Of a stretch of DNA of 64,000 bases, positions 1-64,000 are shown in pieces. The stretch comes from a virus. Location: positions 1 to 64,000 of IMG/VR virus record IMGVR_UViG_3300044609_000960. The stretch is one strand, 5' to 3'. Within the stretch, counting starts at the first letter, position 1. The number at the start of each line of letters is the position of its first letter. The translations under genes were made by a program, and so were the position numbers. The notes under the pieces were generated by a model that worked only from the letters and a program-made list of their open reading frames with translations, searched no databases and was not told where the DNA came from.

Positions 1-104
1 CTGATTTAAGTGTAGTTCTCGGGCGCCGCCCTGCGTGGCGAGGGTTATGCACACTTTGTAGCCGGCATATAGGCACAGCAAGCCTAGGCTGGCGTGGGTG
101 TTTT

Positions 105-610
105 TTAAAAATTGTCACAATTCCCCGAAAGTGGGACATGCTTTTGTGACGGAGCGACCTTAGTACCCTTAAACTGATGACTTTAGCTCATAATCTTTAA
201 ACGAGTTATGTTTGGATTCCCTAATATTATATACCGCCTGTTTAGACCTGTCAACCCCCTGCCGGGCCAGTTTGGCCATTGTCACAATATTGTCACATTT
301 GGCTAGGTTTTGTTGTCACACAAATTGTCACAAAAGTTGGCTTTTATTGACATGGGGGGCCCCCTCACATTTTGGCTAAAAAGTGCACAAAACTGCATCG
401 TTTTGCTAAAAAATGTGAAGGGGGGGTGGCTAACAAAAGTGTGATGGGGGGTAAAAATGGCCTATTTTTGTTAGGGGCAAGTGTGAGATCCCTTGCTATG
501 TCTAGGTCGTATTTCGCTGGGAAATCCTGCTCGATAAGTGCAAGTGTGATGGGGGACCCCCCCTCTTCACATTCTTTTTTAGCTTAAAATGTGAGGGGGG
601 GTATAGGGCT
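105..610. repeat. Iteron-like repeat region (TTGTCACA and TGTGA+G-run motifs), candidate replication origin or packaging/terminal region
   Basis: TTGTCACA at ~112, 279, 290, 313, 325 and inverted at ~144; TGTGA usually followed by a G5-7 run at ~414, 440, 482, 545, 590 and inverted at ~360, ~557; no credible ORF. Confidence 0.6.
226..254 (-). promoter_or_regulatory. Consensus sigma70-type promoter TTGACA-17-TATAAT firing leftward
   Basis: Reverse complement reads TTGACA ggtctaaacaggcggta TATAAT. Confidence 0.8.
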
Positions 611-733
611 TTTTCGATGGACAGCTTAATAATTTTTTTCCTTTGGTGAGGTGGACAATTGCAAAATTTTTAATTGCAAAACTATTACCAACTAACCTGT
701 AACAGTTTAAAGGTCTGAAGAATTAGAACTCAT

Positions 734-1819
734 ATGGCAAAAGACTCCGAATTAATTTTGCTATCTGATACTTACAAACTAACTGAAATAACATCCCCAG
801 AAAGCCGGGATCAACTGGTCTCGACGCTTAGGGCCCTTGATGGGAGAAAATTAACTGACCTCGAGCTGAGGACATATTTCGATTCTCTCAAGATCGCCAT
901 GGGAGCCTTTATTCAAAAGGTGAGCATTCTTGAGGCTAATATATACGACCTAAGAAGAGAACAGAGAGCAGCCGAGGCGAGGATGGAGTCTATGTATCTA
1001 AAAGCCCAACTCGAAATCCAGTCTCTCAAACAGGAGATAACTGAAATCAAACTCTCAAAGAGCAGGATTAATCAAATCGTTAAAGTAGCCGAGGCTCTCC
1101 AGGGTAATGCCTACGCTCCTTACGCGATTAAGTCCCTCGTTGAGGGAGTTGTTGGGCAACCTACTAATAAAAAAGTTAGTAAGCAGAATGTTAAGTTACC
1201 AACCGACTATCCTAATCGCCTAGAGTTTGCTCAATTAAATGGGTTTAAGTGGAATCAGAATAATCGTGAGCCAGCCAAGGACTCTAAGAAACTCCAAGTG
1301 CTAGAGGAGTGGGAGGATCAGTTCTGCCGTATAGAGAAGCTCACAATAGAGCAGATACTTGATAAGAGGTATATTTCCGCGTTAGGAGCCGGGGCTATTG
1401 CCGGCGCGCTCATGTACCTCGAGCGGGAATTAGGTCAGGCTTTGGAGGCTAGGAAGTCCCTCTCAGTATTTAATTGCTATCAAAAAGCTATCAAACTATA
1501 CCAAGAAAAGCAACTCCAAGGCGATTCTGAGTTATTAACTAACTTTGATTTTAAAGGCCTAGTTTCGGGCAGTTTTGTGCACCTTTCCGATGAGGAGAGC
1601 AGTAACCTCATAAAACGGCTTGAAACGAGGGCTTTAGCAACGGTACCGCAAGGGATCTCGTGCCTCAAAAAGCTTATATCAAAAAAGATGCTCCCCACCG
1701 CCATAAAGTACGATGAAGAGCATACAACAGACTCGGCTAAACTTTATGCCATTCAATCAGGCCATTACGACTCCCAACTTGAGGAACTATTCAATAAATA
1801 TGAGTTGAACCGTCAATAG
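734..1819 (+). CDS. Hypothetical protein with N-terminal coiled coil, next to the repeat region
   Basis: 361-aa ORF; GTTTAAAG motif at 705-712; no recognised family. Confidence 0.8.
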   Translation: MAKDSELILLSDTYKLTEITSPESRDQLVSTLRALDGRKLTDLELRTYFDSLKIAMGAFIQKVSILEANIYDLRREQRAAEARMESMYLKAQLEIQSLKQEITEIKLSKSRINQIVKVAEALQGNAYAPYAIKSLVEGVVGQPTNKKVSKQNVKLPTDYPNRLEFAQLNGFKWNQNNREPAKDSKKLQVLEEWEDQFCRIEKLTIEQILDKRYISALGAGAIAGALMYLERELGQALEARKSLSVFNCYQKAIKLYQEKQLQGDSELLTNFDFKGLVSGSFVHLSDEESSNLIKRLETRALATVPQGISCLKKLISKKMLPTAIKYDEEHTTDSAKLYAIQSGHYDSQLEELFNKYELNRQ

Positions 1820-3023
1820 AAACGATCTTTCTCACCGAGCAGGAATTAAAGAGAAGTTTGCTACTAATCCCATGTTTATCATAGATCTTGTTATTAACCC
1901 CGTCGAAGATACGGTATTTATCATCAGAGTCTAATACAGTGGCCCAAGTCCCAAATGACTTTGAGCGTATAAAAAACTCCTTGGCGCTAAAGGAACATTG
2001 ACTGATATCCTTCATCCATTCTTGAACACGTAGATTCATTACTGGACCGAATTCATAAACCACCTCCTTCAGATCATATTTGTTAAAAAACTCATAGATC
2101 TGTTCAAAATCACTGGGAGTTCTCTCCGAGCAATTAAATTTACTTCTAACATAACCGCAAAGGACGTTAATAAAGGTCCTCCGGTGATCTGAGAGGAGGT
2201 ACTTATCTCCACCAACTGTTTGTATTATTTTAAGAGTTTTAGCGACAAAATCAATTTTCTCAGAACTAATCATGTTCCAGTAATCGACCCAATGCATGGT
2301 ATGACTACGGGAAACCATCACAAGCCTAGCAAATAACTTAATGAGATACTCCTTATCTTCTTGTGATTTTGCCTCAAGAAACTCTTTAATGGTCCTATTA
2401 AAGAAGTCTACATAGACTCTTTTTTTAGCCGAGCTAGACGCTATTCCTGTTGTAGACAGGACATGCATCAGGTCCTCTTTCCCTATAACATTAACCTTAT
2501 AGAGCATCAAGATGCTCTCAAGATCAAAGCAACAGTAAGTCTGCTTACAGTGAATAGATTCTTTTGCAATAAGCTGGATGTTATTAAATGCAGATTTGTT
2601 CTTAAGAACTCTGTCTAGAGCAGATTTAGACCCAAATGCAAGGCAACAATTCAACGCCTCGGCGGTTAGATTTTTGCTAAGAAGAATGGCTCTGTTATAG
2701 AGATCGCCATTAATCCCCACACTTTGATACTTTCCATACTTGACAAAGAAAGCATGTGGGTCTTCGTAGGCCTCATATACTTTTCCTATCCAAGGATCAG
2801 AATCAAACATCTGAATCATTTGAAACCCTGGGTTCTCAAGTACCTCCTCAAGGTACAGCCTAGAGGCAGTTCTTAGAACAAGAGTAGAGGCATTAGGGTT
2901 TGAGGCTACGGCTTTTCTAATTTTTACCGAGGTAGTACCATGCCAAAGCTCGGTAAGAACTTCTTCTGGAGTAGACTCATCTTGAGCCAACTCCAGCATA
3001 TGAGCTAATTCTTCCTTTTTCAT
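1791..3023 (-). CDS. Protein with N-terminal leucine-rich-repeat-variant (LRV)-like helices
   Basis: LAQDESTPEEVLTEL...IRKAVASNPNAS...VLENP resembles LRV/HEAT-like units. Confidence 0.65.
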   Translation of the reverse strand: MKKEELAHMLELAQDESTPEEVLTELWHGTTSVKIRKAVASNPNASTLVLRTASRLYLEEVLENPGFQMIQMFDSDPWIGKVYEAYEDPHAFFVKYGKYQSVGINGDLYNRAILLSKNLTAEALNCCLAFGSKSALDRVLKNKSAFNNIQLIAKESIHCKQTYCCFDLESILMLYKVNVIGKEDLMHVLSTTGIASSSAKKRVYVDFFNRTIKEFLEAKSQEDKEYLIKLFARLVMVSRSHTMHWVDYWNMISSEKIDFVAKTLKIIQTVGGDKYLLSDHRRTFINVLCGYVRSKFNCSERTPSDFEQIYEFFNKYDLKEVVYEFGPVMNLRVQEWMKDISQCSFSAKEFFIRSKSFGTWATVLDSDDKYRIFDGVNNKIYDKHGISSKLLFNSCSVRKIVSIDGSTHIY

Positions 3024-3241
3024 CGACGTTTCCGGTCAGTGAGGAGCTTCACAAAGATTTCATACCACATCTCTTGAGAGCATTCCTCACTGCAGCAGTA
3101 TTCTACTGCATAGACCGATTTATAATGAGTCTTTTTTCCGCAAACTCCACAGTACCCCACGTGGTCCTGTTGGCGATAGACATCATTTTGATATTCTACC
3201 CAGGGCTTAGAGCGAAAGAGTTTTTTGATTTGTTGGGCCAT
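3020..3241 (-). CDS. Small zinc-binding protein
   Basis: CGVC...CCSEEC motif; ATGA overlap with next gene. Confidence 0.65.
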   Translation of the reverse strand: MAQQIKKLFRSKPWVEYQNDVYRQQDHVGYCGVCGKKTHYKSVYAVEYCCSEECSQEMWYEIFVKLLTDRKRR

Positions 3242-3264
3242 TTTTCCGTGGCTTGATTACCTGG

Positions 3265-3531
3265 TTATTCTACCTCGCCATCACGGCCTATGTCAACCAC
3301 TGATTCAGATTTTTTACCCTCTGTAATAAATCTTTCTCTCACCTTGCGTTTCTTATCCCTAACGCGCCTGAGTTCTCTACGCGCCAACGCAAAAATCCGC
3401 CACATCACTTCTGACATTGAAGCATCTTCGAATAGATCTCTCCACTCATCGAGTTGAAGAGCGACCTCCTCACGAACTCGAATGGTTCTATATTTAATAG
3501 ACTTGGGCTTGGACTCTTTTTGAAAAACCAC
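3265..3531 (-). CDS. Putative ribbon-helix-helix DNA-binding protein
   Basis: YRTIRVREEVALQLDEW...SMSEVMWRI strand-helix-helix pattern. Confidence 0.5.
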   Translation of the reverse strand: MVFQKESKPKSIKYRTIRVREEVALQLDEWRDLFEDASMSEVMWRIFALARRELRRVRDKKRKVRERFITEGKKSESVVDIGRDGEVE

Positions 3532-3593
3532 GGGATTAATGTAACAAACAGTTTATGGTAGTATAGCCATTATCCAATCTTAAACGGTTAATA

Positions 3594-3962
3594 ATGAAAA
3601 AAGAAAGGCAATGGCCTGAGGTCTTTGTCGAGGTTGAGTTCCTAAAAAGAACGGATATCATCAACAAAGTTCTACGAGTCGATTCTACTACATATAACGT
3701 AAACTTTGAACATCCTGTTCTTGGGCAAATCGTGGAGATATTTGAAATCCATGATAAGGATACTCTGTGCCTAAAGTCTATATATCCTGTGGATATGCAA
3801 GATGAGCAAGAAGAAATTGAAATAGTAAAAGACTATTACAATAACTTCCTTCTTGATGGGCATGAAACTTACCTCGAGTATTTCAACCAAGAGATCGGAT
3901 ATTTTCTACTGTCAAGAAATGTAAAAGAAGTGGAAAATCCTTTCGGTACCAGAGTAAAATAG
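3594..3962 (+). CDS. Hypothetical protein
   Basis: 122-aa ORF upstream of topoisomerase. Confidence 0.7.
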   Translation: MKKERQWPEVFVEVEFLKRTDIINKVLRVDSTTYNVNFEHPVLGQIVEIFEIHDKDTLCLKSIYPVDMQDEQEEIEIVKDYYNNFLLDGHETYLEYFNQEIGYFLLSRNVKEVENPFGTRVK

Positions 3963-3981
3963 TAACGTTTGAGTTATCACT

Positions 3982-5883
3982 GTGTCAACAGAAATCATCC
4001 CAGTATCCCTAAAAGAAGAGTTACAGAGTAGTTATCTCACCTACTCCGTGGCAATCTTCAACCGGGCTCTACCCTCTGTCACCGATGGACTTAAGTCCGC
4101 TCAACGCCGAATTATCCTCGGCCTTAAAGATCTCAATCTTCGTCCTGATGGCCAATACAAGAAAGTATCGAGGCTCGAGGGCCATGTCCTCGGCTCGTAC
4201 CACCCGCAAGGCGGCTGCGCTGGTACGGCTATTAATATGGGTCAATCTGATTCTTTTCGGTATCTTCTTACTGACATCCATGGCAACGTTGGAGGTAGTA
4301 TTCAATCCGGGCCGAGCGTCGGTCAATCCATTTCTGAAGACGCTCCGGCAGCTGCAAGATACCTTGAGGTGAAGACTAGCGCCCTCACCCAACGACTCTA
4401 TATCACCGAGATAGATAAGTATAGTTGCCAATGGCGAGATAACTATGACGGCTCGACGAAAGAAGTCATTGAGATTGTCCCTGTTATTCCGGCCCTTCTT
4501 ATCAATGGGGCGCAGGGTATCGCGGCAGGTTACGCCTGCCATCATGTCCCTTATAACCTTTCCGAGGTGATCAAGGGCACTATTGAATATATTAAAAATC
4601 CACGCATTACTCCTAAGCGTCTGTTCTCCTTTATCAAAGGTCCTGATCTACCCAATGGTGCTCGGATTTTAAACGATGAGGCGGTGTTTAATGCTTTTGA
4701 AAAGGGCAGCGGATCTCTCAAGACTTATGGTACTTGGGAGGTAAAAAAAGTCCAACACGGAAAACGGTCTACTCGAGATGCTATTATTATTACCTCTTTG
4801 GCTAGCGGGAGCTCAGAACGCTTCCTTGAAAAACTCAAGGACTCAGTCGAATCAGAAAAAATCGTGGGTGTCATCGATGCCCAAGACCACTCGTCCCGCG
4901 ACGGTATTGAAATCCAAGTCATCCTAAAGACCGGAGTAGAAGCAAATACCGTAATCTCCCAGCTTTTGGCCTTTACTAATCTGGCTGATAGCATCGGCGT
5001 TAACGCCACGGCCATTTCTAGCGGCCTCCCTACCATCTTTGGGGTGAAGGATATCATCGCTGAGTGGTACGGGGCACGGTGCAAGGCCCTAAAGTCTAGG
5101 TATGTGGCTGAATGCGACAAACTTTCTTCCCGAGTCCACATCCTCGACGGCCTTCTAACCATCCTGGCAGATATCGACGAGGTAATTAAACTCATTAGGG
5201 GTTCGAAGACCAAGGAGATCGCGGCTGGGAAGCTTAAAAAGCGTTGGAAGTTGAGCGATATCCAGGTCCAGGCGGTCCTCTCTATGCCTCTCAGCCGATT
5301 GGTGGGGGTAGAACGCCTTGAACTGGAGAGTGAGAAGGCCGATCTTGAGGCAAAAATCGCCAATCTGACCGATATCGTGACAAATCCAGTCAAAATGGAT
5401 GAACATATCATCTCCCAGATCAATGACTTCAAGGAGTTTGTTGATAAGCGCCGGAGTATGTTGGTTGAAAAGCAAGAAATTGGCATTGAGAAAGCCAAAA
5501 TCACCACTCAATCTGGCACACGTAGGGTGAAGATGCCGAGTCCAAAGGATCGGATCAAAGAAGAGGGGAAAAGGATCGGTATGAAGAGGTCGGAGTTGAG
5601 TAAATTCTTCACCCAAATGGCCGGAAAGACCAACATCAAGGCAGAATGGGATCAATTTAAAGAAGATTGGAATCACTCTCAACAACTCTCAACCCGTAAA
5701 GGGCGCGCAGAGCGCAAAATCCTACTCGATAAGATAAAAGAAGGGGCGGTGAAGAAAGGAATGCCATCTAGGGGTAAGCATTCTTGGGCTTCTTTCATGA
5801 AAGAGAGGGAGGATGCTAAGATTAAGAGCATTGAGAATGACCTCAAGGAATGGATGAAGAACATTCCTAAGCTTAGCAAATAA
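3982..5883 (+). CDS. gyrA: Type IIA topoisomerase subunit A (GyrA/ParC-like) with atypical C-terminus
   Basis: RALPSVTDGLKSAQRRI, YHPQG, catalytic AAARY, NYDG, LINGAQGIAAGYA, GPDLP motifs. Confidence 0.92.
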   Translation: MSTEIIPVSLKEELQSSYLTYSVAIFNRALPSVTDGLKSAQRRIILGLKDLNLRPDGQYKKVSRLEGHVLGSYHPQGGCAGTAINMGQSDSFRYLLTDIHGNVGGSIQSGPSVGQSISEDAPAAARYLEVKTSALTQRLYITEIDKYSCQWRDNYDGSTKEVIEIVPVIPALLINGAQGIAAGYACHHVPYNLSEVIKGTIEYIKNPRITPKRLFSFIKGPDLPNGARILNDEAVFNAFEKGSGSLKTYGTWEVKKVQHGKRSTRDAIIITSLASGSSERFLEKLKDSVESEKIVGVIDAQDHSSRDGIEIQVILKTGVEANTVISQLLAFTNLADSIGVNATAISSGLPTIFGVKDIIAEWYGARCKALKSRYVAECDKLSSRVHILDGLLTILADIDEVIKLIRGSKTKEIAAGKLKKRWKLSDIQVQAVLSMPLSRLVGVERLELESEKADLEAKIANLTDIVTNPVKMDEHIISQINDFKEFVDKRRSMLVEKQEIGIEKAKITTQSGTRRVKMPSPKDRIKEEGKRIGMKRSELSKFFTQMAGKTNIKAEWDQFKEDWNHSQQLSTRKGRAERKILLDKIKEGAVKKGMPSRGKHSWASFMKEREDAKIKSIENDLKEWMKNIPKLSK

Positions 5884-5896
5884 AAAGTAACTGGTT

Positions 5897-5929
5897 AAGG
5901 TATAAGTGTTAATAGCTTATACCTTTTTT
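5897..5929 (+). terminator. Intrinsic terminator after gyrA, overlapping a GGTTAAGG motif ahead of agt-glf
   Basis: AAGGTATAAG-loop-CTTATACCTT followed by T-run. Confidence 0.65.
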
Positions 5930-5932
5930 ATT

Positions 5933-7225
5933 ATGTCTAATGCCCCGAAACTACCAAAAGTAGCAATTCTCCTTCTCCGAGGCCTTGAGGGGTGCGGAGT
6001 TAGTAACTATTCCCGCCATATGAAGGGGTATTATGACTCTGTTGGTGGAGTATGTGATATTTTTGCGCTACAAACCAAAGTTGGTAGGTCTGATACCTCC
6101 TCCGACATGGATGTTAAGTTTTTTAAGTACGAAGATAAGCAAGAAGTTGTTGATAAAGTCAATTCTGGGTATGACGTGATTCTCATTTTCTCTGTCCCAG
6201 ACACATCAGAACCTGATACGGTTACAAACGGGTATGTTTCTGAGATTATTGAAAAAATTGACCGTAAAAAAGTAATGGTGAATCATGATCACCATGCCCA
6301 TACATTCAAAAGAAATGCAGATTTTAAAAACGCGATTGAATCGTGCGATAAAGTCATGGCGCATTCACTAAATAAAACAAACTCGGGGTTTATTGAGTGG
6401 ATGGAGAAGCAAAATGCAATTATTCCTCCGATGGAGAAGATCGATATCTTTTTCCATGTCCCATTCATCCAGCATTTGATCAATTTTGAGAAGGATACCC
6501 GCAAAAAACGGATCATCCATGCTAGTAGAGCAGTCGCGTGGAAACGTGGATCACTGATCCTCAATCTGCAAAAACTCCTCGCGGACAAAGGGTTTATCGC
6601 TGAGATGATCGGCTTTGAACGTTCGATCGCTGGCTATACTCAACTTAAAAACTATGAAGGAGTACTTGATTGGTTCAAATCTACTGACTTCATCAAGCCT
6701 ATCAAAGGTCCTTCTCCGTTCTCTAACTCAAAAATAAATAGTCAGCTTATGGATTGGCTCGATGAAGTCGGCCAAAATCCTCAATTTATGTATGTGATTG
6801 GCTCTTATGACTATCATCGTGGCCTGAAGAGAATCGCCGAGTCGGCTTTTGCTACTCAACCGAGAACTTTTGAGCATAATAAACTCTGCTACGGAAACAC
6901 ATTTATCGAGTACCAAGGCATCGAAGCTGCTCTACTCTCAGTTCCTATCTACCACCGCCATTTCTTAGATAATGTCACTGTTCCTAATACAAATACCCTA
7001 CTGAGCCAGACTGACACATTTATCTCTATTGACGATGATGGTAGGGCATTGGCAAAAGGTGGTCCTCAAGTGCTTGAACCAGAGAAGTTTGTAGATCTAC
7101 TCGAAGAAATCTGGGAAGATGACGATAAATATATGGAATATCGCAAGAAGTCTTCTGATTTTATGATGAAGTATTTTTCATCGGCTAGCATTGTCCCTAA
7201 TCTCATGGAAAAAATTATGTCATGA
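5933..7225 (+). CDS. agt: T4 DNA alpha-glucosyltransferase (AGT, GT-B fold) homolog
   Basis: Collinear AGT motifs recalled from T4: RGLEGCGV, SVP, HDH, HS, RAVAWK (T4 RTTTWK), GFERS (T4 GLERS), IEYQGIEA...VPIY (T4 LEYTHLE...IPVF). Confidence 0.85.
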   Translation: MSNAPKLPKVAILLLRGLEGCGVSNYSRHMKGYYDSVGGVCDIFALQTKVGRSDTSSDMDVKFFKYEDKQEVVDKVNSGYDVILIFSVPDTSEPDTVTNGYVSEIIEKIDRKKVMVNHDHHAHTFKRNADFKNAIESCDKVMAHSLNKTNSGFIEWMEKQNAIIPPMEKIDIFFHVPFIQHLINFEKDTRKKRIIHASRAVAWKRGSLILNLQKLLADKGFIAEMIGFERSIAGYTQLKNYEGVLDWFKSTDFIKPIKGPSPFSNSKINSQLMDWLDEVGQNPQFMYVIGSYDYHRGLKRIAESAFATQPRTFEHNKLCYGNTFIEYQGIEAALLSVPIYHRHFLDNVTVPNTNTLLSQTDTFISIDDDGRALAKGGPQVLEPEKFVDLLEEIWEDDDKYMEYRKKSSDFMMKYFSSASIVPNLMEKIMS

Positions 7226-8346
7226 CAAAAGTCCTAGTAGTAGGTGCCGGATTCTCCGGCTCTGTGGTAGCTCGTGAGTTGGCTAGTTTTGGTTGTAAAG
7301 TACATATAATCGACGAGAGGGAGCATATTGCTGGGAACTGCCACACTGAGCGAGATGAAAAAACCAATATCATGGTCCATACTTACGGACCTCATATCTT
7401 CAATACAAATATCCCCAGGGTGTGGGAGTATGTAAATAAGTATGGGGAGTGGGTACCTTATGTCAATAGAGTAAAAGCCTCTATAGACTCTGGAGTCTAC
7501 TCACTCCCTATCAACCTCCATACAATCAATCAGTTCTTCCAGACAAATTTTAATCCAGCGGAAGCTAAAAAATATATCCAAAAGTTAGCTAGCAAAGACT
7601 ATCCTCAACCAACTAACTTTGAGGAGCAGGCTCTTAGCATGATCGGTAAAGGTCTCTATGAAGCCTTCTTCAAGGGATATACTGAGAAGCAATGGGGATG
7701 TAGCCCTACGTCTCTTCCAGCTTCTATCCTCAAACGACTCCCTGTGAGATTTAATTATGACGATAATTATTACAACTCAAAGTGGCAAGCAATTCCAAAG
7801 CATGGATATACCCAAATAGTTCAAAATATCATCTCCCATGAGAACATAACTCTTGAGCTGGGGAGGTCTTGGGATATTTCTGATAATGATAACTATGACT
7901 TGGTGATTTATACCGGACCTATCGACAAATACTTCGACTACTCCCACGGACAACTGGGCTATAGAACTGTATTCTGGGAGAAAGAATATGGCAGAGGAGA
8001 TCTCCAAGGAAACGCAGTTATAAACTACCCATCTACCTACCAACTTTTTACCCGTGTCCATGAGCATAAACATTTCACCCCTTGGGAATCTCATGATCAG
8101 TCAGTGATATTCACAGAGTTTAGTAAGGAAACAGAGCAAGGCGACATCCCCTATTACCCAAAGAGACTCTCAGATGATCTAGAGATTCTCTCCAAGTACC
8201 AAGAAGAGATTGCTAAGCAGACTAAAGTTAAGTTTGTTGGTAGGTTGGCTACTTATCGCTATTTGAATATGGATGCAATAATCTCTGAGGCGCTTGATCT
8301 CTCCGATACCATCAAGGCCAGTTTAAAGATAGATACTATGTCTTGA
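7222..8346 (+). CDS. glf: UDP-galactopyranose mutase
   Basis: GAGFSG FAD motif, GNC, YGPHIF, YTEKQWG, RLPVR, PYYP, GRLATYRYLNMD; ATGA overlap with agt. Confidence 0.95.
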   Translation: MTKVLVVGAGFSGSVVARELASFGCKVHIIDEREHIAGNCHTERDEKTNIMVHTYGPHIFNTNIPRVWEYVNKYGEWVPYVNRVKASIDSGVYSLPINLHTINQFFQTNFNPAEAKKYIQKLASKDYPQPTNFEEQALSMIGKGLYEAFFKGYTEKQWGCSPTSLPASILKRLPVRFNYDDNYYNSKWQAIPKHGYTQIVQNIISHENITLELGRSWDISDNDNYDLVIYTGPIDKYFDYSHGQLGYRTVFWEKEYGRGDLQGNAVINYPSTYQLFTRVHEHKHFTPWESHDQSVIFTEFSKETEQGDIPYYPKRLSDDLEILSKYQEEIAKQTKVKFVGRLATYRYLNMDAIISEALDLSDTIKASLKIDTMS

Positions 8347-8400
8347 TTTCCTGACATAGATGGGTTATAATGATCCCATCGGAAGGTCAATTCCCTCCGA
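8343..8400 (+). promoter_or_regulatory. psbA promoter (TTGATT-17-TATAAT) and 5' UTR hairpin; GTTTAAAG motif at 8321
   Basis: TTGATT 8343-8348, TATAAT 8366-8371, TCGGAAGG/CCCTCCGA hairpin 8379-8400. Confidence 0.65.
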
Positions 8401-8432
8401 ATATTTAACTTGAACATCGAAATTTTAATACT

Positions 8433-9515
8433 ATGACAGCTTCTTCAATTGCCCAACAGCGTGTTGGCAATCAGTGGGAACAGTTCTGTGAGTGGATAAC
8501 ATCCACCAATAACCGTCTCTATGTCGGTTGGTTTGGTACTCTGATGATCCCTACCCTCCTTGCTGCAACTGTTTGCTTTATTGTTGCCTTTGTTGCTGCG
8601 CCTCCGGTAGATATTGACGGCATCCGTGAGCCTGTTGCTGGTTCGCTAATGTATGGCAATAACATCATTTCTGGTGCTGTTGTTCCTAGTTCGAATGCAA
8701 TCGGACTTCACTTCTACCCTATTTGGGAAGCTGCTTCGCTAGACGAATGGCTTTACAATGGCGGTCCCTATCAACTGGTGGTTTTCCACTTCCTCATTGG
8801 CGTATTTAGCTACATGGGTCGGGAATGGGAACTTTCTTACCGACTTGGTATGCGTCCTTGGATTTGTGTTGCCTACAGCGCACCCGTGGCTGCTGCTACT
8901 GCAGTGTTCCTCGTATATCCATTTGGACAAGGTTCCTTCTCTGATGGAATGCCTCTTGGCATTTCAGGTACATTTAACTACATGCTTGTTTTCCAGGCGG
9001 AGCATAATATCCTCATGCACCCCTTCCATATGCTTGGGGTGGCTGGTGTATTTGGTGGTTCTCTTTTCTCTGCTATGCATGGATCTTTGGTCACTAGTTC
9101 GCTCGTTCGTGAAACCACAGAAGTAGAGAGTCAAAACTATGGATACAAATTCGGACAAGAAGAAGAGACCTATAACATCGTCGCAGCCCATGGCTACTTC
9201 GGACGTCTCATCTTCCAATACGCATCCTTCAACAACTCTCGCAGTCTTCATTTCTTCCTGGCTGCTTGGCCTGTTGTTGGTATTTGGTTCGCTGCTCTGG
9301 GAGTTAGCACGATGGCCTTCAACTTGAATGGTTTTAACTTTAACCAATCATTGCTTGATAACAATGGTCGCGTAATTAACACCTGGGCAGATATCCTCAA
9401 CCGCGCTGGTCTTGGTTTTGAGGTGATGCACGAGCGTAATGCTCACAACTTCCCTCTCGATCTTGCTGCTGCCGATATGACCCCTGTGGCTCTCAAGGCC
9501 CCGGCTATTGGTTGA
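8433..9515 (+). CDS. psbA: Photosystem II D1 protein, Glu130 high-light type, intronless
   Basis: Full 360-aa D1: [32 protein letters not shown]. Confidence 0.99.
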
Positions 9516-9541
9516 CATTACTCAGAAGATCTGATATTATT

Positions 9542-9589
9542 GTCCTAGAGACTCGGGATTATTCCCCTGTCCCTAGGACCTTTTTTTTT
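9542..9589 (+). terminator. Intrinsic terminator after psbA
   Basis: GTCCTAG...CTAGGAC stem followed by T9. Confidence 0.75.
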
Positions 9590-9596
9590 ATTTAAT

Positions 9597-9920
9597 ATGT
9601 GGCTATTCACCCCTAAAGGATTTATTTCTGTTGTTGCAGATAAAAGCAATGTGAAAGGAGACGGATTGCTTGTCCGAGCAAGAAATAAATCGCATCTAGA
9701 TGAGATTCGTGAATATCTCTCCTGCGATCCGTTTGAAGTCCAGGTTAGTGACTATGCCTGGAGAGCATGGACCACTCGATTGAATATTTCTATGTTTGTT
9801 ATGTCCCATATTGCCTCGATGGATTATACAAACTTTAAAAACGAGATTCATGACCATGAGTATCATGATGCTTGCCTAGGAGTCTGGGAAGAAATGTGGA
9901 AATATCAACATAAACTCTGA
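9597..9920 (+). CDS. Conserved phage hypothetical protein
   Basis: MWLFT..GFISVV...LLVRAR...DYAWRA...YTNFK pattern. Confidence 0.8.
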   Translation: MWLFTPKGFISVVADKSNVKGDGLLVRARNKSHLDEIREYLSCDPFEVQVSDYAWRAWTTRLNISMFVMSHIASMDYTNFKNEIHDHEYHDACLGVWEEMWKYQHKL

Positions 9921-9956
9921 TAAATCGATTAAGTTATCTAATATAGGAGATTATCT

Positions 9957-10196
9957 ATGCAACACTCTATGTACTATTATTACGGACTTCTTATTGTATT
10001 TGGAGTTGTTGCATATATGATCATCGTAGATAAGAACGTAGCAGCATACGTCATCCTTCTTGGCAAACTTGCCAAATTAAAAGTTTCTAGGTTCTGGTTT
10101 TGGTTGAAGTTTTATCCACGTCTTCGCTTTGATACCTTTTGGTTGAAAAGAAAGTCAAAGAAAGTATTAAATGCAATCAAATCAGAACAATCCTAG
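9957..10196 (+). CDS. Small membrane protein
   Basis: GGAG RBS; N-terminal hydrophobic helix. Confidence 0.7.
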   Translation: MQHSMYYYYGLLIVFGVVAYMIIVDKNVAAYVILLGKLAKLKVSRFWFWLKFYPRLRFDTFWLKRKSKKVLNAIKSEQS

Positions 10197-10229
10197 GTTA
10201 AAATATTAAGGTAACTTATAAAGGCCATT

Positions 10230-10403
10230 ATGCTCCAAGAAGAATGGATCGAACTCAATGAAATGCATGCTAAAATCGGTAATAATCGGCTTACTTCTTT
10301 CTCCTCTGATTTTCTGGAGAGATATTCTGAACTTTTCGCAAAATCTCTCCAAGGTAAGGGCGACCCAATTCCCGGCAATGGACCCAACGACCCCTTGGTA
10401 TGA
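10230..10403 (+). CDS. Small hypothetical protein (MLQEEWIELNEM...), absent from ORF track
   Basis: 57-aa ORF read by hand. Confidence 0.6.
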   Translation: MLQEEWIELNEMHAKIGNNRLTSFSSDFLERYSELFAKSLQGKGDPIPGNGPNDPLV

Positions 10404-10509
10404 GTGGCATTCTTACCTAGAGTGCTGTCAGAGTCTCGGTATACAACCCTCATTGAGAAGATTCATGGCATATAACGCCTATTTTAAGGAGGTAATGGCA
10501 AATGTTTAA
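10378..10509 (+). CDS. Small hypothetical protein (MDPTTPWYEW...)
   Basis: Likely true start inside track ORF 10258-10509. Confidence 0.55.
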   Translation: MDPTTPWYEWHSYLECCQSLGIQPSLRRFMAYNAYFKEVMANV

Positions 10510-10656
10510 AACATTATTCCTACTTGGTAATCTATCTAAAAGAATCGATGATATTGAGAAAAAAATTGAGGAAATTCGTTACGATCTCATGATTCTCAAT
10601 ATTAAATCAAGACAAGAACATGAATCACTTAAAGATTTTTTCCTTGGAGAGTAATT

Positions 10657-10875
10657 ATGTATGAAGATCTAAGCGCATTTGAACGTGCATTGGCTCGATT
10701 TGGTGATAAAGTAGCTCTTATTGCCGGATTAGAAATCGCGGATAAAATGTCCCCAGAAGACGCCTATCAAGAGATCAAAAAACTCTATAAAGGTCTAAAG
10801 AAACTACGTAAGAAAGAACGTAGCATCTGGGAATCGGACAATGACTCTGATGATTTTGAATCAAGTGATAACTAA
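10657..10875 (+). CDS. Conserved cyanophage hypothetical protein
   Basis: FERALARFGDKV...AYQEIK pattern; GGAG RBS. Confidence 0.75.
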   Translation: MYEDLSAFERALARFGDKVALIAGLEIADKMSPEDAYQEIKKLYKGLKKLRKKERSIWESDNDSDDFESSDN

Positions 10876-11512
10876 TGTATTCCCTGACTGGAGGATGACC
10901 AATGAGTTCCCCTCCGGTCTTTCTTTTATGGAGACATCGGGTAATGCCACTATAGTCTCTAGGACTTGGGACGGAGATGGGATCAGAAGGGCAAGATTAT
11001 GCCAATTATCCGTCCCAGAAAAGTTTTATGCAGAGACTTTGGTCATTTATCCATGGGAAATGTCCGAGGCGCCTATATTTGGATGCGAATATCTCCGAAT
11101 TGGTGGGAAAAAGTACTTTGGGGGTATCGATTTCCACCCTCTGGCCCAGACTGATGAGTATTTGAGAGAGTACATTGACAATTATCTCGATGATATGCCC
11201 GATACAGAGGCTGAAACCTCAAAGTTTTATGATTTAAAGCAATACTTTTCACAAAAATTTTGGTTTAAGAAGAAAGGATATGATTTTTATAACAATTTTT
11301 ACTCAACCGCGGAAGAATATCTGGTAAGATATAAGCTTCTACTCGAGGAGATGGAACCAACCCACTCCATGTTAGGACTTCATAAGAAATATGACCTTCA
11401 TATGGGGGATCATGATCCAGCTCATGGGATCTTAAAGGCTTATTTCTCTGAAAAATTTGCTGATTTTTACATTAGAAAGTTTCTTTTTAACTTAATGGAC
11501 GAGGATTTATGA
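10841..11512 (+). CDS. Ferredoxin-dependent bilin reductase, PebA-like
   Basis: IYP..PIFG, DFHPL, YDLKQYFS, YD....HDPAHG...F...FLF match the PebA/FDBR fold. Confidence 0.8.
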   Translation: MTLMILNQVITNVFPDWRMTNEFPSGLSFMETSGNATIVSRTWDGDGIRRARLCQLSVPEKFYAETLVIYPWEMSEAPIFGCEYLRIGGKKYFGGIDFHPLAQTDEYLREYIDNYLDDMPDTEAETSKFYDLKQYFSQKFWFKKKGYDFYNNFYSTAEEYLVRYKLLLEEMEPTHSMLGLHKKYDLHMGDHDPAHGILKAYFSEKFADFYIRKFLFNLMDEDL

Positions 11513-11910
11513 AAGTTATTGTACGATCTGATATTTACGCTCAAATTAAGCCTAAAAAGGTCCTCGAGTTACGTGAATTGGTTAATTCACCTGATAAACA
11601 TTCATATTACTCATTTAAAAACAACGTATCTAATGGATGTGGGTATGATCTCGATCTAGGTGAGCAAGTTTTATACGCTGCCAAGGCTCTTAGATTTACC
11701 AATACAGAAGTCCTCGCTTTTCTAGAAAAATCTATTAAAATCGTAGAAAATACAGAACAATATACTGAATATCTGCTTAATGATACCTTTGGAGAGAAAA
11801 AATTTGTAATAAATCCTCCAGGGACTATTAGATTTTACTCACAAGATCTAATTTGTTTTTATAATGGAAAAAACTGGAGAAAACTTGACAAATCAACTGT
11901 TCACATTTAA
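11509..11910 (+). CDS. Hypothetical protein
   Basis: 133-aa ORF, ATGA overlap. Confidence 0.65.
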   Translation: MKVIVRSDIYAQIKPKKVLELRELVNSPDKHSYYSFKNNVSNGCGYDLDLGEQVLYAAKALRFTNTEVLAFLEKSIKIVENTEQYTEYLLNDTFGEKKFVINPPGTIRFYSQDLICFYNGKNWRKLDKSTVHI

Positions 11911-12694
11911 GTATCCAGGCCGAGAACCCAAATTTCTTGATGAATTTTTAATTCAAAGACCGGATATATTAGATTTCTATATCTATGATGTGAATTTAAC
12001 CACAGGGAGTCTTTTATACCAATCTAAGGGCGGAATTGGGGTGACAAAAGAGCCATATATAGCAAAAATGCATCAGTGGATAAAAACATCTACGGTTTCA
12101 TCCACCTTGTCCCATGCATATACAACTAGATTTAGAGATGATATCGGTAAATGGCGATATATAAAACTCAAAGAGCAATTTAATGAATACGATGATAAAT
12201 TAAGTACGTGGGAGAGATGTGCAGAACTCTATTTACTATGGGTCGGGTCCAATTTTACTCATAGGTATAGAGATAAAGGATATGATGGTATATTTTTCCC
12301 TACAAAGCTTAAAACCGACCAACTTATAAACGCTTCGCTTATAAGTCGCGAGAAAAACCTACTTTTTAGGGAAGAGGATTTCTTTTCCTTTAGAGAAGGT
12401 GTGATAAATGATAATGTTATAATATACGCGCATCTTCCAAGAGAATATGGACGTTTTGGGGCCGGATGGATGTGGAATGAAGCCAAATTCCGCCAATTTA
12501 TAAGAGTTATTAATGAACTCTCAAGCTTAAAAAGGAAAGTATTAATATCCGCCTCATATGAGTTAAGAGGGAGAGTAGATATAGATTATAAACAATATTT
12601 TAAAGAAATGGACCATCTAGTAATTCCAGAGTTTAAAGAATCTAGATTACTCGCTGGTGCTAGTAACTCAGATATATACCTTTTTAACTTTTAA
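11864..12694 (+). CDS. Degenerate Dam-like (D12-class) adenine methyltransferase homolog
   Basis: FKYPG start, DFF...IIYAHLPREY at the DPPY position, W....F...INEL....KVLIS; size matches Dam. Confidence 0.55.
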   Translation: MEKTGENLTNQLFTFKYPGREPKFLDEFLIQRPDILDFYIYDVNLTTGSLLYQSKGGIGVTKEPYIAKMHQWIKTSTVSSTLSHAYTTRFRDDIGKWRYIKLKEQFNEYDDKLSTWERCAELYLLWVGSNFTHRYRDKGYDGIFFPTKLKTDQLINASLISREKNLLFREEDFFSFREGVINDNVIIYAHLPREYGRFGAGWMWNEAKFRQFIRVINELSSLKRKVLISASYELRGRVDIDYKQYFKEMDHLVIPEFKESRLLAGASNSDIYLFNF

Positions 12695-12695
12695 C

Positions 12696-13022
12696 ATGGG
12701 AAAGCATTTTTTACTCAATATTTATGGCGTCGATGCCCTATTACTAACCGAGATGGACGGTTTTATAGATTTCATCAGACCCATGTTAGATGAATGTATG
12801 GCAGAGGTTGTAGGCGAATCATCTCATAAATTCGAGCCTGGAGGGTATACGTATCTGGCCCTACTTAGCACATCCCATTTCTCAATTCATACTTGGCCAG
12901 AGGATAATTGCGCAGCAATTGATATGTTCTCATGTGGCGAAATACTTTCCGACGCTTTAATTTCTTATGTGGTTAAATATTTCTCTCCAGAGAACTATGA
13001 TATTAAAATGATCAAACGATGA
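12696..13022 (+). CDS. speD: Pyruvoyl-dependent S-adenosylmethionine decarboxylase family proenzyme
   Basis: MGKH, HKFEPGG, LSTSHFSIHTWPE, DMFSCG. Confidence 0.9.
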   Translation: MGKHFLLNIYGVDALLLTEMDGFIDFIRPMLDECMAEVVGESSHKFEPGGYTYLALLSTSHFSIHTWPEDNCAAIDMFSCGEILSDALISYVVKYFSPENYDIKMIKR

Positions 13023-13051
13023 TATAATATATGGGTAATTAATTGCATACT

Positions 13052-13195
13052 ATGGCAAGAGTCACCATCAAAAACGGCAAAAAACTTATTCTAACTGTTC
13101 CTAAGTCCACTCGCCAAGGACGTTCACGTAATACAAAATTGGCCGCTACTAGTCGTAACGGCGCAAAGAAGAGATATAGAGGTCAAGGACGTTAA
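13052..13195 (+). CDS. Small very basic protein (KSTRQG...AATSRN...YRGQGR), absent from ORF track
   Basis: 47-aa ORF read by hand; TGATATAAT upstream. Confidence 0.7.
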   Translation: MARVTIKNGKKLILTVPKSTRQGRSRNTKLAATSRNGAKKRYRGQGR

Positions 13196-13203
13196 GTCCT
13201 ATT

Positions 13204-14868
13204 TTATTCCGCCATAGTGGTACGCATAACGCGTACTTCTATTTCGGCATTATTTGCCACTGTTTCGGAAGTGGGGGTAAGAGTTAAGATAACATTGCCC
13301 CCAGATATAGCAGCATCAAGAAGACCAACTATCGAGGAACTATATACCGAAGCATATTCTGTCATATAGACAGTTGAACCTGCGTGAAGAAGTAGGACCT
13401 CTGCTGAATGGTAATTAGATCCCTGCTTCATTTGAACTAAATACTTACCAGTTACAAAAGACGTAGAAGAATAAGAACTAATAGTAGAAGTCACACTGGA
13501 TCCAGCAATAATAGTTACTAAGGAAGTTTGTAACTGTGCGTTTTGCTCATAAGTACCAGTACCATTAGGAGCTGCTTCTAGAGTGATTGAATCTTCTACA
13601 CTTGCGGTTCCGTTAAAAGTGGCAGATCCTTCTATAGTTAGACTTCCAGCAGCTACTATGTCGCCGTCTTTATCTACACTGAACTTACTTGCAGAACCGA
13701 CTTGAAGATCTAATAAGAGAGAATCACTTGCTGAAGATACATCAGTTACATCTACCTTAATAGCTGTTTCAAGATTTCCAGATGTAAAGGAAATATTACT
13801 AGTAATTTCTCCTAAAGCATCAATAGAGAAGTTCTTTCCTGCACCTCCAGAAATATTTAGGAGCTTAGATCCTGCAGCAAAGGAGGTCTCTGTGATTTGA
13901 AGATCAATTCCAGTATATACTATTGAATTACTAGTCCAATCAGCTGATCCGTAGATAACTGTATCTTCAGATACTCCAGCGACTGTTAATGCAGCTTCAA
14001 TAGTACCGGTGTTAATAGCTAAAGCACCATCTTTACGAACTAAAAACTTAGGTAAAGAACCTACCGATATATTGATTAGTTCAGATGAGGAAGCTGAACC
14101 AGAATCTGTAACATTAGCATCAATTAATGAGAATGTCGTTGATATATCATTCCAAGTTTGTGATATATCAATAGCTGGAGTAGATGCAGTTAATGCAGCT
14201 GTTGGTTGAAGTTTGATATACTTAACTTCAACACCACCCTTAGTTCCAGTAAAGATAGGGGAGGAGGAATCGGAAGTAGAGGAAGAACCGGAGTAAGTTG
14301 CATCAAGTAGGAACGTAAAGTTTCCAGTTGAGTCTTGATAACCAAAGAATCCTTTCTTTGCAGTAGAACTTACGTAATTAAATTCAATACCAAGATCTTG
14401 ATCTAGATCTCTGAGGGGATTTAAAGTAAAAGAATCACCACCAACAGAAGATTCAGATAATCCTGTTATCTGAGTACCTCCCAAAGATGTAGAGATCGTA
14501 ATAGTTCTGTAGTTCGAACTGGTCGGATCTATTTCCTTATTAATAACATAATAAGTAGTTCCAGTTGTAAGACCAGTAATATCGCCAGAGTTATAAGTAA
14601 TTGCATCTCCAATGGCAATATCACTAAATGCTTCGGCAGAGAATTTAATTCTATCTCCTACCAATGCTTCTGTTGCAATAGTTTGACCAGCATTTCCTAG
14701 ACTGATAACTGGGTCAATAGACGAAATAGTTCTTGTATCGACAATAGTCGACACACCACGTACGGTTAGATCATTTACCGTAACATTTCTATTTCCGTCA
14801 ACAAACGGTAAGCCATTTACGCTAATACCGTGTTTTACATCAAATTTTTTGTAAGTGGCTGTAGCCAT
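13204..14868 (-). CDS. Tail fibre / virion structural protein
   Basis: S/T/G-rich; N-terminal FDVKHGI; C-terminal KYLVQ...EVLLLH...TEYA domain shared with 60899-62908. Confidence 0.75.
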   Translation of the reverse strand: MATATYKKFDVKHGISVNGLPFVDGNRNVTVNDLTVRGVSTIVDTRTISSIDPVISLGNAGQTIATEALVGDRIKFSAEAFSDIAIGDAITYNSGDITGLTTGTTYYVINKEIDPTSSNYRTITISTSLGGTQITGLSESSVGGDSFTLNPLRDLDQDLGIEFNYVSSTAKKGFFGYQDSTGNFTFLLDATYSGSSSTSDSSSPIFTGTKGGVEVKYIKLQPTAALTASTPAIDISQTWNDISTTFSLIDANVTDSGSASSSELINISVGSLPKFLVRKDGALAINTGTIEAALTVAGVSEDTVIYGSADWTSNSIVYTGIDLQITETSFAAGSKLLNISGGAGKNFSIDALGEITSNISFTSGNLETAIKVDVTDVSSASDSLLLDLQVGSASKFSVDKDGDIVAAGSLTIEGSATFNGTASVEDSITLEAAPNGTGTYEQNAQLQTSLVTIIAGSSVTSTISSYSSTSFVTGKYLVQMKQGSNYHSAEVLLLHAGSTVYMTEYASVYSSSIVGLLDAAISGGNVILTLTPTSETVANNAEIEVRVMRTTMAE

Positions 14869-14959
14869 AACAACTTATGCTCTATATCTCTTGTATCTTT
14901 AAACTAGAGATAATTATGGAATTTACCTGGTATAATTGTTTAGTAATCTAAAGATTTTT

Positions 14960-15382
14960 ATGTATTTTGCAGCAGCAATCCAAGCAGTAAATGCAGGTTT
15001 GAAAAAAAGTAATGAAATTGGTACCAAGATGAACATCGCAGTTGTCGATCGTGGTGGGAATTTGGTTGCCTTCGCCCGTGAAGATGGGGCATGGGTGGGA
15101 AGCGTGGATATTTCTATTAAGAAAGCTCGCACAGCAACATTTTTTGACATGGAGACCCAAGAAATTGGAAAACTATCTCAACCGGGTGGTAGTCTGTATA
15201 ATATTGAACATTCTAACGATGGTCTTATTACTTTTCCTGGCGGGGTCCCTCTAACTACTCCAGATGGTGTTATTCTTGGTGGTGTAGGTGTTTCCGGCTC
15301 GACAGTAGAGGATGATTTTGCGGTGGCCCAAGCAGCAGTTGAAGGTTTCAAGACTGCTTTTGTTGAAACAACCGAAAATTAA
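14960..15382 (+). CDS. GlcG/HbpS-family heme-binding protein
   Basis: [32 protein letters not shown]...EDD. Confidence 0.88.
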
Positions 15383-15415
15383 GGTTAAAGATATGGGACT
15401 TTAACGTCCCTTTCT

Positions 15416-15492
15416 GCCACTATAGCTCAGCTGGATAGAGCAACGGTTTTGTAAACCGTAGGTCGTCGGTTCAAGTCCGACTTGTGGCTCCA
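15416..15492 (+). tRNA. tRNA-Thr(TGT), CCA encoded
   Basis: Cloverleaf; anticodon loop TT-TGT-AA; T-loop TTCAAGT. Confidence 0.92.
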
Positions 15493-15566
15493 CGGGATAT
15501 AGCGCAGCTTGGTAGCGCGGATGCTTTGGGAGCATTAGGTCGCGGGTTCGAATCCTGCTATCCCGA
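15493..15566 (+). tRNA. tRNA-Pro(TGG)
   Basis: CGGGATA/TATCCCG acceptor; loop TT-TGG-GA. Confidence 0.93.
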
Positions 15567-15570
15567 TATT

Positions 15571-16245
15571 ATGGAACTAAATAGACGTTACTTTGGTAAA
15601 ACTATTGTTTTTTGCCTTCCAGGATCTCATTATTCTGGGAGGTTTTTAGTACGATTTACTCAACTCCTACTAGATTGTAGACAAATTGGAATAAATACTA
15701 TCATCTCCCAAGACTATAGTTCCATGGTTAACTACGCTAGGTGTAAAGTAATGGGTGCAAATGTCACCCGTGGCAAGTACCAAGTTCCATTTGGAGGGGC
15801 AATAGAATATGACTACATGATGTGGATTGATAGTGATATTGCATTCACCTCAGCGGATTTTTTTAAACTCCTTGAGCAGGACAGAGATATAGTCTCTGGT
15901 TGGTATATTCAACCCGGAGGATTAACTCCTATTGTTGAAAAAATGGATGATGAATATTTCAAATCTCATGGATATTTTGAATTTATCTCCGAAGATGCCA
16001 TGAGTAAACGTAATTCGCTATTTAAAGCTGATTATGTTGGTTTTGGTTGGGTGCTAATAAAACGAGGCGTGTTTGAATCCATCTCCTATCCATGGTTTGC
16101 GCCAAAACTTATAAAAATAGGTGAAGATTTAGAAGATGTATGTTCAGAAGATGTCTCCTTCTGCATCGATGCAAAAAATGCTGGTTATGACATATGGGTT
16201 GATCCAAAAATCCGAGTGGGCCATGAAAAGGTATTGACCATCTGA
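15571..16245 (+). CDS. GT-A fold glycosyltransferase (cyanophage type)
   Basis: YDYMMWIDSDI (DxD), VGFGWVLIKRGVFE, SEDVSFC, VGHEK; true start lies after tRNA-Pro. Confidence 0.85.
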   Translation: MELNRRYFGKTIVFCLPGSHYSGRFLVRFTQLLLDCRQIGINTIISQDYSSMVNYARCKVMGANVTRGKYQVPFGGAIEYDYMMWIDSDIAFTSADFFKLLEQDRDIVSGWYIQPGGLTPIVEKMDDEYFKSHGYFEFISEDAMSKRNSLFKADYVGFGWVLIKRGVFESISYPWFAPKLIKIGEDLEDVCSEDVSFCIDAKNAGYDIWVDPKIRVGHEKVLTI

Positions 16246-16262
16246 GGATTTTCTGATAGAAT
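16234..16262 (+). promoter_or_regulatory. sigma70-type promoter for tRNA-Arg/Gly
   Basis: TTGACC-17-TAGAAT with extended TG. Confidence 0.65.
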
Positions 16263-16274
16263 ATAGAGGTCAAT

Positions 16275-16348
16275 GTCTCAATAGCTCAGATGGATAGAGC
16301 ATCTGCCTTCTAAGCAGTTTGTCGGGGGTTCAAGTCCCTCTTGAGACG
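16275..16348 (+). tRNA. tRNA-Arg(TCT)
   Basis: GTCTCAA/TTGAGAC acceptor; loop CT-TCT-AA. Confidence 0.93.
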
Positions 16349-16352
16349 CCTC

Positions 16353-16424
16353 GCGGGGTTAGTTCAGCGGTAGAACGCTATCCTTCCAAGTTAGATGTCG
16401 TCGGTTCGATTCCGATACCCCGCT
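16353..16424 (+). tRNA. tRNA-Gly(TCC)
   Basis: GCGGGGT/ACCCCGC acceptor; loop CT-TCC-AA. Confidence 0.92.
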
Positions 16425-16479
16425 TGAGAAGAGACAATAAGTCCCTCTTCTCTTTTGTTCTTACAATTATTAAGAAAGT

Positions 16480-17337
16480 ATGAAAAAACTCGTCTCAGCT
16501 ATCGGTGCACTCGGCATAATCGCCCCTGGTGTTGCCACTGCAGCTCCTCAAGGTCAATTCCCCGATGTCCAGCCGACCAACTGGGCGTATCAGGCAATCA
16601 TGAACCTCAAGGATAAGTATGGTTGCGCTGTTGGATTCCCCAATGGTACTTTCCAGCCCGGCGAACCTACCACTCGTGCTCAACTTGCTGCTCTGACTAA
16701 TGCTTGTCTCGATCGCATCGAGGAATATGCAGATGCAAAAGATGCTGCACTTGCTCAGGCTCTCCGTGCCCAATTCGCTGGCGTTGATACTCGTGTAACT
16801 AAACTTGAGCGTATTGCTGCTCAAAAAGCCCAAGGTGTTAACAACTACCTAGGTGCTGGCGTTCTTCTGAATAAGCAAGGTATTGATGGCAATGGTTATA
16901 CTGAAAACCGTACTATCTCTGGTGGTACTGTCCAAGGTCGTTACGCTGTAAAGACCTTTAATAACCAAAATGCTGTTTCTGTCCGTCCTTATGCTAATTT
17001 CGTTGGCACTCCTGCCGGTGAGATTGGAGCAGCAGGTGGTGGTCTTCTCTCTTATGACTGGAGTATCGCCCGTAAAGCTGGCGTAAGCGCCGCTAATATC
17101 TACACCGGTGTCGGTTACCAAGTTCCTTTTGTGAATAATACCGCAGCCAATTTCCAATCTGCTATTGGTGAAAAAGGCCAAGTAATTCTTGCCTTGGGCA
17201 TCGAAGGTCGTCTGACCAATTCCTTGGTTGGTTTTGCTGATCTCAAGTTCCCTACCACCAATGCTTCTAATAGCTACGGTGCAACCAATGGTACCTATTC
17301 CCCTGTATTCACTACTGGTCTCGGTTTCAAATTCTGA
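16480..17337 (+). CDS. SLH-domain outer-membrane beta-barrel protein (cyanobacterial porin-like)
   Basis: Signal peptide; FPDVQPTNWAYQAI...YGC..GFPNGTF...TRAQLAA..NACLD; C-terminal GLGFKF. Confidence 0.85.
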   Translation: MKKLVSAIGALGIIAPGVATAAPQGQFPDVQPTNWAYQAIMNLKDKYGCAVGFPNGTFQPGEPTTRAQLAALTNACLDRIEEYADAKDAALAQALRAQFAGVDTRVTKLERIAAQKAQGVNNYLGAGVLLNKQGIDGNGYTENRTISGGTVQGRYAVKTFNNQNAVSVRPYANFVGTPAGEIGAAGGGLLSYDWSIARKAGVSAANIYTGVGYQVPFVNNTAANFQSAIGEKGQVILALGIEGRLTNSLVGFADLKFPTTNASNSYGATNGTYSPVFTTGLGFKF

Positions 17338-17555
17338 TGACCGTTACCACGAATGAATTTGGCCAACAGAATATGTTTGCCAAAGAACCTGAAATGTACA
17401 TCGATCCTATCATTACAGAACAAATGGAAAAAGAAACTTACCAGACTCATAACGAACGTGCAGAGATGCTTAATGGCCGATTTGCCATGCTTGGTATCGT
17501 TGCAGCATTTGGCGCCTATGCCTTAACCGGGCAGATCATTCCTGGCATTTGGTGA
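17337..17555 (+). CDS. hli: High-light-inducible protein
   Basis: AEMLNGRFAMLG...LTGQIIPGIW. Confidence 0.95.
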   Translation: MTVTTNEFGQQNMFAKEPEMYIDPIITEQMEKETYQTHNERAEMLNGRFAMLGIVAAFGAYALTGQIIPGIW

Positions 17556-17641
17556 TGGGTGAAGTTATCTTCACTATAACGAGCATCAGTTTCCTGGTGC
17601 TCCTTTTTCACTCCGTGAATGAATTGGCTAAGACCTACTAA
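17555..17641 (+). CDS. 28-aa hydrophobic peptide coupled to hli
   Basis: TGATG overlap; MGEVIFTITSISFLVLLFHSVNELAKTY. Confidence 0.6.
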   Translation: MGEVIFTITSISFLVLLFHSVNELAKTY

Positions 17642-17657
17642 TTGAGTAGGTTTTTCT

Positions 17658-17741
17658 GGAGAGGTGGCCGAGTGGTTGATGGCAGCAGTCTTGAAAACTG
17701 CCGTGTGATGAGCACCGTGGGTTCGAATCCCACCCTCTCCG
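17658..17741 (+). tRNA. tRNA-Ser(TGA)
   Basis: GGAGAGG/CCTCTCC acceptor, long variable arm, loop CT-TGA-AA. Confidence 0.93.
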
Positions 17742-17805
17742 TTAAACATAAAAGGTTGTTTGTTTAAAGATATATTCGAGAATAGTTGTATCAAGAGATA
17801 CTCAA

Positions 17806-18222
17806 ATGGCAAGTCCGTTCCGTGGCTCAGACGTAAGACTGGCCGTATTAGAAGAAAAACTTGATGTATACGAGGAACTGTCCAGAGAAATGCTTTCAAA
17901 ACTCGAAGCGGCAGTAGATAAGATTTCGGAAGCAAATCAGAATGTAGCCAAGATTCTTGTCCGTCATGAGGAACGTCTAGATCAAACCATCCAATCTGAC
18001 ACAGCAATCATGAAACTTTTGGATGAAATTAAAATCAAACATCAAACAGATATTTCTCATACAGAAACAGAAATAAGTAACCTAAAAACAAGATTTGATG
18101 AGTTATCTAAATTTCGTTGGATATTCGCCGGTGTTCTTTTAGTCGTTGGGGTTATTGCCGGTCAAGTAAACGTTCTTGAGTCCATGTTCCCCTCTGTTCC
18201 GTCGATGCATAACACTAGATGA
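17806..18222 (+). CDS. Coiled-coil protein with C-terminal transmembrane helix
   Basis: RLAVLEEKL...LVRHEERL; FRWIFAGVLLVVGVI; GTTTAAAG upstream. Confidence 0.75.
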   Translation: MASPFRGSDVRLAVLEEKLDVYEELSREMLSKLEAAVDKISEANQNVAKILVRHEERLDQTIQSDTAIMKLLDEIKIKHQTDISHTETEISNLKTRFDELSKFRWIFAGVLLVVGVIAGQVNVLESMFPSVPSMHNTR

Positions 18223-18306
18223 GAGGGAAAAGGATCGGGTTCATATATCACAAAACTTGGAAAACTGGTATAATACAATGTGTATCAGTTGACTTCCCAG
18301 GTCATT

Positions 18307-18471
18307 ATGCTATTTTTATTGTCAAAGACTCCACTGGCGCAGTTATCCCCGTGGATTCACGAGATGCTTCATACATATAGAGTTGGAATTACGGGGGTCT
18401 TAAGTTTCCTCTTGATATTTGTTCCGATCTATGGTATAATGGTCATACATCGGGATTCCAATTCAGATTGA
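18307..18471 (+). CDS. Small membrane protein
   Basis: Hydrophobic C-terminal half; TGGTATAAT upstream. Confidence 0.5.
   Translation: MLFLLSKTPLAQLSPWIHEMLHTYRVGITGVLSFLLIFVPIYGIMVIHRDSNSD
18412..18440 (+). promoter_or_regulatory. Promoter of the main tRNA/ncRNA array
   Basis: TTGATA-17-TATAAT with extended TG. Confidence 0.7.
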
Positions 18472-18475
18472 TTTT

Positions 18476-18547
18476 GGGACTGTCGCCTATTGGTTAAGGC
18501 CCACTGCTTATAACGGTGTGAACGGAGTTCAATTCTCCGCAGTCCTA
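18476..18547 (+). tRNA. tRNA-Ile(TAT)
   Basis: GGGACTG/CAGTCCT acceptor; CACTG-CTTATAA-CGGTG anticodon arm. Confidence 0.88.
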
Positions 18548-18570
18548 TTGGGCACTATAGGCCCATATAT

Positions 18571-18642
18571 TCCACAATAGCTCAGCGGTAGAGTCGGTGA
18601 CTGTTAATCACTTGGTCCCTGGTTCGAATCCAGGTTGTGGAG
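18571..18642 (+). tRNA. tRNA-Asn(GTT)
   Basis: TCCACAA/TTGTGGA acceptor; loop CT-GTT-AA. Confidence 0.93.
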
Positions 18643-18677
18643 TTGATAGGGTTGGAAACATCCGATTCTATCAAATT

Positions 18678-18777
18678 GGTTCTGGGTGGAATTCCCAGCA
18701 GTTCCATTTGGGACTGTCCTTTGTAGGTTCGATACCCACATCTTCCTTATGGGAGATAAGAACGGCTATTGGAAACC
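18678..18777 (+). ncRNA. Structured RNA: two tandem circularly permuted T-arm + acceptor-stem minihelices
   Basis: CTGGG-TGGAATT-CCCAG + CAGTTCC-ATTT-GGGACTG; GTAGG-TTCGATA-CCCAC + ATCTTCC-TTAT-GGGAGAT; GGTT/AACC ends. Confidence 0.7.
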
Positions 18778-18849
18778 TCTTATTCACTATCCTCTAATAT
18801 AGTGAAAAACTAAGTGCCTAGTGGCTCTATGGGTACTCATGGAGCCCCT

Positions 18850-18922
18850 TCTCCTGTTAGTCTATTGGTAAGGACGGGTGGACAACACACATAGATACTG
18901 GGTTCGATTCCCAGCCAGGGGA
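18850..18922 (+). ncRNA. tRNA-like RNA with a non-canonical anticodon arm
   Basis: Acceptor TCTCCTG/CAGGGGA, D-arm GTC-TATTGGTAAG-GAC, T-arm CTGGG-TTCGATT-CCCAG; anticodon arm only GTG-GACAACA-CAC, no U33. Confidence 0.7.
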
Positions 18923-18925
18923 AAG

Positions 18926-18980
18926 TGATAGAGGGTAAGCCTCTGCTATATCCTTGAGGTATATTACGCTTACTCCATCA
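18926..18980 (+). ncRNA. Rod-like hairpin RNA in the tRNA array
   Basis: TGAT..GGGTAAGC/GCTTACTC.ATCA outer stem; TATATC/GGTATA inner stem. Confidence 0.5.
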
Positions 18981-18986
18981 AGCAAC

Positions 18987-19035
18987 ACCCCCTAAGCCTA
19001 TCTCGGGACGCCGAATGATGCTCAAACAAGGGGGT
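18987..19035 (+). ncRNA. Rod-like hairpin RNA before tRNA-Met
   Basis: ACCCCCT/AGGGGGT, AGC/GCT, ATC/GAT, TCGG-GACG-CCGA. Confidence 0.45.
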
Positions 19036-19040
19036 CACTT

Positions 19041-19116
19041 GCGGATTTAGCAATCTGGTGAATGCAGCGAACTCATAATTCGCCTTAGGCGTGTTCAATC
19101 CACGCAATCCGCACCA
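19041..19116 (+). tRNA. tRNA-Met(CAT), elongator or Ile2 type, CCA encoded
   Basis: GCGGATT/AATCCGC acceptor; GCGAA-CTCATAA-TTCGC. Confidence 0.9.
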
Positions 19117-19117
19117 G

Positions 19118-19200
19118 GTCTGAGTGGCGGAATTGGTAGACGCCCAGGTTTTAGGTACCTGTGTCCTTGCGACGTGGAGGTTCAAGTCCTCTCTCAGACA
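19118..19200 (+). tRNA. tRNA-Leu(TAG)
   Basis: GTCTGAG/CTCAGAC acceptor, long variable arm, loop TT-TAG-GT. Confidence 0.92.
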
Positions 19201-19233
19201 TTTAAGGTTAAAGATCCTTATTGAAAGAAAATT

Positions 19234-19542
19234 ATGCTTTCTACAGAAACCCGACTGAGGCTAGAGGCAATTGCCGAAAAAATCGCCTTACACAAAGAGG
19301 TCTCTTTTGAAGAGATGCAATGGGCGCAGAAGTGGGCAGATCATAATCGCTCAGCAGCTTCGATACTCAATAAGGCCCGTAGAGTATCAATCAATGGAGT
19401 TCCTGAGAAGGACTCTCTTGATGAGTTTATGAACGATTTAGATCTTGGCGATCCTGATCCTTCTAACCATCTCATCGGACCACAAGATCCAGACACCTTG
19501 GCAAAATGGTTTAAAGCTCCACCATGGCTGAAGAACGATTGA
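19234..19542 (+). CDS. Conserved cyanophage hypothetical protein
   Basis: MLST..RLRLE.I...WA.K...LDLGDPDPSNH pattern. Confidence 0.8.
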   Translation: MLSTETRLRLEAIAEKIALHKEVSFEEMQWAQKWADHNRSAASILNKARRVSINGVPEKDSLDEFMNDLDLGDPDPSNHLIGPQDPDTLAKWFKAPPWLKND

Positions 19543-19792
19543 TTACCGAGGATGAGTTTAGAGAGTTGATGGAGATGGCCCATCGACTCAAGATACGGGA
19601 ACTTTTTGAAGAGCCATCTACCTACGAAGATGAATGCGAGGATTGACAAATGGCTCTTCTTTCACGTCAAGATTATGAAATGGTAATCGAAGCTCTAGAG
19701 TTTTATCTAGAAGCACATTCAACAGATTGCCCAGATTTCGACCATTTAGGGTATAATAACCTAGTTAATTGGTTAAAGATCTGTGTTTCCAA

Positions 19793-19864
19793 GGGCGATT
19801 AACTCAGCGGTAGAGTGCCTCCTTTACACGGAGATGGTCACTGGTTCGAATCCAGTATCGCCCA
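19793..19864 (+). tRNA. tRNA-Val(TAC)
   Basis: GGGCGAT/ATCGCCC acceptor; loop TT-TAC-AC. Confidence 0.93.
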
Positions 19865-19908
19865 TGTCAGAAAATCCTGACAAATGCTTTTTTGTTTAAG
19901 GTAACCAT

Positions 19909-20094
19909 ATGGAAGATATTACTTTTTCAGATAGTTTAAAAATTAAACCCGGTGGGAGCATTAGTTTTACCGGTGATGCTAAAGCTACCCTCATTATTGA
20001 CGATGAGGTAATCACATTATCGGCATCTACATCATTAGAGACTTATTGCCAAAAACACCCAGGGGCACCTGAATGCAAAATTTACGATGTGTAA
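19909..20094 (+). CDS. cp12: CP12-like protein (C-terminal motif only)
   Basis: C-terminal LETYCQKHPGAPECKIYDV. Confidence 0.7.
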   Translation: MEDITFSDSLKIKPGGSISFTGDAKATLIIDDEVITLSASTSLETYCQKHPGAPECKIYDV

Positions 20095-20153
20095 ACTTCT
20101 CTTGACATGACCCCCATCCCTGGAGTATGATTGCTCTAGGGATTTTTTTTGTC

Positions 20154-20678
20154 ATGAACATCTTCTTCCTTGATCACGATCCTAAGACTGCAGCGGAGTA
20201 CCATTGCGATAAGCATGTCAACAAGATGATCATCGAGCATCTTCAAATGATGAGTGTTGCTCTTGCCCATCATGGATTGAATCCTGCTAGGAAGAAAGAC
20301 GGAGAGTTCTATAAAGTCCGCGGGTTTAAGAATCATCCATGCACTCTTTGGGTGAAGGAGTCAGTTTGTAACTTTATGTGGACTTACAAACTAACTTACC
20401 ACCTCTGCGAGGAATTTGAGAAGCGATATGGAAAACCTCACTCGGGGGTTAATAGTCTTGAGTCTATTGATCTACTCGAGGTAAATAAGTTATATCCAAA
20501 TAATGGCTATACTGAGCCTGCTCAAGCAATGCCAGACTACTGCAAAGTTGATGGTTTCCCGGTTAAAGCTTATCGTAATTATTACAACTGGGCCAAGTGG
20601 CGATTTGCTACTTGGAAGACCCAAGAACCTGATTGGTGGGCACCTGGATGTTGCTTAGAGGCTAAAGATGAATACTGA
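20154..20678 (+). CDS. Pyrimidine-dimer DNA glycosylase/DenV-like family protein
   Basis: MNIFFLD.DP..AA..HCDKHV.KM..E..QM, NHPCTLW, QAMPD, AYRNYY. Confidence 0.8.
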   Translation: MNIFFLDHDPKTAAEYHCDKHVNKMIIEHLQMMSVALAHHGLNPARKKDGEFYKVRGFKNHPCTLWVKESVCNFMWTYKLTYHLCEEFEKRYGKPHSGVNSLESIDLLEVNKLYPNNGYTEPAQAMPDYCKVDGFPVKAYRNYYNWAKWRFATWKTQEPDWWAPGCCLEAKDEY

Positions 20679-21315
20679 AAAATATTGCCTCATTGGTGAT
20701 TTGCATGGTCGGATTGATACTCTTGATAAGATTTTAGATAAATCTGAAGGGTATAAATATATCTTCATGGGAGATACAATCCACCACAAACCATTTTTTA
20801 AACGTTCTAAAAGAACTTCTCCGCTTAGAATGCTAAGCAAAATTAAGAAGTTAGTAAAACAAAACCGAGCAACTTTAATCCTTGGTAATAACGAAAACTA
20901 TATTCTTAAAAATCTTCTCCTCCCAGAAGAAGATATCCTGCAAAAAGAAGTTAGGTACACTTTGGGATGCTTACGAGAACTATCTCTTGATGACAGACTC
21001 GATTACCTCCACTGGTTGACTACGTCCCCATTGACCTATGAATTCGAGTCATACGGAAAGATTTATCGTTGCGCCCATGCCTACTACAATCCTAACTACA
21101 CTCCAGAGACCCGAAATAATGTACTCACTGGCATAGGATATCCTTGGTTTAAGACTGATAAGCTCGAAGATCATATTAAACTCGATGCGGAGTATTTCTT
21201 TGGCCATTATGGCTATCCGTACTTCCGCAAAAACCTAAAAATCATCGACGCAACTAACTTCGAAGGGGTGGGGGTATATTACACGGATCGTGAAGAATTC
21301 TTAATCTATTACTAA
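20668..21315 (+). CDS. Calcineurin-like metallophosphoesterase
   Basis: GDLHG, GD, GNNE (for GNHE), AHA, FGHY. Confidence 0.85.
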   Translation: MNTEKYCLIGDLHGRIDTLDKILDKSEGYKYIFMGDTIHHKPFFKRSKRTSPLRMLSKIKKLVKQNRATLILGNNENYILKNLLLPEEDILQKEVRYTLGCLRELSLDDRLDYLHWLTTSPLTYEFESYGKIYRCAHAYYNPNYTPETRNNVLTGIGYPWFKTDKLEDHIKLDAEYFFGHYGYPYFRKNLKIIDATNFEGVGVYYTDREEFLIYY

Positions 21316-21359
21316 TAGGCCCCGGCCTATGATAAAATATTCCCACCTGCCATTCTCTT

Positions 21360-24053
21360 ATGTCAAAGTTGAATTCCCTTGGATATGCTGTTCTTTCCGA
21401 TGTGATGAACTCGAGGGTGTTTGGTGAAGGAACAACTCAGACAGAGCCTGATGAAAAGCATCTCAGAAACGTCAAGCAGGAGATGGAGAAGTTTGGCGTA
21501 GAGTTTCCTGTAAAAAATCCCAGCAATTTCTTCATCGAGGACTTTGCTCTACCTGAACTAAAAGCAAACAACATCAAGGATCATTTTGATGCTATCTCCA
21601 AAGAAGTCTGTGGGGATAAAGTTGAATTGATGAAGGATTTTGCTTATACCGAAATCGGTGAAGCACCGGATAAAACTAAATTTTTTCTGTATGCTGGTTG
21701 GGTCAAGTATCCTTTCAATGGCGAACCAGAAGTTGTCGATGGAATCGAAGAGAATATTGCAGTCTATGACTGTGAGACCTTTGTAAAGGGTAGTGACTTT
21801 GGCCATCCCATCTTGGCCACTGCGGTTACTCCTAAGGCATATTATATTTGGATGCATCCCGCGTTCGTAAATAGTAAGACAGAATATAAGCCAATGCTTG
21901 TGCCCATTGGAGGCAGGGATAAGATTCTAGTTGCTCATAACGTAGCATTTGACCGAGCTCGGACTCAAGAAGCCTATGTCCTTGGCAAAACAAATTCTTG
22001 GTTTGATACGATGTCAGCTCATATTAATGTGAGTGGATTGGCCTCTGGTCAACGTTGGTGGTATTTGCAAAAAGCGGCCAAGAAAGCTACCTATAAAGCC
22101 GATCCTATCTGGGCCGATAAGGGATCTATGAATAATCTTATCGATTGTTATAACTTCCATTGCCAGCCAATGGTCCCTCTCGAGCAAGAAGATAAAAAGA
22201 TCCGAAATATCTTCGTAGATGCCAATTCCATGGAGGAATTTGTTCCCGAACGAGATGATCTTATTGCCTATGCTCTTAACGACGTAAAAATCACCTTTGA
22301 ACTATATTCCATTCTATTCCTCAAATACCTTCAAAATAATCCGTCATTAACGACTCTTGCTGGCCATTTTGGTATCTCTTCTGCTCACCTTCCGGTAGTG
22401 AGTGATTGGGAGAAGTGGTTTGATGATTGTGAGAAGCAATGGGAAACTTCGCTCTCCCGCCAAGAAGAGATCCTTTGCAAAATGGCCGAGGAGGTGTATC
22501 AGTCTTGGAATGAAGGAGAGATTACTGATGAAGATATTAAAGCAGATCCATGGCTCTCCCAACTTGACTGGGAAGCAAACTTTAAACTTACAAAGGCTGG
22601 GAAACCCAGCTCGAAGTGGTACGGAGTGCCTAAGTGGGTGAGGAGCGTATCTGCTAAAGACCTCATCGATGGCAAACCTATAATCCAAGACATCTCAACC
22701 AAAAACCGCCTATCCCATCTCCTCCTCCGTCTCAAGTGGAATGATCAACCTCTGAAGTTTTTCACTGATAAAGGTTGGTGCTTCATGGACGAAGATCTTG
22801 GGGACTATGTACGTATCCCTCATACTGATGGGGAAGGAGTTAATGTCGGAGGAGTATTAACCAAAGATTATGCTGAGGATTTCGAATCTGGGCAATTAAG
22901 TTCCGATCTTCCTGAGGCAAAAGAACTCATCAAACTTGCAATTAATGTGGCATACTGGACTTCGGTAAGGAGTCGTGTGAGGGAACAACTCGTAGAGGAG
23001 ATCAAAACGCCACAGGGAAATAAGTTTAAGATGATTGTTCCCGCCGCAGTTCCTCATAACACTTCGACCAATCGCGCCGGGGAGAATCTTTGGTTGACTG
23101 TTCCTGATCCGAAATATGACAAGATCGGTAGTGAAATCAAGACTCGTGTCCAAGCACCTGAGGGCTATGTATTTGTCCAATCCGACTTCGACGCCCAAGA
23201 GGCAGTAGTTGCGTCGATCTTTGCCGACTCATATCACAAGATTGCCGGAAGCACACAATTTTCCCACTCAATTCTCGCTGGGTCTAAAGATGATGGGACG
23301 GACATGCATTCCATGACTGCAAAAGCTATTGGGATCTCTAGGGCTATTGCAAAGGGATGTAATTATGGCATGTTGTACGGGTGTGGGGCTAAAACTCTTG
23401 CAAATACAATCCGCAAGGGAAACAAAAATATCCCAATGAAACAAGCAGTTGAGATGGGAAATAAACTCATTAAAATTAAGAAGGGTACTAAGGCCTCTAG
23501 TGTCTCTCAGACACTTATCGGTGGTTCTGATTCCTATGCTTACAATGAAATGGCACGTATTGCCAATCTTCCCTCTCCCATTAATCCTCTAAGTGGTACA
23601 AAGATGTCCACGGCCTTCCGCCCGACATCTGTTGGCACTGATTTTTGGACCATGCGTAACAACTGGTGTATTCAATCCACTGGTAGTGCTATGCTCCATG
23701 CCTTCATGACTGCCATGGAATGGTTGATTGCAGAGTATGAACTGGACGCTGAGTTCTGTATGTCAGTTCATGACAGTATCCTGTATCTCTGTCCAGAGTC
23801 CCAGGCTGAGGGGGTTGCAGCTTTGTTCCAAGTAGCTCATGCTTGGTGCTGGGCTTGGATGAGGTATAACTACGGGATCTATGAACTTCCAGTAGCAAAT
23901 GCCTGGCTCTCTTCTATTGAGATCGATAAAATCTTCCGTAAAGCTGCCACTGCGAACACTAAGACCGTTTCTCAGCAAAAATCCGAACTTGATGGTGAAT
24001 CTCGAACCATCCAAGATCTCATCCCAATTTTCAACTCTATGTTTACAAAATGA
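21360..24053 (+). CDS. Family A DNA polymerase, mitochondrial Pol-gamma-like
   Basis: Exo DCET, HNVAFDRAR, YALND; IPHTDGEGVNVG, IGSEIKTRVQAP, motif A DFDAQE, GTDMHSMTA, motif B ISRAIAKGCNYGMLYG, NWCIQS, motif C VHDS. Confidence 0.93.
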   Translation: MSKLNSLGYAVLSDVMNSRVFGEGTTQTEPDEKHLRNVKQEMEKFGVEFPVKNPSNFFIEDFALPELKANNIKDHFDAISKEVCGDKVELMKDFAYTEIGEAPDKTKFFLYAGWVKYPFNGEPEVVDGIEENIAVYDCETFVKGSDFGHPILATAVTPKAYYIWMHPAFVNSKTEYKPMLVPIGGRDKILVAHNVAFDRARTQEAYVLGKTNSWFDTMSAHINVSGLASGQRWWYLQKAAKKATYKADPIWADKGSMNNLIDCYNFHCQPMVPLEQEDKKIRNIFVDANSMEEFVPERDDLIAYALNDVKITFELYSILFLKYLQNNPSLTTLAGHFGISSAHLPVVSDWEKWFDDCEKQWETSLSRQEEILCKMAEEVYQSWNEGEITDEDIKADPWLSQLDWEANFKLTKAGKPSSKWYGVPKWVRSVSAKDLIDGKPIIQDISTKNRLSHLLLRLKWNDQPLKFFTDKGWCFMDEDLGDYVRIPHTDGEGVNVGGVLTKDYAEDFESGQLSSDLPEAKELIKLAINVAYWTSVRSRVREQLVEEIKTPQGNKFKMIVPAAVPHNTSTNRAGENLWLTVPDPKYDKIGSEIKTRVQAPEGYVFVQSDFDAQEAVVASIFADSYHKIAGSTQFSHSILAGSKDDGTDMHSMTAKAIGISRAIAKGCNYGMLYGCGAKTLANTIRKGNKNIPMKQAVEMGNKLIKIKKGTKASSVSQTLIGGSDSYAYNEMARIANLPSPINPLSGTKMSTAFRPTSVGTDFWTMRNNWCIQSTGSAMLHAFMTAMEWLIAEYELDAEFCMSVHDSILYLCPESQAEGVAALFQVAHAWCWAWMRYNYGIYELPVANAWLSSIEIDKIFRKAATANTKTVSQQKSELDGESRTIQDLIPIFNSMFTK

Positions 24054-24227
24054 AACATTTTAAATACGGGGCAAATGTAAAGTTCCTAGGCGGATGTAAT
24101 TATGATCATATTTTGATCAAAAATCAGGTATATTTTGTAGAAAAGACCCTTTCAGAGGGATACGTTATTCTTAGAGGAATCCATGGAAAATTTAACTCAG
24201 ACTGCTTCGAACAGACAACCAAATAAA

Positions 24228-24545
24228 ATGAGTTGGTGGACATATATCTCCACGCATCTCATCCCTGTATGGCTCAAGTCCTTTGAAGATAACTTCAGGA
24301 TGTGGAGAGACTTGATGACTGGCAACTATGCCAATTATGCTCTTCTTGATGATGACGATCCGTTTACAGAATGCTATGAGTGGTTCTGGGCGTCTATTAA
24401 CATGGATGAGACCTATCCGAAAGAGTTCTTGGAGTATCTACAGGACTTATGTGATAGGATAGATAGTGGAGAAGAAGAACTTGTTCCTATGGACCTTGAC
24501 CAACTTAAAAGAATTGAAGAACTGCTCGAGGATGTAGAATCATGA
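24228..24545 (+). CDS. Hypothetical protein
   Basis: ECYEWFW...ETYPKEFLEYL pattern. Confidence 0.7.
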   Translation: MSWWTYISTHLIPVWLKSFEDNFRMWRDLMTGNYANYALLDDDDPFTECYEWFWASINMDETYPKEFLEYLQDLCDRIDSGEEELVPMDLDQLKRIEELLEDVES

Positions 24546-24862
24546 AAAAATTGCCTTATTTTAAATTGATTGAGTTTGTTCGGAGATGGGATTATGGCCA
24601 TGAGTTCTATGTCTCGTTCTTTAAAACATCTAAGTTTGTGGTATTGCAAATTGCCATTGACTATAGCGAATACCCAGGTTGGCCATATTTGCAAATAACC
24701 TCAGGAATGGGCAAACTCTTTGGTATTTTGCTCAATGTCTGGAAAATTGGCATTTCCTTTGATCTATGTGGTTATCCTTGGAGATTTGTCATAGACGATA
24801 TGGAAGAATATCCAACTCTTAAGGAACTATGCGGGGATTCCGATGAAACCACTCCCGAGTGA
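24542..24862 (+). CDS. Hypothetical protein, probable paralog of 27918-28223
   Basis: Aromatic beta-rich pattern; overlap chain. Confidence 0.65.
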   Translation: MKKLPYFKLIEFVRRWDYGHEFYVSFFKTSKFVVLQIAIDYSEYPGWPYLQITSGMGKLFGILLNVWKIGISFDLCGYPWRFVIDDMEEYPTLKELCGDSDETTPE

Positions 24863-24981
24863 TTGGGACTTGAGAATCATGTGGACTGTGGCCACCTCAT
24901 CCAGTATAGAAGGTGGCCCACCAGCCTATGCCAGGTTTGCCAAAATGTTGTATGATAGTCTTGGTGATGAGGAATCTTCTT

Positions 24982-25221
24982 ATGAACTCTTTGAAAGAAA
25001 AGAAAGCCCTTCTCAAGAAACTTGAGGGAGCCTATACCACTTGTTTTGATTGTGGGCGGGAGTATGGAGTATATTCGGTTGGATGCTCGTCCGTGCGGAC
25101 AGGAGAATGCGATGTTTGTGGGAAAGAATCTCGAGTGACTGAAGCACGAGACTTTGGTTATTTCTCCAGGCAAATTCGCCAACTTAAAAAGGAGATTAAA
25201 GATGAGGCCAAACTTTCATAA
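24982..25221 (+). CDS. Small zinc-finger protein
   Basis: CFDCG...CDVCG...VTEARDFGY. Confidence 0.65.
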   Translation: MNSLKEKKALLKKLEGAYTTCFDCGREYGVYSVGCSSVRTGECDVCGKESRVTEARDFGYFSRQIRQLKKEIKDEAKLS

Positions 25222-25380
25222 AGTTTTGGAAATGGCCCTTGAAGAAGGCGTCCGATTCGGTTATAATCGTGCTCATAAGCACGTAGAGAACCCACATGAG
25301 GATGCCGTAGTTGATTGCGTGGTTCAAGGTGCTATGAATTCTATTTCTGAATGGTTTATTTTTGAAGAGGAAGTTTCTGA

Positions 25381-25665
25381 ATGAGTTTTTCTAAGACTGT
25401 TTCTGTTTGTGCTGCTCTTGCAAGTATCTTTGCTGCTGGTACTGCTGGATGGAAATTGGCAAATGAAAATCAAACGATCCCAGTAGAACAGGGACAAGAT
25501 GTCTCTGTTTTTGAAGAAAAAATTAATAAACTCGAGGAGAAATTAAAAGAAGTGGAGGAAAAACCTACTCCAGAAGCAACATCGGCTCCGGTAGTAGTGC
25601 AACAACCTCCCGTTCTTCCTCCTCTGCCACCTGTACCCGAACCTCAACCCGGAGAAGTTGAATGA
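25381..25665 (+). CDS. Membrane-anchored coiled-coil, Pro-rich protein
   Basis: N-terminal hydrophobic segment, C-terminal PPVLPPLPPVP. Confidence 0.7.
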   Translation: MSFSKTVSVCAALASIFAAGTAGWKLANENQTIPVEQGQDVSVFEEKINKLEEKLKEVEEKPTPEATSAPVVVQQPPVLPPLPPVPEPQPGEVE

Positions 25666-25870
25666 CTTACGATCAACTCTACGAGCACGTTGTTGCTTAT
25701 GTTGCCATGCCACATACTACTATTACTGTGCATGATAAACGTCGTGCTTGTTTGATTCTGGGTGCATTTATGGAATTTAACCTTGATTGCCTAGATGAAG
25801 GCGTAGATCCACGAACGCTCGATATTACTAGTTTTATCAACGAGAAACTTGACATTTTGGAAGGTAAGAA

Positions 25871-26308
25871 ATGAAAACCTATAATCTCACCATCACTGAA
25901 AAGCAGGCACGAGCACTTGTAGATGCTACTGATTTGCTTCAAAGAGTTCAACTGGGTCAATGGAGAGAAATTCAAGATAATCTACCTCTTCAAAAACCTA
26001 TTGATTATGAGGAATTTCATCAAGATATGAGAATTATTGGAGCAATTCTATCCAAACATATGATTGATGGTATTGATGGTGGTGCTTCCTCACTTGGAGT
26101 AGGACATCCAGACCTTCCAGAAAGTAATGGTATTCTTTATGACCTTCATCGGGTCCTTCGTAGGAAACTTTCTATCGAACGAGCAGTAGAACAGGGTATC
26201 ATTGAGAATGAAAATGTTTCCAGAAATAAAATGCCGATTACTGTAGACTTTGATATTCCTATGAAATGGGGGACTGAACCACTTGCTAAAATGGAAAGGG
26301 TCAGTTGA
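25871..26308 (+). CDS. Hypothetical protein
   Basis: 145-aa ORF in overlap chain. Confidence 0.7.
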   Translation: MKTYNLTITEKQARALVDATDLLQRVQLGQWREIQDNLPLQKPIDYEEFHQDMRIIGAILSKHMIDGIDGGASSLGVGHPDLPESNGILYDLHRVLRRKLSIERAVEQGIIENENVSRNKMPITVDFDIPMKWGTEPLAKMERVS

Positions 26309-26377
26309 ACAACTGGCATAAGGGCATCTCCACAGGTGCTCTTTTTGTCTTATAATAACTTCAGTTCAAATAAACCA
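26302..26377 (+). promoter_or_regulatory. Repeated promoter/leader cassette, copy 1
   Basis: CAGTTGAACAACTGGC..GGGCATC-TCCACA-GGTGCTC-TTTTT..TATAAT..ATG. Confidence 0.7.
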
Positions 26378-26714
26378 ATGGACGACCAGCACACTCTTGA
26401 CGTTCAAATTGCTGACACACTTGAGAAGATCCAACACGTCAATCCTGTTCTGTATGGCATGTGGTATAGCAAGTTGTACCCTCCTCATGGTGATAACAAA
26501 TACTGGACCACTGAAACTCTCGTCCGTTTGAACAACCTTTTGAAATGATTAGAGCAATCCTCAATCAGTTCCCTGCTCGCTATGGATCTTATTCTGCTGA
26601 AGGTAACAAGATCCGCCGAACATTCTCTAGTGGTTTTAGTTACATCGCAAAAGAATGTAAATCACTACAAGAAGCACAACGCATCGTAAAAGATCTCAAT
26701 CAACTTTTAAGCAA

Positions 26715-27002
26715 ATGACCGAAACCAAAACCTATCCTTACCTCAAATACATTCCACATTTTGTTGCAATTCGGTTGATTGTACTTGGTCCGGTTGCGAT
26801 TGCACAAGCGATAGCAGAGTTTATTTCTAACTCTCTGGACAAAGTATGCCATAAGATTGATAAATTTCTTCCAGAACCTTATATCGAGAAACAAGTAGAA
26901 TGGGATCAGTTGCCCAAACGAAATCAAGAAGCGATTGAGTATCTTGCAAAAGCACGAGACACTACCAAAGAACGAATTCTCATTCAAACTGTGAAACCAT
27001 GA
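26715..27002 (+). CDS. Hypothetical protein
   Basis: Overlap chain. Confidence 0.65.
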   Translation: MTETKTYPYLKYIPHFVAIRLIVLGPVAIAQAIAEFISNSLDKVCHKIDKFLPEPYIEKQVEWDQLPKRNQEAIEYLAKARDTTKERILIQTVKP

Positions 27003-27234
27003 CTAGATCATTACCACAAAAAACACATGCAGAGACACTAATCAAAGTCACGGAAGAATACACTCTACGACCCAAAACAGGTGATCGTGCTCGGGTATGT
27101 ATTGCTACTCTCCAATATCTGCTGGATAACTTTGCTTGCAATGTTGAGTATGATGCTGATGGTTGGGGTAATTCTGTTAAATGTGTAGAAACCGAAGACA
27201 TCGAACATCTTATTTACCAACTACAAAAACTGAA

Positions 27235-27543
27235 ATGATTGAAATCACATTCACCAGAGAAGAACTCCGCCATCTCCACGAATTTCTTCTCAAAAATCAT
27301 CTTCAAGTCAAACAATCAGTGATTGATAAGATTGATAAAGAAGTTATTGCCGATGAAATCTTTGAACTTCTTGGTGATCTTGAGTGTTTGGATGCTACTC
27401 TTGATGAAGAATGGCAGAACAAACTATGGTATGATGACCCAGAAGATGAGTACACAATTGCTGTAAAGAGAGATCCTAAAATGTGGAATCGCCAAACGAT
27501 TGCTGAACTTAAAACTCTTATTGGTAAACTGGAGGCAAAATGA
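27235..27543 (+). CDS. Hypothetical protein
   Basis: Overlap chain. Confidence 0.65.
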   Translation: MIEITFTREELRHLHEFLLKNHLQVKQSVIDKIDKEVIADEIFELLGDLECLDATLDEEWQNKLWYDDPEDEYTIAVKRDPKMWNRQTIAELKTLIGKLEAK

Positions 27544-27821
27544 CCGAAGAAGAGCTCCCAGCATCAAACGAATTCATCACATTTGTACGAATTCAACTGA
27601 ACCACGAACAAAAACAACAACTCAATCGTTTTCTAAATCTCCATTATCTTGGTGATGTGAATTGTAATGAGTATGATGAAAACTTCAAACTTGTTGCCAA
27701 GTACCCAGAGAAAGAAACAGAGGAGTTCAAAAATGCTATGTGGAGAGCAAATATGGTCAATGAGTATCAAGTAAAAGTTGTGTATGATGTAAATGGTAAA
27801 TGTAAATTGGAGCTGCTATGA
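27540..27821 (+). CDS. Hypothetical protein
   Basis: Overlap chain. Confidence 0.65.
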   Translation: MTEEELPASNEFITFVRIQLNHEQKQQLNRFLNLHYLGDVNCNEYDENFKLVAKYPEKETEEFKNAMWRANMVNEYQVKVVYDVNGKCKLELL

Positions 27822-28981
27822 AACTCATAATCAAATACTTACTTCAAGTTCCTTTACTTTTCTTTTTTGCTACTGGGATAAACTCAATTGTTGGTGATGA
27901 CTATTTGATTTCTTTTCTTGTGGCATTTAGTTCTTTACTTCTTTATACTACTGGTGATTATCTTAAATAAACTCTTTCAATACGATAAAAAAGTTTGGGA
28001 TGATGGTGATACCGACTACACTTGGCAGTTTGGTATCATCAACAATAAAACATTACTATGGGTTCATTATGAAAACCCCAGTCGTTTAGTTTTTAGTGAT
28101 GGTGGATTACACATCCTATTCTCATTCTTTACTAATTCTTTATTTGGAGTAGATTTTCAAGTTGGTAAGGTTGGTTTGAGTTTTAACTTTTTTACTGAAT
28201 ACTTTGATGGGTGGCAAGAATGAAACTTCCATATAAACTTCAACAGTTCTGGTTGAGACAAAGAATGTGGGAATGGACTTTTTGTGCTTGGCAAAATCTA
28301 ATGTTTCCACACATTAATAGTGATAATAGTGAAGAGAGAGTAAATAGAATTTGGTTCTGGCAGTATCTAAACAACTTTGATGGAGAATTGGAGAATGACT
28401 GATGTTTAACTTCAAAAAAGATTTTGAAGAACCAACCAAAAAAGCAATTCAACAAATCATCTCATACAAAGGATACATTCCATCCAAAGACCTCAACGAG
28501 TATCAGTATCAAACCTATCTCCAAGTAGCATCACCCTACGAACTGGAAAAGGACATTATCTTTGAAGCAACGATGCGTAAAGTTATTGGAGGTGTATTAT
28601 GACTAACGAACAAATTCTTGAACTTGTAAGATTTCACTTTGAAGAGGGTGGATTGAGAGACGATGGTAGTTGTTCTGAATATTTTGGAAATACAAAAGAT
28701 TTTATTGATTTTGCCCTAGCAATCTATGAAATTGGCAATGAGAATGGTTGGGAAAGTCACCAAGAAAGTGTATCCCTGAACTCCTCTTATCCTACTGATT
28801 ATAACTATGACTAAACTACTCAAATACATCAAATCTTTAAAAACAATCTATGTTCCTTCACTTTGGTTTGGTGTTTTGTTAATTGCTTTGTTCTTTCCAC
28901 AGTATGTTTTGTGGTTTATGTTTGGAACTGTTTGGGGAGTATTGTGGATGATTGCTTACAATTGGTTTCACGACAAATAAT

Positions 28982-29060
28982 GACACTTCCCAAACTGTCC
29001 ACTGACCTCACCACAGACCCTGTGGATGCCCTATAATACTCTCATACACACAAACACCTG
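28982..29060 (+). promoter_or_regulatory. Repeated promoter/leader cassette, copy 2
   Basis: GACACTT..AACTG..CCACAG/CTGTGG..CTATAATACTCTCATACACACA..ATG. Confidence 0.7.
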
Positions 29061-29360
29061 ATGGACTTCACAGACTACGGCATTTCTCTTGAACCAGAAG
29101 AACTCCGTGAGATTATCACAGGTAAGATGGGATTTCGTAAGTGCCCTGATTGCCAAGGTGAGGGTGAGAGTTGGACACTTCATTATGTTCTTGCTGACGA
29201 CCTTGACCAAAGTAATGAGCAGTTCAAGGATGTAAGTGCCCAGTTTGCTGCTGACTTTGACGAGGACAATCTACCATCACAATATTCTTTTGGTGAATGT
29301 TATTTGTATAAATGTGATACCTGTAAAGGTGTCGGTTATATTCCTATCAGTGGTTATTGA
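29061..29360 (+). CDS. DnaJ-type zinc-ribbon protein
   Basis: CPDCQGEG...CDTCKGVG. Confidence 0.7.
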   Translation: MDFTDYGISLEPEELREIITGKMGFRKCPDCQGEGESWTLHYVLADDLDQSNEQFKDVSAQFAADFDEDNLPSQYSFGECYLYKCDTCKGVGYIPISGY

Positions 29361-30564
29361 GGAGAAAATGTATTATGCCTGACGACCTTCAGCGAGAAGA
29401 AGAACTCTTCCTCAAAGCACTTGAAGAATACAAAGAGAAAAAATCGCAAGAACCAAAAGACAAAACCACAAACACTCTACCAGCAGTAATCGCAGCAGTA
29501 TTATGACTAACCAACAAAAAGCAGAAGAACTCCTAAAAGTTTTCTGGGAGAGTCAAGCACACAATCCTGCTTGGTTGCTTCAAGAAACTCTTCAACAACT
29601 TCGTAAGCAACTATCAGGAACCAATAAGATTGATTTTACTGATGAACTAGATGTGATGTTTAATGCTGGATGGGATGAATGTCTCAAAGAGATTGATGCA
29701 ATTTGTGATGAGTTGGAATTGCTATGACTGAAAGAGCACAAAAAGTAAAAGAAGCATTTTGGGAAAACACAAAATATCCAGATGACCTTGATGAATGGAA
29801 CCTTGCTAATGCTCTCCGTGAAGTCATAAACCAACTCCAACAAAGCCCTGGTGTGATTATGTGTGCTGATGTGTTAGAATTATGTGAGGAGATTCAAAAA
29901 CTATGAAATTTGATGGATTTGATTGGGTATTTTTGACTATCCCTATTTTTATAATCGTTGCTGCTGCTGCTGTTCTTACCTATGGTGATCAACAACAACG
30001 AGTATTATTCCAACAAACATACAATAAGAACTTGGAGTGTCGTCAAGCACTCAAAGACCAAACAGTAGGAAGAGTGAATGAGATTTGTGGCGATGTTCCT
30101 GCTATTGGAGCTTTTGTGAAATGATTGAAATTCAAAAGAACTATAAACTCACACTCACAGAAACACAAGCAAAAGAACTCTATGAATTTTTGAGAGGAGC
30201 AAAGGATTGTGGTCATTTATCTACTGACCGAGATTTGGTGCTTGTCTATCACGAACTCAAGAAAATCTTTGATACTGGAATCCGATGAAAGTTTATTCAC
30301 TCTATTATAAAGACACATTCGTAGTAGCATTTCCAAATCGGGAAGATACTATGGATTATGGTAAGAAGTATTATGATGAGTATGCTTGGGATTGTAATAT
30401 CCTTGAAGAGTATTTGAATAAGACACCTTATCAAATGTATACTCCTCCTTATACTACACCTAATATTATTCCTTGCGTTTCTCCTAATACTACAAAGTTG
30501 GTTCATACTGCTCAACCTAATGACCCAAAGCCTTATTTTGATACTTATAGTGGAGTGAAAGCAA

Positions 30565-30987
30565 ATGACTAAAACTCAATCAGCATTAGAACGAGTTATT
30601 ATTGAACTTGATAGTTGGTGTGATAATTGGACACCCACATCTTATAATGACCCTCGCATTAGTTTGAGACAGATTGCTGACCGTGCCCGTGATGTTTTAG
30701 ACCCTAGGAAAAAAAAAATGACTGACTTTCAACCAAAACCACAAACACCAGAGGAAGTAGATCAAGGTCTTCGTGATGCTTTTATACAAGCAAAGGAAGA
30801 CGGAGTGTTTGATTGGGGGGTAAAATTCCATCAACCAAAATACTCCAACTGGAAATGCTACTTATTTGGTAATCGTCCTGGTGGAAATGGAATAATGTAT
30901 GTTCCATCAGAAGGACGAGTGCCTAATCGTTTTGTGAGGTTTATGATGAGGATCTGTTTTGATTGTTTATGGGTAAAGGACACTTGA
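30565..30987 (+). CDS. Hypothetical protein, apparent fusion of two ORFs across an A10 run
   Basis: Internal AAAAAAAAAATG junction at ~30709-30720. Confidence 0.55.
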   Translation: MTKTQSALERVIIELDSWCDNWTPTSYNDPRISLRQIADRARDVLDPRKKKMTDFQPKPQTPEEVDQGLRDAFIQAKEDGVFDWGVKFHQPKYSNWKCYLFGNRPGGNGIMYVPSEGRVPNRFVRFMMRICFDCLWVKDT

Positions 30988-31057
30988 AGAACTGACCCAG
31001 GAGCATCCCACAGGTGCTCCTTTTGGTCTATAATACTCTCATACACACAGACACCCG
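30979..31057 (+). promoter_or_regulatory. Repeated promoter/leader cassette, copy 3
   Basis: GACACTTGAAGAACTG..GGAGCATC-CCACA-GGTGCTCC-TTTT..CTATAATACTCTCATACACACA..ATG. Confidence 0.7.
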
Positions 31058-31447
31058 ATGATTGACATCACAACTCAAATTCGTATCCAAAACCACGCAG
31101 ATTATTGGTATACTGCCGAAGATCTTAATGTTGACTTAGGTTGTGAAGGTTTCACCGTTTCCTATTGGGAAATTCGCAAGGGAGAAGGAGATAAACGAGT
31201 TAATTTTATTATTATGGATAAAGAAGAAGCACTCGCACTCGCAGACGCAATCTACAAACTTTTTAAGAACTGATGCACTACGAAACTGACATCATCATTC
31301 ATCAGTATTCATCCGATGGAGATTTTTATTACAAACTCAAAGTCACAGATGTAATGAATATGGATTACTACTATGATGGTAGTGCTTCTACACTTGATGA
31401 TGTTATGGAATGTATCCAACTTCACCTCAAACAACACCAGAACTGAA

Positions 31448-31774
31448 ATGACTATCAAAGCAACTGAATTTCTCAAACTCTTTACCAAAGCAGAAAAACT
31501 TGATTTGAGTGTTGAGGTTTGTGAGGACAAAGATGGTGATTATGTAATTCGTATCTATGAAATGTTCCGTTCAGAAGGATTTGATGAAAAAGTAGTCATC
31601 ACTCAAAATGGTGAGAGCAACTGGAACAAAGGATGTTATAGTTTTGATTGTATGATGGATGTTCTTGATAATATGTTAGAAGAAAAACTATTAGAGGAAA
31701 TCAAAGAACAAAAACGACAAGAACTTCTTGCTCGTTTGACTGATTTTGAAAAGGATTTGCTTGGAGTAAAATGA
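31448..31774 (+). CDS. Hypothetical protein
   Basis: C-terminal LARLTDFEKDLLGVK. Confidence 0.7.
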   Translation: MTIKATEFLKLFTKAEKLDLSVEVCEDKDGDYVIRIYEMFRSEGFDEKVVITQNGESNWNKGCYSFDCMMDVLDNMLEEKLLEEIKEQKRQELLARLTDFEKDLLGVK

Positions 31775-31994
31775 CTGAACAACGCAAACTGTGTAAAGAT
31801 TGTCTCCACTATAAGAAAAGTTGGTTTGGGCATCTTTTTGGGAATAACTCATTTGATAGATGTTATAATCCAATCATAACTGGTGATTTGGTGACTGGAG
31901 ACAAAAAAAGTGAAAGTTGTAAAGATGCCAGACATTTTGAGATGTATTGTGGTAGAGCTGGTAAGTATTTTGAGCAACTATGGGGAGATAGGAA

Positions 31995-32336
31995 ATGACT
32001 ATCAAACGCATTCAAGTTAAAGAAACTCAACGATACTGGGGAGATTTTGAAGGTTCTCTTGATAGTATTATTGCTTCACTCCAGAGGGAATTGGATGCTG
32101 GTTGGGAAGGTATTGTGATTGAATATGAACGAGATTATGGTGATTGTCACGACCAAGAAGTTCCTTATCTTTACAAGCATCGGGAAGAAACTGACAAAGA
32201 GTATGAGAAACGAATGAAACAACTGGAGAAAGAAAAAGCAGAAAAAGCAAAAGCAAAGGAACGAAAACTTCAACAACTCAAGAAAGACCTTGCTAATCTA
32301 ACTGATGATGAACTCAAACAACTTGGAGTAAAATGA
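31995..32336 (+). CDS. Hypothetical protein
   Basis: C-terminal LANLTDDELKQLGVK. Confidence 0.7.
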   Translation: MTIKRIQVKETQRYWGDFEGSLDSIIASLQRELDAGWEGIVIEYERDYGDCHDQEVPYLYKHREETDKEYEKRMKQLEKEKAEKAKAKERKLQQLKKDLANLTDDELKQLGVK

Positions 32337-32514
32337 TTGAACGAGCAAAATTCACACACGTCACACGAGTGATTGACCCAAAGACACGCATTCATTATCT
32401 GGATGCTGTTGATGAGAATGGACGACACTGGACTGCCCAGATGACACATACAGAAGAGCCTTGGATTATCTACAAGGAAGTTTGGAAAGAAGACCCACAG
32501 CAACCTTACATTCT

Positions 32515-33129
32515 ATGACTGAAACCGACATTTCAAAAGTTCTCATTGAAGGAGAATACGCAACTATTATGGGCGTAAAGTATAAGAGAGTGGAAGAACC
32601 AAAACCAAGAATGAACTTTCTATTTGATGGAAAGTGTGAGGTTGTTTCTTATAACAAAAAATCTTATTATCGTTTTGAATTTCTTGATGAGATTTATTGG
32701 TATAAGAGAACCAGTCATGAGACCTACTTAGATTTGAAGTTAGAACGCATTACTGATGGTGAAACTCATCGTCTTCTTGAAGGTGTGTGGTTCAATGATG
32801 TAAAGAAGGGAAAGTATGATGAACCTTATTGTCCCGATGAACCAGAACATTATGATGAAGTAGAGTGGGATGAGAAGGATAATCCCCAGTATCGTATTAC
32901 TGACGAAGTAGTTGATAAATTAATCAAACAACAACAAGCACAAAAACTTTTTAATAGATTGGTAGATGAACTTGGTTATGATTTTGATGCTTGTAATGAT
33001 GTTGTAAATTTGGTTGAGGACTGGTTGCCGAAAGAGCAATCAGCAGCAGGAAGTCAGAATGTAAATACTGAATTGCTTGTAGATGGATTTAATGATTGTT
33101 TGCGTAAAATTAAGGGGATGCTACGATGA
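32515..33129 (+). CDS. Hypothetical protein
   Basis: Overlap chain. Confidence 0.7.
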   Translation: MTETDISKVLIEGEYATIMGVKYKRVEEPKPRMNFLFDGKCEVVSYNKKSYYRFEFLDEIYWYKRTSHETYLDLKLERITDGETHRLLEGVWFNDVKKGKYDEPYCPDEPEHYDEVEWDEKDNPQYRITDEVVDKLIKQQQAQKLFNRLVDELGYDFDACNDVVNLVEDWLPKEQSAAGSQNVNTELLVDGFNDCLRKIKGMLR

Positions 33130-34062
33130 GATACAATCCAGCAGATTGGGACACATACACCCAAAAACAAAGAAAAGAATGGTATTATACACCAGTTGAA
33201 GAACAAAGAGAGATTGTAAACAAATCATATCTCTCACTGATTACTGATGATAATGGAAATCTTGATGCTTTGAAAATCGTTGAGATTATTATGGATTTAC
33301 AAGACCGAGTAGACGACCTTGAAATTGAATGTGTGAGGAAAGAGTATTACTAATGACTACTAAACGAAACTTTACACAAGAACTCCTATACACATATTAT
33401 AATGATATGGAAGGTGGAGACGATATTGAAAGCATTGATTATCGTTCTTTGATTCACATCATCACCGAACTTCATAACAGGATCGAGAAACTTGAGGCAT
33501 GGAAAGATCGCGTGCAAAAAACTGCTAAGGAGATCAAATGACTGAAGATGATAAGTATGCTCTTAAAGAGTTTCTCCGTGCCGTCGGTGTTACTGCCGGT
33601 GTCCTTATTATCTTCGGTATAATTTGCCTTGTGATTATTAGTTTTTCCACAGACGGTGATAAACCACTGAACTCCTCATTATTTGAAGTGGTTGACAAAT
33701 ACAAAGAATGTGATATAGTAAGGTATGCTCCGCATCAGGCAGCAGAATACAAATACTTCCTTTATTGCGAGAAGAACAAATGACCCATTCTGAGCATTAC
33801 TACGACTATAACCGCAACGATCCCTCCCGCCCCAACCCCTTCGACTCACTCCCCAATCCTATGGCCGAGGGGATTATGGACATCTACTACAATAATTTTT
33901 CCGACCTAGATGATAGCCCCTTTGATCGTAAATGCATTGCCGATATCCTAGAGTACACAATCAGGCAACTCCGAGAGCATCAAGAACCAGGGCATGGTCG
34001 CTTTATAATCTTTTGTGAAGATCTCTGGGACGTGGTTGATACCTTGAGAAGAGAGTCCTATA

Positions 34063-34596
34063 ATGAATGAGGATATGCCATGGGTCAACTTGACAGACAA
34101 AGAAGTAGAAGAACTCCGCGCCAAAAAGCACGAGCTCACCGAGTATGGTAAACAACGACTGAAACAACTCATGAGGAACCAAGAACCCTATCCAGACGCA
34201 ATGTTTGAAGAGGCAGAGCGACGCGAGGCAGAGCGTAGAGCCCTTGATGCTGTTGATAAACTTTACAAAGAGAATGGTGATGCTCTAAAACAACTTGCTG
34301 AAATTGAAAAAGAAGAATGGGAACGCAAAGAACGAAGTGATACTGTGCTGGCGCGGTATAATGCCTTTTATAATGATGAGTGCTCTGGTATGCCTCATGG
34401 CACACCAATCACACCGGAGCATATGCAAGCAATGACTCTGGAATGTATGATTGATGCTCTCATCTGCGAAAATATGAATGTGGAGTATAATGCGATTGCG
34501 ATTGATGATATCAAGGATTTGATTGAAGGATTGTATCGGCAGAGTGATGAGTTTTTAGAACGAGTGAGAAAACTTAAGGAGGAGAATAATGGATAA
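34063..34596 (+). CDS. Hypothetical helical protein
   Basis: 177-aa ORF. Confidence 0.7.
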   Translation: MNEDMPWVNLTDKEVEELRAKKHELTEYGKQRLKQLMRNQEPYPDAMFEEAERREAERRALDAVDKLYKENGDALKQLAEIEKEEWERKERSDTVLARYNAFYNDECSGMPHGTPITPEHMQAMTLECMIDALICENMNVEYNAIAIDDIKDLIEGLYRQSDEFLERVRKLKEENNG

Positions 34597-34879
34597 ACCA
34601 TTCTATCGGTTTTTTGTGATTGATTATTGTGCTACTGGTGAAGGTCGTTCTATCTGGTTGCAGATCTGTCGCTATGACCTCGACGGAGAAAGAGATTATG
34701 AGTTCGCAAAATTTGTAAACTTCGTGAACAATGATTATTATCTGCGTGGATGTGATGAACTTACAGAGCGAGAGTTTTTGGATAAGTATACAAGGTTTAT
34801 GCCAAACCTGATTGCTGATATGCTACAGAAGAAAACTATCGGCACATGGAAAACTCATTTGCATTTTAACCTATCATGA
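34589..34879 (+). CDS. Hypothetical protein
   Basis: DYCATGEGRS motif; GGAG RBS. Confidence 0.7.
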   Translation: MDKPFYRFFVIDYCATGEGRSIWLQICRYDLDGERDYEFAKFVNFVNNDYYLRGCDELTEREFLDKYTRFMPNLIADMLQKKTIGTWKTHLHFNLS

Positions 34880-35241
34880 GTCGATTTATTAAAAACCCAG
34901 ATGAGATTATCCTAGAGGATATTAAAATGGTACATTATGAAACCATGGAACAAGGCCGGGCTGTATGGCTTGGAATATACCTCAATAATGGCCAAATCTT
35001 CCATCTCAATATCGGAGGAGATAATCTCTATGTTAATTATTCAGATGAAAGCATGGATTGAGGAGGCATGGTGGGCGTGGGGTAATGGTGTCTCATTTCG
35101 ATTCATCAACTACAATGACAACATTGACCGCCTCGCTTTTTTCGAAGAAATAAACTGTGGGTGGTACCAGATGTACATCTATCCCTACGACGATTGGTTT
35201 CTCCCATCTCGATCTCCAGAGCGTAAGATACGACTAGAACA

Positions 35242-35586
35242 ATGAACCTCCCAACTTCTCTAAATAAGTGGATCATCTCAAATAAATTTATTAAGCATAC
35301 CCCATTCTGGTGGTGGTATCGTCTGATTTCCCATGACAGATTCCGCCTCGGTGACTATCACATCTACCCAGAGTTTTGGCATTCTTTAAATGGAGGATGG
35401 GAACACATGGAATACGTATATAAGTTCGAGGAGTTTTGGGGTAAAGATTCCTATCCACCAGAATGTATTACTGTCTCTGAAGAGGCTTATGATGAGTTGT
35501 TACGACGTATCCACTCTCCCCCAGATCCTGTTAAAATAGAGAGGTTAAAAGAAATACTGAATCGTAAAGCCCCTTGGGAGGATTAA
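35242..35586 (+). CDS. Hypothetical Trp-rich protein
   Basis: Overlap chain. Confidence 0.65.
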   Translation: MNLPTSLNKWIISNKFIKHTPFWWWYRLISHDRFRLGDYHIYPEFWHSLNGGWEHMEYVYKFEEFWGKDSYPPECITVSEEAYDELLRRIHSPPDPVKIERLKEILNRKAPWED

Positions 35587-35902
35587 AATGAAACCTGAAT
35601 TTTCTCAACGTCAATACAAACTCATTTACCACGCCATCCGCCGATACCAAATCGAAAAAACCGTGCTTAATAGTTCTGAATACCATGACTGTAATGAAAT
35701 TCTTGACGAACTCTTTGACCATGTCTACACCCAGCACAAGGAGCAAGTAACATGATTGAGTGCATAGAAGAATGTGATGGATCCCTAACATTCTCATGGG
35801 ACGAAAACGATCCAGTTGAAAGAGTCTTGAATACTTGGACAGAGCAAGACTTCATCGATGCCATTATGGCCCAAATTAATTGCTTAAAGGAGGCAGAAGT
35901 TA

Positions 35903-36319
35903 ATGGGGATGTTTGATTACTTCCGATCATCTTATGACCTTGGAGAACCCTTTACCGAGGTAGAGTGCCAGACAAAAGACATGGAGAGGGGCATAGGTGG
36001 CACTATGAGTACCTATTGGCTCGATCCTAGTGGGAGGTTGTGGCTTATTGACACCCGTGAAGCCTTTGACTTTGGTGAGGATCCAAACTGGGTCGATGAT
36101 GGGAAAAAAATTTCCGCTCTGTTTAGGTATAAATTTTTACCAAATGGCAAGCATGGGAAGGTAACTCTTCATGACATCACAGACTACGTCTGCGTATATC
36201 CTGCTCGATGGGACGGGGAATGGGAGGACTGGCCAACTTGCCGAATACATTTTATCCGTGGAGTATTACAGGGCTATGAAAACATCTCTAAAATGGACTC
36301 GTATAAGTCCTCTGATTAA
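35903..36319 (+). CDS. Conserved phage hypothetical protein
   Basis: MGMFDY...QTKD...YW.D..G.LW pattern. Confidence 0.75.
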   Translation: MGMFDYFRSSYDLGEPFTEVECQTKDMERGIGGTMSTYWLDPSGRLWLIDTREAFDFGEDPNWVDDGKKISALFRYKFLPNGKHGKVTLHDITDYVCVYPARWDGEWEDWPTCRIHFIRGVLQGYENISKMDSYKSSD

Positions 36320-36397
36320 TCTTGGATTTAAAACTTTTACTATATTTTCCCTCATTACAGCATTTATATATTGGGGGCTTAATAACGCTTACCAAAA

Positions 36398-36676
36398 ATG
36401 ACTAAATTTGAAGAAATAAACGAGTACTTTATGGCAGAGCATGGCTTTGCCTTATTCCTTATCGAGGAACCCTATCTCATGATGAGGAAACGCAAAACAG
36501 CAAGATGGGTTGGATCTGCTGATCCAAATATCACATTACTTAAACGGAATGGGAAGCCTACCACTCGTTATCCCAAATCCCGTGGTATAATTATGAACGG
36601 TGGGTTCAGGCCTATATCTCTGAACACTCTGGTATCAAATCTTAAGGACAACCGTCCTCTCTATTCCAAGATCTGA
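36398..36676 (+). CDS. Hypothetical basic protein
   Basis: Last ORF of the chain. Confidence 0.6.
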   Translation: MTKFEEINEYFMAEHGFALFLIEEPYLMMRKRKTARWVGSADPNITLLKRNGKPTTRYPKSRGIIMNGGFRPISLNTLVSNLKDNRPLYSKI

Positions 36677-36829
36677 TTTCAGTTTAAAGTTAAATTCAAC
36701 TATTTATCAAGCCTCTGAGACTTATCCTCATGCTTAATGGGTAGTTGTCATGGTATCTCTAATTCATCTATAAACAATTGCAGATTGCAAAGATGACCCT
36801 GGAATATCGTGTCCATTACATCGGAGCTC

Positions 36830-37183
36830 ATGAAAAAAACTTTAGTTACCCTAGCCCTGGCTAGTCTTTCTCTTATCCCTCTTTCTGCAAGAGCAGGACA
36901 ACAATGCGGAGAAGCAAGTTATTATGGATTAGGGGACGGATATCAAGGTGGAATTACTGCATCTGGTCGAAGGTTTGATACATGGTCAAACCAGGCAGCT
37001 CACAAATGGCTACCCTTTGGTACTGTTGTTACTGTGACTGCTAATGGCCGAAGCACGAGAGCAGTGATCACCGACCGCGGACCTTTTGTCGGCGGAAGGG
37101 TCATCGACTTATCGGCTAAGTCCTTTGGCGATCTTGGTCCACTCTCACGAGGAGTACACAATGTCTGCATCTCGTGGAGATGA
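36830..37183 (+). CDS. rlpA: RlpA-like DPBB lytic transglycosylase with signal peptide
   Basis: ASYYG, TASG..FD, AAHKWLPFGT, ITDRGPF..GRVIDLS. Confidence 0.9.
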   Translation: MKKTLVTLALASLSLIPLSARAGQQCGEASYYGLGDGYQGGITASGRRFDTWSNQAAHKWLPFGTVVTVTANGRSTRAVITDRGPFVGGRVIDLSAKSFGDLGPLSRGVHNVCISWR

Positions 37184-37209
37184 GATAACTAACAACTGAA
37201 TACAAAGTT

Positions 37210-37235
37210 AGCCCCGAGCAAGAGCCTGGGGCTTT
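37210..37235. terminator. Probable bidirectional terminator between rlpA and dps
   Basis: AGCCCC...GGGGCT stem between convergent genes. Confidence 0.5.
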
Positions 37236-37241
37236 AAAGTA

Positions 37242-37655
37242 TCAAAGTTCTTCTAAAACTGAACCTAATAAATACTCAATAGTGTTACAATCGGAAAGTA
37301 TATCCTCTACAATATTTACTATTCCGTAATTGCGTCCACTCTCCGCTTCTTCTCTGAGTCTTTCCAGCCCTTCTCTGAATTCTCCATTAAGTCTTTGAAG
37401 TCCATCACAGAGATCAGACGCAGTGGCCCATGTTAGTTCAGGCACGGAGTTAAAGATGGATGCTCTGATCTCAATCCTTGCACCTCTTGCTTGTTCGGCC
37501 AAAATATCTACTTTTTCCTGTACCATCTCGTAGATCTTTTCAAAGAGTAGATGGAACTGATAAAAATTTGTGCCAACAATATTCCAATGTGCTAATCTAG
37601 CAGCACCTAAGAGATTATTTTGGAGTTCTAAAGCTTGGAGGAATAAAGTTTCCAT
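37242..37655 (-). CDS. dps: Dps/ferritin-like protein
   Basis: AHWNIVG.NFYQFHLLFE...DILAEQ ferroxidase signature. Confidence 0.8.
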   Translation of the reverse strand: METLFLQALELQNNLLGAARLAHWNIVGTNFYQFHLLFEKIYEMVQEKVDILAEQARGARIEIRASIFNSVPELTWATASDLCDGLQRLNGEFREGLERLREEAESGRNYGIVNIVEDILSDCNTIEYLLGSVLEEL

Positions 37656-37657
37656 AT

Positions 37658-38587
37658 TTAACTATTGTAATTTTTATTAATTCCAAAGGGGATTTCTTGG
37701 AGCGCGGAGGTTAATGGATCTGAGTTAGGCACTGTTCCGGCCTCATTTCTCCATAGTCCAGAGTCTATCTTTAACTTAAACCAATCTGGGTAAGGATTGA
37801 CATTCCCCTTATAACATTTCCAAACTTTTTGTAGATTACCCGACGTTACCTTGGTATTATCTACTACTCGAGTACCATCATCGTCTATTGAATAGGCAAT
37901 TCTAGGAATAAATTCGTAGGTAGCTGTGCCATCCAATTCCTCAGAACATTCCAACTCAAGAGAATCTGATATTCCTCGTGGGCATCTAGGATCTTCTACA
38001 ATATACTCCTCTGTATATTCTGTATTTATGACCCGTCTCCAAACAGCCAATCCAGTAAACTTCTGATTAGGGTCTAAAAGACATTTACGTTTTGGCAAGA
38101 AGTCTTCGATAGAGATGGGGTCAAATGCAGCACATGGTTGAGAGTAAAATCTTCCATCAGCAACTAGAACCTCAACGGAATAAGTTTGTTCGTAAATAAA
38201 CTGAGATGCATCAGTAACTTGAACAAATCTCTCATTCTCTAATTCAAATCCGGTTTGGAATTCAAGACCCGGCACCTCTGGTACCCATCCAGTTACAGAG
38301 TCGGCAATAAGATCGAGGATTGGGAGAGAAAAACTATGTCCTTCTCTTTGGGTTTGCTTCTGGATGAGAGTTATAGTATAAGTAAGCTTTCTATTCCTAA
38401 TAGTAGGAATATAGGCGCCTTTATTTGGGTTATTTGTAGAGCTGGATGAAAAACTGACAATAATCATTGCCTGTTCAGCAACTCTTCCCGACTCATCGAT
38501 CTCCTCAGCAAGACGAATCACCACAGCGCTCTGTCCAAGAGTCCCATGGACCCTCTTATGGAGTTGATTCTCAATCTCTAAGAGCAT
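37658..38587 (-). CDS. Gp37-like tail terminator/completion protein with C-terminal extension
   Basis: Position downstream of gp36-like gene; N-terminal EIENQL..RV...LPILDLI...VTGW.P pattern. Confidence 0.5.
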   Translation of the reverse strand: MLLEIENQLHKRVHGTLGQSAVVIRLAEEIDESGRVAEQAMIIVSFSSSSTNNPNKGAYIPTIRNRKLTYTITLIQKQTQREGHSFSLPILDLIADSVTGWVPEVPGLEFQTGFELENERFVQVTDASQFIYEQTYSVEVLVADGRFYSQPCAAFDPISIEDFLPKRKCLLDPNQKFTGLAVWRRVINTEYTEEYIVEDPRCPRGISDSLELECSEELDGTATYEFIPRIAYSIDDDGTRVVDNTKVTSGNLQKVWKCYKGNVNPYPDWFKLKIDSGLWRNEAGTVPNSDPLTSALQEIPFGINKNYNS

Positions 38588-38590
38588 GGA

Positions 38591-38929
38591 TTAAAATTCC
38601 CCGCCGCTAATAAAATCTTGAAGTTCCCAGAAGCCTGTTGTGTAGTTATATAGCAAAGCATCTCCAGGTTTTACATTACGAATAAACCGCACATTGGCAA
38701 GATCTTGGATCTTACGATTTGCTTCCAACTCGATTACATATTGTCTTAGAGAGGCCGCATCTTGCTTATACTCACTCCCATCTGGGAATACGCCGATCCT
38801 GCCTCCAAGAACACCATACTGAGAACCATAATAACATCCACCACCAGACCCATCTGCCACAAGGTAAAATCCTGCTCCGTCAGGAGCAGCGGGGTTAAAT
38901 GGATCATAGCCATAAGTCTGATTTGCCAT
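38591..38929 (-). CDS. Small virion protein
   Basis: DLANV...GDALLYN..TG.WE fibre-type motif. Confidence 0.6.
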   Translation of the reverse strand: MANQTYGYDPFNPAAPDGAGFYLVADGSGGGCYYGSQYGVLGGRIGVFPDGSEYKQDAASLRQYVIELEANRKIQDLANVRFIRNVKPGDALLYNYTTGFWELQDFISGGEF

Positions 38930-39723
38930 TAGAACGTGTCTCCTGTTTGTAATCCGTCGTAATTATCAAATGTACCATCGGCAGTTTCCGTGGTATTTAT
39001 TGCGTTAAGTGTATCTCCGTCTTGTGGATCAACAGCATCTGAAGTATTTGTAAACGCAGAGAGATCTCTTGTGGATTCAAGTGCATCTACTAGTTGATTA
39101 ATATCAAGAGCCGATCCGGGCATTGTTGTTTCAATGCCAAGTGCGTTTCCATCAAGAGCTTCTGAATATGTCCGTGGTGAGGACATGGCTTCTTTACGTG
39201 GGAATTGGAAGAAACGATTATTTCCGCCTTCTCTTTGAACCCAACGATTTGTGGAATTTTCCGTGAAACTTCTACCCCTTCTATAGGAACTCTTAGTCAT
39301 TGAGCAAGCACCGCCCCAATAGCGATATGCTTCTTGCCATTTAAGTCCGGTGGATGGAGAGGCTTTAGCCGCCCATAATTCGAGTTGCTGAAGAGCTTGT
39401 TCAGCAGCATCAATTACTTGTTGACGTGGGCGGAGAATATCTAAATACCATCGAGCCAAGATGGCCTGGGTACGACGATAAGACCCAGCAATAAGAATCT
39501 TCCCTTGAGGTGGGGCCGTTAGTATATAATTATTAATTAACGTCGCAGCATCATTAAGAGCAATTTGGATCTTATCAAAATTGATATTATTTCCTGTTGG
39601 ATTGTCAATATTTGACAACTCCACGGCTTCTTGATATCCAAAAACCTCAATAAAGTAATCCACAGTTGCCGGATTACAATTATCCGCTACTCCAAACTTG
39701 TCTGGATAAGGAGAATTCGGCAT
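38929..39723 (-). CDS. Mu gp36-like (DUF1320) head-tail adaptor
   Basis: FG..EAVELS...IQIALNDA..LINNYI...ILARWYL. Confidence 0.75.
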   Translation of the reverse strand: MPNSPYPDKFGVADNCNPATVDYFIEVFGYQEAVELSNIDNPTGNNINFDKIQIALNDAATLINNYILTAPPQGKILIAGSYRRTQAILARWYLDILRPRQQVIDAAEQALQQLELWAAKASPSTGLKWQEAYRYWGGACSMTKSSYRRGRSFTENSTNRWVQREGGNNRFFQFPRKEAMSSPRTYSEALDGNALGIETTMPGSALDINQLVDALESTRDLSAFTNTSDAVDPQDGDTLNAINTTETADGTFDNYDGLQTGDTF

Positions 39724-39767
39724 AATTTAAGTCTATTCCTACTAGAACTTTAAACTATGGTATAATT

Positions 39768-40091
39768 ATGCGTATGAGTCTACATAGCGCCTATCTTAAG
39801 TCCTTAGAATTAGCCTTAAATAGGAATATAAGAACAGATACATTCGTAATTAGAAGAACTGTATCTTATCTTAAAAAAGCAGTTTCAGATATCTATGATT
39901 CGGATCCTAAGATTGTCCGTCAAATCTCCGATAAACTCGATGAGTATTTAAACTCAACGGTCCATCTTGAGGTACAGTTAGAGACACTCTTTGGAGATAA
40001 TAATGATCCACTAAGCAATAGAATTTATGAAGTAAATATCGCAAAACTTCACGAACTCAAAGCTAAGGTAGATTTTTTCTTATCACCATAA
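39768..40091 (+). CDS. Hypothetical protein inserted antisense in the head operon
   Basis: TGGTATAAT immediately upstream. Confidence 0.6.
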   Translation: MRMSLHSAYLKSLELALNRNIRTDTFVIRRTVSYLKKAVSDIYDSDPKIVRQISDKLDEYLNSTVHLEVQLETLFGDNNDPLSNRIYEVNIAKLHELKAKVDFFLSP

Positions 40092-40114
40092 AAAAAAAGA
40101 GGCCCGAAGGCCTC
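40090..40114 (-). terminator. Intrinsic terminator after the capsid gene
   Basis: GAGGCC-TTCG-GGCCTC followed by T9 on minus strand. Confidence 0.9.
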
Positions 40115-40136
40115 AAAGAGATTATAGTGATTAGGC

Positions 40137-41117
40137 TCAGGCAACAGGATTGTTGAAGATGAAACCAGAACCACACTTGCCATTTTCACCCATGCCAACG
40201 AGCTCGAAGCTACGCTCAACAAGGATGTCGCCGGTGAATACTCTGCGCTCGATGTTGAAGCGCTCAGGAGTGGCGATAGGATAGCCACTGAGGGTATAGG
40301 TATAGGCGAAAGCAGGGTTGCCATAGTTGGCATCAAGAGCAGGCATGAAGCCATCGGTAGCTCCTGAAGGATGGTAGAAGAGAACAGCAACGTTGTTGTA
40401 GATATTCTCAAGAGTACCATCAGCAGCAAGCTTAAGACGACGTGCTACGCGGATCTCGTCAAGACCAAAGATCTGAGCGAGGGTCTTCTCATCAACGAGA
40501 ACACCGCGCTGCATGAAGTCACGAATACGCTTGTTACGCTTGAGGGCGTTAAAGGCGTCAGGTGAGATAACCATCTTGTTAGGATAGACACCGATCTGAG
40601 AGCGAACTTGCTCTTTGGCGTCGTCCATGAGGACCTCAACGTCAGCAGTTGGGCTATTGAACTGATCAGCACCACCATTATAGGTAGAAAGATCAAGAAC
40701 ATTACCAGTCTCATACTGGGTAGAATCGGTTACAATAGTAGCAACCTGAACTTCCCAAGACTGCATGAGGCGGTTGGCAGCGTCCTTAGCAGCAAACTGA
40801 CGAAGGTCAATTTGAGCAGCGCCGTTCTTGGCTTCAGCAGCGACTTCTTCGGCGATTTCCCAGCTGATCGCTTCCTGACGGAGAGCGAACGAACGGGTTC
40901 CGAATTCGTTCTGGATCTTCTGGATGTTAGTTCCAGGAGCGCGGAGGAACGACTGAGCCGCAAAAGCCTCCTTACCAAAAACGAGTGTGCGTCCAGCTCT
41001 GGTATTCATAGATACCGAGGGAGCGAAAAATGTAGCTACACCTTCAGCATTTTTGTAGCCTTGGGCGAGTTGCGTAAGAATTGGGTCAATTACGCGGACC
41101 TGATCTAGATTCATCAT
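40137..41117 (-). CDS. Major capsid protein
   Basis: IDPILTQLAQGYKN, FGKEAF, G.YPN.MVI, PAFAYTY; biased codons; order protease-cement-capsid. Confidence 0.88.
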   Translation of the reverse strand: MMNLDQVRVIDPILTQLAQGYKNAEGVATFFAPSVSMNTRAGRTLVFGKEAFAAQSFLRAPGTNIQKIQNEFGTRSFALRQEAISWEIAEEVAAEAKNGAAQIDLRQFAAKDAANRLMQSWEVQVATIVTDSTQYETGNVLDLSTYNGGADQFNSPTADVEVLMDDAKEQVRSQIGVYPNKMVISPDAFNALKRNKRIRDFMQRGVLVDEKTLAQIFGLDEIRVARRLKLAADGTLENIYNNVAVLFYHPSGATDGFMPALDANYGNPAFAYTYTLSGYPIATPERFNIERRVFTGDILVERSFELVGMGENGKCGSGFIFNNPVA

Positions 41118-41144
41118 AGTTAATTACTCTCCTTTAAGTATCTA

Positions 41145-41636
41145 TCAAGCGCCAGCTTCGTTACCGAGCTTGACACGAATGTACTGACCTGCAGTAGCAT
41201 TCACAGATGTGTCAAGAGCACGACCAAGAACAACGCCAGCACCGGCGGTCTTAGAAGCGGTTCCAGTAGCAGTAGCATACACAGCGTCATCTACACCAAA
41301 AGCGGCAGAAGCGGCATCGACTTCAACAATTACGATACCGGAGGTAACGATTGAAAGAAGGCCTTGGTAAGGGAATACGCTAGTTTTGAAAGGGGTTGTG
41401 GAAGGATTGAGTTGACCTTCGTAAACGAGGGTGGATCCGTCATCAACCTGATAGCCCTTAGCGGTGAGTTCACCTTGGCCAGGGGCAGCATAAACGCTAA
41501 CACCAGCAGCATAAGCGCCGGCAGCGGGATAAGCACCATTACGCTTTACGAATCTGTGAGCTTCAACAGCGGCTGTTGTCTGCACAGTTTCAACGTACTG
41601 GTGGTCAAAAGACATATAACGTGGGTCAGTTGCCAT
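41145..41636 (-). CDS. Capsid cement/decoration protein (DUF2190-like)
   Basis: Ala/Gly-rich; GIVIVE...VYA.A.G.A...LGRALD...GQYIRVKL. Confidence 0.75.
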   Translation of the reverse strand: MATDPRYMSFDHQYVETVQTTAAVEAHRFVKRNGAYPAAGAYAAGVSVYAAPGQGELTAKGYQVDDGSTLVYEGQLNPSTTPFKTSVFPYQGLLSIVTSGIVIVEVDAASAAFGVDDAVYATATGTASKTAGAGVVLGRALDTSVNATAGQYIRVKLGNEAGA

Positions 41637-41649
41637 TTTAGTTTACTCC

Positions 41650-43578
41650 TTATGAGTTATCTGAGATAATTGCCTTCAGAGCTACGGTGTATTCAACGCC
41701 TTTACTCTCGGCATACTCCAACGCTTGCACGTGGAGATCAGCGGTTGAGGGGTCGTAGATATAACCATCAGCTGAAGGTGTGATTGACTTCTTAGCTGCT
41801 GGAGCAGAAGCCTGGGTTGCGAATTCTTCAAAACTTACCATTGAGGGTAGATTCTCAAGAACATTTTTAAAGAAATCAAATTGTGAAGTCTTACCTGACT
41901 CCGAGAAGTTCACGGAATTCTTATTATTAAGAGTTTCCATGAAACGTACTAGATCAGTTTTAGGAACGATTTGCTGAGTAAGCTTGCCATCCCCATAGAG
42001 AGTTTCGCAGAAATCAGAGATTTCCTTCTCTCTCATCAACTTCTTCTGTCTGGCAAGTTCTTCTTCCAATTCGGCTACCCGAGCTTGTAGATTGCTCTGA
42101 ACTCCCATAGCTTTTTCGCTATGATCCAGAGTTCCTGTAGCCTCTTCTGGTGAGGTCTCTTCTGCCATATCGCTCATTTTCTTTTTCTCTTCTTCATCCT
42201 CGTCCTCTTCATAGCTCTTGCATCCTTCACCATTATCAGAAACTTCAGTTTCTTCCTCTGCTTCCTCTTCGGCGTAAGTTTGCTCTCCCTTAGGTTCTTC
42301 AGCACCCTTTACTTCTTTGGAAGTGGGATGCTCAGCTTCAGATGGCTTTTCACCTTCCTTAACCGTTTCACCCATATCCTCGGTTTCTTTCTCTTCATCT
42401 TCATCTCCCCCTTCATTTCCTTCCTTTTTAGCTTCAATAGCCTTTTTAAGTCCTTCGGGCATTTCGCCATAAGACATTCCATCACCTTCCATCATGGAAG
42501 CAGCATCAGTTTTAAGAGCTAGAGCCTTGATTAGCTCATCAATTTCGTATTCTGAGGCGAGTTGAGCGATCTTTTGATCATCTCCTTCCATATCTCCCGA
42601 CACGTCGTCGGTTTCCATTTCAGGACCCTCATCTCCACCTTCTTCAGCAGGCTCAGCCGGTGTATCAGCACCAGCCGGAGGCATATCTCCACCTTGGGTA
42701 TCGGTATCTGAATCCATGGCATCTGGAGTTCCGTCGCCATCATCATCAGAATCCATGGCATCTGGAGTTCCGTCCCCGTCAGCATCGGTGCTATCAGCAT
42801 CGTCAGTAGGGGGCTCATCAGCCATACTCATCATGGGATCTTCGGTGGGCATCTCTGCATCCATGCCATAGTCCATGTCATATTCAGCAGGCGCGCCGGT
42901 TTCAGAGATCTTATTTCCGTTATCATCGTATACATTAGCGCCAGATGTACCTCCGCCACCAATGTTAATATTAACAGTCATTCCCCCTTCGGAGTGTTCG
43001 ATCACCGAAGTAGGAGTTTCTGTTTTGGTTCTTTTCCTGGCCATAGTTTGATTTTTTCCTAAGTTTTCTTTAAACGAAATAGAAGACTCCCCTTCGGAGG
43101 GGGTGAATGTGATAGTTTCCGAATCGGAAATTTCGGAAAAAGCGGTTAGCCCTTTAACCGCTGGGATTGAAACCAATCCAAGATGCCTAAGGGCTAAGTT
43201 CCCAGGTGTGGGATTTGTTTCCGCTTCTGGTAAGTAAAATGAACTACTTACTTTTTTAAAAACTCCATCTCGTATTAGCTTTTCGGCCTTGGGGGTAAGT
43301 TCGACCTTACCCCAAAGCTCTTTGCCTTTTCTCCAGACTTTACGTACCCAACCAAGAGCGGGAGTTCCGTCATCTTGGTCATGGCCAATAATCAACGGAG
43401 CTTCATGCTGTTCTGGATTGTATGTATTTACAACCTGCTCGAGATCATCCTCAGTAAAGACCATTTTCTGGCCAGTTGAGGAGATCTGAGGACCAGCCCT
43501 AAACATCTCAATAAATACAACCTTTCGGGGTTGTTGAGATGAAAGAGGCTCTTTAGAGTTAAGTACGTGTTCTTTCAT
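41650..43578 (-). CDS. Mu I-like prohead protease/scaffold with long acidic insertion
   Basis: EMFRAG, APLIIGH, PALGWV, FKKVSSSFY, LRHLGL..IPAVKGL. Confidence 0.85.
   Translation of the reverse strand: MKEHVLNSKEPLSSQQPRKVVFIEMFRAGPQISSTGQKMVFTEDDLEQVVNTYNPEQHEAPLIIGHDQDDGTPALGWVRKVWRKGKELWGKVELTPKAEKLIRDGVFKKVSSSFYLPEAETNPTPGNLALRHLGLVSIPAVKGLTAFSEISDSETITFTPSEGESSISFKENLGKNQTMARKRTKTETPTSVIEHSEGGMTVNINIGGGGTSGANVYDDNGNKISETGAPAEYDMDYGMDAEMPTEDPMMSMADEPPTDDADSTDADGDGTPDAMDSDDDGDGTPDAMDSDTDTQGGDMPPAGADTPAEPAEEGGDEGPEMETDDVSGDMEGDDQKIAQLASEYEIDELIKALALKTDAASMMEGDGMSYGEMPEGLKKAIEAKKEGNEGGDEDEEKETEDMGETVKEGEKPSEAEHPTSKEVKGAEEPKGEQTYAEEEAEEETEVSDNGEGCKSYEEDEDEEEKKKMSDMAEETSPEEATGTLDHSEKAMGVQSNLQARVAELEEELARQKKLMREKEISDFCETLYGDGKLTQQIVPKTDLVRFMETLNNKNSVNFSESGKTSQFDFFKNVLENLPSMVSFEEFATQASAPAAKKSITPSADGYIYDPSTADLHVQALEYAESKGVEYTVALKAIISDNS
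42710..42774 (-). repeat. 26-bp direct repeat with 39-bp period encoding DxDGDGTPDAMDS twice
   Basis: GAATCCATGGCATCTGGAGTTCCGTC at 42710 and 42749. Confidence 0.9.
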
Positions 43579-43581
43579 TTA

Positions 43582-46500
43582 TCAGAATACTGATGCAGTA
43601 TTGAGAAGATAATTAAATCTTTCTTCATTTCTGGAGAATGAGTCGCTCAGTTGAGCCACTTGTCCCGCGGGGGTTCTTACGATAGTAACGAGTAGACGTT
43701 CTAGAGTTGGGCTTGTGGCCACATAGACATCGAGTCGTACAGATCCTCTTTCAAGGTCTTCGTTAGTATTATTAGCTGAAGAACAAACCACAAGATAGGC
43801 CTGTTCTGGTCTCGAGCCAAATAACGCGCCTTGACGGAAGAATTGTCCACATACCTGTGAGGCAATAGACTTAACTCTCGCGTATACTGTGCCCGCTGAA
43901 TCAATCTGCTCAAATAGGATGTCGTCAAAACTACGTCCTAGGACATCAATGAGAACATTGAGAATAGCACGAGTATTAACAAATTTAAACAGAGGATTGG
44001 GGGAAAGAGTTCTAGCTCCCCAAGTTACGATACCGCGGTTAGGAAGTGAACGAATTGGGTTCAGACCTAAGGCATAAGTAACTTCTTGTTGCTGAGCAGA
44101 AATTTCAAATTTCAGTCCAGCTGCACCACGTAGTGGATAACGAGCGCCGGCGGGAGGTTGCTGGAAACCTTCATTGACATATCTCGAACAGGCAATACCT
44201 GCTACATAACTTGAAGGAGCAATATAGCGATCATCAAGATTCTTCACATATGGGGCATAGAACGCGCCATGGCCATATGGAGCACCAGCGATACCCTTGA
44301 GATAATCAAGTTCATCTTGGACATTGGTGAGAGAAATCTCATCAGCTCCGCAGTCGATCAGAGCGAGATGTTGTGTTCCAACGATTCCTTCAGTAGAACC
44401 GAGTTTACCCTCTGCAGCCTTAAGAAGGGCTTGAGTAACTTTAACCCGCTCTTGACGAGCTTCGGTTTTGCTTGCAAGATCACCACCAGCCTCATATGTG
44501 AGAACTGTATAAGCCTCAGGAGCCAAGAGGAAACCAGGAGCTAATACTCTAGAATCCATACCCTGTTCGATGGCATAGACAAAATCATTTGCCTTTGCAT
44601 TTAGAGTGTACTTATATGACTCATAACCGGGGTTCTGATCAACTGAAACTAATTTGATAACATTAGAGTCGGGAAGACCAGCTCTTGTTGTTCCAGGATT
44701 AATCGGAGAACTTACGCCATTACGAGAAGTTACCTTAACCTTGAGTACATATTCATGCGAATAGAAACCATTAGGAACTGATTTATCAAGCGCGTAAGAA
44801 GCACCTGCTGTAATAGTTACATTTGCGGGTGTTACAGTGGCTGTGTCATTATCTGTTACGCCAGTAACAGTGAATCTAATTCCATTAGCAGTGAAGATAT
44901 CACCTTCAGCGAGTTCAGTTGTAAATGAGGTTAAGGTTCCTGTTACGGTACCACCACTAATTGCAATTGAACCAGTGAGTGCAATTTCATCAAGTTCTGG
45001 ACGAAGATACGGAGCACCTGCATCGGCTGTAAGAAGAGCAACTTGGTGACCATTGTTAGGAACGTAGGTGTCCCCAGAAACATTAGTTCCAGTAGCAACT
45101 GCTTCAACTTCATAATATCCATCAAGTTCTTTCTCGGTTAGGATTGCTTGAAGTTGGTCTCTAAGAGCATTAGCTAGATCATCTGGCTTAGCTCCATTAA
45201 CAATGATTACGCGATCTTCACCAGCTACATTGACATAAAATGCCTGAACTGAGTCGGGAAGATATCCATTGCGAGTGGTTATGCCACCAAGAGTTGTAAC
45301 TTCGCCACTTGGAACTGCATCTTGTCCACCACTTTGAATCTTGGCAAAAGTCGTAGTGCCGAGGTCGTAGGACCAGTAAGCAGCACTTGCATCAGCCCAA
45401 GATGTAGGAACTGTGTTTCCGGTGGAAAGATCCTTAGAAACAGCAACGATCTTATTATCAGGGATAGAAGCAGCATCTGCGTACACGTTCTGATCGATTA
45501 AGAAAGCCTTAACGATAGCAGACTGATCAGTCGCGGGGTCATAAGCGAGTTTTCTAACCGTTACAGCAGTTCCAGGAGCACCTGTAATCTGTACAAATGT
45601 GCCTCCAGAAGATGTTGCGAGTTGAATCGCATTTCCAGACTTATTAACTACGTAATATACTGAATTAAGTGTAAGATTTAATGTTCCTGCATTTGTTGTT
45701 TCAAGAACAACCTTATCACCATTGGCAAGTCCAGTTGAACTGTCTAATGTTACAGTGTCATTAACCGAGTCAAAAGCCGTAGTTCCGGCATTATATTCTG
45801 TAGAACTTTCAAGAAGGAAAGAACTAAGTTGACTTCCAGATACAAAGAGTACACCCTCCCCTGTAGCTTGGTCTCTAGATACACAACGGAAGTTAATCTC
45901 TTTTACCGAAGTATAAAATTTAACAACAGACTGCGTATTAAGATTTAAAGGAGAAGCGTAAGTAGTATCGCTAAATTGATAAGCTACAAACTTATCAATC
46001 TGAGGAAGACTTCTGGTATCTTTAGAAAGAATTCTAAATTTACCCTGAGTTGCCTCGGTGGCATTCTGCTCAATGCGATAATAATCAGCGAAACCATCAC
46101 CGTTCCCAGCGAGGAAAAGGTATAGATCACGAGCGTTATCTACTGCATCAAGAGCAGTTGTTGTGATTACACGAATTTCATCACCCTCATTATCGTTAAC
46201 TCCGATCGGGGTTCCGAAATACCTACCATTAATCTTAATTGCAAAAGCGTTATATCCAGCGCCAGCACCTGAAGCGGCGATGTCTACAACGGTTTCAGGA
46301 GTTGGAGTTACTCTAGTAAAATAGAGGATACCATTAACACCTACATTATCAAAGAAAGCTCTAACAGCATCGTATGATGCAAGAGCACCTTTGTTCCCTA
46401 CAGGAACACTTCCACCAACCTTCTCAAGATAATCGGCAACTGAACCGATTTGAGTAGGGGCGTAGGGCTCAAGAGCAGAATAGGCATTAATAGCGTCTTC

Positions 46501-46650
46501 TCCATAATAATCTTCGGTGGGTGTAGTACCAAAGATATATCCCACTGCATGAGTTGCAATGGGCTGCGGAAGAGAGCCAGTTGTTGCCTGAGCAACAAAG
46601 ACCCCCGGCCTATTCAATGTCGCGGCATTGATTCTGATTGGATTGGCCAT
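43582..46650 (-). CDS. Contractile tail sheath protein with inserted domains
   Basis: N-terminal RPGVFV; C-terminal APS..VAG, QPPAG, LNPIR, TWGARTL, FVNTR. Confidence 0.92.
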   Translation of the reverse strand: MANPIRINAATLNRPGVFVAQATTGSLPQPIATHAVGYIFGTTPTEDYYGEDAINAYSALEPYAPTQIGSVADYLEKVGGSVPVGNKGALASYDAVRAFFDNVGVNGILYFTRVTPTPETVVDIAASGAGAGYNAFAIKINGRYFGTPIGVNDNEGDEIRVITTTALDAVDNARDLYLFLAGNGDGFADYYRIEQNATEATQGKFRILSKDTRSLPQIDKFVAYQFSDTTYASPLNLNTQSVVKFYTSVKEINFRCVSRDQATGEGVLFVSGSQLSSFLLESSTEYNAGTTAFDSVNDTVTLDSSTGLANGDKVVLETTNAGTLNLTLNSVYYVVNKSGNAIQLATSSGGTFVQITGAPGTAVTVRKLAYDPATDQSAIVKAFLIDQNVYADAASIPDNKIVAVSKDLSTGNTVPTSWADASAAYWSYDLGTTTFAKIQSGGQDAVPSGEVTTLGGITTRNGYLPDSVQAFYVNVAGEDRVIIVNGAKPDDLANALRDQLQAILTEKELDGYYEVEAVATGTNVSGDTYVPNNGHQVALLTADAGAPYLRPELDEIALTGSIAISGGTVTGTLTSFTTELAEGDIFTANGIRFTVTGVTDNDTATVTPANVTITAGASYALDKSVPNGFYSHEYVLKVKVTSRNGVSSPINPGTTRAGLPDSNVIKLVSVDQNPGYESYKYTLNAKANDFVYAIEQGMDSRVLAPGFLLAPEAYTVLTYEAGGDLASKTEARQERVKVTQALLKAAEGKLGSTEGIVGTQHLALIDCGADEISLTNVQDELDYLKGIAGAPYGHGAFYAPYVKNLDDRYIAPSSYVAGIACSRYVNEGFQQPPAGARYPLRGAAGLKFEISAQQQEVTYALGLNPIRSLPNRGIVTWGARTLSPNPLFKFVNTRAILNVLIDVLGRSFDDILFEQIDSAGTVYARVKSIASQVCGQFFRQGALFGSRPEQAYLVVCSSANNTNEDLERGSVRLDVYVATSPTLERLLVTIVRTPAGQVAQLSDSFSRNEERFNYLLNTASVF

Positions 46651-46713
46651 AGAGATTTGAAGACACTATATCTTTCACTATTATCCTTAAACAAACAGCG
46701 AATTATAACTTGT

Positions 46714-46956
46714 TTATACGATAATATCTTTCTTGTATAGGAGAAAAAGCTCATTCATCAACCAGTCTGGACATGAGCTATGGCCACATCTCTTATACTC
46801 GAGAAGTTTCATTGATTTACGTAAAATTTTATTAAAATCATTTGTGTCTACGTATCTTGCGCATACTTTTACAAAAGACTTTAATTCAGTTTGATCCTGC
46901 TCGATACAGATAGAGCATAAAATGATAATTAATTTTAGCTTATCTGAATCAGTCAT
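46714..46956 (-). CDS. Hypothetical protein
   Basis: 80-aa ORF overlapping upstream gene. Confidence 0.6.
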   Translation of the reverse strand: MTDSDKLKLIIILCSICIEQDQTELKSFVKVCARYVDTNDFNKILRKSMKLLEYKRCGHSSCPDWLMNELFLLYKKDIIV

Positions 46957-47398
46957 TTTTAATAGAATCCATTGCGTCCTTATGGATCTGTGTCATGGCA
47001 ATAAATTTTGTCATTGGAACTTTCTCCATTTCTAGCACATTAACAAATGATCCATTTTGTATACCATAACAGGCTTTTAACCAGGAATATTTAGGGATAT
47101 AGTTGCATAAGATGTGCTCCTTTACGCAATTAAATATCCCGATGATTATTCTCTGAGTAAAAAGTCCAAAATTTATCCTATCTATGCTCAATAGAGTGAG
47201 GATATTTTGAATATCATCAAATGATACTCTTTTTTGTTCTTCATTTATTTCCTGCCCTTCATTATCTAGAATGAGATCTAAATATTCCAGATCTTGCCCA
47301 GTTATATCTCTAAAAAGTATTTTCCTTCCTTTGGAATCTTTTACTGTAATTGTGTAATCATGATTACGAACTACTTCAAATTCATGACGTTTCTTCAT
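46949..47398 (-). CDS. Tail assembly chaperone-like protein 2
   Basis: GGAGGAG RBS; ILFRDITGQDL; C-terminal W...MEKVPMTKF. Confidence 0.5.
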   Translation of the reverse strand: MKKRHEFEVVRNHDYTITVKDSKGRKILFRDITGQDLEYLDLILDNEGQEINEEQKRVSFDDIQNILTLLSIDRINFGLFTQRIIIGIFNCVKEHILCNYIPKYSWLKACYGIQNGSFVNVLEMEKVPMTKFIAMTQIHKDAMDSIKND

Positions 47399-47738
47399 CT
47401 CCTCCAAGTCCTAGGAGTTGATTAATGGCCGCTCCAAGCATTTTAAGTTGTCTTGCACGAAGTCTTTTTGCGTCTTTCAATGTAAGTCTTTTTTGACCAG
47501 GAGATGGTGAATGAAGAATACAGATAGTTTGCAACGTAGCTTCTACCTCAGAGATTTTTTTATCTTCAGAGATACGTGAGATCTCAATAAGATCATCAGC
47601 AGAGGGTTCTTTTAAACAAAGAAACTTACCGGAGGCAATTTCTACCGGAATTACTTCAGGTTCGCCAAAGTCAAATGCGTCGTCTTCAAATCCCACCTCT
47701 TCATCATGAGAGACTCTTGACATTTTGCTTATTGCCAT
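47382..47738 (-). CDS. Tail assembly chaperone (Mu gp41-like)
   Basis: LCLKEPSADDL...LTLKDAKRL...L..AINQL. Confidence 0.6.
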   Translation of the reverse strand: MAISKMSRVSHDEEVGFEDDAFDFGEPEVIPVEIASGKFLCLKEPSADDLIEISRISEDKKISEVEATLQTICILHSPSPGQKRLTLKDAKRLRARQLKMLGAAINQLLGLGGDEETS

Positions 47739-47805
47739 AGTGTTTATATAATGTCCAATTCTTTAAACCCCTTTGTTTAAATTTAAAATAGAGAGAAAAA
47801 TCGGT

Positions 47806-48204
47806 ATGGCGGTAAATAATAATCCATATGAGTCTTGGCAACGACTCCGTCAAAATTCCGATTATAGATCTACAGATACTCAGATAAATTCTTTAGTTCG
47901 TCAACAACTCTCCCAAGAAGAGTATTTAAGATCCTCTAATAGAGTTAATTCTGGTCCTAGGCAGATTACACGGGCCAATATGGCAAAAAACACTCCCCAA
48001 TCTCCGCATGTCTTAGCTCCAGAGGATATGTGGGGATGGCAAAATTGGGCTAATAAACCCTCCTCTGCAGAATCACCTTTGGCAACTGGATTAAGAGAAG
48101 AAAATACTACTACTACTGATATTCCCGGCGCCTCCTATCCTCCTGGTTATAATGTCGGTGGAATGACTGGTGGATGCAACTCATGTCGCAGGAGAAGATA
48201 CTAA
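47806..48204 (+). CDS. Hypothetical low-complexity protein ending GGCNSCRRRRY
   Basis: ORF after GTTTAAAT motif. Confidence 0.65.
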   Translation: MAVNNNPYESWQRLRQNSDYRSTDTQINSLVRQQLSQEEYLRSSNRVNSGPRQITRANMAKNTPQSPHVLAPEDMWGWQNWANKPSSAESPLATGLREENTTTTDIPGASYPPGYNVGGMTGGCNSCRRRRY

Positions 48205-48512
48205 TGACATATAGACGTAAAGTAAAAAATCAAAAAGCAGAAGAACCTGAGAATAATATTGAGTTGTTTTCTGAAGAAAGAACTCTTCCAACAATTGAAG
48301 AAGTAGAAGAAAATATTAAAAAGGTGATTGAAATAGATAAAATGATTGAAAAAACTTTAGAAAAACTTGACGCGCTTCCAAACGTCTCCCAACCACCTGC
48401 CCCTACTGGTAAAGTTTTTATAGGCGAGGAGGATAAGAGGTTATTCAAACGTTTCAATCAACATATTATTAAGAAACTCGGGATTACCGGAAATAGATCC
48501 TTCAAACTCTGA
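48204..48512 (+). CDS. Hypothetical protein
   Basis: TAATG overlap. Confidence 0.65.
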   Translation: MTYRRKVKNQKAEEPENNIELFSEERTLPTIEEVEENIKKVIEIDKMIEKTLEKLDALPNVSQPPAPTGKVFIGEEDKRLFKRFNQHIIKKLGITGNRSFKL

Positions 48513-48539
48513 TATAATTGTATCAGAGATAACAATTTT

Positions 48540-48950
48540 ATGAAGCCTGAATTAATCGATGCTTATATGGATATTGCAGAAAGATTTGCTCAGGTTTCTA
48601 AATGTAATAGGCTTAAAGTAGGTGCTATAATTGTTAAAAACGGATCGATTTTGGCTCATGGGTGGAATGGAACACCTAGTGGATATAGGACTAATTGCTG
48701 CGAAGATGAGAATGGAGTAACATCTCCATTTGTTCTACATGCAGAGCAAAATGTCCTTGTTAAGATGGCAAAATCAACAGAGTCTATTGAAGGAGCCGAA
48801 TTGTTTTGCACCCATTCACCGTGTTCTGAATGCTCAAAGCTTCTTGCGCAGAGCGGAATTAAAAAGGTATATTTTAAACATAAGTATAGAATCACAGAAG
48901 GGATCGAAGTTTTAAACGCACTTGGTGTAGAGACTCAGGAGGTCCCATGA
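48540..48950 (+). CDS. dCMP deaminase
   Basis: S.C.R.KVGA, GWNGTP, HAEQN, THSPCSEC. Confidence 0.92.
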   Translation: MKPELIDAYMDIAERFAQVSKCNRLKVGAIIVKNGSILAHGWNGTPSGYRTNCCEDENGVTSPFVLHAEQNVLVKMAKSTESIEGAELFCTHSPCSECSKLLAQSGIKKVYFKHKYRITEGIEVLNALGVETQEVP

Positions 48951-49309
48951 ATTTCAATACAGATGAAGAAAAACAAGCACTTAAAAACTCTCTGCTTAAT
49001 ACAGAAAACCTTAATGAAACCTTAGAGTGCTTAGAACATGTCCTAATTCATAGGACGCCTTTTGCTCTTTATGTTGCCACAGCTGATAGGGTGGATTGTA
49101 TGTGGATATTTGATCCAGATACAGTCTATGAGATGGTTGGAGGAATGGATAAATATATCTCTGTTTATGATGAGATGTTTCCTACTGACGAAGATAAATC
49201 GGTTGGTGTAGTATTTTTTATATTAAAAAAAGTCGGACCTTTATACTCGATCCGACTCAGTATTGAGATTATTGAAGAGATTATTGAAGAATTATACGAA
49301 AACGTTTAA
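48947..49309 (+). CDS. Hypothetical protein
   Basis: ATGA overlap. Confidence 0.7.
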   Translation: MNFNTDEEKQALKNSLLNTENLNETLECLEHVLIHRTPFALYVATADRVDCMWIFDPDTVYEMVGGMDKYISVYDEMFPTDEDKSVGVVFFILKKVGPLYSIRLSIEIIEEIIEELYENV

Positions 49310-50170
49310 TTTTTTAAGCGCAAAAATTACTTCATTGATCTTTTTTGCAATCAGTCTATTTATATCTCGTTTGTAAGAAGATCCGGCATTTACAGTTTTA
49401 TTTGTTGGAATAACAGCTAATTTTGTATCTGGAGTAGCAGTATCAAAAGCAGTAATTTGAAACTCTACATCAAATCCATTAGCATCTTCTGCAATAAATA
49501 TATCACCGAGATTTAACTCTCCGGTAAAATCTGTGCCACTTCCAGTAACAATACCACCAGATATACTAATAGTACCTGAATAATATAAAGAGTTTTGCTC
49601 AATCTCTAAAACGTCGATTGCTTCAGTTTGTGACTCTGGAGTCACTGTTTCTAACGCTAATACTCTAGACGCAAGAGTCTGAATATCTACATCATGGGTA
49701 TTAATTCTACTTGTTAAATCATTCTGATTGATTGTAAGCTCTTGAATTTTTTCCCTTTCATTACTAATGTTACTTTGCAAATTCTCCTCTAGGGTGTTAA
49801 TATCATCCTCTAGAAGTTGGAATGCCGTCTCAAGATTTGATATTGACGTAGAAGTTGCCTCTGAAAGAGCTGATTGAGCAGAGGCAATTGCAGTTGTAAA
49901 AATTCTTAAATCGCGGACTTTAGCGTATGTTCTGTCCGCAAAACGAACATTAACAAGTCCCATTTCAGTTGTAGGATCAACAGATTCTGCCAGGCTTACA
50001 CCAAGCTTTAGTCCAGTTTTAACCCCACTACCATCTTCGACAAAGATCGTTCCCTCAGTAGTTAATCCATCTTGGGAAAGAACTTCTCCAGTTGTTGAGA
50101 TTTCCTGCCTGGAGATATTTAATAACCCTCCGGCATAATCTTCGATAAAACGAAAACGTAAGTCAGCCAT
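49292..50170 (-). CDS. Virion fibre-like protein with coiled coil
   Basis: Central coiled coil; GTISISGGIVTGSGTDFT domain also seen in the sheath. Confidence 0.65.
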   Translation of the reverse strand: MADLRFRFIEDYAGGLLNISRQEISTTGEVLSQDGLTTEGTIFVEDGSGVKTGLKLGVSLAESVDPTTEMGLVNVRFADRTYAKVRDLRIFTTAIASAQSALSEATSTSISNLETAFQLLEDDINTLEENLQSNISNEREKIQELTINQNDLTSRINTHDVDIQTLASRVLALETVTPESQTEAIDVLEIEQNSLYYSGTISISGGIVTGSGTDFTGELNLGDIFIAEDANGFDVEFQITAFDTATPDTKLAVIPTNKTVNAGSSYKRDINRLIAKKINEVIFALKKLNVFV

Positions 50171-50978
50171 AATATTCTTTAATCAGAGATTCTTCAAGAT
50201 TAGTGGTAAAAAATGCGTACATCTGGGGAGGGATTATTGACACCGGAGGCGGATTGTCCCACAAAACAAGCCAATTGTTACATAGCAACATTCTGATCTT
50301 AGAGGCAATACGTCTATTCCCCCAGTCTATCTCAGTTCCTCTAAGATCCAAAACTGTCTCATAGGTTTTTCTAAACATCGAAAATTGTCTATTCGATGAA
50401 GATGTTTGCACTGGGCGAAAATCTCTGAGAAGTCTTTCCTGTAAAGTTGAAGATAAATTACAATTTTTAGCAATTAATGCCTTTATTCCTTTATTATTAC
50501 CAAGATTAATAACATCAAGGGCTTGACAATTTGAAATATTTAAAACTTCTAGATTTGGAGCATCTGTAATAAATACTCCTCTCATGTTTCTATTACCTTC
50601 AAGGTTTATATACTTCAACCTATTCCGCGTTAAATTAAAATTTGCGTGGACTAATGTATTCTTTTGGAGATTGATTTTTTCAATTTTAGGGTCTATGATG
50701 GTATTTGTTTTTGTATCTATCCAATGATCTTCCCAAGTTAAAATATCTTGGTTTGTTAATTTGAGTTCTTTTAGCGGACCATCATATCTGTCATCTATAT
50801 TAACCTCAAGCAAAAAAGAATCGTTCATTTGCTTGTAAAGTTTTGCTGAATTATTTACATAAGAACCAGAAGGATCTGGCATCTCAAAATAATTAAAGTT
50901 CTCAGGTGATTTAAGTCCGAACGATAATGTTTTTATGTCCTTTGAAGAAACTTTAAAAAATGAATGAAATTTTTTCAT
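50163..50978 (-). CDS. Leucine-rich-repeat protein
   Basis: IEKINL, LKYINLEGN, LEVLNISNC, IKALIAKNC repeats. Confidence 0.7.
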   Translation of the reverse strand: MKKFHSFFKVSSKDIKTLSFGLKSPENFNYFEMPDPSGSYVNNSAKLYKQMNDSFLLEVNIDDRYDGPLKELKLTNQDILTWEDHWIDTKTNTIIDPKIEKINLQKNTLVHANFNLTRNRLKYINLEGNRNMRGVFITDAPNLEVLNISNCQALDVINLGNNKGIKALIAKNCNLSSTLQERLLRDFRPVQTSSSNRQFSMFRKTYETVLDLRGTEIDWGNRRIASKIRMLLCNNWLVLWDNPPPVSIIPPQMYAFFTTNLEESLIKEYYG

Positions 50979-53900
50979 TTCAGTCTGCCTCCAGCTAAGG
51001 TCTTAGGACAAAAACCTAGAAAATAATTACCTTCAAATGGTATAGAAAACTTCTTACATTTAATAATATTCATACAAATTTGATATTCAAATGGTGAATC
51101 GAATGTAGCGCAGTTAAATTCTGCGTTCTTTTCAAGTTTTGCTTTTATACCTTCAATAATTCCAAACTCTGTATTATTATACTCACTAACTTCTCCTCCT
51201 CCAGAATTAAATACCAGTGGTAATCCACCAATATTAGAAGAGATAGGTTCACCTCTATTTCCAAACCCTTCTATATCCGCGCCAAGTAATGAAACATATG
51301 CCGGTGGAGTGTTATATTCTGAAGTAGAAACAAAAGCCTTGGATGGCTTAAATTCTAAGAAAGACCCTAATGGACGATCTATTGAGATTGTTTGTGGAGA
51401 CAATCCAGGAACAGTTTTATATTCTTCTGGGAATAGAGACTTATTTATTTGATTAACACATCTTTCATCTGAATTTGCATATAATGCTTCGCAGTCTTCT
51501 CCACCAAATCTTCGACAAGAAGCTATTGGATCAAACGCAGAAAATAACTCAGCGGGGATGGGAAATTGATTGGAAGGTTTTTGGATATATGATACTCCTA
51601 ATACGTTAGATTGTATAGGGGAAGTTAATTCTTCATCTGCATATATACCTGGGACCTTGTATTCTATGGGTGAGACTATTAAGTCTTTTGGAGGAGTTTC
51701 GTAGGAAGTTGCAGGTTTCCAAGAAATATCCCTAGATAAATTTCTTGTGATGGCAGATGATTCATCAGTTTGATTAATTAGATTAATTAATTTATTCTCC
51801 TCTGCAAATTTAATAAAGTTATTAACTAGATTAGAAGTAATTGCTTTGGGGATCTGTGATAATACATTTATTTGAGGATTCTGAGAAAATAAAACCCGGT
51901 ATTGTTCTGGGGTTATTGAGTTTATTACTGGGATACGATTAGGTATTCTGGAGTTACCAATACCTGGAGATTCAAGAATTGGAGCATTTCCAGCAAAACT
52001 CTTGATAGAGATAATATTTTCTTCGTCAGAAGAGGATAATAATTGAGAAACAACATTACTCAACGACTCATATGTTTTATTCTGAGCATTTAATAACGTT
52101 TCTAATTTATCATTACCTTCAGATGTATATGTGTAATCAAGATTAGATTCGAAAATGATATTAATGATATCTGTTACTTCAATAATACTTTCTAATCCAT
52201 CTATGAGTGAAAGAATACCTATAGAAGATGTACTTGGACTCAACTTAAAATTATTTAGTTGTGATGAATTTTTGTAAAATCCTAACTTTATTCCTAACCC
52301 AGTTATATTAGCGTACTGAATAAACTTTGTAAAATTACCTCCATTAAACCCATCCAACATCTGCCCTAAAGGAGTTGTTGGGGACGTTGCACCTAAAATA
52401 GAAACTAATTCTTTACCTGTTAGACCTATGGATTTATCGTAGAGATGTCTAATCGTCTCTACCGACTGAATATTACCCAGATTATCTCCAAGTTCTTTTG
52501 TCCATTGTTTTAAGGCAATAGGAACTACTTTATTAGCCTGAGGATAACTTAAGTCTGGGGTTAAAAACGGATCCGAATAATTACCTTGTATTACTTGGTC
52601 TATAATTGGTTGCAGAAGTTCGATATTATCTTTTGACTTTATAATATTCTCTTGGCCTGATTGAAATAGATATGTAATCGACTCAAGAAGAGTGAGGTTA
52701 TTCTGCCCAAGTAACTTTGTAAACTTAATAAGTTGATTCGGATCGACGGCATATGTCAATCCGATCAATAATCCAACTAATTTTGGATATTGATTTATTT
52801 GGATATATGTTGCTTTTGATTTATCTTTTTGTGCAATTGCAAGAATATTCAGTAATCCGTCTATGTCTGATGTAGAATATAAGAATGAAAGATACGCATT
52901 AATACCATCTTCTCCCCCAATCTCATATATTAATTGCGATAACTCAAATCCCTTAAAGAAAGATTTAAGATCATTAGAATCTGAAAGTGGAGAAAAAGAT
53001 GTAATTAGTTCGGAGAAACTATTAGCATTTAATAAGCCATTAATCTCTGAATCCTTAAAACCTAATGATCTTAAGAATGAGATTATTGCAGTATTTTGGG
53101 ATTGGAACGATTTTGTCCCAATATTCGGTATATAAGAAAAGGAGGAAATACTTAACTTTTTAAGTGTATCTACAATTGTTTTTACTTGTTCGTTAATAAC
53201 ATTTGATACATTTAAGATAAACTCTAGAGACTTACCTGGCAGTTGAGTAAATATAAAAGTATTTGAGAGTCTTACATACGAGTCTATCAGATATCTAATA
53301 TTTCCAGAAAATCCAGGACCGACACCAGAGGGCAAGTCATTTAAAAATGGACTAGGAGGAAATATTCTTTGAATTTCTTTTAGTTGAGGCTCAATAGAAC
53401 CCAGACCTTCATACCCACTTAATTGACCCCTTGAATCTAATGAATTTAAAATAGATCCAGTTAAGTCACCTAAGTATAGGCATCTGTTATATAGAGTTTC
53501 TAAACCTGCTAGTAGAAGATCTATGCTAGGATTTATAGTATAACTATCTTTTTTAGATTTTGGCGTATAACGATCTGCTACTCCATTCCTAAACTGGACA
53601 AATATTGGATTATATGTAATTGTTTTTTGAGCAATATTAATCCCTTCTGGGATTTGTTGTCCATGGATAAAAGTCTTTAACTTTAAAAATCCCTTTAAGA
53701 AATTAAGTCCAGGGATTCTATTTGTTGTAATTTTTGATAAGAAAAGAACATCAAATCTTCCAAATGAAGTTTGATTATTGATTATTTCAAATGCGTTACT
53801 CTTATTACGTCCGTAAGCGCAAGCAAGAAGAAACTCTGAATATTTAGTAATATATTCCACACCACCAAGCACTGAACCTTCATACCCACCAAAATAATCG

Positions 53901-54865
53901 GTGAGAAGTTTCATTCGTTTGATTGTGCTAAATAAAGTTTTTCCCTCACCACCAAAAGTCGTAGTAAGAAGATCCTCATTTACTGATACTGGATCTGAAT
54001 ATTCAACGATCTTTGAGTCTGACGAGATAGCATTAATATCAAATCCATTATCTAAAAATCCTGCATAATACTGCTGGATATTTTTGTCGTAGATTTCTTT
54101 AAAAGTAGCTAATGAATTAAGTCTTTTAGAAGTATATTTTGTCCATTGTTCTTCTTCAAAAATCTCACGATTAGGAGAAGTTACATTCGAATTTAACTTA
54201 TATAACGAACCATTATAAATGATCAAATCATTATAAGTAATATTAATTCTATATTGTGATTTACCAATTTTTCCAGCTACCCTATTATATCCTAAGGGTG
54301 AGTATGAAGTAGCATCAGAAAGTTCTTTAAATACTTCCCAATATCGTTCTTTAGGAAATAAAGTATAAATTTTTCTACTATCTCTATTGATTTCTTTAGG
54401 TGAGAAAATAAATTGATCCTCTGAGTACTGATATTCTTGAGGTGTTTGTAAAATATCGAATACAGATGAAGATGAGAAAAAATTTATATCAGATACACTA
54501 GTTTTAATAAGTTGGCCATATTCTTTAATGGTACGTAAAAACTCAATGTATACTCCAGGCACTTCGTTTACATATGACTCAACTACTGAAATAATCGAGT
54601 CAAACAACTCAACTGGGTAAGGTTGACCTATCCCTACTACAAATAGTCCCTCAAGAATTATAGATTTTAATGGCTCTAGTAGTACCGGATCTCCATTCTC
54701 AATCCGATCAATAATCAAAGGTAGGAGTTGGTTGATTAGGGCTGATAACTCCTTTCGTTGTTTATCTGTATTAAACGCACCAAATTCTCTCTCATACAAG
54801 GAAAATCCTTGAGAGATGATTAATGGAATTCTCGGTTTTAGTAACTCTATGAAAGGAGAACTCAT
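50975..54865 (-). CDS. Large (1296 aa) unknown protein, probably late/virion
   Basis: Long AT-rich ORF; GTTTAAAG 22 nt upstream; Cys-rich C-terminus. Confidence 0.8.
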   Translation of the reverse strand: MSSPFIELLKPRIPLIISQGFSLYEREFGAFNTDKQRKELSALINQLLPLIIDRIENGDPVLLEPLKSIILEGLFVVGIGQPYPVELFDSIISVVESYVNEVPGVYIEFLRTIKEYGQLIKTSVSDINFFSSSSVFDILQTPQEYQYSEDQFIFSPKEINRDSRKIYTLFPKERYWEVFKELSDATSYSPLGYNRVAGKIGKSQYRINITYNDLIIYNGSLYKLNSNVTSPNREIFEEEQWTKYTSKRLNSLATFKEIYDKNIQQYYAGFLDNGFDINAISSDSKIVEYSDPVSVNEDLLTTTFGGEGKTLFSTIKRMKLLTDYFGGYEGSVLGGVEYITKYSEFLLACAYGRNKSNAFEIINNQTSFGRFDVLFLSKITTNRIPGLNFLKGFLKLKTFIHGQQIPEGINIAQKTITYNPIFVQFRNGVADRYTPKSKKDSYTINPSIDLLLAGLETLYNRCLYLGDLTGSILNSLDSRGQLSGYEGLGSIEPQLKEIQRIFPPSPFLNDLPSGVGPGFSGNIRYLIDSYVRLSNTFIFTQLPGKSLEFILNVSNVINEQVKTIVDTLKKLSISSFSYIPNIGTKSFQSQNTAIISFLRSLGFKDSEINGLLNANSFSELITSFSPLSDSNDLKSFFKGFELSQLIYEIGGEDGINAYLSFLYSTSDIDGLLNILAIAQKDKSKATYIQINQYPKLVGLLIGLTYAVDPNQLIKFTKLLGQNNLTLLESITYLFQSGQENIIKSKDNIELLQPIIDQVIQGNYSDPFLTPDLSYPQANKVVPIALKQWTKELGDNLGNIQSVETIRHLYDKSIGLTGKELVSILGATSPTTPLGQMLDGFNGGNFTKFIQYANITGLGIKLGFYKNSSQLNNFKLSPSTSSIGILSLIDGLESIIEVTDIINIIFESNLDYTYTSEGNDKLETLLNAQNKTYESLSNVVSQLLSSSDEENIISIKSFAGNAPILESPGIGNSRIPNRIPVINSITPEQYRVLFSQNPQINVLSQIPKAITSNLVNNFIKFAEENKLINLINQTDESSAITRNLSRDISWKPATSYETPPKDLIVSPIEYKVPGIYADEELTSPIQSNVLGVSYIQKPSNQFPIPAELFSAFDPIASCRRFGGEDCEALYANSDERCVNQINKSLFPEEYKTVPGLSPQTISIDRPLGSFLEFKPSKAFVSTSEYNTPPAYVSLLGADIEGFGNRGEPISSNIGGLPLVFNSGGGEVSEYNNTEFGIIEGIKAKLEKNAEFNCATFDSPFEYQICMNIIKCKKFSIPFEGNYFLGFCPKTLAGGRLK

Positions 54866-54930
54866 CTGCTACACATACTTTTCTAAACTTTAAACTTTGA
54901 GTTTAAAGCTTTGAGACTTAAATAGATCCG

Positions 54931-55380
54931 ATGCAATCAAAAGTTTCTGTGCTCCTTCTTAAGGGTAAAAATGTCGATGAGATGTCCGACATGAATAAGA
55001 TGGCAGTGCATCTTGAGCAAATGCTCACAGAAAAAGATGGGGTGGATTTTAAAACTCGTCAAGGACTTACTGACCCATCGATAAAGTCTTCTGATTTTAT
55101 TGTACTTTGCGGATATGACTGTGGAATACTATCAGAACTTTTTAAGGCATTGAGTGTTATTGAAGGAATGGATGGAGATGAAGGTCCTATAGTCTTCTTG
55201 TATGAAGAACCAGGCGTGTCTGTATATGAGCGAATTAACTACATTCTGACCGAAGGAATGGATTTAAGGCGTATATCTCCAAAGGTTTTTAAGAAAGTTG
55301 TTGACACTACCTCCTACCGTGATATAATTGGGTATATCGACGTATCTTTGCGCAAACTTGGAACTGCAACAGCTGCTTAG
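54931..55380 (+). CDS. Divergent LOG/SLOG-like Rossmannoid protein
   Basis: SDFIVLCGYDCGILSELF resembles LOG D.FI.LPGG.GTLEELF. Confidence 0.45.
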   Translation: MQSKVSVLLLKGKNVDEMSDMNKMAVHLEQMLTEKDGVDFKTRQGLTDPSIKSSDFIVLCGYDCGILSELFKALSVIEGMDGDEGPIVFLYEEPGVSVYERINYILTEGMDLRRISPKVFKKVVDTTSYRDIIGYIDVSLRKLGTATAA

Positions 55381-56350
55381 TATTGCCACGGAATTGAGAA
55401 CAGAGCAGGGATCTCCATTGCTCTCAAGTGAGCTTATCCTTGAAAGGATTCTTGAGTACGATAAGTGGAAAACAGAAGCCACATTTAGTCACGAGTTACA
55501 ACTTGAGGAGTTAAGGCAATCATCCTCAACTCCACGTAAACAAACCGCATTTAAGTCCGATCCAGAATTCTCCGAAGAAGATAAAAAATTTAATATTATT
55601 AGTTCTTATGGAACATGTAATGAAAAACATCTAGGGCTAATATCTAAAACAAAGGTATGGGAAGGGGCTAATGAACGTTCCCTGAGGTTGTTTGAGAACT
55701 GGTATTCACACATCCAAGATAACAATATCCTTCCATTAAAAGACCTAAAAGAAGGGCGAATTAAAATGCTTCTTCTGGCATTTTTATGGGCTTCTGGATG
55801 TGCCCATAGGGCCCACAAATGGCCTGATGCTCCAGATATTTACTATATCGATGCTCTCAAAAAAGATCTAGAAGGACGATTTTCTAAATTCAGTAAGCAT
55901 AGTATTGTTGCAGCATATGAATCTCTTAAAATCTTTTGGAAAGAGATTAATGACTATGAACAATGTCCTTTTAACATCACTCTAATTGGCCATATACTCG
56001 ACGATGCTTATATCTATGTATCGGAAAAAGCTACCGAAGAGAATAAACTTGATATTAAAAATTCGCCGTTATTCTCTGAATTTGAAAAAGTTTTCCCCTA
56101 TGTCCCTTTGGAAATCTTGGAAAAATACTATACGAAAAATCGTAAGAACTTTGTAGCCGCTGGGGTGGCTGCTCTAAGAAAAGTTTTCACTACTAGACTC
56201 CCTGAGGAGTTAGAACACCGCTACTCAATCGGAGAATGGCCTAAAAAATGGCATCTCCATATCGCCACCTTTGAAGAAAAGTGGCAACAACAACTTTACG
56301 ATATCACTAATCAAACTCGCGAGGAGCAAAAACAATGGAAAAAGGAGTAA
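55328..56350 (+). CDS. Hypothetical helical protein (start uncertain)
   Basis: ~340-aa ORF. Confidence 0.7.
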   Translation: MGISTYLCANLELQQLLSIATELRTEQGSPLLSSELILERILEYDKWKTEATFSHELQLEELRQSSSTPRKQTAFKSDPEFSEEDKKFNIISSYGTCNEKHLGLISKTKVWEGANERSLRLFENWYSHIQDNNILPLKDLKEGRIKMLLLAFLWASGCAHRAHKWPDAPDIYYIDALKKDLEGRFSKFSKHSIVAAYESLKIFWKEINDYEQCPFNITLIGHILDDAYIYVSEKATEENKLDIKNSPLFSEFEKVFPYVPLEILEKYYTKNRKNFVAAGVAALRKVFTTRLPEELEHRYSIGEWPKKWHLHIATFEEKWQQQLYDITNQTREEQKQWKKE

Positions 56351-56526
56351 ATATCCTTACCCTAGGGCAAAATGTAATTGTCGAAGGAGCCGAAGAGGCC
56401 ATTGAAAGATATGAGAAGGGAGAAATCACTGCTGATGAACTCCGCGATATTATTCTCGATCTTGATGTAGTCTATATCGATCAGTCTAAGTTTAAAGATA
56501 AAAAAGATAATAGATCCTTAGAGTAG
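56335..56526 (+). CDS. Small hypothetical protein
   Basis: ERYEKGEITADE helix motif. Confidence 0.55.
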   Translation: MEKGVNILTLGQNVIVEGAEEAIERYEKGEITADELRDIILDLDVVYIDQSKFKDKKDNRSLE

Positions 56527-56534
56527 GTAATAGA

Positions 56535-58487
56535 ATGGCAGACGATCGCCCTTCGATAACAAAACCAAAGACCGGGTATTATGATAGATACTTTAGTCTT
56601 GGTGTGGGTCAGGGCGGCCTTGCGGGGTATAAGGCCGATCCTTATGCCTTTGCGGGTAATGGATACATCACAGGTGGCACGATCCTTCCTCGTCGTGATG
56701 ATATCCTTATTGAGGAAGGTGGTGGCGGGCCTCGAGCAATCGAGAAGTACATGCGGCTGTTTAACGACAGCCAAATTATCTCTGCGTGGGAAAAATTAAC
56801 AGGAGAGATCGTTCAGAGAAAGTGGGAGGTAGATCCTGCAAGTCCATCTGACCGTGATGAAGAGGTAGCAGAATTTGTCCGCCAAGTGCTTTATCGCATG
56901 GGGACAAATACTCGTCAGGCCTATGGCAAGGAGATGCTAGTTACATCTAACTCAGCATTTGATACTTTTATCCGAGGAATGTGTGAATCACTGATCCTAG
57001 GAATCAGTATCGGTGAGATCTGCTGGATGAGACAGGGAAACTACATCGTTCCTTCTGAAATTAAAATTAGAGACCCAAGAAGATTCCTCTTTGTACTCAA
57101 TGAAGATGGAACTATATCTCCGCGTCTTCTCACAGTGGAGAGTTCGGTAGAGGGTATTGCTTTGCCCCTCCGCTCCATGGTCATCCATAGGCACTGGTGC
57201 TATAGTAACTTCATGGATCCATATGGCACAGGACTTGGTCGCCAACTCTATAGCCTTGTGGAATTTAGACGGACTTTAATGTCCTTCTGGTTGCAATATG
57301 CCGATAAGCATACAACACCCACAGCAGTTGGTAAATTTAGCCTTGGCACCCCAGAAGACGAGGTAAATTCACTCTTTACTGCGCTCCAACGTCTTGGCCA
57401 AGAGACAGCCATCGTAATTCCTGATGAGATGGATATTAGTTGGCTTGAAAGTCAAGGCCGTTCTGAAGTGTATGAAAAACTCATCGAGTATGTTGATCAG
57501 CAGATTAGCTTTGTAATTAATGGAGAGAATACTGTTGGCCAAGAGACAGGAAATGTTGGTTCTTATGCCCGAGATCAAATCTCCGACTCGGTACGTATGC
57601 GTAAAGCTAAAGCGTTCTCAGAAGAACTTGATGAGACGCTCAATGCTACTCTTATACGATGGATTGTTGAACTTAATTATCCAGGGGCGCCTGTACCTAG
57701 ACTTCGTAGAAACTTTGATGATCTAGAACAACGTGAAGATCCAGTCAAGATTGTTCAAATGCTTACTCAACTCCAGGCTATAGGATACGAGGTCAAGGAT
57801 ATTGACTGGATGAGAGATAAACTTGAGATTCCTTCCTTAGCGAAGATGGAAATGAATCCGATGATGGGTGGTGCCCCAGGTGGAATGCCGCCCGGCGGAG
57901 CACCTCCAGAGGGTGGTGGTCAAGCACCGATGTCTGAGGACAAGAATCCAGAAGATGTGAAAAATGGTTCTATGGGAGCCTTCGGAGCCGATCCTAATGC
58001 CCATCTTGAGTTATTTGATTTCTCTGAATTCGATGAGGAAGGCGATCTTGAAGATGAGAGTCAGAAAGATAAGGTTGCTAAGATCATTGCCGCTAAATTT
58101 GATGGTGGTCTTGATGATGTTGGGTTCCAGAGAATTATTTCTACGGGTGACTCAGAGGCAGACGCATCTAACTCTAGGTATCATATTGATGAGTATACCT
58201 CGCCAGGTGAAATTGCTCATGCCGCACGAAGACTTATCGAAGAGATCAAAAAGGCTCCTTATATCTCTGTAGAAGACTCGATAATGAGTAGTTCATTTGA
58301 GATGGAACTTGGGCCTATTGAAGGTCAGATTAGAGTCGATATGGTGTCTGAATGTGATGTTGAAAAACTTATTGATCTATATTCTAAGATTTACAGACTA
58401 GATCGTAAAGTGGTATATAAAGAATGTGTAGTGGTGGATTGCCAGAAGGCTGGGTATTGGAAGTATTTTGCACCATATTTTATGTAG
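56535..58487 (+). CDS. Portal protein, Mu gp29/DUF935-like, with C-terminal extension
   Basis: GISIGEICW, PYGTGL.R.LY, W....DK...P..VGK, GSYA, LI...VELNY. Confidence 0.85.
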   Translation: MADDRPSITKPKTGYYDRYFSLGVGQGGLAGYKADPYAFAGNGYITGGTILPRRDDILIEEGGGGPRAIEKYMRLFNDSQIISAWEKLTGEIVQRKWEVDPASPSDRDEEVAEFVRQVLYRMGTNTRQAYGKEMLVTSNSAFDTFIRGMCESLILGISIGEICWMRQGNYIVPSEIKIRDPRRFLFVLNEDGTISPRLLTVESSVEGIALPLRSMVIHRHWCYSNFMDPYGTGLGRQLYSLVEFRRTLMSFWLQYADKHTTPTAVGKFSLGTPEDEVNSLFTALQRLGQETAIVIPDEMDISWLESQGRSEVYEKLIEYVDQQISFVINGENTVGQETGNVGSYARDQISDSVRMRKAKAFSEELDETLNATLIRWIVELNYPGAPVPRLRRNFDDLEQREDPVKIVQMLTQLQAIGYEVKDIDWMRDKLEIPSLAKMEMNPMMGGAPGGMPPGGAPPEGGGQAPMSEDKNPEDVKNGSMGAFGADPNAHLELFDFSEFDEEGDLEDESQKDKVAKIIAAKFDGGLDDVGFQRIISTGDSEADASNSRYHIDEYTSPGEIAHAARRLIEEIKKAPYISVEDSIMSSSFEMELGPIEGQIRVDMVSECDVEKLIDLYSKIYRLDRKVVYKECVVVDCQKAGYWKYFAPYFM

Positions 58488-58536
58488 TATGGCTTAGTTT
58501 AAATATACATTAGATATAACGTTTAGTTATCCCACC

Positions 58537-58965
58537 ATGCTAAATTATAAGCCCGTAGCACAATCACAATTTTGGATTCAGGCTTCTCCCTTTGCCCATT
58601 ATTTCACAAACTTTAGTGGCATTAGAGACACTGCCGGAACATCTCAATATGCAGATGGAGTCAGAGGTCGTATCTTCAATCTCCGTGGCCCCCGTACCCT
58701 CTCAGAAGTAACCCTCTCAGTTCCATTTGATCCTGAGAAGCACGCTGATATCGTTGACTTTTGGAAGGCCTATGGTTGTGAGTTTGTAACCCTCACCATC
58801 ACTCCAGTAACCTGTGGTGAAGATCCTCAGCCTCTCGGCCAACGTACAATCACAATTCCTGATGCCCAGATGACAAGCCTCAACTTCGGCGCTGCTGATC
58901 GTACTTCATCCAACCCAGCCACCATCGAACTTACGTTCGTGATGGACACATTTACCTACAACTGA
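58537..58965 (+). CDS. Tail tube protein
   Basis: 142 aa; F..FSG, EVTLS.PFDP, DRTSSNPATIELTF. Confidence 0.7.
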   Translation: MLNYKPVAQSQFWIQASPFAHYFTNFSGIRDTAGTSQYADGVRGRIFNLRGPRTLSEVTLSVPFDPEKHADIVDFWKAYGCEFVTLTITPVTCGEDPQPLGQRTITIPDAQMTSLNFGAADRTSSNPATIELTFVMDTFTYN

Positions 58966-58988
58966 TTCTTACTAGAGGAGGTTGAAGT

Positions 58989-60062
58989 ATGTCTCTCTCC
59001 AACCTCTATTTTAGAGGGTGTTTTGAGCAACCCTCTCAAGAGCAGATTAACGCGGTTGAAGGGATACCCGGTGGTGGGGTGGAAGGGAGCGTTGTCGATA
59101 AATCTTGTGCCCGTACAGATTTAAATACTTGCGGGAAAACTATTCAAGAACTTTTTGAAGAATATCAGATATATTCTACACAAAAGGGACTATATAAAAC
59201 TTGGGGGGAGATCGAGTTTCCTTGGGAAATCTCTTCCCTTACTCCAGATTTATTTTTTGAACTTACAGACGATAAATGGGCTGTAAGTACATATAGAAGA
59301 ATTACTGCATATACTGAAGGCGCAAAAGTCCTGCTCATAGAAGATGATGGGTATGAGTTAGGATTATATGAAGCAAATCAAAATATACTCTCGATCTCTG
59401 GGCCATTTGACTATTCTAAGTGGGATAAAATTTGTAGTATAAAAACAACAATCCCAGTTGGCCTACCAACTCCAGAAGAACTCCGTGAGAGATACGCCGA
59501 ATACGCCTTGGAATATTTCTATGATGAGTGGGAGGAGATAGATAGCACATGGTCTGAGGGAACATATGAATTGGCATTACAAAATTGTCAGTCTCAAGGT
59601 GGAACTTTGGGAGATTTTGAGAAATGCATGAAAGATTCCAGTTCAGATGTATGGAAAAATGCCCGGGTTAGAAGGGAATTTTTCTATAAGCGAGGGGATA
59701 CTGTTAGAATAGAAGCAGAATGTGGTGACACAGTATGTATTTGGATCGCCATTCAAGATATGCCGGCCACTGAAGCAATATATGCTGAATATGCTAACTT
59801 CAAACCAGGGCCATATTGGCAAAAAATCTATTGCGTAAATACTAAAGCAAATAGATGTCTTGAGTATCAAAGACGTAAAGAACCGGCTCTTGGTTACGAT
59901 GTAGTTCAGATTGGGTCACTTGGGCATTATGTTGAGGTCCCGGTACCCTATAAATTAAAACCGATAATACCGGATCTTAATACAAGGGCTGAAATCCGTC
60001 CTGCTCCGGCAGTTTTAACACAAGAACAAATTGACGCTTTAGATCAACCAACGGAGGAATAA
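58989..60062 (+). CDS. Virion/baseplate-associated protein
   Basis: Late operon; two Y..G..V...W.KI-type modules. Confidence 0.6.
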   Translation: MSLSNLYFRGCFEQPSQEQINAVEGIPGGGVEGSVVDKSCARTDLNTCGKTIQELFEEYQIYSTQKGLYKTWGEIEFPWEISSLTPDLFFELTDDKWAVSTYRRITAYTEGAKVLLIEDDGYELGLYEANQNILSISGPFDYSKWDKICSIKTTIPVGLPTPEELRERYAEYALEYFYDEWEEIDSTWSEGTYELALQNCQSQGGTLGDFEKCMKDSSSDVWKNARVRREFFYKRGDTVRIEAECGDTVCIWIAIQDMPATEAIYAEYANFKPGPYWQKIYCVNTKANRCLEYQRRKEPALGYDVVQIGSLGHYVEVPVPYKLKPIIPDLNTRAEIRPAPAVLTQEQIDALDQPTEE

Positions 60063-60068
60063 GACATA

Positions 60069-60896
60069 ATGGCAAATGTATTCGGCGGAGGTGGTAACTG
60101 TGGGACAGGGGGAGTTCAAAAAGTACTTCCTACGTCTCCCGATGTAACTCAATCTACACAGACATTCTCTACTCAACCAAATATCTATTCAAAACCCCAA
60201 TCAACTACTGAAAATATAGATCTTCGTGATTTTTATACAAAAGTAGAGATTAATAAGGTTCTTAAAACTAAGGCTAATATAGGTAGCGTGTATGATAAAG
60301 ATACAGTAGATTCACTTATTCAAACTCTCGAAGGGCAAATTAACTCTTCTACGGCGGGAATGGTTACCGATGCGGAGTTATCTCAGCAACTTCTTTCACT
60401 ATCTCAGACTCTATTAGGTGATATCCAAACTAATTATTATGGAAAGTCTGTATTATATACCAAATATGAAATAGATGAACTTATTGCCGAAGTAACTACA
60501 GACCCAGATGACTTTATTACTAAAGCACCGACATCTTTACTTCAAAATACAATAAATCCTTTAGCAAATGAAGCTATTCCTTTAACCCTTATTGCATCTT
60601 CATCTCCTGATGTAGATGTAGTTCAACAGTGGATAGATAACGAATCCAACTCGATTGGTCGGATTAGAACCTCTGGGCAGATTGAGTTCTATGGTAATCT
60701 ATTCTTAGGACAAAATATTGAGTCTTGGCGCCCTGCTCTTGACGTGAGCGAAAGGAGAATCGCGGGTGTAGCTGATCCAATTCATGTTTTGGATGCAGTA
60801 AATAAAGGCTTTATGGAAGACTATATTACGGAAGTTATTGATAATGTAGTCCAAGGAGATGATAAGAACTACATCATCGATGCATTAGTATACTAA
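60069..60896 (+). CDS. Tail fibre-associated protein
   Basis: YTK.EI repeats; RIAGVADP...DAVNK motif. Confidence 0.65.
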   Translation: MANVFGGGGNCGTGGVQKVLPTSPDVTQSTQTFSTQPNIYSKPQSTTENIDLRDFYTKVEINKVLKTKANIGSVYDKDTVDSLIQTLEGQINSSTAGMVTDAELSQQLLSLSQTLLGDIQTNYYGKSVLYTKYEIDELIAEVTTDPDDFITKAPTSLLQNTINPLANEAIPLTLIASSSPDVDVVQQWIDNESNSIGRIRTSGQIEFYGNLFLGQNIESWRPALDVSERRIAGVADPIHVLDAVNKGFMEDYITEVIDNVVQGDDKNYIIDALVY

Positions 60897-60898
60897 TT

Positions 60899-62908
60899 AT
60901 GGCAGATCTTAGAGACAGAATTTATCACCGTCGTTCACCGGTAATTTCAAAACGTCCAGAATTAATTGATATCGATGATGGCGAGTTAGCCATTAATTAC
61001 AATGCAGATGAACCTGGTCTATATTTTAAAGATCTAGCAGGTGATGGCACAAGAAAAATCAGAAAGATTGGTCCGATTCATGTCGGTCCTACTCCTCCAA
61101 ATACCTATGCTGCTGCTCAAGGATACCCCACTGAACTTTCTAATGGAGAATGTTGGGTAGATACTAGTGGTGGTGAAGATTTTTATATATTAAAGGTATG
61201 GAATTCTAGTTCTTCTCAATGGATCGAGGCTTCTAGAATTTATGCACGTACCGATCTTAATCTTGATCAGTTTGTAGATGGGGAAGATGGGGATGATTTT
61301 ATCCACACTGATGAGATTCGTCTTAAGATTAACAATAAAACTGCTTTAGCTGGATTTTCCACTGCTGATGGTGATAAACTTATCATCAACGAGGATAACG
61401 AGTTTGCCAATGGAGTAGAGTTAAATGGAAAATCGTTTCTAATTACATCTGAAGAAGTAGAGACGATTAGTAATAATTTAGTTTTTAAGCCACATCAAGG
61501 ATATATTTTTACTACTGATAGCGTAGTAGGAACTTCTCAAACGGTATTTGAGTATTCTACTCACGGATTATTTAATGGTGAAAAAATATACGTATTTGGA
61601 ACATTAATTGATGGAATTACTCCTTCTCCGGTACCACAAGGGGAGTATTTTATTGCTGATTCAACTATTAACACATTCCGTCTAAAAACTATTAATGGAA
61701 ATTATGTTAATTCAACAGGAAATATCCATATATCATATTCTCCAGAGATCATTGTTGATAGAGACAGGAACGTAATCCAAGCCGGAAACTTCGGGATAAA
61801 AAGCGTTGATGATATTATTGAATATACTAATGGTTCGGGTCAGATTGCTGAAAAAACCTGGGATGTTTTCCATAACCCAACTAATGGAAATGTAAGAGTT
61901 TTTGCTAGAGTGGGTAATGAAGTAAATCAAATAGAGACATCATTACTCTCAATAGATGTTAAAAGCGCTGAACTTTCAGATACTATTTTAGCTGGGGACC
62001 CTGTATACTATTCTGGTCAAGATTTTGCTAATCGATTGGCAAAAGTTTCAAAAGCAAAGTCTTCAGATAATACAAAAATGCGGGCTATTGGCGTAGCTTT
62101 AAAAAACATATCCCCAGGATCCAGAGGTGTTGTTGTCCTTCTTGGTGAGGTAGGAGGGTTTAATACTTCTAATCTTCCCGGTGCATTACCAAATAACACT
62201 AGTAATCTTGGTAGAGTTGTTTATGTTGGGGAGAATGGGGGCCTAACATTCTCACAGCCTAATACGTCTATTGGAGACATATCACAACAGATAGGAATTT
62301 TAATTAGAGAAGATGCAACAGATGGGGCGATTATGGTCAACCACCCCAGTTCTTTTGTTTCTTTACCATCTCTACCTGAGAATTATATTTGGGCAGGAAT
62401 CACAAATGATATTGCAATTGCTCATTACCTACTACCAACTACGTTCCAAAGAACCTATGATAATTTAACTGATACATGGAAAATAGGACTTGCTGATAAT
62501 ATTGAATTTGGGGGATATAGATTCGCATCTGACGGAGAAAATTCTTCTAAAATTGAGACATTTGTAGATACAACTCAGGTCCCCTTTGATTCCTTTAGTC
62601 CATTTATTGTCGAGAAATTTTCTACCTCGTATCGTTCTGCGAAGTATATTGTTCAGGTATCTGGCTCTAGTGCAGATGGAACTGACTCTATGGTCTATCA
62701 AGTAGGTGAGATACTTATTGTCCATAATGAAACCAATGCTTTTGTAGTTGAATATGGTATGGTAAGTACATACCTCGATGAGAGACTGGGTCAATTTGAT
62801 GCGTATATAGATACTCAATCTTCAGAAGTGGTCCTTACATTCCAGAAATTTCCTCTTGTTGTCGATAATGTAGAGCTTAAGACAGTCCGTACCTCAATCT
62901 TAGTTTAA
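60899..62908 (+). CDS. Tail fibre protein
   Basis: RP....DGELAINYN..EPGLYFKD...KIGP.HVG..PN N-terminus; C-terminal YRSAKY...EILIVH...EYG. Confidence 0.8.
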   Translation: MADLRDRIYHRRSPVISKRPELIDIDDGELAINYNADEPGLYFKDLAGDGTRKIRKIGPIHVGPTPPNTYAAAQGYPTELSNGECWVDTSGGEDFYILKVWNSSSSQWIEASRIYARTDLNLDQFVDGEDGDDFIHTDEIRLKINNKTALAGFSTADGDKLIINEDNEFANGVELNGKSFLITSEEVETISNNLVFKPHQGYIFTTDSVVGTSQTVFEYSTHGLFNGEKIYVFGTLIDGITPSPVPQGEYFIADSTINTFRLKTINGNYVNSTGNIHISYSPEIIVDRDRNVIQAGNFGIKSVDDIIEYTNGSGQIAEKTWDVFHNPTNGNVRVFARVGNEVNQIETSLLSIDVKSAELSDTILAGDPVYYSGQDFANRLAKVSKAKSSDNTKMRAIGVALKNISPGSRGVVVLLGEVGGFNTSNLPGALPNNTSNLGRVVYVGENGGLTFSQPNTSIGDISQQIGILIREDATDGAIMVNHPSSFVSLPSLPENYIWAGITNDIAIAHYLLPTTFQRTYDNLTDTWKIGLADNIEFGGYRFASDGENSSKIETFVDTTQVPFDSFSPFIVEKFSTSYRSAKYIVQVSGSSADGTDSMVYQVGEILIVHNETNAFVVEYGMVSTYLDERLGQFDAYIDTQSSEVVLTFQKFPLVVDNVELKTVRTSILV

Positions 62909-62955
62909 AGCCATATATAGATTTCTATTATTGCTCGGGGGAGCTGTGAACCCGT

Positions 62956-64000
62956 ATGGCTACAAATCGTAGGTTTAATGTGCGTCATGGCCTGTCTGCT
63001 GGGACAGGTACTCTTTTAAAAGATGTAGTTACAAATAATGGTACTTTAGTAGATGTTGGAGAATTAAGTGGTTTAGATACCTCTTCGAGATCGACTATCG
63101 TCCAGGCTATAAATGAAGTAAATACTATTGCAACTGATACTTCACAAGCCCTTCAATCAGCCGGAGAACCTAACGGATTTGAGAATAGACTACATTCTGA
63201 GATTTCTTTTCAGAACTCAATTCGTACTTTTACGATTTCTCCAAACTCAACAGACGGACATACTTCCTATTATGTGTGGGCTGGGGGTGTTAGAAGGCAG
63301 ATCGTTAATAATTTAACAATTTCTCTACCCACCACTACTGGTCTTTATTACATATATTTCAATTCCTCTGGGAATTTAAGCCATAGGACTTCATACTTCG
63401 ATCTAAAGATTGATACTCCAGTAGCTTATATATATTGGAATGCTGTAACTGAAACTGCCGAATTATTCGGAGATCTCCGCCATGATGCTACTCTGGACTG
63501 GAGTACACAGAGATATCTCCATGATACTTTTGGCGTAGTAGTTTCTTCTGGATTTAATCTTCAAGGTTATACTCTTGAGGGTGATGGATCGCTAGATTCT
63601 CACGCCCAAGTTGGTCTTGCCAATGGCACGATTCATAATGCTGATATTGTTGTAACTGTAACTCATAGCGCAACTCCTGTCTTAGGTGATTTTGAACAGA
63701 AGTTAAGTTTCCCTGCTGAGATCCCAGTGATGTATCAGAGCGGAGCCACTGGTATATGGACAGTGGATGGAGCCACTACATATCCCATCAAGACATCTGG
63801 TACTACTATTCAGTATAATGTAAATAACGCCGGAGCATGGTCCACTCAACCACTTACCAGTGGGTACTATATGTCAACTTGGCTGCTAGTATCTACTAAT
63901 TTAGAGTATCCTATTCTCTCACTTCTGGGACAAAATCAATACGCAACTCAAGGTGAGGCCGAGGCATCAGACTTTGACGACCTAGACCTAACAAATATAC
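62956..64000 (+). CDS. Tail fibre-like protein, runs off the window end
   Basis: Frame from MATNRRFNVRHGLS read by hand for ~95 codons; N-terminus like 13204-14868; absent from ORF track, consistent with no stop in window. Confidence 0.75.
   Translation, partial: MATNRRFNVRHGLSAGTGTLLKDVVTNNGTLVDVGELSGLDTSSRSTIVQAINEVNTIATDTSQALQSAGEPNGFENRLHSEISFQNSIRTFTISPNSTDGHTSYYVWAGGVRRQIVNNLTISLPTTTGLYYIYFNSSGNLSHRTSYFDLKIDTPVAYIYWNAVTETAELFGDLRHDATLDWSTQRYLHDTFGVVVSSGFNLQGYTLEGDGSLDSHAQVGLANGTIHNADIVVTVTHSATPVLGDFEQKLSFPAEIPVMYQSGATGIWTVDGATTYPIKTSGTTIQYNVNNAGAWSTQPLTSGYYMSTWLLVSTNLEYPILSLLGQNQYATQGEAEASDFDDLDLTNI

Follow-up and report, generated by a model that had tools for sequence, protein, structure and literature searches.

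A glycosyltransferase–mutase gene pair swapped as one unit between related cyanophages probably disguises viral DNA with an unusual sugar

Introduction

The locus described here raises the question of why a viral gene resembling that of the T4 DNA alpha-glucosyltransferase (AGT) should run directly into a gene for a UDP-galactopyranose mutase (Glf), an enzyme that normally serves surface glycans. The original prediction answered that the mutase makes a UDP-furanose donor, that the AGT homologue places the furanose on a hydroxylated base of the viral DNA, and that no galactofuranose-modified base had been described.

The two genes lie in a stretch of DNA (the window) that comprises the first 64 kb of a genome of 159,262 bp, which is rated complete and carries 127-bp inverted terminal repeats. 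S-TIM5 or S-TIM54 matches were obtained for 103 of the 169 ORFs of the genome, S-TIM5 being a cyanophage (Aurunvirus), and the genome is that of a complete S-TIM5-like cyanophage, a virus of cyanobacteria. The gene order topoisomerase–agt–psbA is common to this genome and S-TIM5. Here the left flank is a topoisomerase II/IV subunit A gene (3982..5883, + strand), and on the right flank a sigma70-like site (8343..8371, + strand) precedes psbA (8433-9515).

Results

The agt gene (5933..7225, + strand) encodes a protein of 430 aa, and its ATG start is common to the relatives L002 and L005. Every T4 AGT motif that had been read from the translation is present and in order, namely RGLEGCGV (residues 16-23), SVP (87-89), HDH (118-120), R199...W203-K204, ERS (229-231) and E326-Y327...E331, and in an alignment H118/H120, H144, R199/K204 and E326/E331 fall on H114/H116, H140, R204/K209 and E306/E311 of T2 AGT. 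Identity to T4 AGT is 17-24%. The protein matches the PHROG 2888 alpha-glucosyltransferase family at E 1e-86 (a family that may include S-TIM5 orthologues), T4 AGT 1y6f by sequence at E 2e-11, and Pfam AGT (PF11440) at E 4e-5 and 23.4 bits, just below the curated cut-off of 25. When an AlphaFold model of the protein (pLDDT 93) was compared with PDB structures by Foldseek, the best nine matches were all T4 AGT chains (TM 0.75-0.81, E 1e-22 to 1e-19); the next GT-B enzyme appeared at E 8e-11, so that T4 AGT is ahead by about ten orders of magnitude. Judged from this model, the product is a GT-B enzyme with the T4 AGT fold and is nearest to T4 AGT, in agreement with the original prediction.

Codons 323-331 of agt (6899..6925, + strand) specify a probable donor-sugar loop that aligns with residues 304-311 of T2/T4 AGT, E326-E331 corresponding to E306-E311. 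In retaining GT-B enzymes such a loop binds the donor sugar, and it probably does so here. At eighteen positions the AGTs linked to glf have a fixed residue that sets them apart from other AGTs; these include the loop changes T323, an inserted I325 (directly before E326) and I330, and likewise Q309 and T312. Among close relatives the loop insertion is confined to the glf-linked clade, and in the epimerase-linked AGT of L006 Phe replaces Tyr in the same probable loop. Because the loop differs from that of T4 AGT, glucose seems doubtful as the donor sugar of this homologue.

The glf gene (7222..8346, + strand) is intact and overlaps the agt stop by 4 bases, the anticipated ATGA being present at 7222-7225. 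Its product, a flavoenzyme of the UDP-galactopyranose mutase family with the FAD-binding motif, matches PF03275 (E 2e-71; 240 bits against a cut-off of 26.3) and matches Klebsiella UGM over the full length (E 4e-138), and the active-site residues R172, R278, W158, Y153, Y183, Y312, Y347, N82, N268 and E299 are kept. The sugar-pocket positions equivalent to His63 and Asp351 of Klebsiella UGM are both Asn; these changes are fixed in the phage Glf clade and both are seen in other database UGMs, a Cyanobium protein included. On account of the two Asn residues the substrate may be other than galactose, and mutases of the Glf family do act on sugars of the L-arabinofuranose, GalfNAc and fucofuranose type.

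We surveyed agt across about 90 loci and clustered the AGTs at 90% identity. In the TIM5-like lineage agt is a core gene that usually stands without glf, with psbA as its immediate downstream neighbour in most cases; clustering left 18 partner-less AGT types, 8 linked to glf and 1 linked to an epimerase gene. The glf gene stands behind agt with the 4-base overlap in 8/8 clusters of the glf clade and in 0/18 partner-less clusters, and every examined AGT at least 61% identical to the query has glf next to it with this overlap, even where the downstream genes differ entirely. No glf occurs anywhere in the complete genomes of S-TIM5 and S-TIM54, both of which have agt. The glf-linked AGTs, 61-99% identical, form one clade (100/100), and in a second clade (98/94) a gene for an NDP-sugar epimerase occupies the slot of glf. 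Co-occurrence of the two genes across phages, the check named in the original prediction, is therefore a property of part of the family: most homologues lack glf, whereas one AGT clade always has it and the two move together.

Evidence for this movement comes from the adjacent topoisomerase gene, and rests on its tree and an AU test. The topoisomerase tree places glf and non-glf loci as sisters (L055 with L060, 100/100; L005 with L045 and L068, 98/95) and rejects a grouping of the glf loci (AU p 0.00013), which argues that agt and glf move as a cassette. Comparison of L005 and L045 at the DNA level gave flanks that are 88% and 92% identical, the 92% identity returning from the sigma70-like site onward, while agt between them barely aligns, with only a 66% patch. 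Distances among glf genes follow those of agt (rho 0.74) more closely than those of the topoisomerase gene (0.48), in pairs that are not independent of one another. On these comparisons of trees and sequences, the transferase variant and the sugar-nucleotide enzyme that belongs to it change hands as one, at one fixed position. The two-gene unit that had been proposed beside the topoisomerase gene is thus upheld, with the topoisomerase gene, whose tree conflicts with that of agt, lying outside the cassette. The agt–glf link has a single origin and so stands for one evolutionary event, retained and relocated, and not for a series of independent events; its weight lies in its retention while the genes diverged and moved several times.

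Upstream of the pair lies the promoter-like motif GGTTAAGG (5893..5900, + strand), which differs by two mismatches from GTTTAAAG, a promoter-like motif of the lineage. Of the 34 copies of GTTTAAAG, 24 are located 25-60 nt upstream of an ORF start (2.4% expected), many of these ORFs being structural genes, and before agt most relatives have GTTTAAAG or GGTTAAAG at the equivalent place. We regard the GTTTAAAG-type motif as probably a late promoter. An 11-bp hairpin followed by a T-run (5897..5925, + strand; -12.6 kcal/mol), situated between the topoisomerase gene and agt, is a probable terminator; it shows one compensatory change in L005 and is not general among the relatives compared. The terminator-like hairpin and the motif claimed for this position are both present, but the hairpin overlaps GGTTAAGG and does not precede it. 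Likewise, the promoter claimed before psbA can be recognized in the sigma70-like site, although neither such sites (14 vs 12.6 expected) nor hairpins with a T-run (3 vs 5.1) are more numerous than chance. Read-through from the topoisomerase gene would be stopped at the hairpin, and agt–glf would have its own, probably late, start.

Candidate genes for making the acceptor base were sought in the complete genome. Inside the window there is a gene for a dCMP deaminase (48540..48950, + strand), a possible member of a nucleotide pathway. Outside it are genes for a ThyA homologue (C1:135951-136787), a separate and intact ThyX (C1:157829-158617), a kinase-like protein (C1:102043-102612; weak family match to PHROG 761, E 1e-5), a pyrophosphohydrolase-like protein (C1:131929-132417; weak family match to PHROG 12184, E 1e-6) and a C5-methyltransferase (C1:134047-135261, minus strand). 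Profile searches of the genome revealed no epimerase, TAGT, GT1 or GT2 family gene and no match to the Dam family. A search of the complete genome for TET/JBP or other 2OG-Fe(II) enzymes (PF12851, PF13640, PF13759, E 1) likewise gave no match, a search that a very divergent enzyme could escape. The makers of the acceptor base that the original prediction had sought beyond the window thus have candidates there in the dCMP-type ThyA homologue and the C5-methyltransferase, whereas a TET/JBP enzyme was not found.

The ThyA homologue (P0001) has D191 where the E. coli enzyme has Asn177 (N177D), invariant in 13 relatives, and PMC13326640 treats Asp at this position as the mark of dCMP use. At position 143 it has an invariant Cys157, whereas methylating enzymes have Leu there and hydroxymethylating enzymes Asp/Glu, and its active-site motif is C-P-P-C. 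Since the acidic residue at 143 that marks T4-type hydroxymethylases is missing, the rule given in PMC13326640 does not predict a hydroxymethylase. The protein is also nearer to methyl-forming enzymes (Xp12, 25%, E 2e-20) than to T2 gp42 (only E 7e-4). Its structure prediction gave a model of poor quality (pLDDT 59.5). In Xp12 the methyl-forming enzyme has a DHFR nearby, whereas a family search found no DHFR in this genome, which has ThyX, and this difference leans weakly toward a hydroxymethyl product. It counts against a sugar-bearing base that, with no TET found, a methyl product would leave the AGT homologue without a handle. As to the hydroxymethylase that had been suggested, a dCMP-type synthase with N177D is therefore at hand and the acidic residue 143 of the gp42 type is not.

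Two other identities were considered and rejected. The ThyA homologue is not a 5-hydroxy-dCMP synthase, because Asp169 is kept (as D183) where gp216 of Rhizobium phage RL38JI has Asn, that is, D169N is absent. Nor does the methyltransferase look CmoX-like: judged by eye, its residue at the HhaI N304 position is still Asn, and there was no PDB match.

The candidate pyrimidine-pathway genes are scattered in this genome. In the distant relative L133, in contrast, 7 kb hold genes for the pyrophosphatase (67% identical), the methyltransferase (31%, overlapping agt), agt itself, the kinase (31%) and the ThyA homologue (38%), and the 4.7-kb contig L134 has a second GT-B gene, agt, the kinase gene and the ThyA homologue in a row, with no methyltransferase gene in view. 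The ThyA homologues of both carry N177D. Of all the evidence, this clustering of genes speaks most strongly for a modified pyrimidine in DNA as the probable target of the AGT homologue. Several further partial contigs bear the ThyA homologue without agt; they are fragments and give no measure of agt absence.

The dinucleotides of purine followed by C are depleted in this genome (AC 0.82, GC 0.88) and not consistently so in S-TIM5. Sabehi et al. in 2012 are said to have found S-TIM5 DNA ‘methylated’ only at cytosines that follow purines. If that report holds, the methyltransferase explains the purine-C-only protection of S-TIM5, a pattern that sits badly with full replacement by 5-hydroxymethylcytosine.

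Discussion

Our preferred reading, which we consider reasonably probable, is that a modified pyrimidine, probably 5-hydroxymethylcytosine, receives a furanose, probably galactofuranose, and that the pair swapped as one unit between related viruses thereby probably disguises viral DNA with an unusual sugar. The UDP-furanose donor of the original prediction gains support from the linkage in the glf clade, the co-movement and the donor-loop change; the sugar, its ring form and the base are what we infer. Together agt and glf would constitute a ‘sugar allele’ that can be exchanged within a DNA-hypermodification pathway belonging to the core of TIM5-like cyanophages. In a first step the dCMP-specific ThyA homologue, the dNMP kinase and the pyrophosphatase would lead to a hydroxyl-bearing modified pyrimidine in new DNA, for which 5-hydroxymethylcytosine is, by a modest preference, the most likely identity. 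Glf, whose enzyme family is established and whose substrate is predicted, would turn a UDP-pyranose of the host, UDP-Galp being the likeliest, into its furanose form by ring contraction. The AGT homologue, established in fold and predicted in activity, would be co-translated with Glf from the probable late promoter, flip out the base and transfer the furanose to it, probably retaining the configuration like T4 AGT. A change of sugar could allow escape from host enzymes that recognise one glycosyl-base while protection from ordinary nucleases is kept. In relatives the slot has no partner, in which case a host sugar such as UDP-Glc is presumably used, or has the epimerase.

The base could differ while furanose transfer is kept, a reading that we regard as somewhat unlikely. 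It might be 5-hydroxymethyluracil, since the dCMP deaminase could deaminate a modified dCMP and T4 AGT has been crystallized with 5-hydroxymethyluracil DNA (titles of PDB 1y8z and 1y6g); or it might be a site-specific modification after purines by the C5-methyltransferase homologue and an undetected oxidase, in keeping with the overlap of the methyltransferase gene with agt in L133 and the purine-C-only pattern reported for S-TIM5. Yet ThyX makes ordinary dTMP, the genome gave no TET/JBP match, and L134 groups agt with the kinase gene and the ThyA homologue, no methyltransferase gene being in view in its 4.7 kb. As a variant of the preferred reading, a furanose other than galactofuranose, such as L-arabinofuranose, GalfNAc or fucofuranose, strikes us as fairly unlikely: the two Asn changes fixed in the phage Glf clade, in a family generally known to act on such sugars, would suit it, but the remaining active-site residues match Klebsiella UGM, and with no epimerase encoded by the phage the donor would have to be drawn from the sugar nucleotides of the host, of which UDP-Gal is the likeliest.

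A looser relation between the two genes, in which glf is a passenger or serves the GT-A-like (GT2-like) gene at 15571-16245 in the window, virion proteins or host surface glycans while the AGT homologue uses UDP-glucose, is unlikely. The GT-A-like gene is 68% identical in S-TIM5, which lacks glf, and so does not track glf; furthermore, despite swaps of the cassette and wide divergence, glf has stayed with a single AGT clade, and only that clade, among close relatives, has the insertion in the probable donor loop. These points outweigh in our view the usual service of Glf to surface glycans, the absence of glf beside most agt genes of the lineage, the presence of a GT2-like gene in the window and the fact that the linkage arose only once. 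That the AGT homologue works off DNA, transferring the furanose to a protein, nucleotide or small molecule, we hold to be very unlikely. GT-B enzymes change acceptors readily and identity to T4 AGT is low, but all other GT-B enzymes are structurally far more distant from the model than T4 AGT is, and agt is grouped with pyrimidine-modifying genes in L133 and L134.

The preferred reading, furanose transfer to a modified pyrimidine, most resembles the T-even alpha-glucosyl-5-hydroxymethylcytosine pathway (T4 gp42, gp1, gp56 and AGT), with which this phage has in common the motifs and fold of AGT, a thymidylate-synthase homologue of the dCMP type, a putative dNMP kinase, a putative pyrophosphatase and, by analogy, sugar transfer after replication. 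In contrast to that system, the phage is not T4-like, a C5-methyltransferase coexists, the synthase is ThyA-like with Cys and not Asp at position 143, the donor is predicted to be a furanose made by Glf, and transferase and donor enzyme form an exchangeable cassette. In S-TIM5 the orthologue is gp011 (‘DNA alpha-GT’), 55% identical and in the same position between the topoisomerase gene and psbA; S-TIM5 shares the set of ThyA, ThyX, methyltransferase, kinase and pyrophosphatase but has the partner-less allele, and in the literature we found an annotation and no function test of gp011.

A furanose on phage cytosine has precedents. According to PMC13326640, arabinofuranosyl-5-hydroxycytosine occurs in the DNA of RB69/DLP3, its furanose demonstrated by NMR, and Rhizobium phage RL38JI (Pootjesviridae) has galactosyl-5-hydroxycytosine with a base-proximal galactose, for which a phage UDP-galactopyranose mutase was proposed as the source of UDP-Galf for the DNA glycosyltransferase; in the accessible text the ring form in RL38JI is the authors' proposal. 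The novelty that the original prediction claimed was accordingly overstated, arabinofuranose being proven on phage DNA and galactosylated cytosine with a UDP-Galf proposal being published, although in the literature we found no proof of a base that carries galactofuranose. The phage described here would resemble RB69/DLP3 by its predicted furanose on cytosine, but there the base is 5-hydroxycytosine and the sugar is D-arabinofuranose from a proposed isomerase and nucleotidyltransferase route with no mutase. With RL38JI it has in common a phage-encoded mutase, the two being 40% identical; in RL38JI, however, the base is 5-hydroxycytosine made by a synthase with D169N, a change absent here, and about 60 kb separate the mutase gene from the gene of the gp215 transferase. 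No Rhizobium phage is among the matches listed for the AGT query.

Phage C5-MT/TET/GT clusters of subclass II (bioRxiv 10.1101/2023.12.21.572611; PMC8256090) also have a sugar-nucleotide enzyme adjoining the transferase, together with a C5-methyltransferase; there the partner is an epimerase, here a mutase, and no TET was found in this genome. DNA glycosyltransferases with an adjacent epimerase were shown by experiment to need that partner (bioRxiv 10.1101/2023.12.21.572611, in which the word mutase is absent), and the same logic may apply by analogy to the agt–glf partnership.

We found no description of an AGT-fold partner of glf, of such a system in the TIM5 lineage, of an exchangeable cassette with three alleles or of a synthase subfamily with Cys143 and Asp177. 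A bolder reading, which we advance tentatively, is that TIM5-like cyanophages make an undescribed glycosylated pyrimidine through a new thymidylate-synthase subfamily (N177D, C-P-P-C), its sugar rotated by swaps of the agt cassette and this allele giving, through an enzyme of the AGT fold, a galactofuranosyl base so far undescribed in chemical terms; in that case the ‘methylation’ reported for cultured S-TIM5 would account for no more than part of the chemistry of its DNA. If the furanosyl base is real, it and an AGT-fold furanosyltransferase would join the list of phage DNA modifications, the transferase could serve as a labelling tool for hydroxymethylated bases, and sugar identity would act as an exchangeable allele in natural cyanophage populations, in which agt has three natural alleles (no partner, epimerase, mutase). 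Defences that recognise particular sugars, of which Brig1 is one (PMC11078745), are expected to favour an exchangeable sugar.

In Aeromonas phage Aes012 and Erwinia phage FBB1 the gene that follows glf belongs to PHROG 14998, for which neither Pfam nor the PDB gave a match; glf itself is found in Pootjesviridae and in T4-like phages of Aeromonas and Erwinia as well.

A candidate source of the acceptor base

The genome encodes two thymidylate synthases, both of which lie beyond the window (C1 denotes coordinates on the full genome). The ThyA homologue (C1:135951-136787, plus strand, equivalent to L008:9952-10788) carries the substitution N177D (D191) while retaining D169, both in E. coli ThyA numbering, and its active-site C-P-P-C is invariant. 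These residues match no published product rule, and we regard the protein as a candidate maker of the acceptor base. The second synthase, an intact ThyX (PF02511, E 8e-50), is encoded at C1:157829-158617 (plus strand; stretch L111). Also beyond the window are a dNMP-kinase-like gene (C1:102043-102612, plus strand), a nucleotide pyrophosphohydrolase-like gene (C1:131929-132417, plus strand) and a C5-cytosine methyltransferase gene (C1:134047-135261, minus strand); in L133, from a distant relative, homologues of all three are clustered with agt.

Compact clusters (L133:1917-8725 and, in a second relative, L134:374-4348) bring together agt, a kinase and an N177D ThyA homologue. The L133 cluster additionally includes a pyrophosphatase, a C5-methyltransferase, a 331-aa protein without assignment and a short ThyA-like protein (185 aa) with the catalytic Cys and Asp177, and the L134 cluster additionally includes a second GT-B. 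Both clusters are candidates for complete hypermodification operons.

Partners of agt and glf in related phages

In the second AGT clade an NAD-dependent sugar epimerase/dehydratase (L006:6266-7174; L007:5150-6061; also contig L058) occupies the slot of glf with an identical ATGA overlap, and this epimerase-linked clade was likewise found moving between topoisomerase backgrounds. The agt frames of contigs L077, L094, L095 and L096 are short or split, reflecting either assembly errors or true breaks. In two T4-like phages available in culture, Aeromonas phage Aes012 (L124:4953-7135) and Erwinia phage FBB1 (L125:4953-7078), motA is followed by glf and then directly by the gene for a conserved 353-358-aa PHROG 14998 protein, possibly a transferase partner.

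Other features of the window and genome

A GT-A-like protein (15571-16245; PHROG 1574) is conserved in S-TIM5, and its Atlas neighbours include viral clusters labelled GT2. The 276-aa protein at 11864-12694 (S-TIM5 counterpart, 29%) resembles by eye a degenerate Dam-type methyltransferase; it had no match in Pfam or PHROG, and a PF02086 search was negative. The protein at 16480-17337 has an N-terminus resembling a signal peptide, contains an SLH-like segment, ends in Phe and looks on visual inspection like a cyanobacterial porin; no counterpart was found in S-TIM5, nor was one found there for the ferredoxin-dependent bilin reductase (PF05996) at 10841-11512. A DNA polymerase of S-TIM5 type (PHROG 22619) is encoded at 21360-24053. 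A long series of short ORFs, about 30 in number, occupies 24183-36676, and almost none of them are common to S-TIM5. Across the whole genome, the four most depleted tetramers are the palindromes TGCA, CATG, AGCT and GTAC, at 0.73-0.80 of expectation.

What the first reader, a model, noticed from the sequence alone, without database searches (positions are those of the whole stretch)
18678..18777. Tandem circularly permuted tRNA minihelices, both with the alanine G3-U70 pair, inside the tRNA array
Seen: the same architecture twice in a row, a 5-bp stem with 7-nt T-like loop followed directly by a 7-bp hairpin with a 4-nt loop. Unit 1 is CTGGG-TGGAATT-CCCAG / CAGTTCC-ATTT-GGGACTG; unit 2 is GTAGG-TTCGATA-CCCAC / ATCTTCC-TTAT-GGGAGAT. 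This is the 5+7 T-arm/acceptor coaxial helix of tRNA, but with the acceptor 3' strand before the 5' strand, so the end is sealed by a loop. In tRNA numbering both have G1-C72, G2-C71, G3-U70, and unit 1 also has A73. A D-loop-like GGCTATTGGAAACC follows. Unit 1's GGGACTG-TC matches the start of the nearby tRNA-Ile. Established: G3-U70 plus A73 is the AlaRS identity set; T/acceptor/D permutation occurs in bacterial YrlA Y RNAs and two-piece tmRNA genes. Inference: an anticodon-less double tRNA mimic, either a sealed decoy for tRNA-targeting defence toxins or a precursor opened by RNase P/Z into alanylatable ends.
Basis: partly seen in the sequence, partly recalled or inferred. Interest (0 to 1): 0.85.

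Follow-up and report, generated by a model that had tools for sequence, protein, structure and literature searches.

The report
Sealed double tRNA mimic in cyanophage
Among its tRNA genes this cyanobacterial virus carries a conserved RNA of about 100 bases, built from two tRNA 'top halves' whose amino-acid ends are closed by loops. It is a real tRNA look-alike, absent from Rfam and found in roughly a hundred uncultured phage contigs, but it is probably not an alanine acceptor, and what it binds is unknown.

Summary

They are not chance or debris. The same ~100-nt element occurs in about 110 viral and metagenome contig stretches (about 60 sequence variants), co-oriented with the tRNAs in 69 of 71 loci. 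In those 69 it lies among tRNA genes; two divergent copies stand alone. In 42 distinct sequences, 11 of 28 base pairs show compensatory changes (0 of 500 shuffles reach this).

No Rfam family matches it, and no GenBank phage in the collection holds it. A 99%-identical relative has lost exactly this cassette, so it is accessory.

Its topology matches a YrlA-type tRNA mimic (T arm, sealed acceptor, D-like strand), but with a second T/acceptor-like unit and no Ro60 gene.

The alanine reading is weak. G3-U70 is usual but is replaced by A-U or G-C in several members. A73 occurs only in this window. Cap loops vary and include UUCG and GCAA tetraloops.

Best reading: a stable, sealed tRNA decoy cut out of the tRNA operon transcript; its partner is unknown. 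This scan had already found the family on other genomes, with the same conclusion.

The parts
18678..18777 (+). The whole element: closing stem P1, four hairpins and a D-like strand
   Evidence: RNAalifold consensus on 34 variants. Covariance model R1 scores the window copy at 132 bits. Frequent G-U pairs, which would be A-C on the other strand, fix the strand as +.
18674..18780 (+). Indel cassette: 107 nt present here, replaced by 2 nt in the 99%-identical relative L038
   Evidence: the flanks are identical. One search shows the block tRNA-Asn, hairpin, element, hairpin is contiguous in other phages, so L038 lost the element.
18678..18681 (+). P1, 5' strand
   Evidence: Pairs with 18774-18777. 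Three of the 4 pairs show compensatory changes in homologs, and all cells are paired.
18682..18698 (+). Hairpin A: 5-bp stem with a 7-nt T-loop-like loop (unit 1 'T arm')
   Evidence: The stem is invariant in all variants, including the most divergent, and the loop is nearly so. It most resembles the T arm of phage tRNA-Ile(UAU).
18699..18716 (+). Hairpin B: 7-bp stem with a 4-nt cap (unit 1 'acceptor'), G-U at the third pair
   Evidence: Compensatory and wobble changes occur. The stem is 6 bp with a UUCG cap in L097 and L120. The third pair is G-C in L126.
18717..18722 (+). Conserved 6-nt linker between the two units
   Evidence: Identical in 55 of 63 variants.
18723..18739 (+). Hairpin C: T arm with a canonical T-loop (unit 2)
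   Evidence: Three of 5 pairs covary. The window copy has an A-C mismatch shared with only one other variant.
18740..18757 (+). Hairpin D: 7-bp sealed acceptor-like stem (unit 2), G-U at the third pair
   Evidence: Three pairs covary and the stem is 7 bp in all members. The G-U is kept in the most divergent members L123 and L126 but is A-U or G-C in others. Caps include GCAA.
18758..18773 (+). Conserved single strand with a D-loop-like GG
   Evidence: Nearly invariant in sequence. It resembles the D arm of the phage tRNA-Ile.
18774..18777 (+). P1, 3' strand
   Evidence: See P1, 5' strand.
18644..18673 (+). Flanking hairpin 1, between tRNA-Asn and the element; not part of the element
   Evidence: Fold. 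It precedes the element in many but not all contexts.
18783..18806 (+). Flanking hairpin 2; not part of the element
   Evidence: Fold. It is retained in L038 and follows the element in L068, L073 and L091.

Best explanation
Identity (about 0.9). The window holds a self-contained ~100-nt structured non-coding RNA gene assembled from tRNA gene parts. A short stem (P1) closes a junction that carries two coaxial 12-bp 'minihelices'. Each is a 5-bp T-arm-like hairpin stacked on a 7-bp acceptor-like hairpin whose end is capped by a small loop. A conserved D-loop-like strand follows. Unit 2 plus the D-like strand and P1 has the topology of a tRNA opened at the anticodon and sealed at the acceptor end, as in YrlA. 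Unit 1 sits where the variable arm would be.

Mechanism (inferred, about 0.4). The RNA is co-transcribed with the tRNA array. RNase P and 3' processing of the neighbouring tRNAs release it, since the next tRNA starts 4-7 nt downstream in many phages. The sealed ends and tRNA-like fold would keep it stable. It then acts as a non-decoding tRNA look-alike that occupies a protein which recognises the acceptor/T-arm 'top half' or elbow of tRNA. The most plausible partner is a host tRNA-targeting defence effector or a tRNA-handling enzyme. It is an accessory, exchangeable module, not a core gene.
For: Real and conserved:
- A 22-mer from the element hits 34 viral contigs, a second pattern hits 63, and a third finds divergent members.
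- 36 further metagenome stretches match the model.
- In all there are about 110 instances and about 60 variants.

Structure:
- RNAalifold recovers P1 plus the four hairpins.
- In 42 distinct sequences 99.4% of cells are paired, against 39-54% when partners are slid.
- 11 of 28 pairs have double-sided changes; 0 of 500 shuffles reach this.
- Loop indels of 1-2 nt rule out coding.

Module behaviour:
- There are at least 5 different left and right flanks.
- The element is co-oriented with the tRNAs in 69 of 71 loci.
- Upstream lies tRNA-Asn at 33-34 nt or tRNA-Gly at 23 nt. Downstream, a tRNA or tRNA-like RNA lies at 4-7 nt in many loci.
- In L123 and L126 it stands alone. In L126 a sigma-70-like promoter ends 7 nt before P1.

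Accessory status: a clean loss in the 99%-identical L038.

Sealed ends: the caps are the most variable positions and include UUCG and GCAA tetraloops.

Sequence-specific recognition: the hairpin A stem, both 7-nt loops, the linker and the D-like strand are nearly invariant.

Context: the same arrays carry orphan abiF antitoxin-type RNA above Rfam's threshold in 8 of 15 loci. The abiF motif RNA neutralises an AbiF toxin (bioRxiv 10.1101/2025.04.15.648962).

Precedent for the topology: YrlA (PMC4201824).
Against: - No expression, end-mapping or binding data exist, and no cultured phage in the GenBank collection carries the element.
- No partner protein is identified. No gene co-occurs consistently.
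- Ro60/TROVE, RtcB and DUF2828 are absent from this genome and from a complete 213-kb carrier.
- A decoy for anticodon nucleases is impossible, because there is no anticodon arm of normal form.
- The near-constant G-U in both acceptor-like stems, and the constant 7-bp length of hairpin D stacked on a canonical T arm, are what RNase P and AlaRS would need. An opened form is therefore not excluded.
- Loss in L038 without other change shows the element is dispensable, at least in some settings.
Confidence: 0.4

Rival explanations
1. Opened, two-piece tRNA mimic. RNase P cuts 5' of the first G of hairpin D (and perhaps B), the 3' side is trimmed and receives CCA, and the G3-U70 end may be charged by AlaRS.
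For: - Hairpin D is 7 bp in every member and stacks directly on a 5-bp T arm with a canonical T-loop, giving the 12-bp ruler used by RNase P.
- The base before its first G is U in 48 of 63 variants.
- G-U at the third pair is kept in 39 of 42 distinct sequences, including the most divergent members for unit 2.
- M. smegmatis YrlA, with a 7-bp sealed stem, is cut by RNase P and gains CCA in vivo (PMC4201824).
- Functional-looking phage two-piece tmRNAs have caps of only 5-7 nt.
Against: - The discriminator position is not conserved: A only in this window, G or U elsewhere for unit 1, and U, G, A or C for unit 2. All five phage tmRNAs examined keep A73.
- G-U is replaced by A-U or G-C in three distinct sequences at each unit. 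Such changes abolish alanine acceptance in tRNA-Ala (established knowledge: Hou and Schimmel 1988; McClain and Foss 1988).
- Unit 1 shortens to 6 bp with a UUCG cap, and unit 2 has a GCAA cap in L123. These are very stable closed ends.
- No CCA is encoded.
Confidence: 0.12
2. A cis-acting element of the tRNA operon. Its tRNA-like shape recruits RNase P, RNase Z or RNase E, or blocks exonucleases, so that neighbouring tRNAs and small RNAs are cut out or stabilised. It has no function in trans.
For: Among the members scoring above 106 bits it is always inside tRNA arrays, in the same orientation, and often 4-7 nt from the next tRNA. It is mixed and matched with other spacer hairpins.
Against: - The divergent copies in L123 and L126 stand alone among protein genes, one with its own promoter-like site.
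- Sequence-invariant loops and linker are more than a processing signal needs.
- Most tRNA junctions in these arrays manage without it.
Confidence: 0.2
3. Neutral or selfish debris: leftovers of tRNA-gene junctions that spread by recombination between arrays, with no function of their own.
For: - Unit 1 matches the ends of phage tRNA-Ile(UAU): 9 of 9 nt at the 5' end and 20 of 25 at the 3' end.
- Unit 2's strands match the tRNA-Ser(GCU) 3' end and the tRNA-Val 5' end.
- An ordinary junction of two adjacent tRNA genes in L120 has the same look and scores 32 bits with the model.
- The element is dispensable in L038.
Against: - Compensatory changes in four helices occur across members whose element G+C ranges from 0.41 to 0.61.
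- Unpaired segments are nearly invariant.
- About 110 instances keep the full length, with no truncated forms seen.
Confidence: 0.07
4. A decayed remnant or miniature of a phage two-piece (permuted) tmRNA.
For: - Related cyanophages carry real permuted tmRNAs inside their tRNA arrays, with the same core of T arm plus 7-bp sealed acceptor with G3-U70.
- Rfam's tmRNA_permuted model touches unit 1.
Against: - That match is 14.5 bits (E = 1.4) against a threshold of 47.
- The genome-wide search of this virus finds no cyano_tmRNA (RF01851) match anywhere, and its best tmRNA_permuted (RF04321) match is 22.5 bits at 520-710, away from the element.
- There is no tag reading frame, no pseudoknots and no conserved A73.
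- My model of the element does not recognise real tmRNAs (at most 11 bits).
- Unit 1 is closer to tRNA-Ile ends than to the tmRNA core (20 of 25 against 16 of 25 by my own count).
Confidence: 0.03

Closest known systems
YrlA, the bacterial and mycobacteriophage Y RNA with a tRNA-like domain (Chen et al. 2014, PMC4201824)
   Same: The order of parts is the same: closing stem, variable-arm-position hairpin, T arm, acceptor-like stem sealed by a loop, D-like part, closing stem. Both are non-decoding tRNA mimics of about 100 nt. One member with a 7-bp sealed stem is opened by RNase P.
   Different: - There is no Ro60 (TROVE) gene in this phage or in a complete carrier genome.
- There is no long Ro-binding stem, and the conserved YrlA helix motif is absent from the sequence.
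- No Rfam match occurs at E up to 5-10.
- The D part is a single strand, not a stem-loop.
- The variable-arm position holds a second complete T/acceptor-like unit.
tRNA-like domain of two-piece (permuted) tmRNA: Rfam cyano_tmRNA RF01851 and tmRNA_permuted RF04321. Phage copies are known (PMC9004378).
   Same: A T arm is followed directly by the acceptor 3' strand, a short intervening loop and the acceptor 5' strand, with G3-U70. It lies inside cyanophage tRNA arrays.
   Different: There is no mRNA-like part, no tag and no pseudoknots. A73 is not conserved. Scores are far below threshold. The unit is doubled. The caps can be stable tetraloops.
Phage T4 stable RNAs C and D (species 1 and 2) in the T4 tRNA gene cluster
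   Same: Small stable non-tRNA RNAs encoded among phage tRNA genes and released by tRNA processing; function unknown.
   Different: No sequence or structural relation was tested here, and the T4 RNAs are not in Rfam. The resemblance is of setting only.
Circularly permuted tRNA genes of the red alga Cyanidioschyzon merolae (Soma et al. 2007; my own knowledge)
   Same: The 3' part of the tRNA comes before the 5' part, joined across the acceptor end by a short linker.
   Different: Those genes encode complete decoding tRNAs, matured through a circular intermediate made by the eukaryotic or archaeal splicing machinery. Here there is no usable anticodon arm. When the element is re-permuted in silico, ARAGORN calls a tRNA in only 5 of 44 variants, and not in this window's copy.
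Alanine minihelix: acceptor/T-arm helix with G3-U70 charged by AlaRS (Francklyn and Schimmel 1989; my own knowledge)
   Same: A 12-bp acceptor/T coaxial helix with G-U at the third pair.
   Different: The end is closed, no CCA is encoded, the discriminator is variable, and the G-U is not invariant.

Membership tests
YrlA (Y RNA-like A) | Encoded next to a Ro60 (Rsr, TROVE) gene | tested here: not met
   No TROVE match in this 159-kb genome or in five carrier contigs, including a complete 213-kb genome.
YrlA (Y RNA-like A) | Long terminal stem with the conserved Ro-binding helix motif (GNCGAA-type, PMC4201824) | tested here: not met
   P1 is only 4-6 bp. The sequence of 18678-18777 contains no CGAA.
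YrlA (Y RNA-like A) | tRNA-like domain in the order V, T, sealed acceptor-like stem, D | tested here: met
   Consensus structure compared with the description in PMC4201824. The D part here is a strand, not a stem-loop.
YrlA (Y RNA-like A) | Match to the Rfam covariance model | tested here: not met
   No YrlA row among matches up to E = 10 on 18400-19300 or up to E = 5 on six homologous loci.
Two-piece (permuted) tmRNA | Match to RF01851 or RF04321 at the gathering score | tested here: not met
   14.5 bits against 47. The genome-wide search found no RF01851 match, and the best RF04321 match was 22.5 bits elsewhere. Positive controls in L032 and L048-L051 score 74-143 bits.
Two-piece (permuted) tmRNA | Tag reading frame with resume codon, and pseudoknots | tested here: not met
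   ARAGORN finds no tmRNA in the genome or in 43 related loci except L032. The element is 100 nt and fully taken up by five helices.
Two-piece (permuted) tmRNA | G3-U70 with conserved A73 | tested here: not met
   G-U is usual but A73 is unique to this window. All five phage tmRNAs keep A73.
tRNA (RF00005) | Cloverleaf with anticodon arm; match to the tRNA model | tested here: not met
   No tRNA match on 18678-18777 at E up to 10. ARAGORN is silent. The re-permuted form is called a tRNA in 5 of 44 variants only.
AlaRS substrate (tRNA-Ala identity set) | G3-U70 pair | tested here: inconclusive
   Present in both units here and in 39 of 42 distinct sequences at each unit. It is replaced by A-U (2) or G-C (1) at each, and by A-U (4) or G-C (1) for unit 2 in the larger set.
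AlaRS substrate (tRNA-Ala identity set) | A73 discriminator and a free single-stranded CCA 3' end | tested here: not met
   The ends are closed by 3-5-nt caps, no CCA is encoded, and the first cap base is variable. Whether processing creates an end cannot be tested with these tools.
manA / wcaG cyanophage RNA motifs | Match to RF01745 or RF01761 | tested here: not met
   No such match in the window. wcaG is found elsewhere, in L068 at 104 bits, so the search works.

The most novel reading that the evidence does not exclude
The element is an RNA-only counter-defence. It would be a sealed two-headed tRNA decoy that titrates a host immune effector which recognises the acceptor/T-arm half or the elbow of tRNA. 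It would be carried, together with orphan abiF antitoxin-type RNA, in a tRNA array that doubles as an island of anti-defence RNAs. Its gain and loss between near-identical phages (this window against L038) would then reflect host defence repertoires.
Probability: 0.25. Interest if true: 0.85.

Novelty: new variant of a known kind. Interest (0 to 1): 0.6.

Why it matters
Phage tRNA arrays are now seen as tools against host defences that cut tRNAs. This element shows that the arrays of cyanophages also carry conserved RNAs that imitate tRNA shape without decoding.

A new tRNA-mimic family with sealed ends, two heads and no Ro60 partner widens the known forms of tRNA mimicry. It offers a concrete bait for finding the protein it binds. 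A natural presence/absence pair also exists (this phage and L038), and such a pair could be compared directly on hosts.

The element also illustrates how new structured RNAs can be built from the junctions of adjacent tRNA genes.

Tried and rejected
- **Chance hairpins:** rejected by conservation and covariation, although geometry alone is unremarkable.
- **Degenerate tRNA-Ala:** related phages have tRNA-Ala next to tRNA-Asn, but the element does not align to it.
- **Alternative closing helix (GTTCT with AGAAC):** this was used by the single-sequence fold and by earlier first-stage notes. Its two outer pairs are broken in L120, L121, L123 and L126, where GGTT/AACC-type P1 covaries perfectly.
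- **Complete circularly permuted class II tRNA:** the re-permuted sequence is called a tRNA in 5 of 44 variants only. By sequence, unit 1 resembles tRNA-Ile T/acceptor ends, not an anticodon or variable arm.
- **tmRNA remnant:** rejected.
- **Link to Ro60, RtcB or DUF2828:** absent from this genome and from a complete carrier. A DUF2828-DUF7788 gene lies next to the copy in L118 only. A sequence search of that protein against PDB found nothing.
- **Host origin:** two 22-mers found nothing real in 185,579 prokaryote genomes. One Bacillus hit lies in a coding region and does not match the model.
- **GenBank phages:** no match to the element.
- **Exact 21-23-mers from this window's private variants:** no hits.
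- **Loop-linker pseudoknot (hairpin A loop with the 6-nt linker):** no covariation.

Full report
**Setting.** The window is the first 64 kb of a 159-kb IMG/VR virus record with inverted terminal repeats. It carries a polymerase-gamma-like DNA polymerase at 21360-24053, and its tRNA region gives blastn matches to S-TIM5-type and T4-like cyanophages. A tRNA array runs from 15416 to 19864 on the + strand, with 11 ARAGORN calls and no tRNA-Ala. The finding lies between tRNA-Asn (18570-18643) and a tRNA-like RNA (18850-18923).

**Observation.** The sequence is as described.
- Unit 1 (18682-18716) is a 5-bp stem with a 7-nt loop, followed with no spacer by a 7-bp stem with a 4-nt cap.
- Unit 2 (18723-18757) repeats this geometry with a canonical T-loop. 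In this window its 5-bp stem has one A-C mismatch.
- Both 7-bp stems have G-U at the third pair from the cap.
- Geometry alone does not prove anything. A loose single-unit pattern occurs about ten times in shuffled copies of the genome, and the fold of the 100 nt has a z-score of only -1.5.

**A discrete cassette.** Of 43 loci recovered through the polymerase, one (L038, polymerase 99% identical) is identical on both sides but has 2 nt in place of window 18674-18780. The larger block of tRNA-Asn, hairpin, element and hairpin (18568-18808) is contiguous at about 87% identity in several other phage contigs. L038 therefore lost the element. It is dispensable, at least in some settings.

**A conserved family.** No GenBank phage in the collection matches the element, and exact words from this window's private variants found nothing.
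- A 22-mer from the 3' part hit 34 IMG/VR contigs, a 21-mer from the middle hit 63, and a degenerate pattern on hairpin A hit 101 stretches. Those 101 include divergent members.
- A metagenome scan added 36 more matches to the model.
- In total I count about 110 instances and about 60 distinct variants.
- The element lies in at least five different left and right contexts.
- In 69 of 71 loci it is co-oriented with the surrounding tRNA genes.
- The usual upstream neighbour is tRNA-Asn at 33-34 nt or tRNA-Gly at 23 nt. In many loci the next tRNA or tRNA-like RNA starts 4-7 nt downstream.
- The carrier contigs tested look like fragments of ~200-kb T4-like cyanophages. The module is therefore shared between T4-like and TIM5-like lineages.

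**Structure.**
- A covariance model built on this (R1) finds members down to 81 bits, with element G+C from 0.41 to 0.61.
- On 42 distinct sequences, 99.4% of cells pair, against 39-54% when partners are slid.
- 11 of 28 pairs show double-sided changes, and no shuffle in 500 reaches any of the five measures. That alignment was fitted to the model, which favours the structure. The independent MAFFT alignment gives the same picture with less divergence.
- P1 and hairpins B, C and D covary. The stem of hairpin A never varies.
- An alternative closing helix is broken in the divergent members and is rejected.
- Frequent G-U pairs fix the transcribed strand as +.
- The caps of hairpins B and D are the most variable positions.
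- The two 7-nt loops, the 6-nt linker and the 16-nt D-like strand are nearly invariant. This points to tertiary contacts or sequence-specific binding.

**Origin (inference).**
- Unit 1 is closest to the ends of the phage tRNA-Ile(UAU): the first 9 nt are identical, and 20 of 25 nt of the T arm plus 3' strand match, with a compensatory pair.
- Unit 2's 3' strand equals that of phage tRNA-Ser(GCU), and its 5' strand equals that of tRNA-Val.
- The two acceptor stems differ at position 3, which would give the G-U.
- An ordinary junction between two adjacent tRNA genes in L120 has the same appearance and scores 32 bits with R1.

The element thus looks like tRNA-gene junctions that were recruited into a new RNA.

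**Comparison with known families.**
- **Rfam.** Rfam 15 has no match at the gathering score. At E up to 10 only tmRNA_permuted touches unit 1, at 14.5 bits against a threshold of 47. Six homologous loci gave nothing on the element either.
- **Two-piece tmRNA.** Real two-piece tmRNAs do occur in tRNA arrays of cyanophages. They are found in L032, a polymerase relative at about 71% identity, and in S-SSM7, Sf-FS3, S-CAM1 and S-CRM01 (74-143 bits). Their core is a T arm plus a 7-bp acceptor closed by A73 and 4-6 nt, with G3-U70. Phage two-piece tmRNAs are already known (PMC9004378). This genome has none, and R1 does not recognise them.
- **YrlA.** The closest topology is YrlA: a variable-arm-position hairpin, a T arm, a sealed acceptor-like stem and a D part, all closed by a stem (PMC4201824). 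The element lacks the Ro60 neighbour, the Ro-binding stem and the model match. It works like a YrlA-type tRNA mimic but is not a member of that family.

**The alanine idea.**
- G-U at the third pair is present in 39 of 42 distinct sequences in each unit. In unit 2 it survives in the most divergent members, where neighbouring pairs have changed. This suggests the wobble is more than inheritance.
- It is nonetheless replaced by A-U or G-C in three distinct sequences at each unit. Unit 1 has G-C in L126.
- The discriminator is A only in this window; the majority is G.
- Unit 1 shortens to 6 bp with a UUCG cap in L097 and L120, and unit 2 has a GCAA cap in L123.
- The five phage tmRNAs, which must be alanylated, all keep A73.

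A conserved role as an alanine acceptor is therefore unlikely. Opening by RNase P is not excluded, since M. smegmatis YrlA with a 7-bp sealed stem is cut and receives CCA.

**Mechanism.**
- Shown: the element is a conserved, structured, accessory RNA module on the tRNA strand.
- Inferred: it is released from the operon transcript by processing of the neighbouring tRNAs. In the stand-alone copy of L126 it would be transcribed from its own promoter-like site, which ends 7 nt before P1.
- Inferred: it is stable because its ends are paired and its helices capped.
- Inferred: it binds a protein that reads the top half or elbow of tRNA.

The arrays also carry orphan abiF antitoxin-type RNA (8 of 15 loci). 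This RNA was reported in S-CREM1 (PMC9964418), and an abiF-motif RNA neutralises an AbiF toxin. That makes a counter-defence role plausible but not shown. No consistent protein neighbour was found. The two stand-alone copies lie near orthologous small metallophosphoesterases. One copy lies next to a DUF2828-DUF7788 gene, but these genes are absent from this genome.

**Earlier notes.** This scan had already met the same family on other genomes. Follow-up agents there called it a sealed, rearranged tRNA look-alike, with YrlA or the T4 stable RNAs as the closest known. My results agree and add:
- the clean presence/absence pair;
- the family-wide test of G3-U70 and A73;
- the tetraloop caps;
- the stand-alone copies;
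- the comparison with phage two-piece tmRNAs;
- the rejection of the GTTCT/AGAAC closing helix used in two first-stage notes.

**Verdict.** This is a new variant of a known kind (a tRNA-mimic RNA). Its function is unknown, and the sealed decoy is the best guess.

Noticed in passing
window 18850-18923 (+): A tRNA-shaped RNA that ARAGORN calls a 74-nt 'tRNA-Leu(caa)', although a true tRNA-Leu is class II. Rfam scores it at 28 bits, just under the threshold of 29. It is conserved in S-RIM32, S-RIM8, S-PM2, DSL-LC03 and many contigs, and is unannotated where I viewed the record (S-RIM32, S-RIM8). In relatives it is called His(atg) or Leu(caa). It often lies 4-5 nt after the element, so it is probably a second non-decoding tRNA mimic.
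   Followed up: partly
window 18927-18981 (+): A ~55-nt conserved module, 94-98% identical in S-RIM32 and S-RIM8, placed before rather than after the tRNA-like RNA in those phages. It has no Rfam match, and Rfam does not call it manA here.
   Followed up: no
window 18988-19035 (+); also L055, L060, L063, L078, L079, L098, L117, L121, L086: abiF antitoxin-type RNA (RF03085). The window copy scores 30.4 bits, below the threshold of 37, and has an 18-nt insertion. Copies above threshold (44-54 bits) lie in the tRNA arrays of many carrier phages. This RNA was reported once, for S-CREM1 (PMC9964418). An orphan antitoxin RNA in phage tRNA arrays suggests counter-defence.
   Followed up: partly
L032 787-1039; L048 1161-1463 (S-SSM7); L049 1148-1437 (Sf-FS3); L050 1200-1468 (S-CAM1); L051 1188-1409 (S-CRM01): Complete two-piece (permuted) cyanobacterial-type tmRNA genes inside or beside phage tRNA arrays. 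They are unannotated in the records, or covered by a 'hypothetical protein' CDS (SSSM7_025; S-CAM1 and S-CAM3 isolates). The intervening loop is only 4-6 nt after A73. Phage two-piece tmRNAs as such are known (PMC9004378).
   Followed up: partly
window 18553-19045: In most polymerase relatives, tRNA-Ile is followed directly by tRNA-Met. The whole ~490-nt block here (tRNA-Asn, hairpins, the element, the tRNA-like RNA, and the other small modules) is an insertion relative to them. tRNA-Asn sits elsewhere in L005 and L008, so the array is reshuffled module by module.
   Followed up: partly
L123 6489-7052 (-) and L126 7928-8461 (+): The two divergent stand-alone copies of the element lie next to orthologous small calcineurin-like phosphoesterases (55% identical), in different relative order. 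The window has an unrelated metallophosphatase at 20668-21312.
   Followed up: partly
L118 1760-3295 (-): A 512-aa DUF2828-DUF7788 protein lies directly upstream of a divergent copy of the element. The family is absent from the window's genome and from other carriers. I did not test whether it resembles Ro60.
   Followed up: partly
window 520-710 (+): A weak match to tmRNA_permuted (22.5 bits, threshold 47) in a region with long G and C runs. It is probably spurious.
   Followed up: no
L009 1815-1908, L011 3275-3367, L013 1447-1539: ARAGORN calls a 93-nt 'tRNA-Ile(tat)' with a long extra arm in some polymerase relatives. This is an unusual class II-like tRNA with a UAU anticodon.
   Followed up: no
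window 20127-20678 (+): A pyrimidine-dimer DNA glycosylase (Pyr_excise) homologue lies just after the tRNA array, as in other cyanophages.
   Followed up: no
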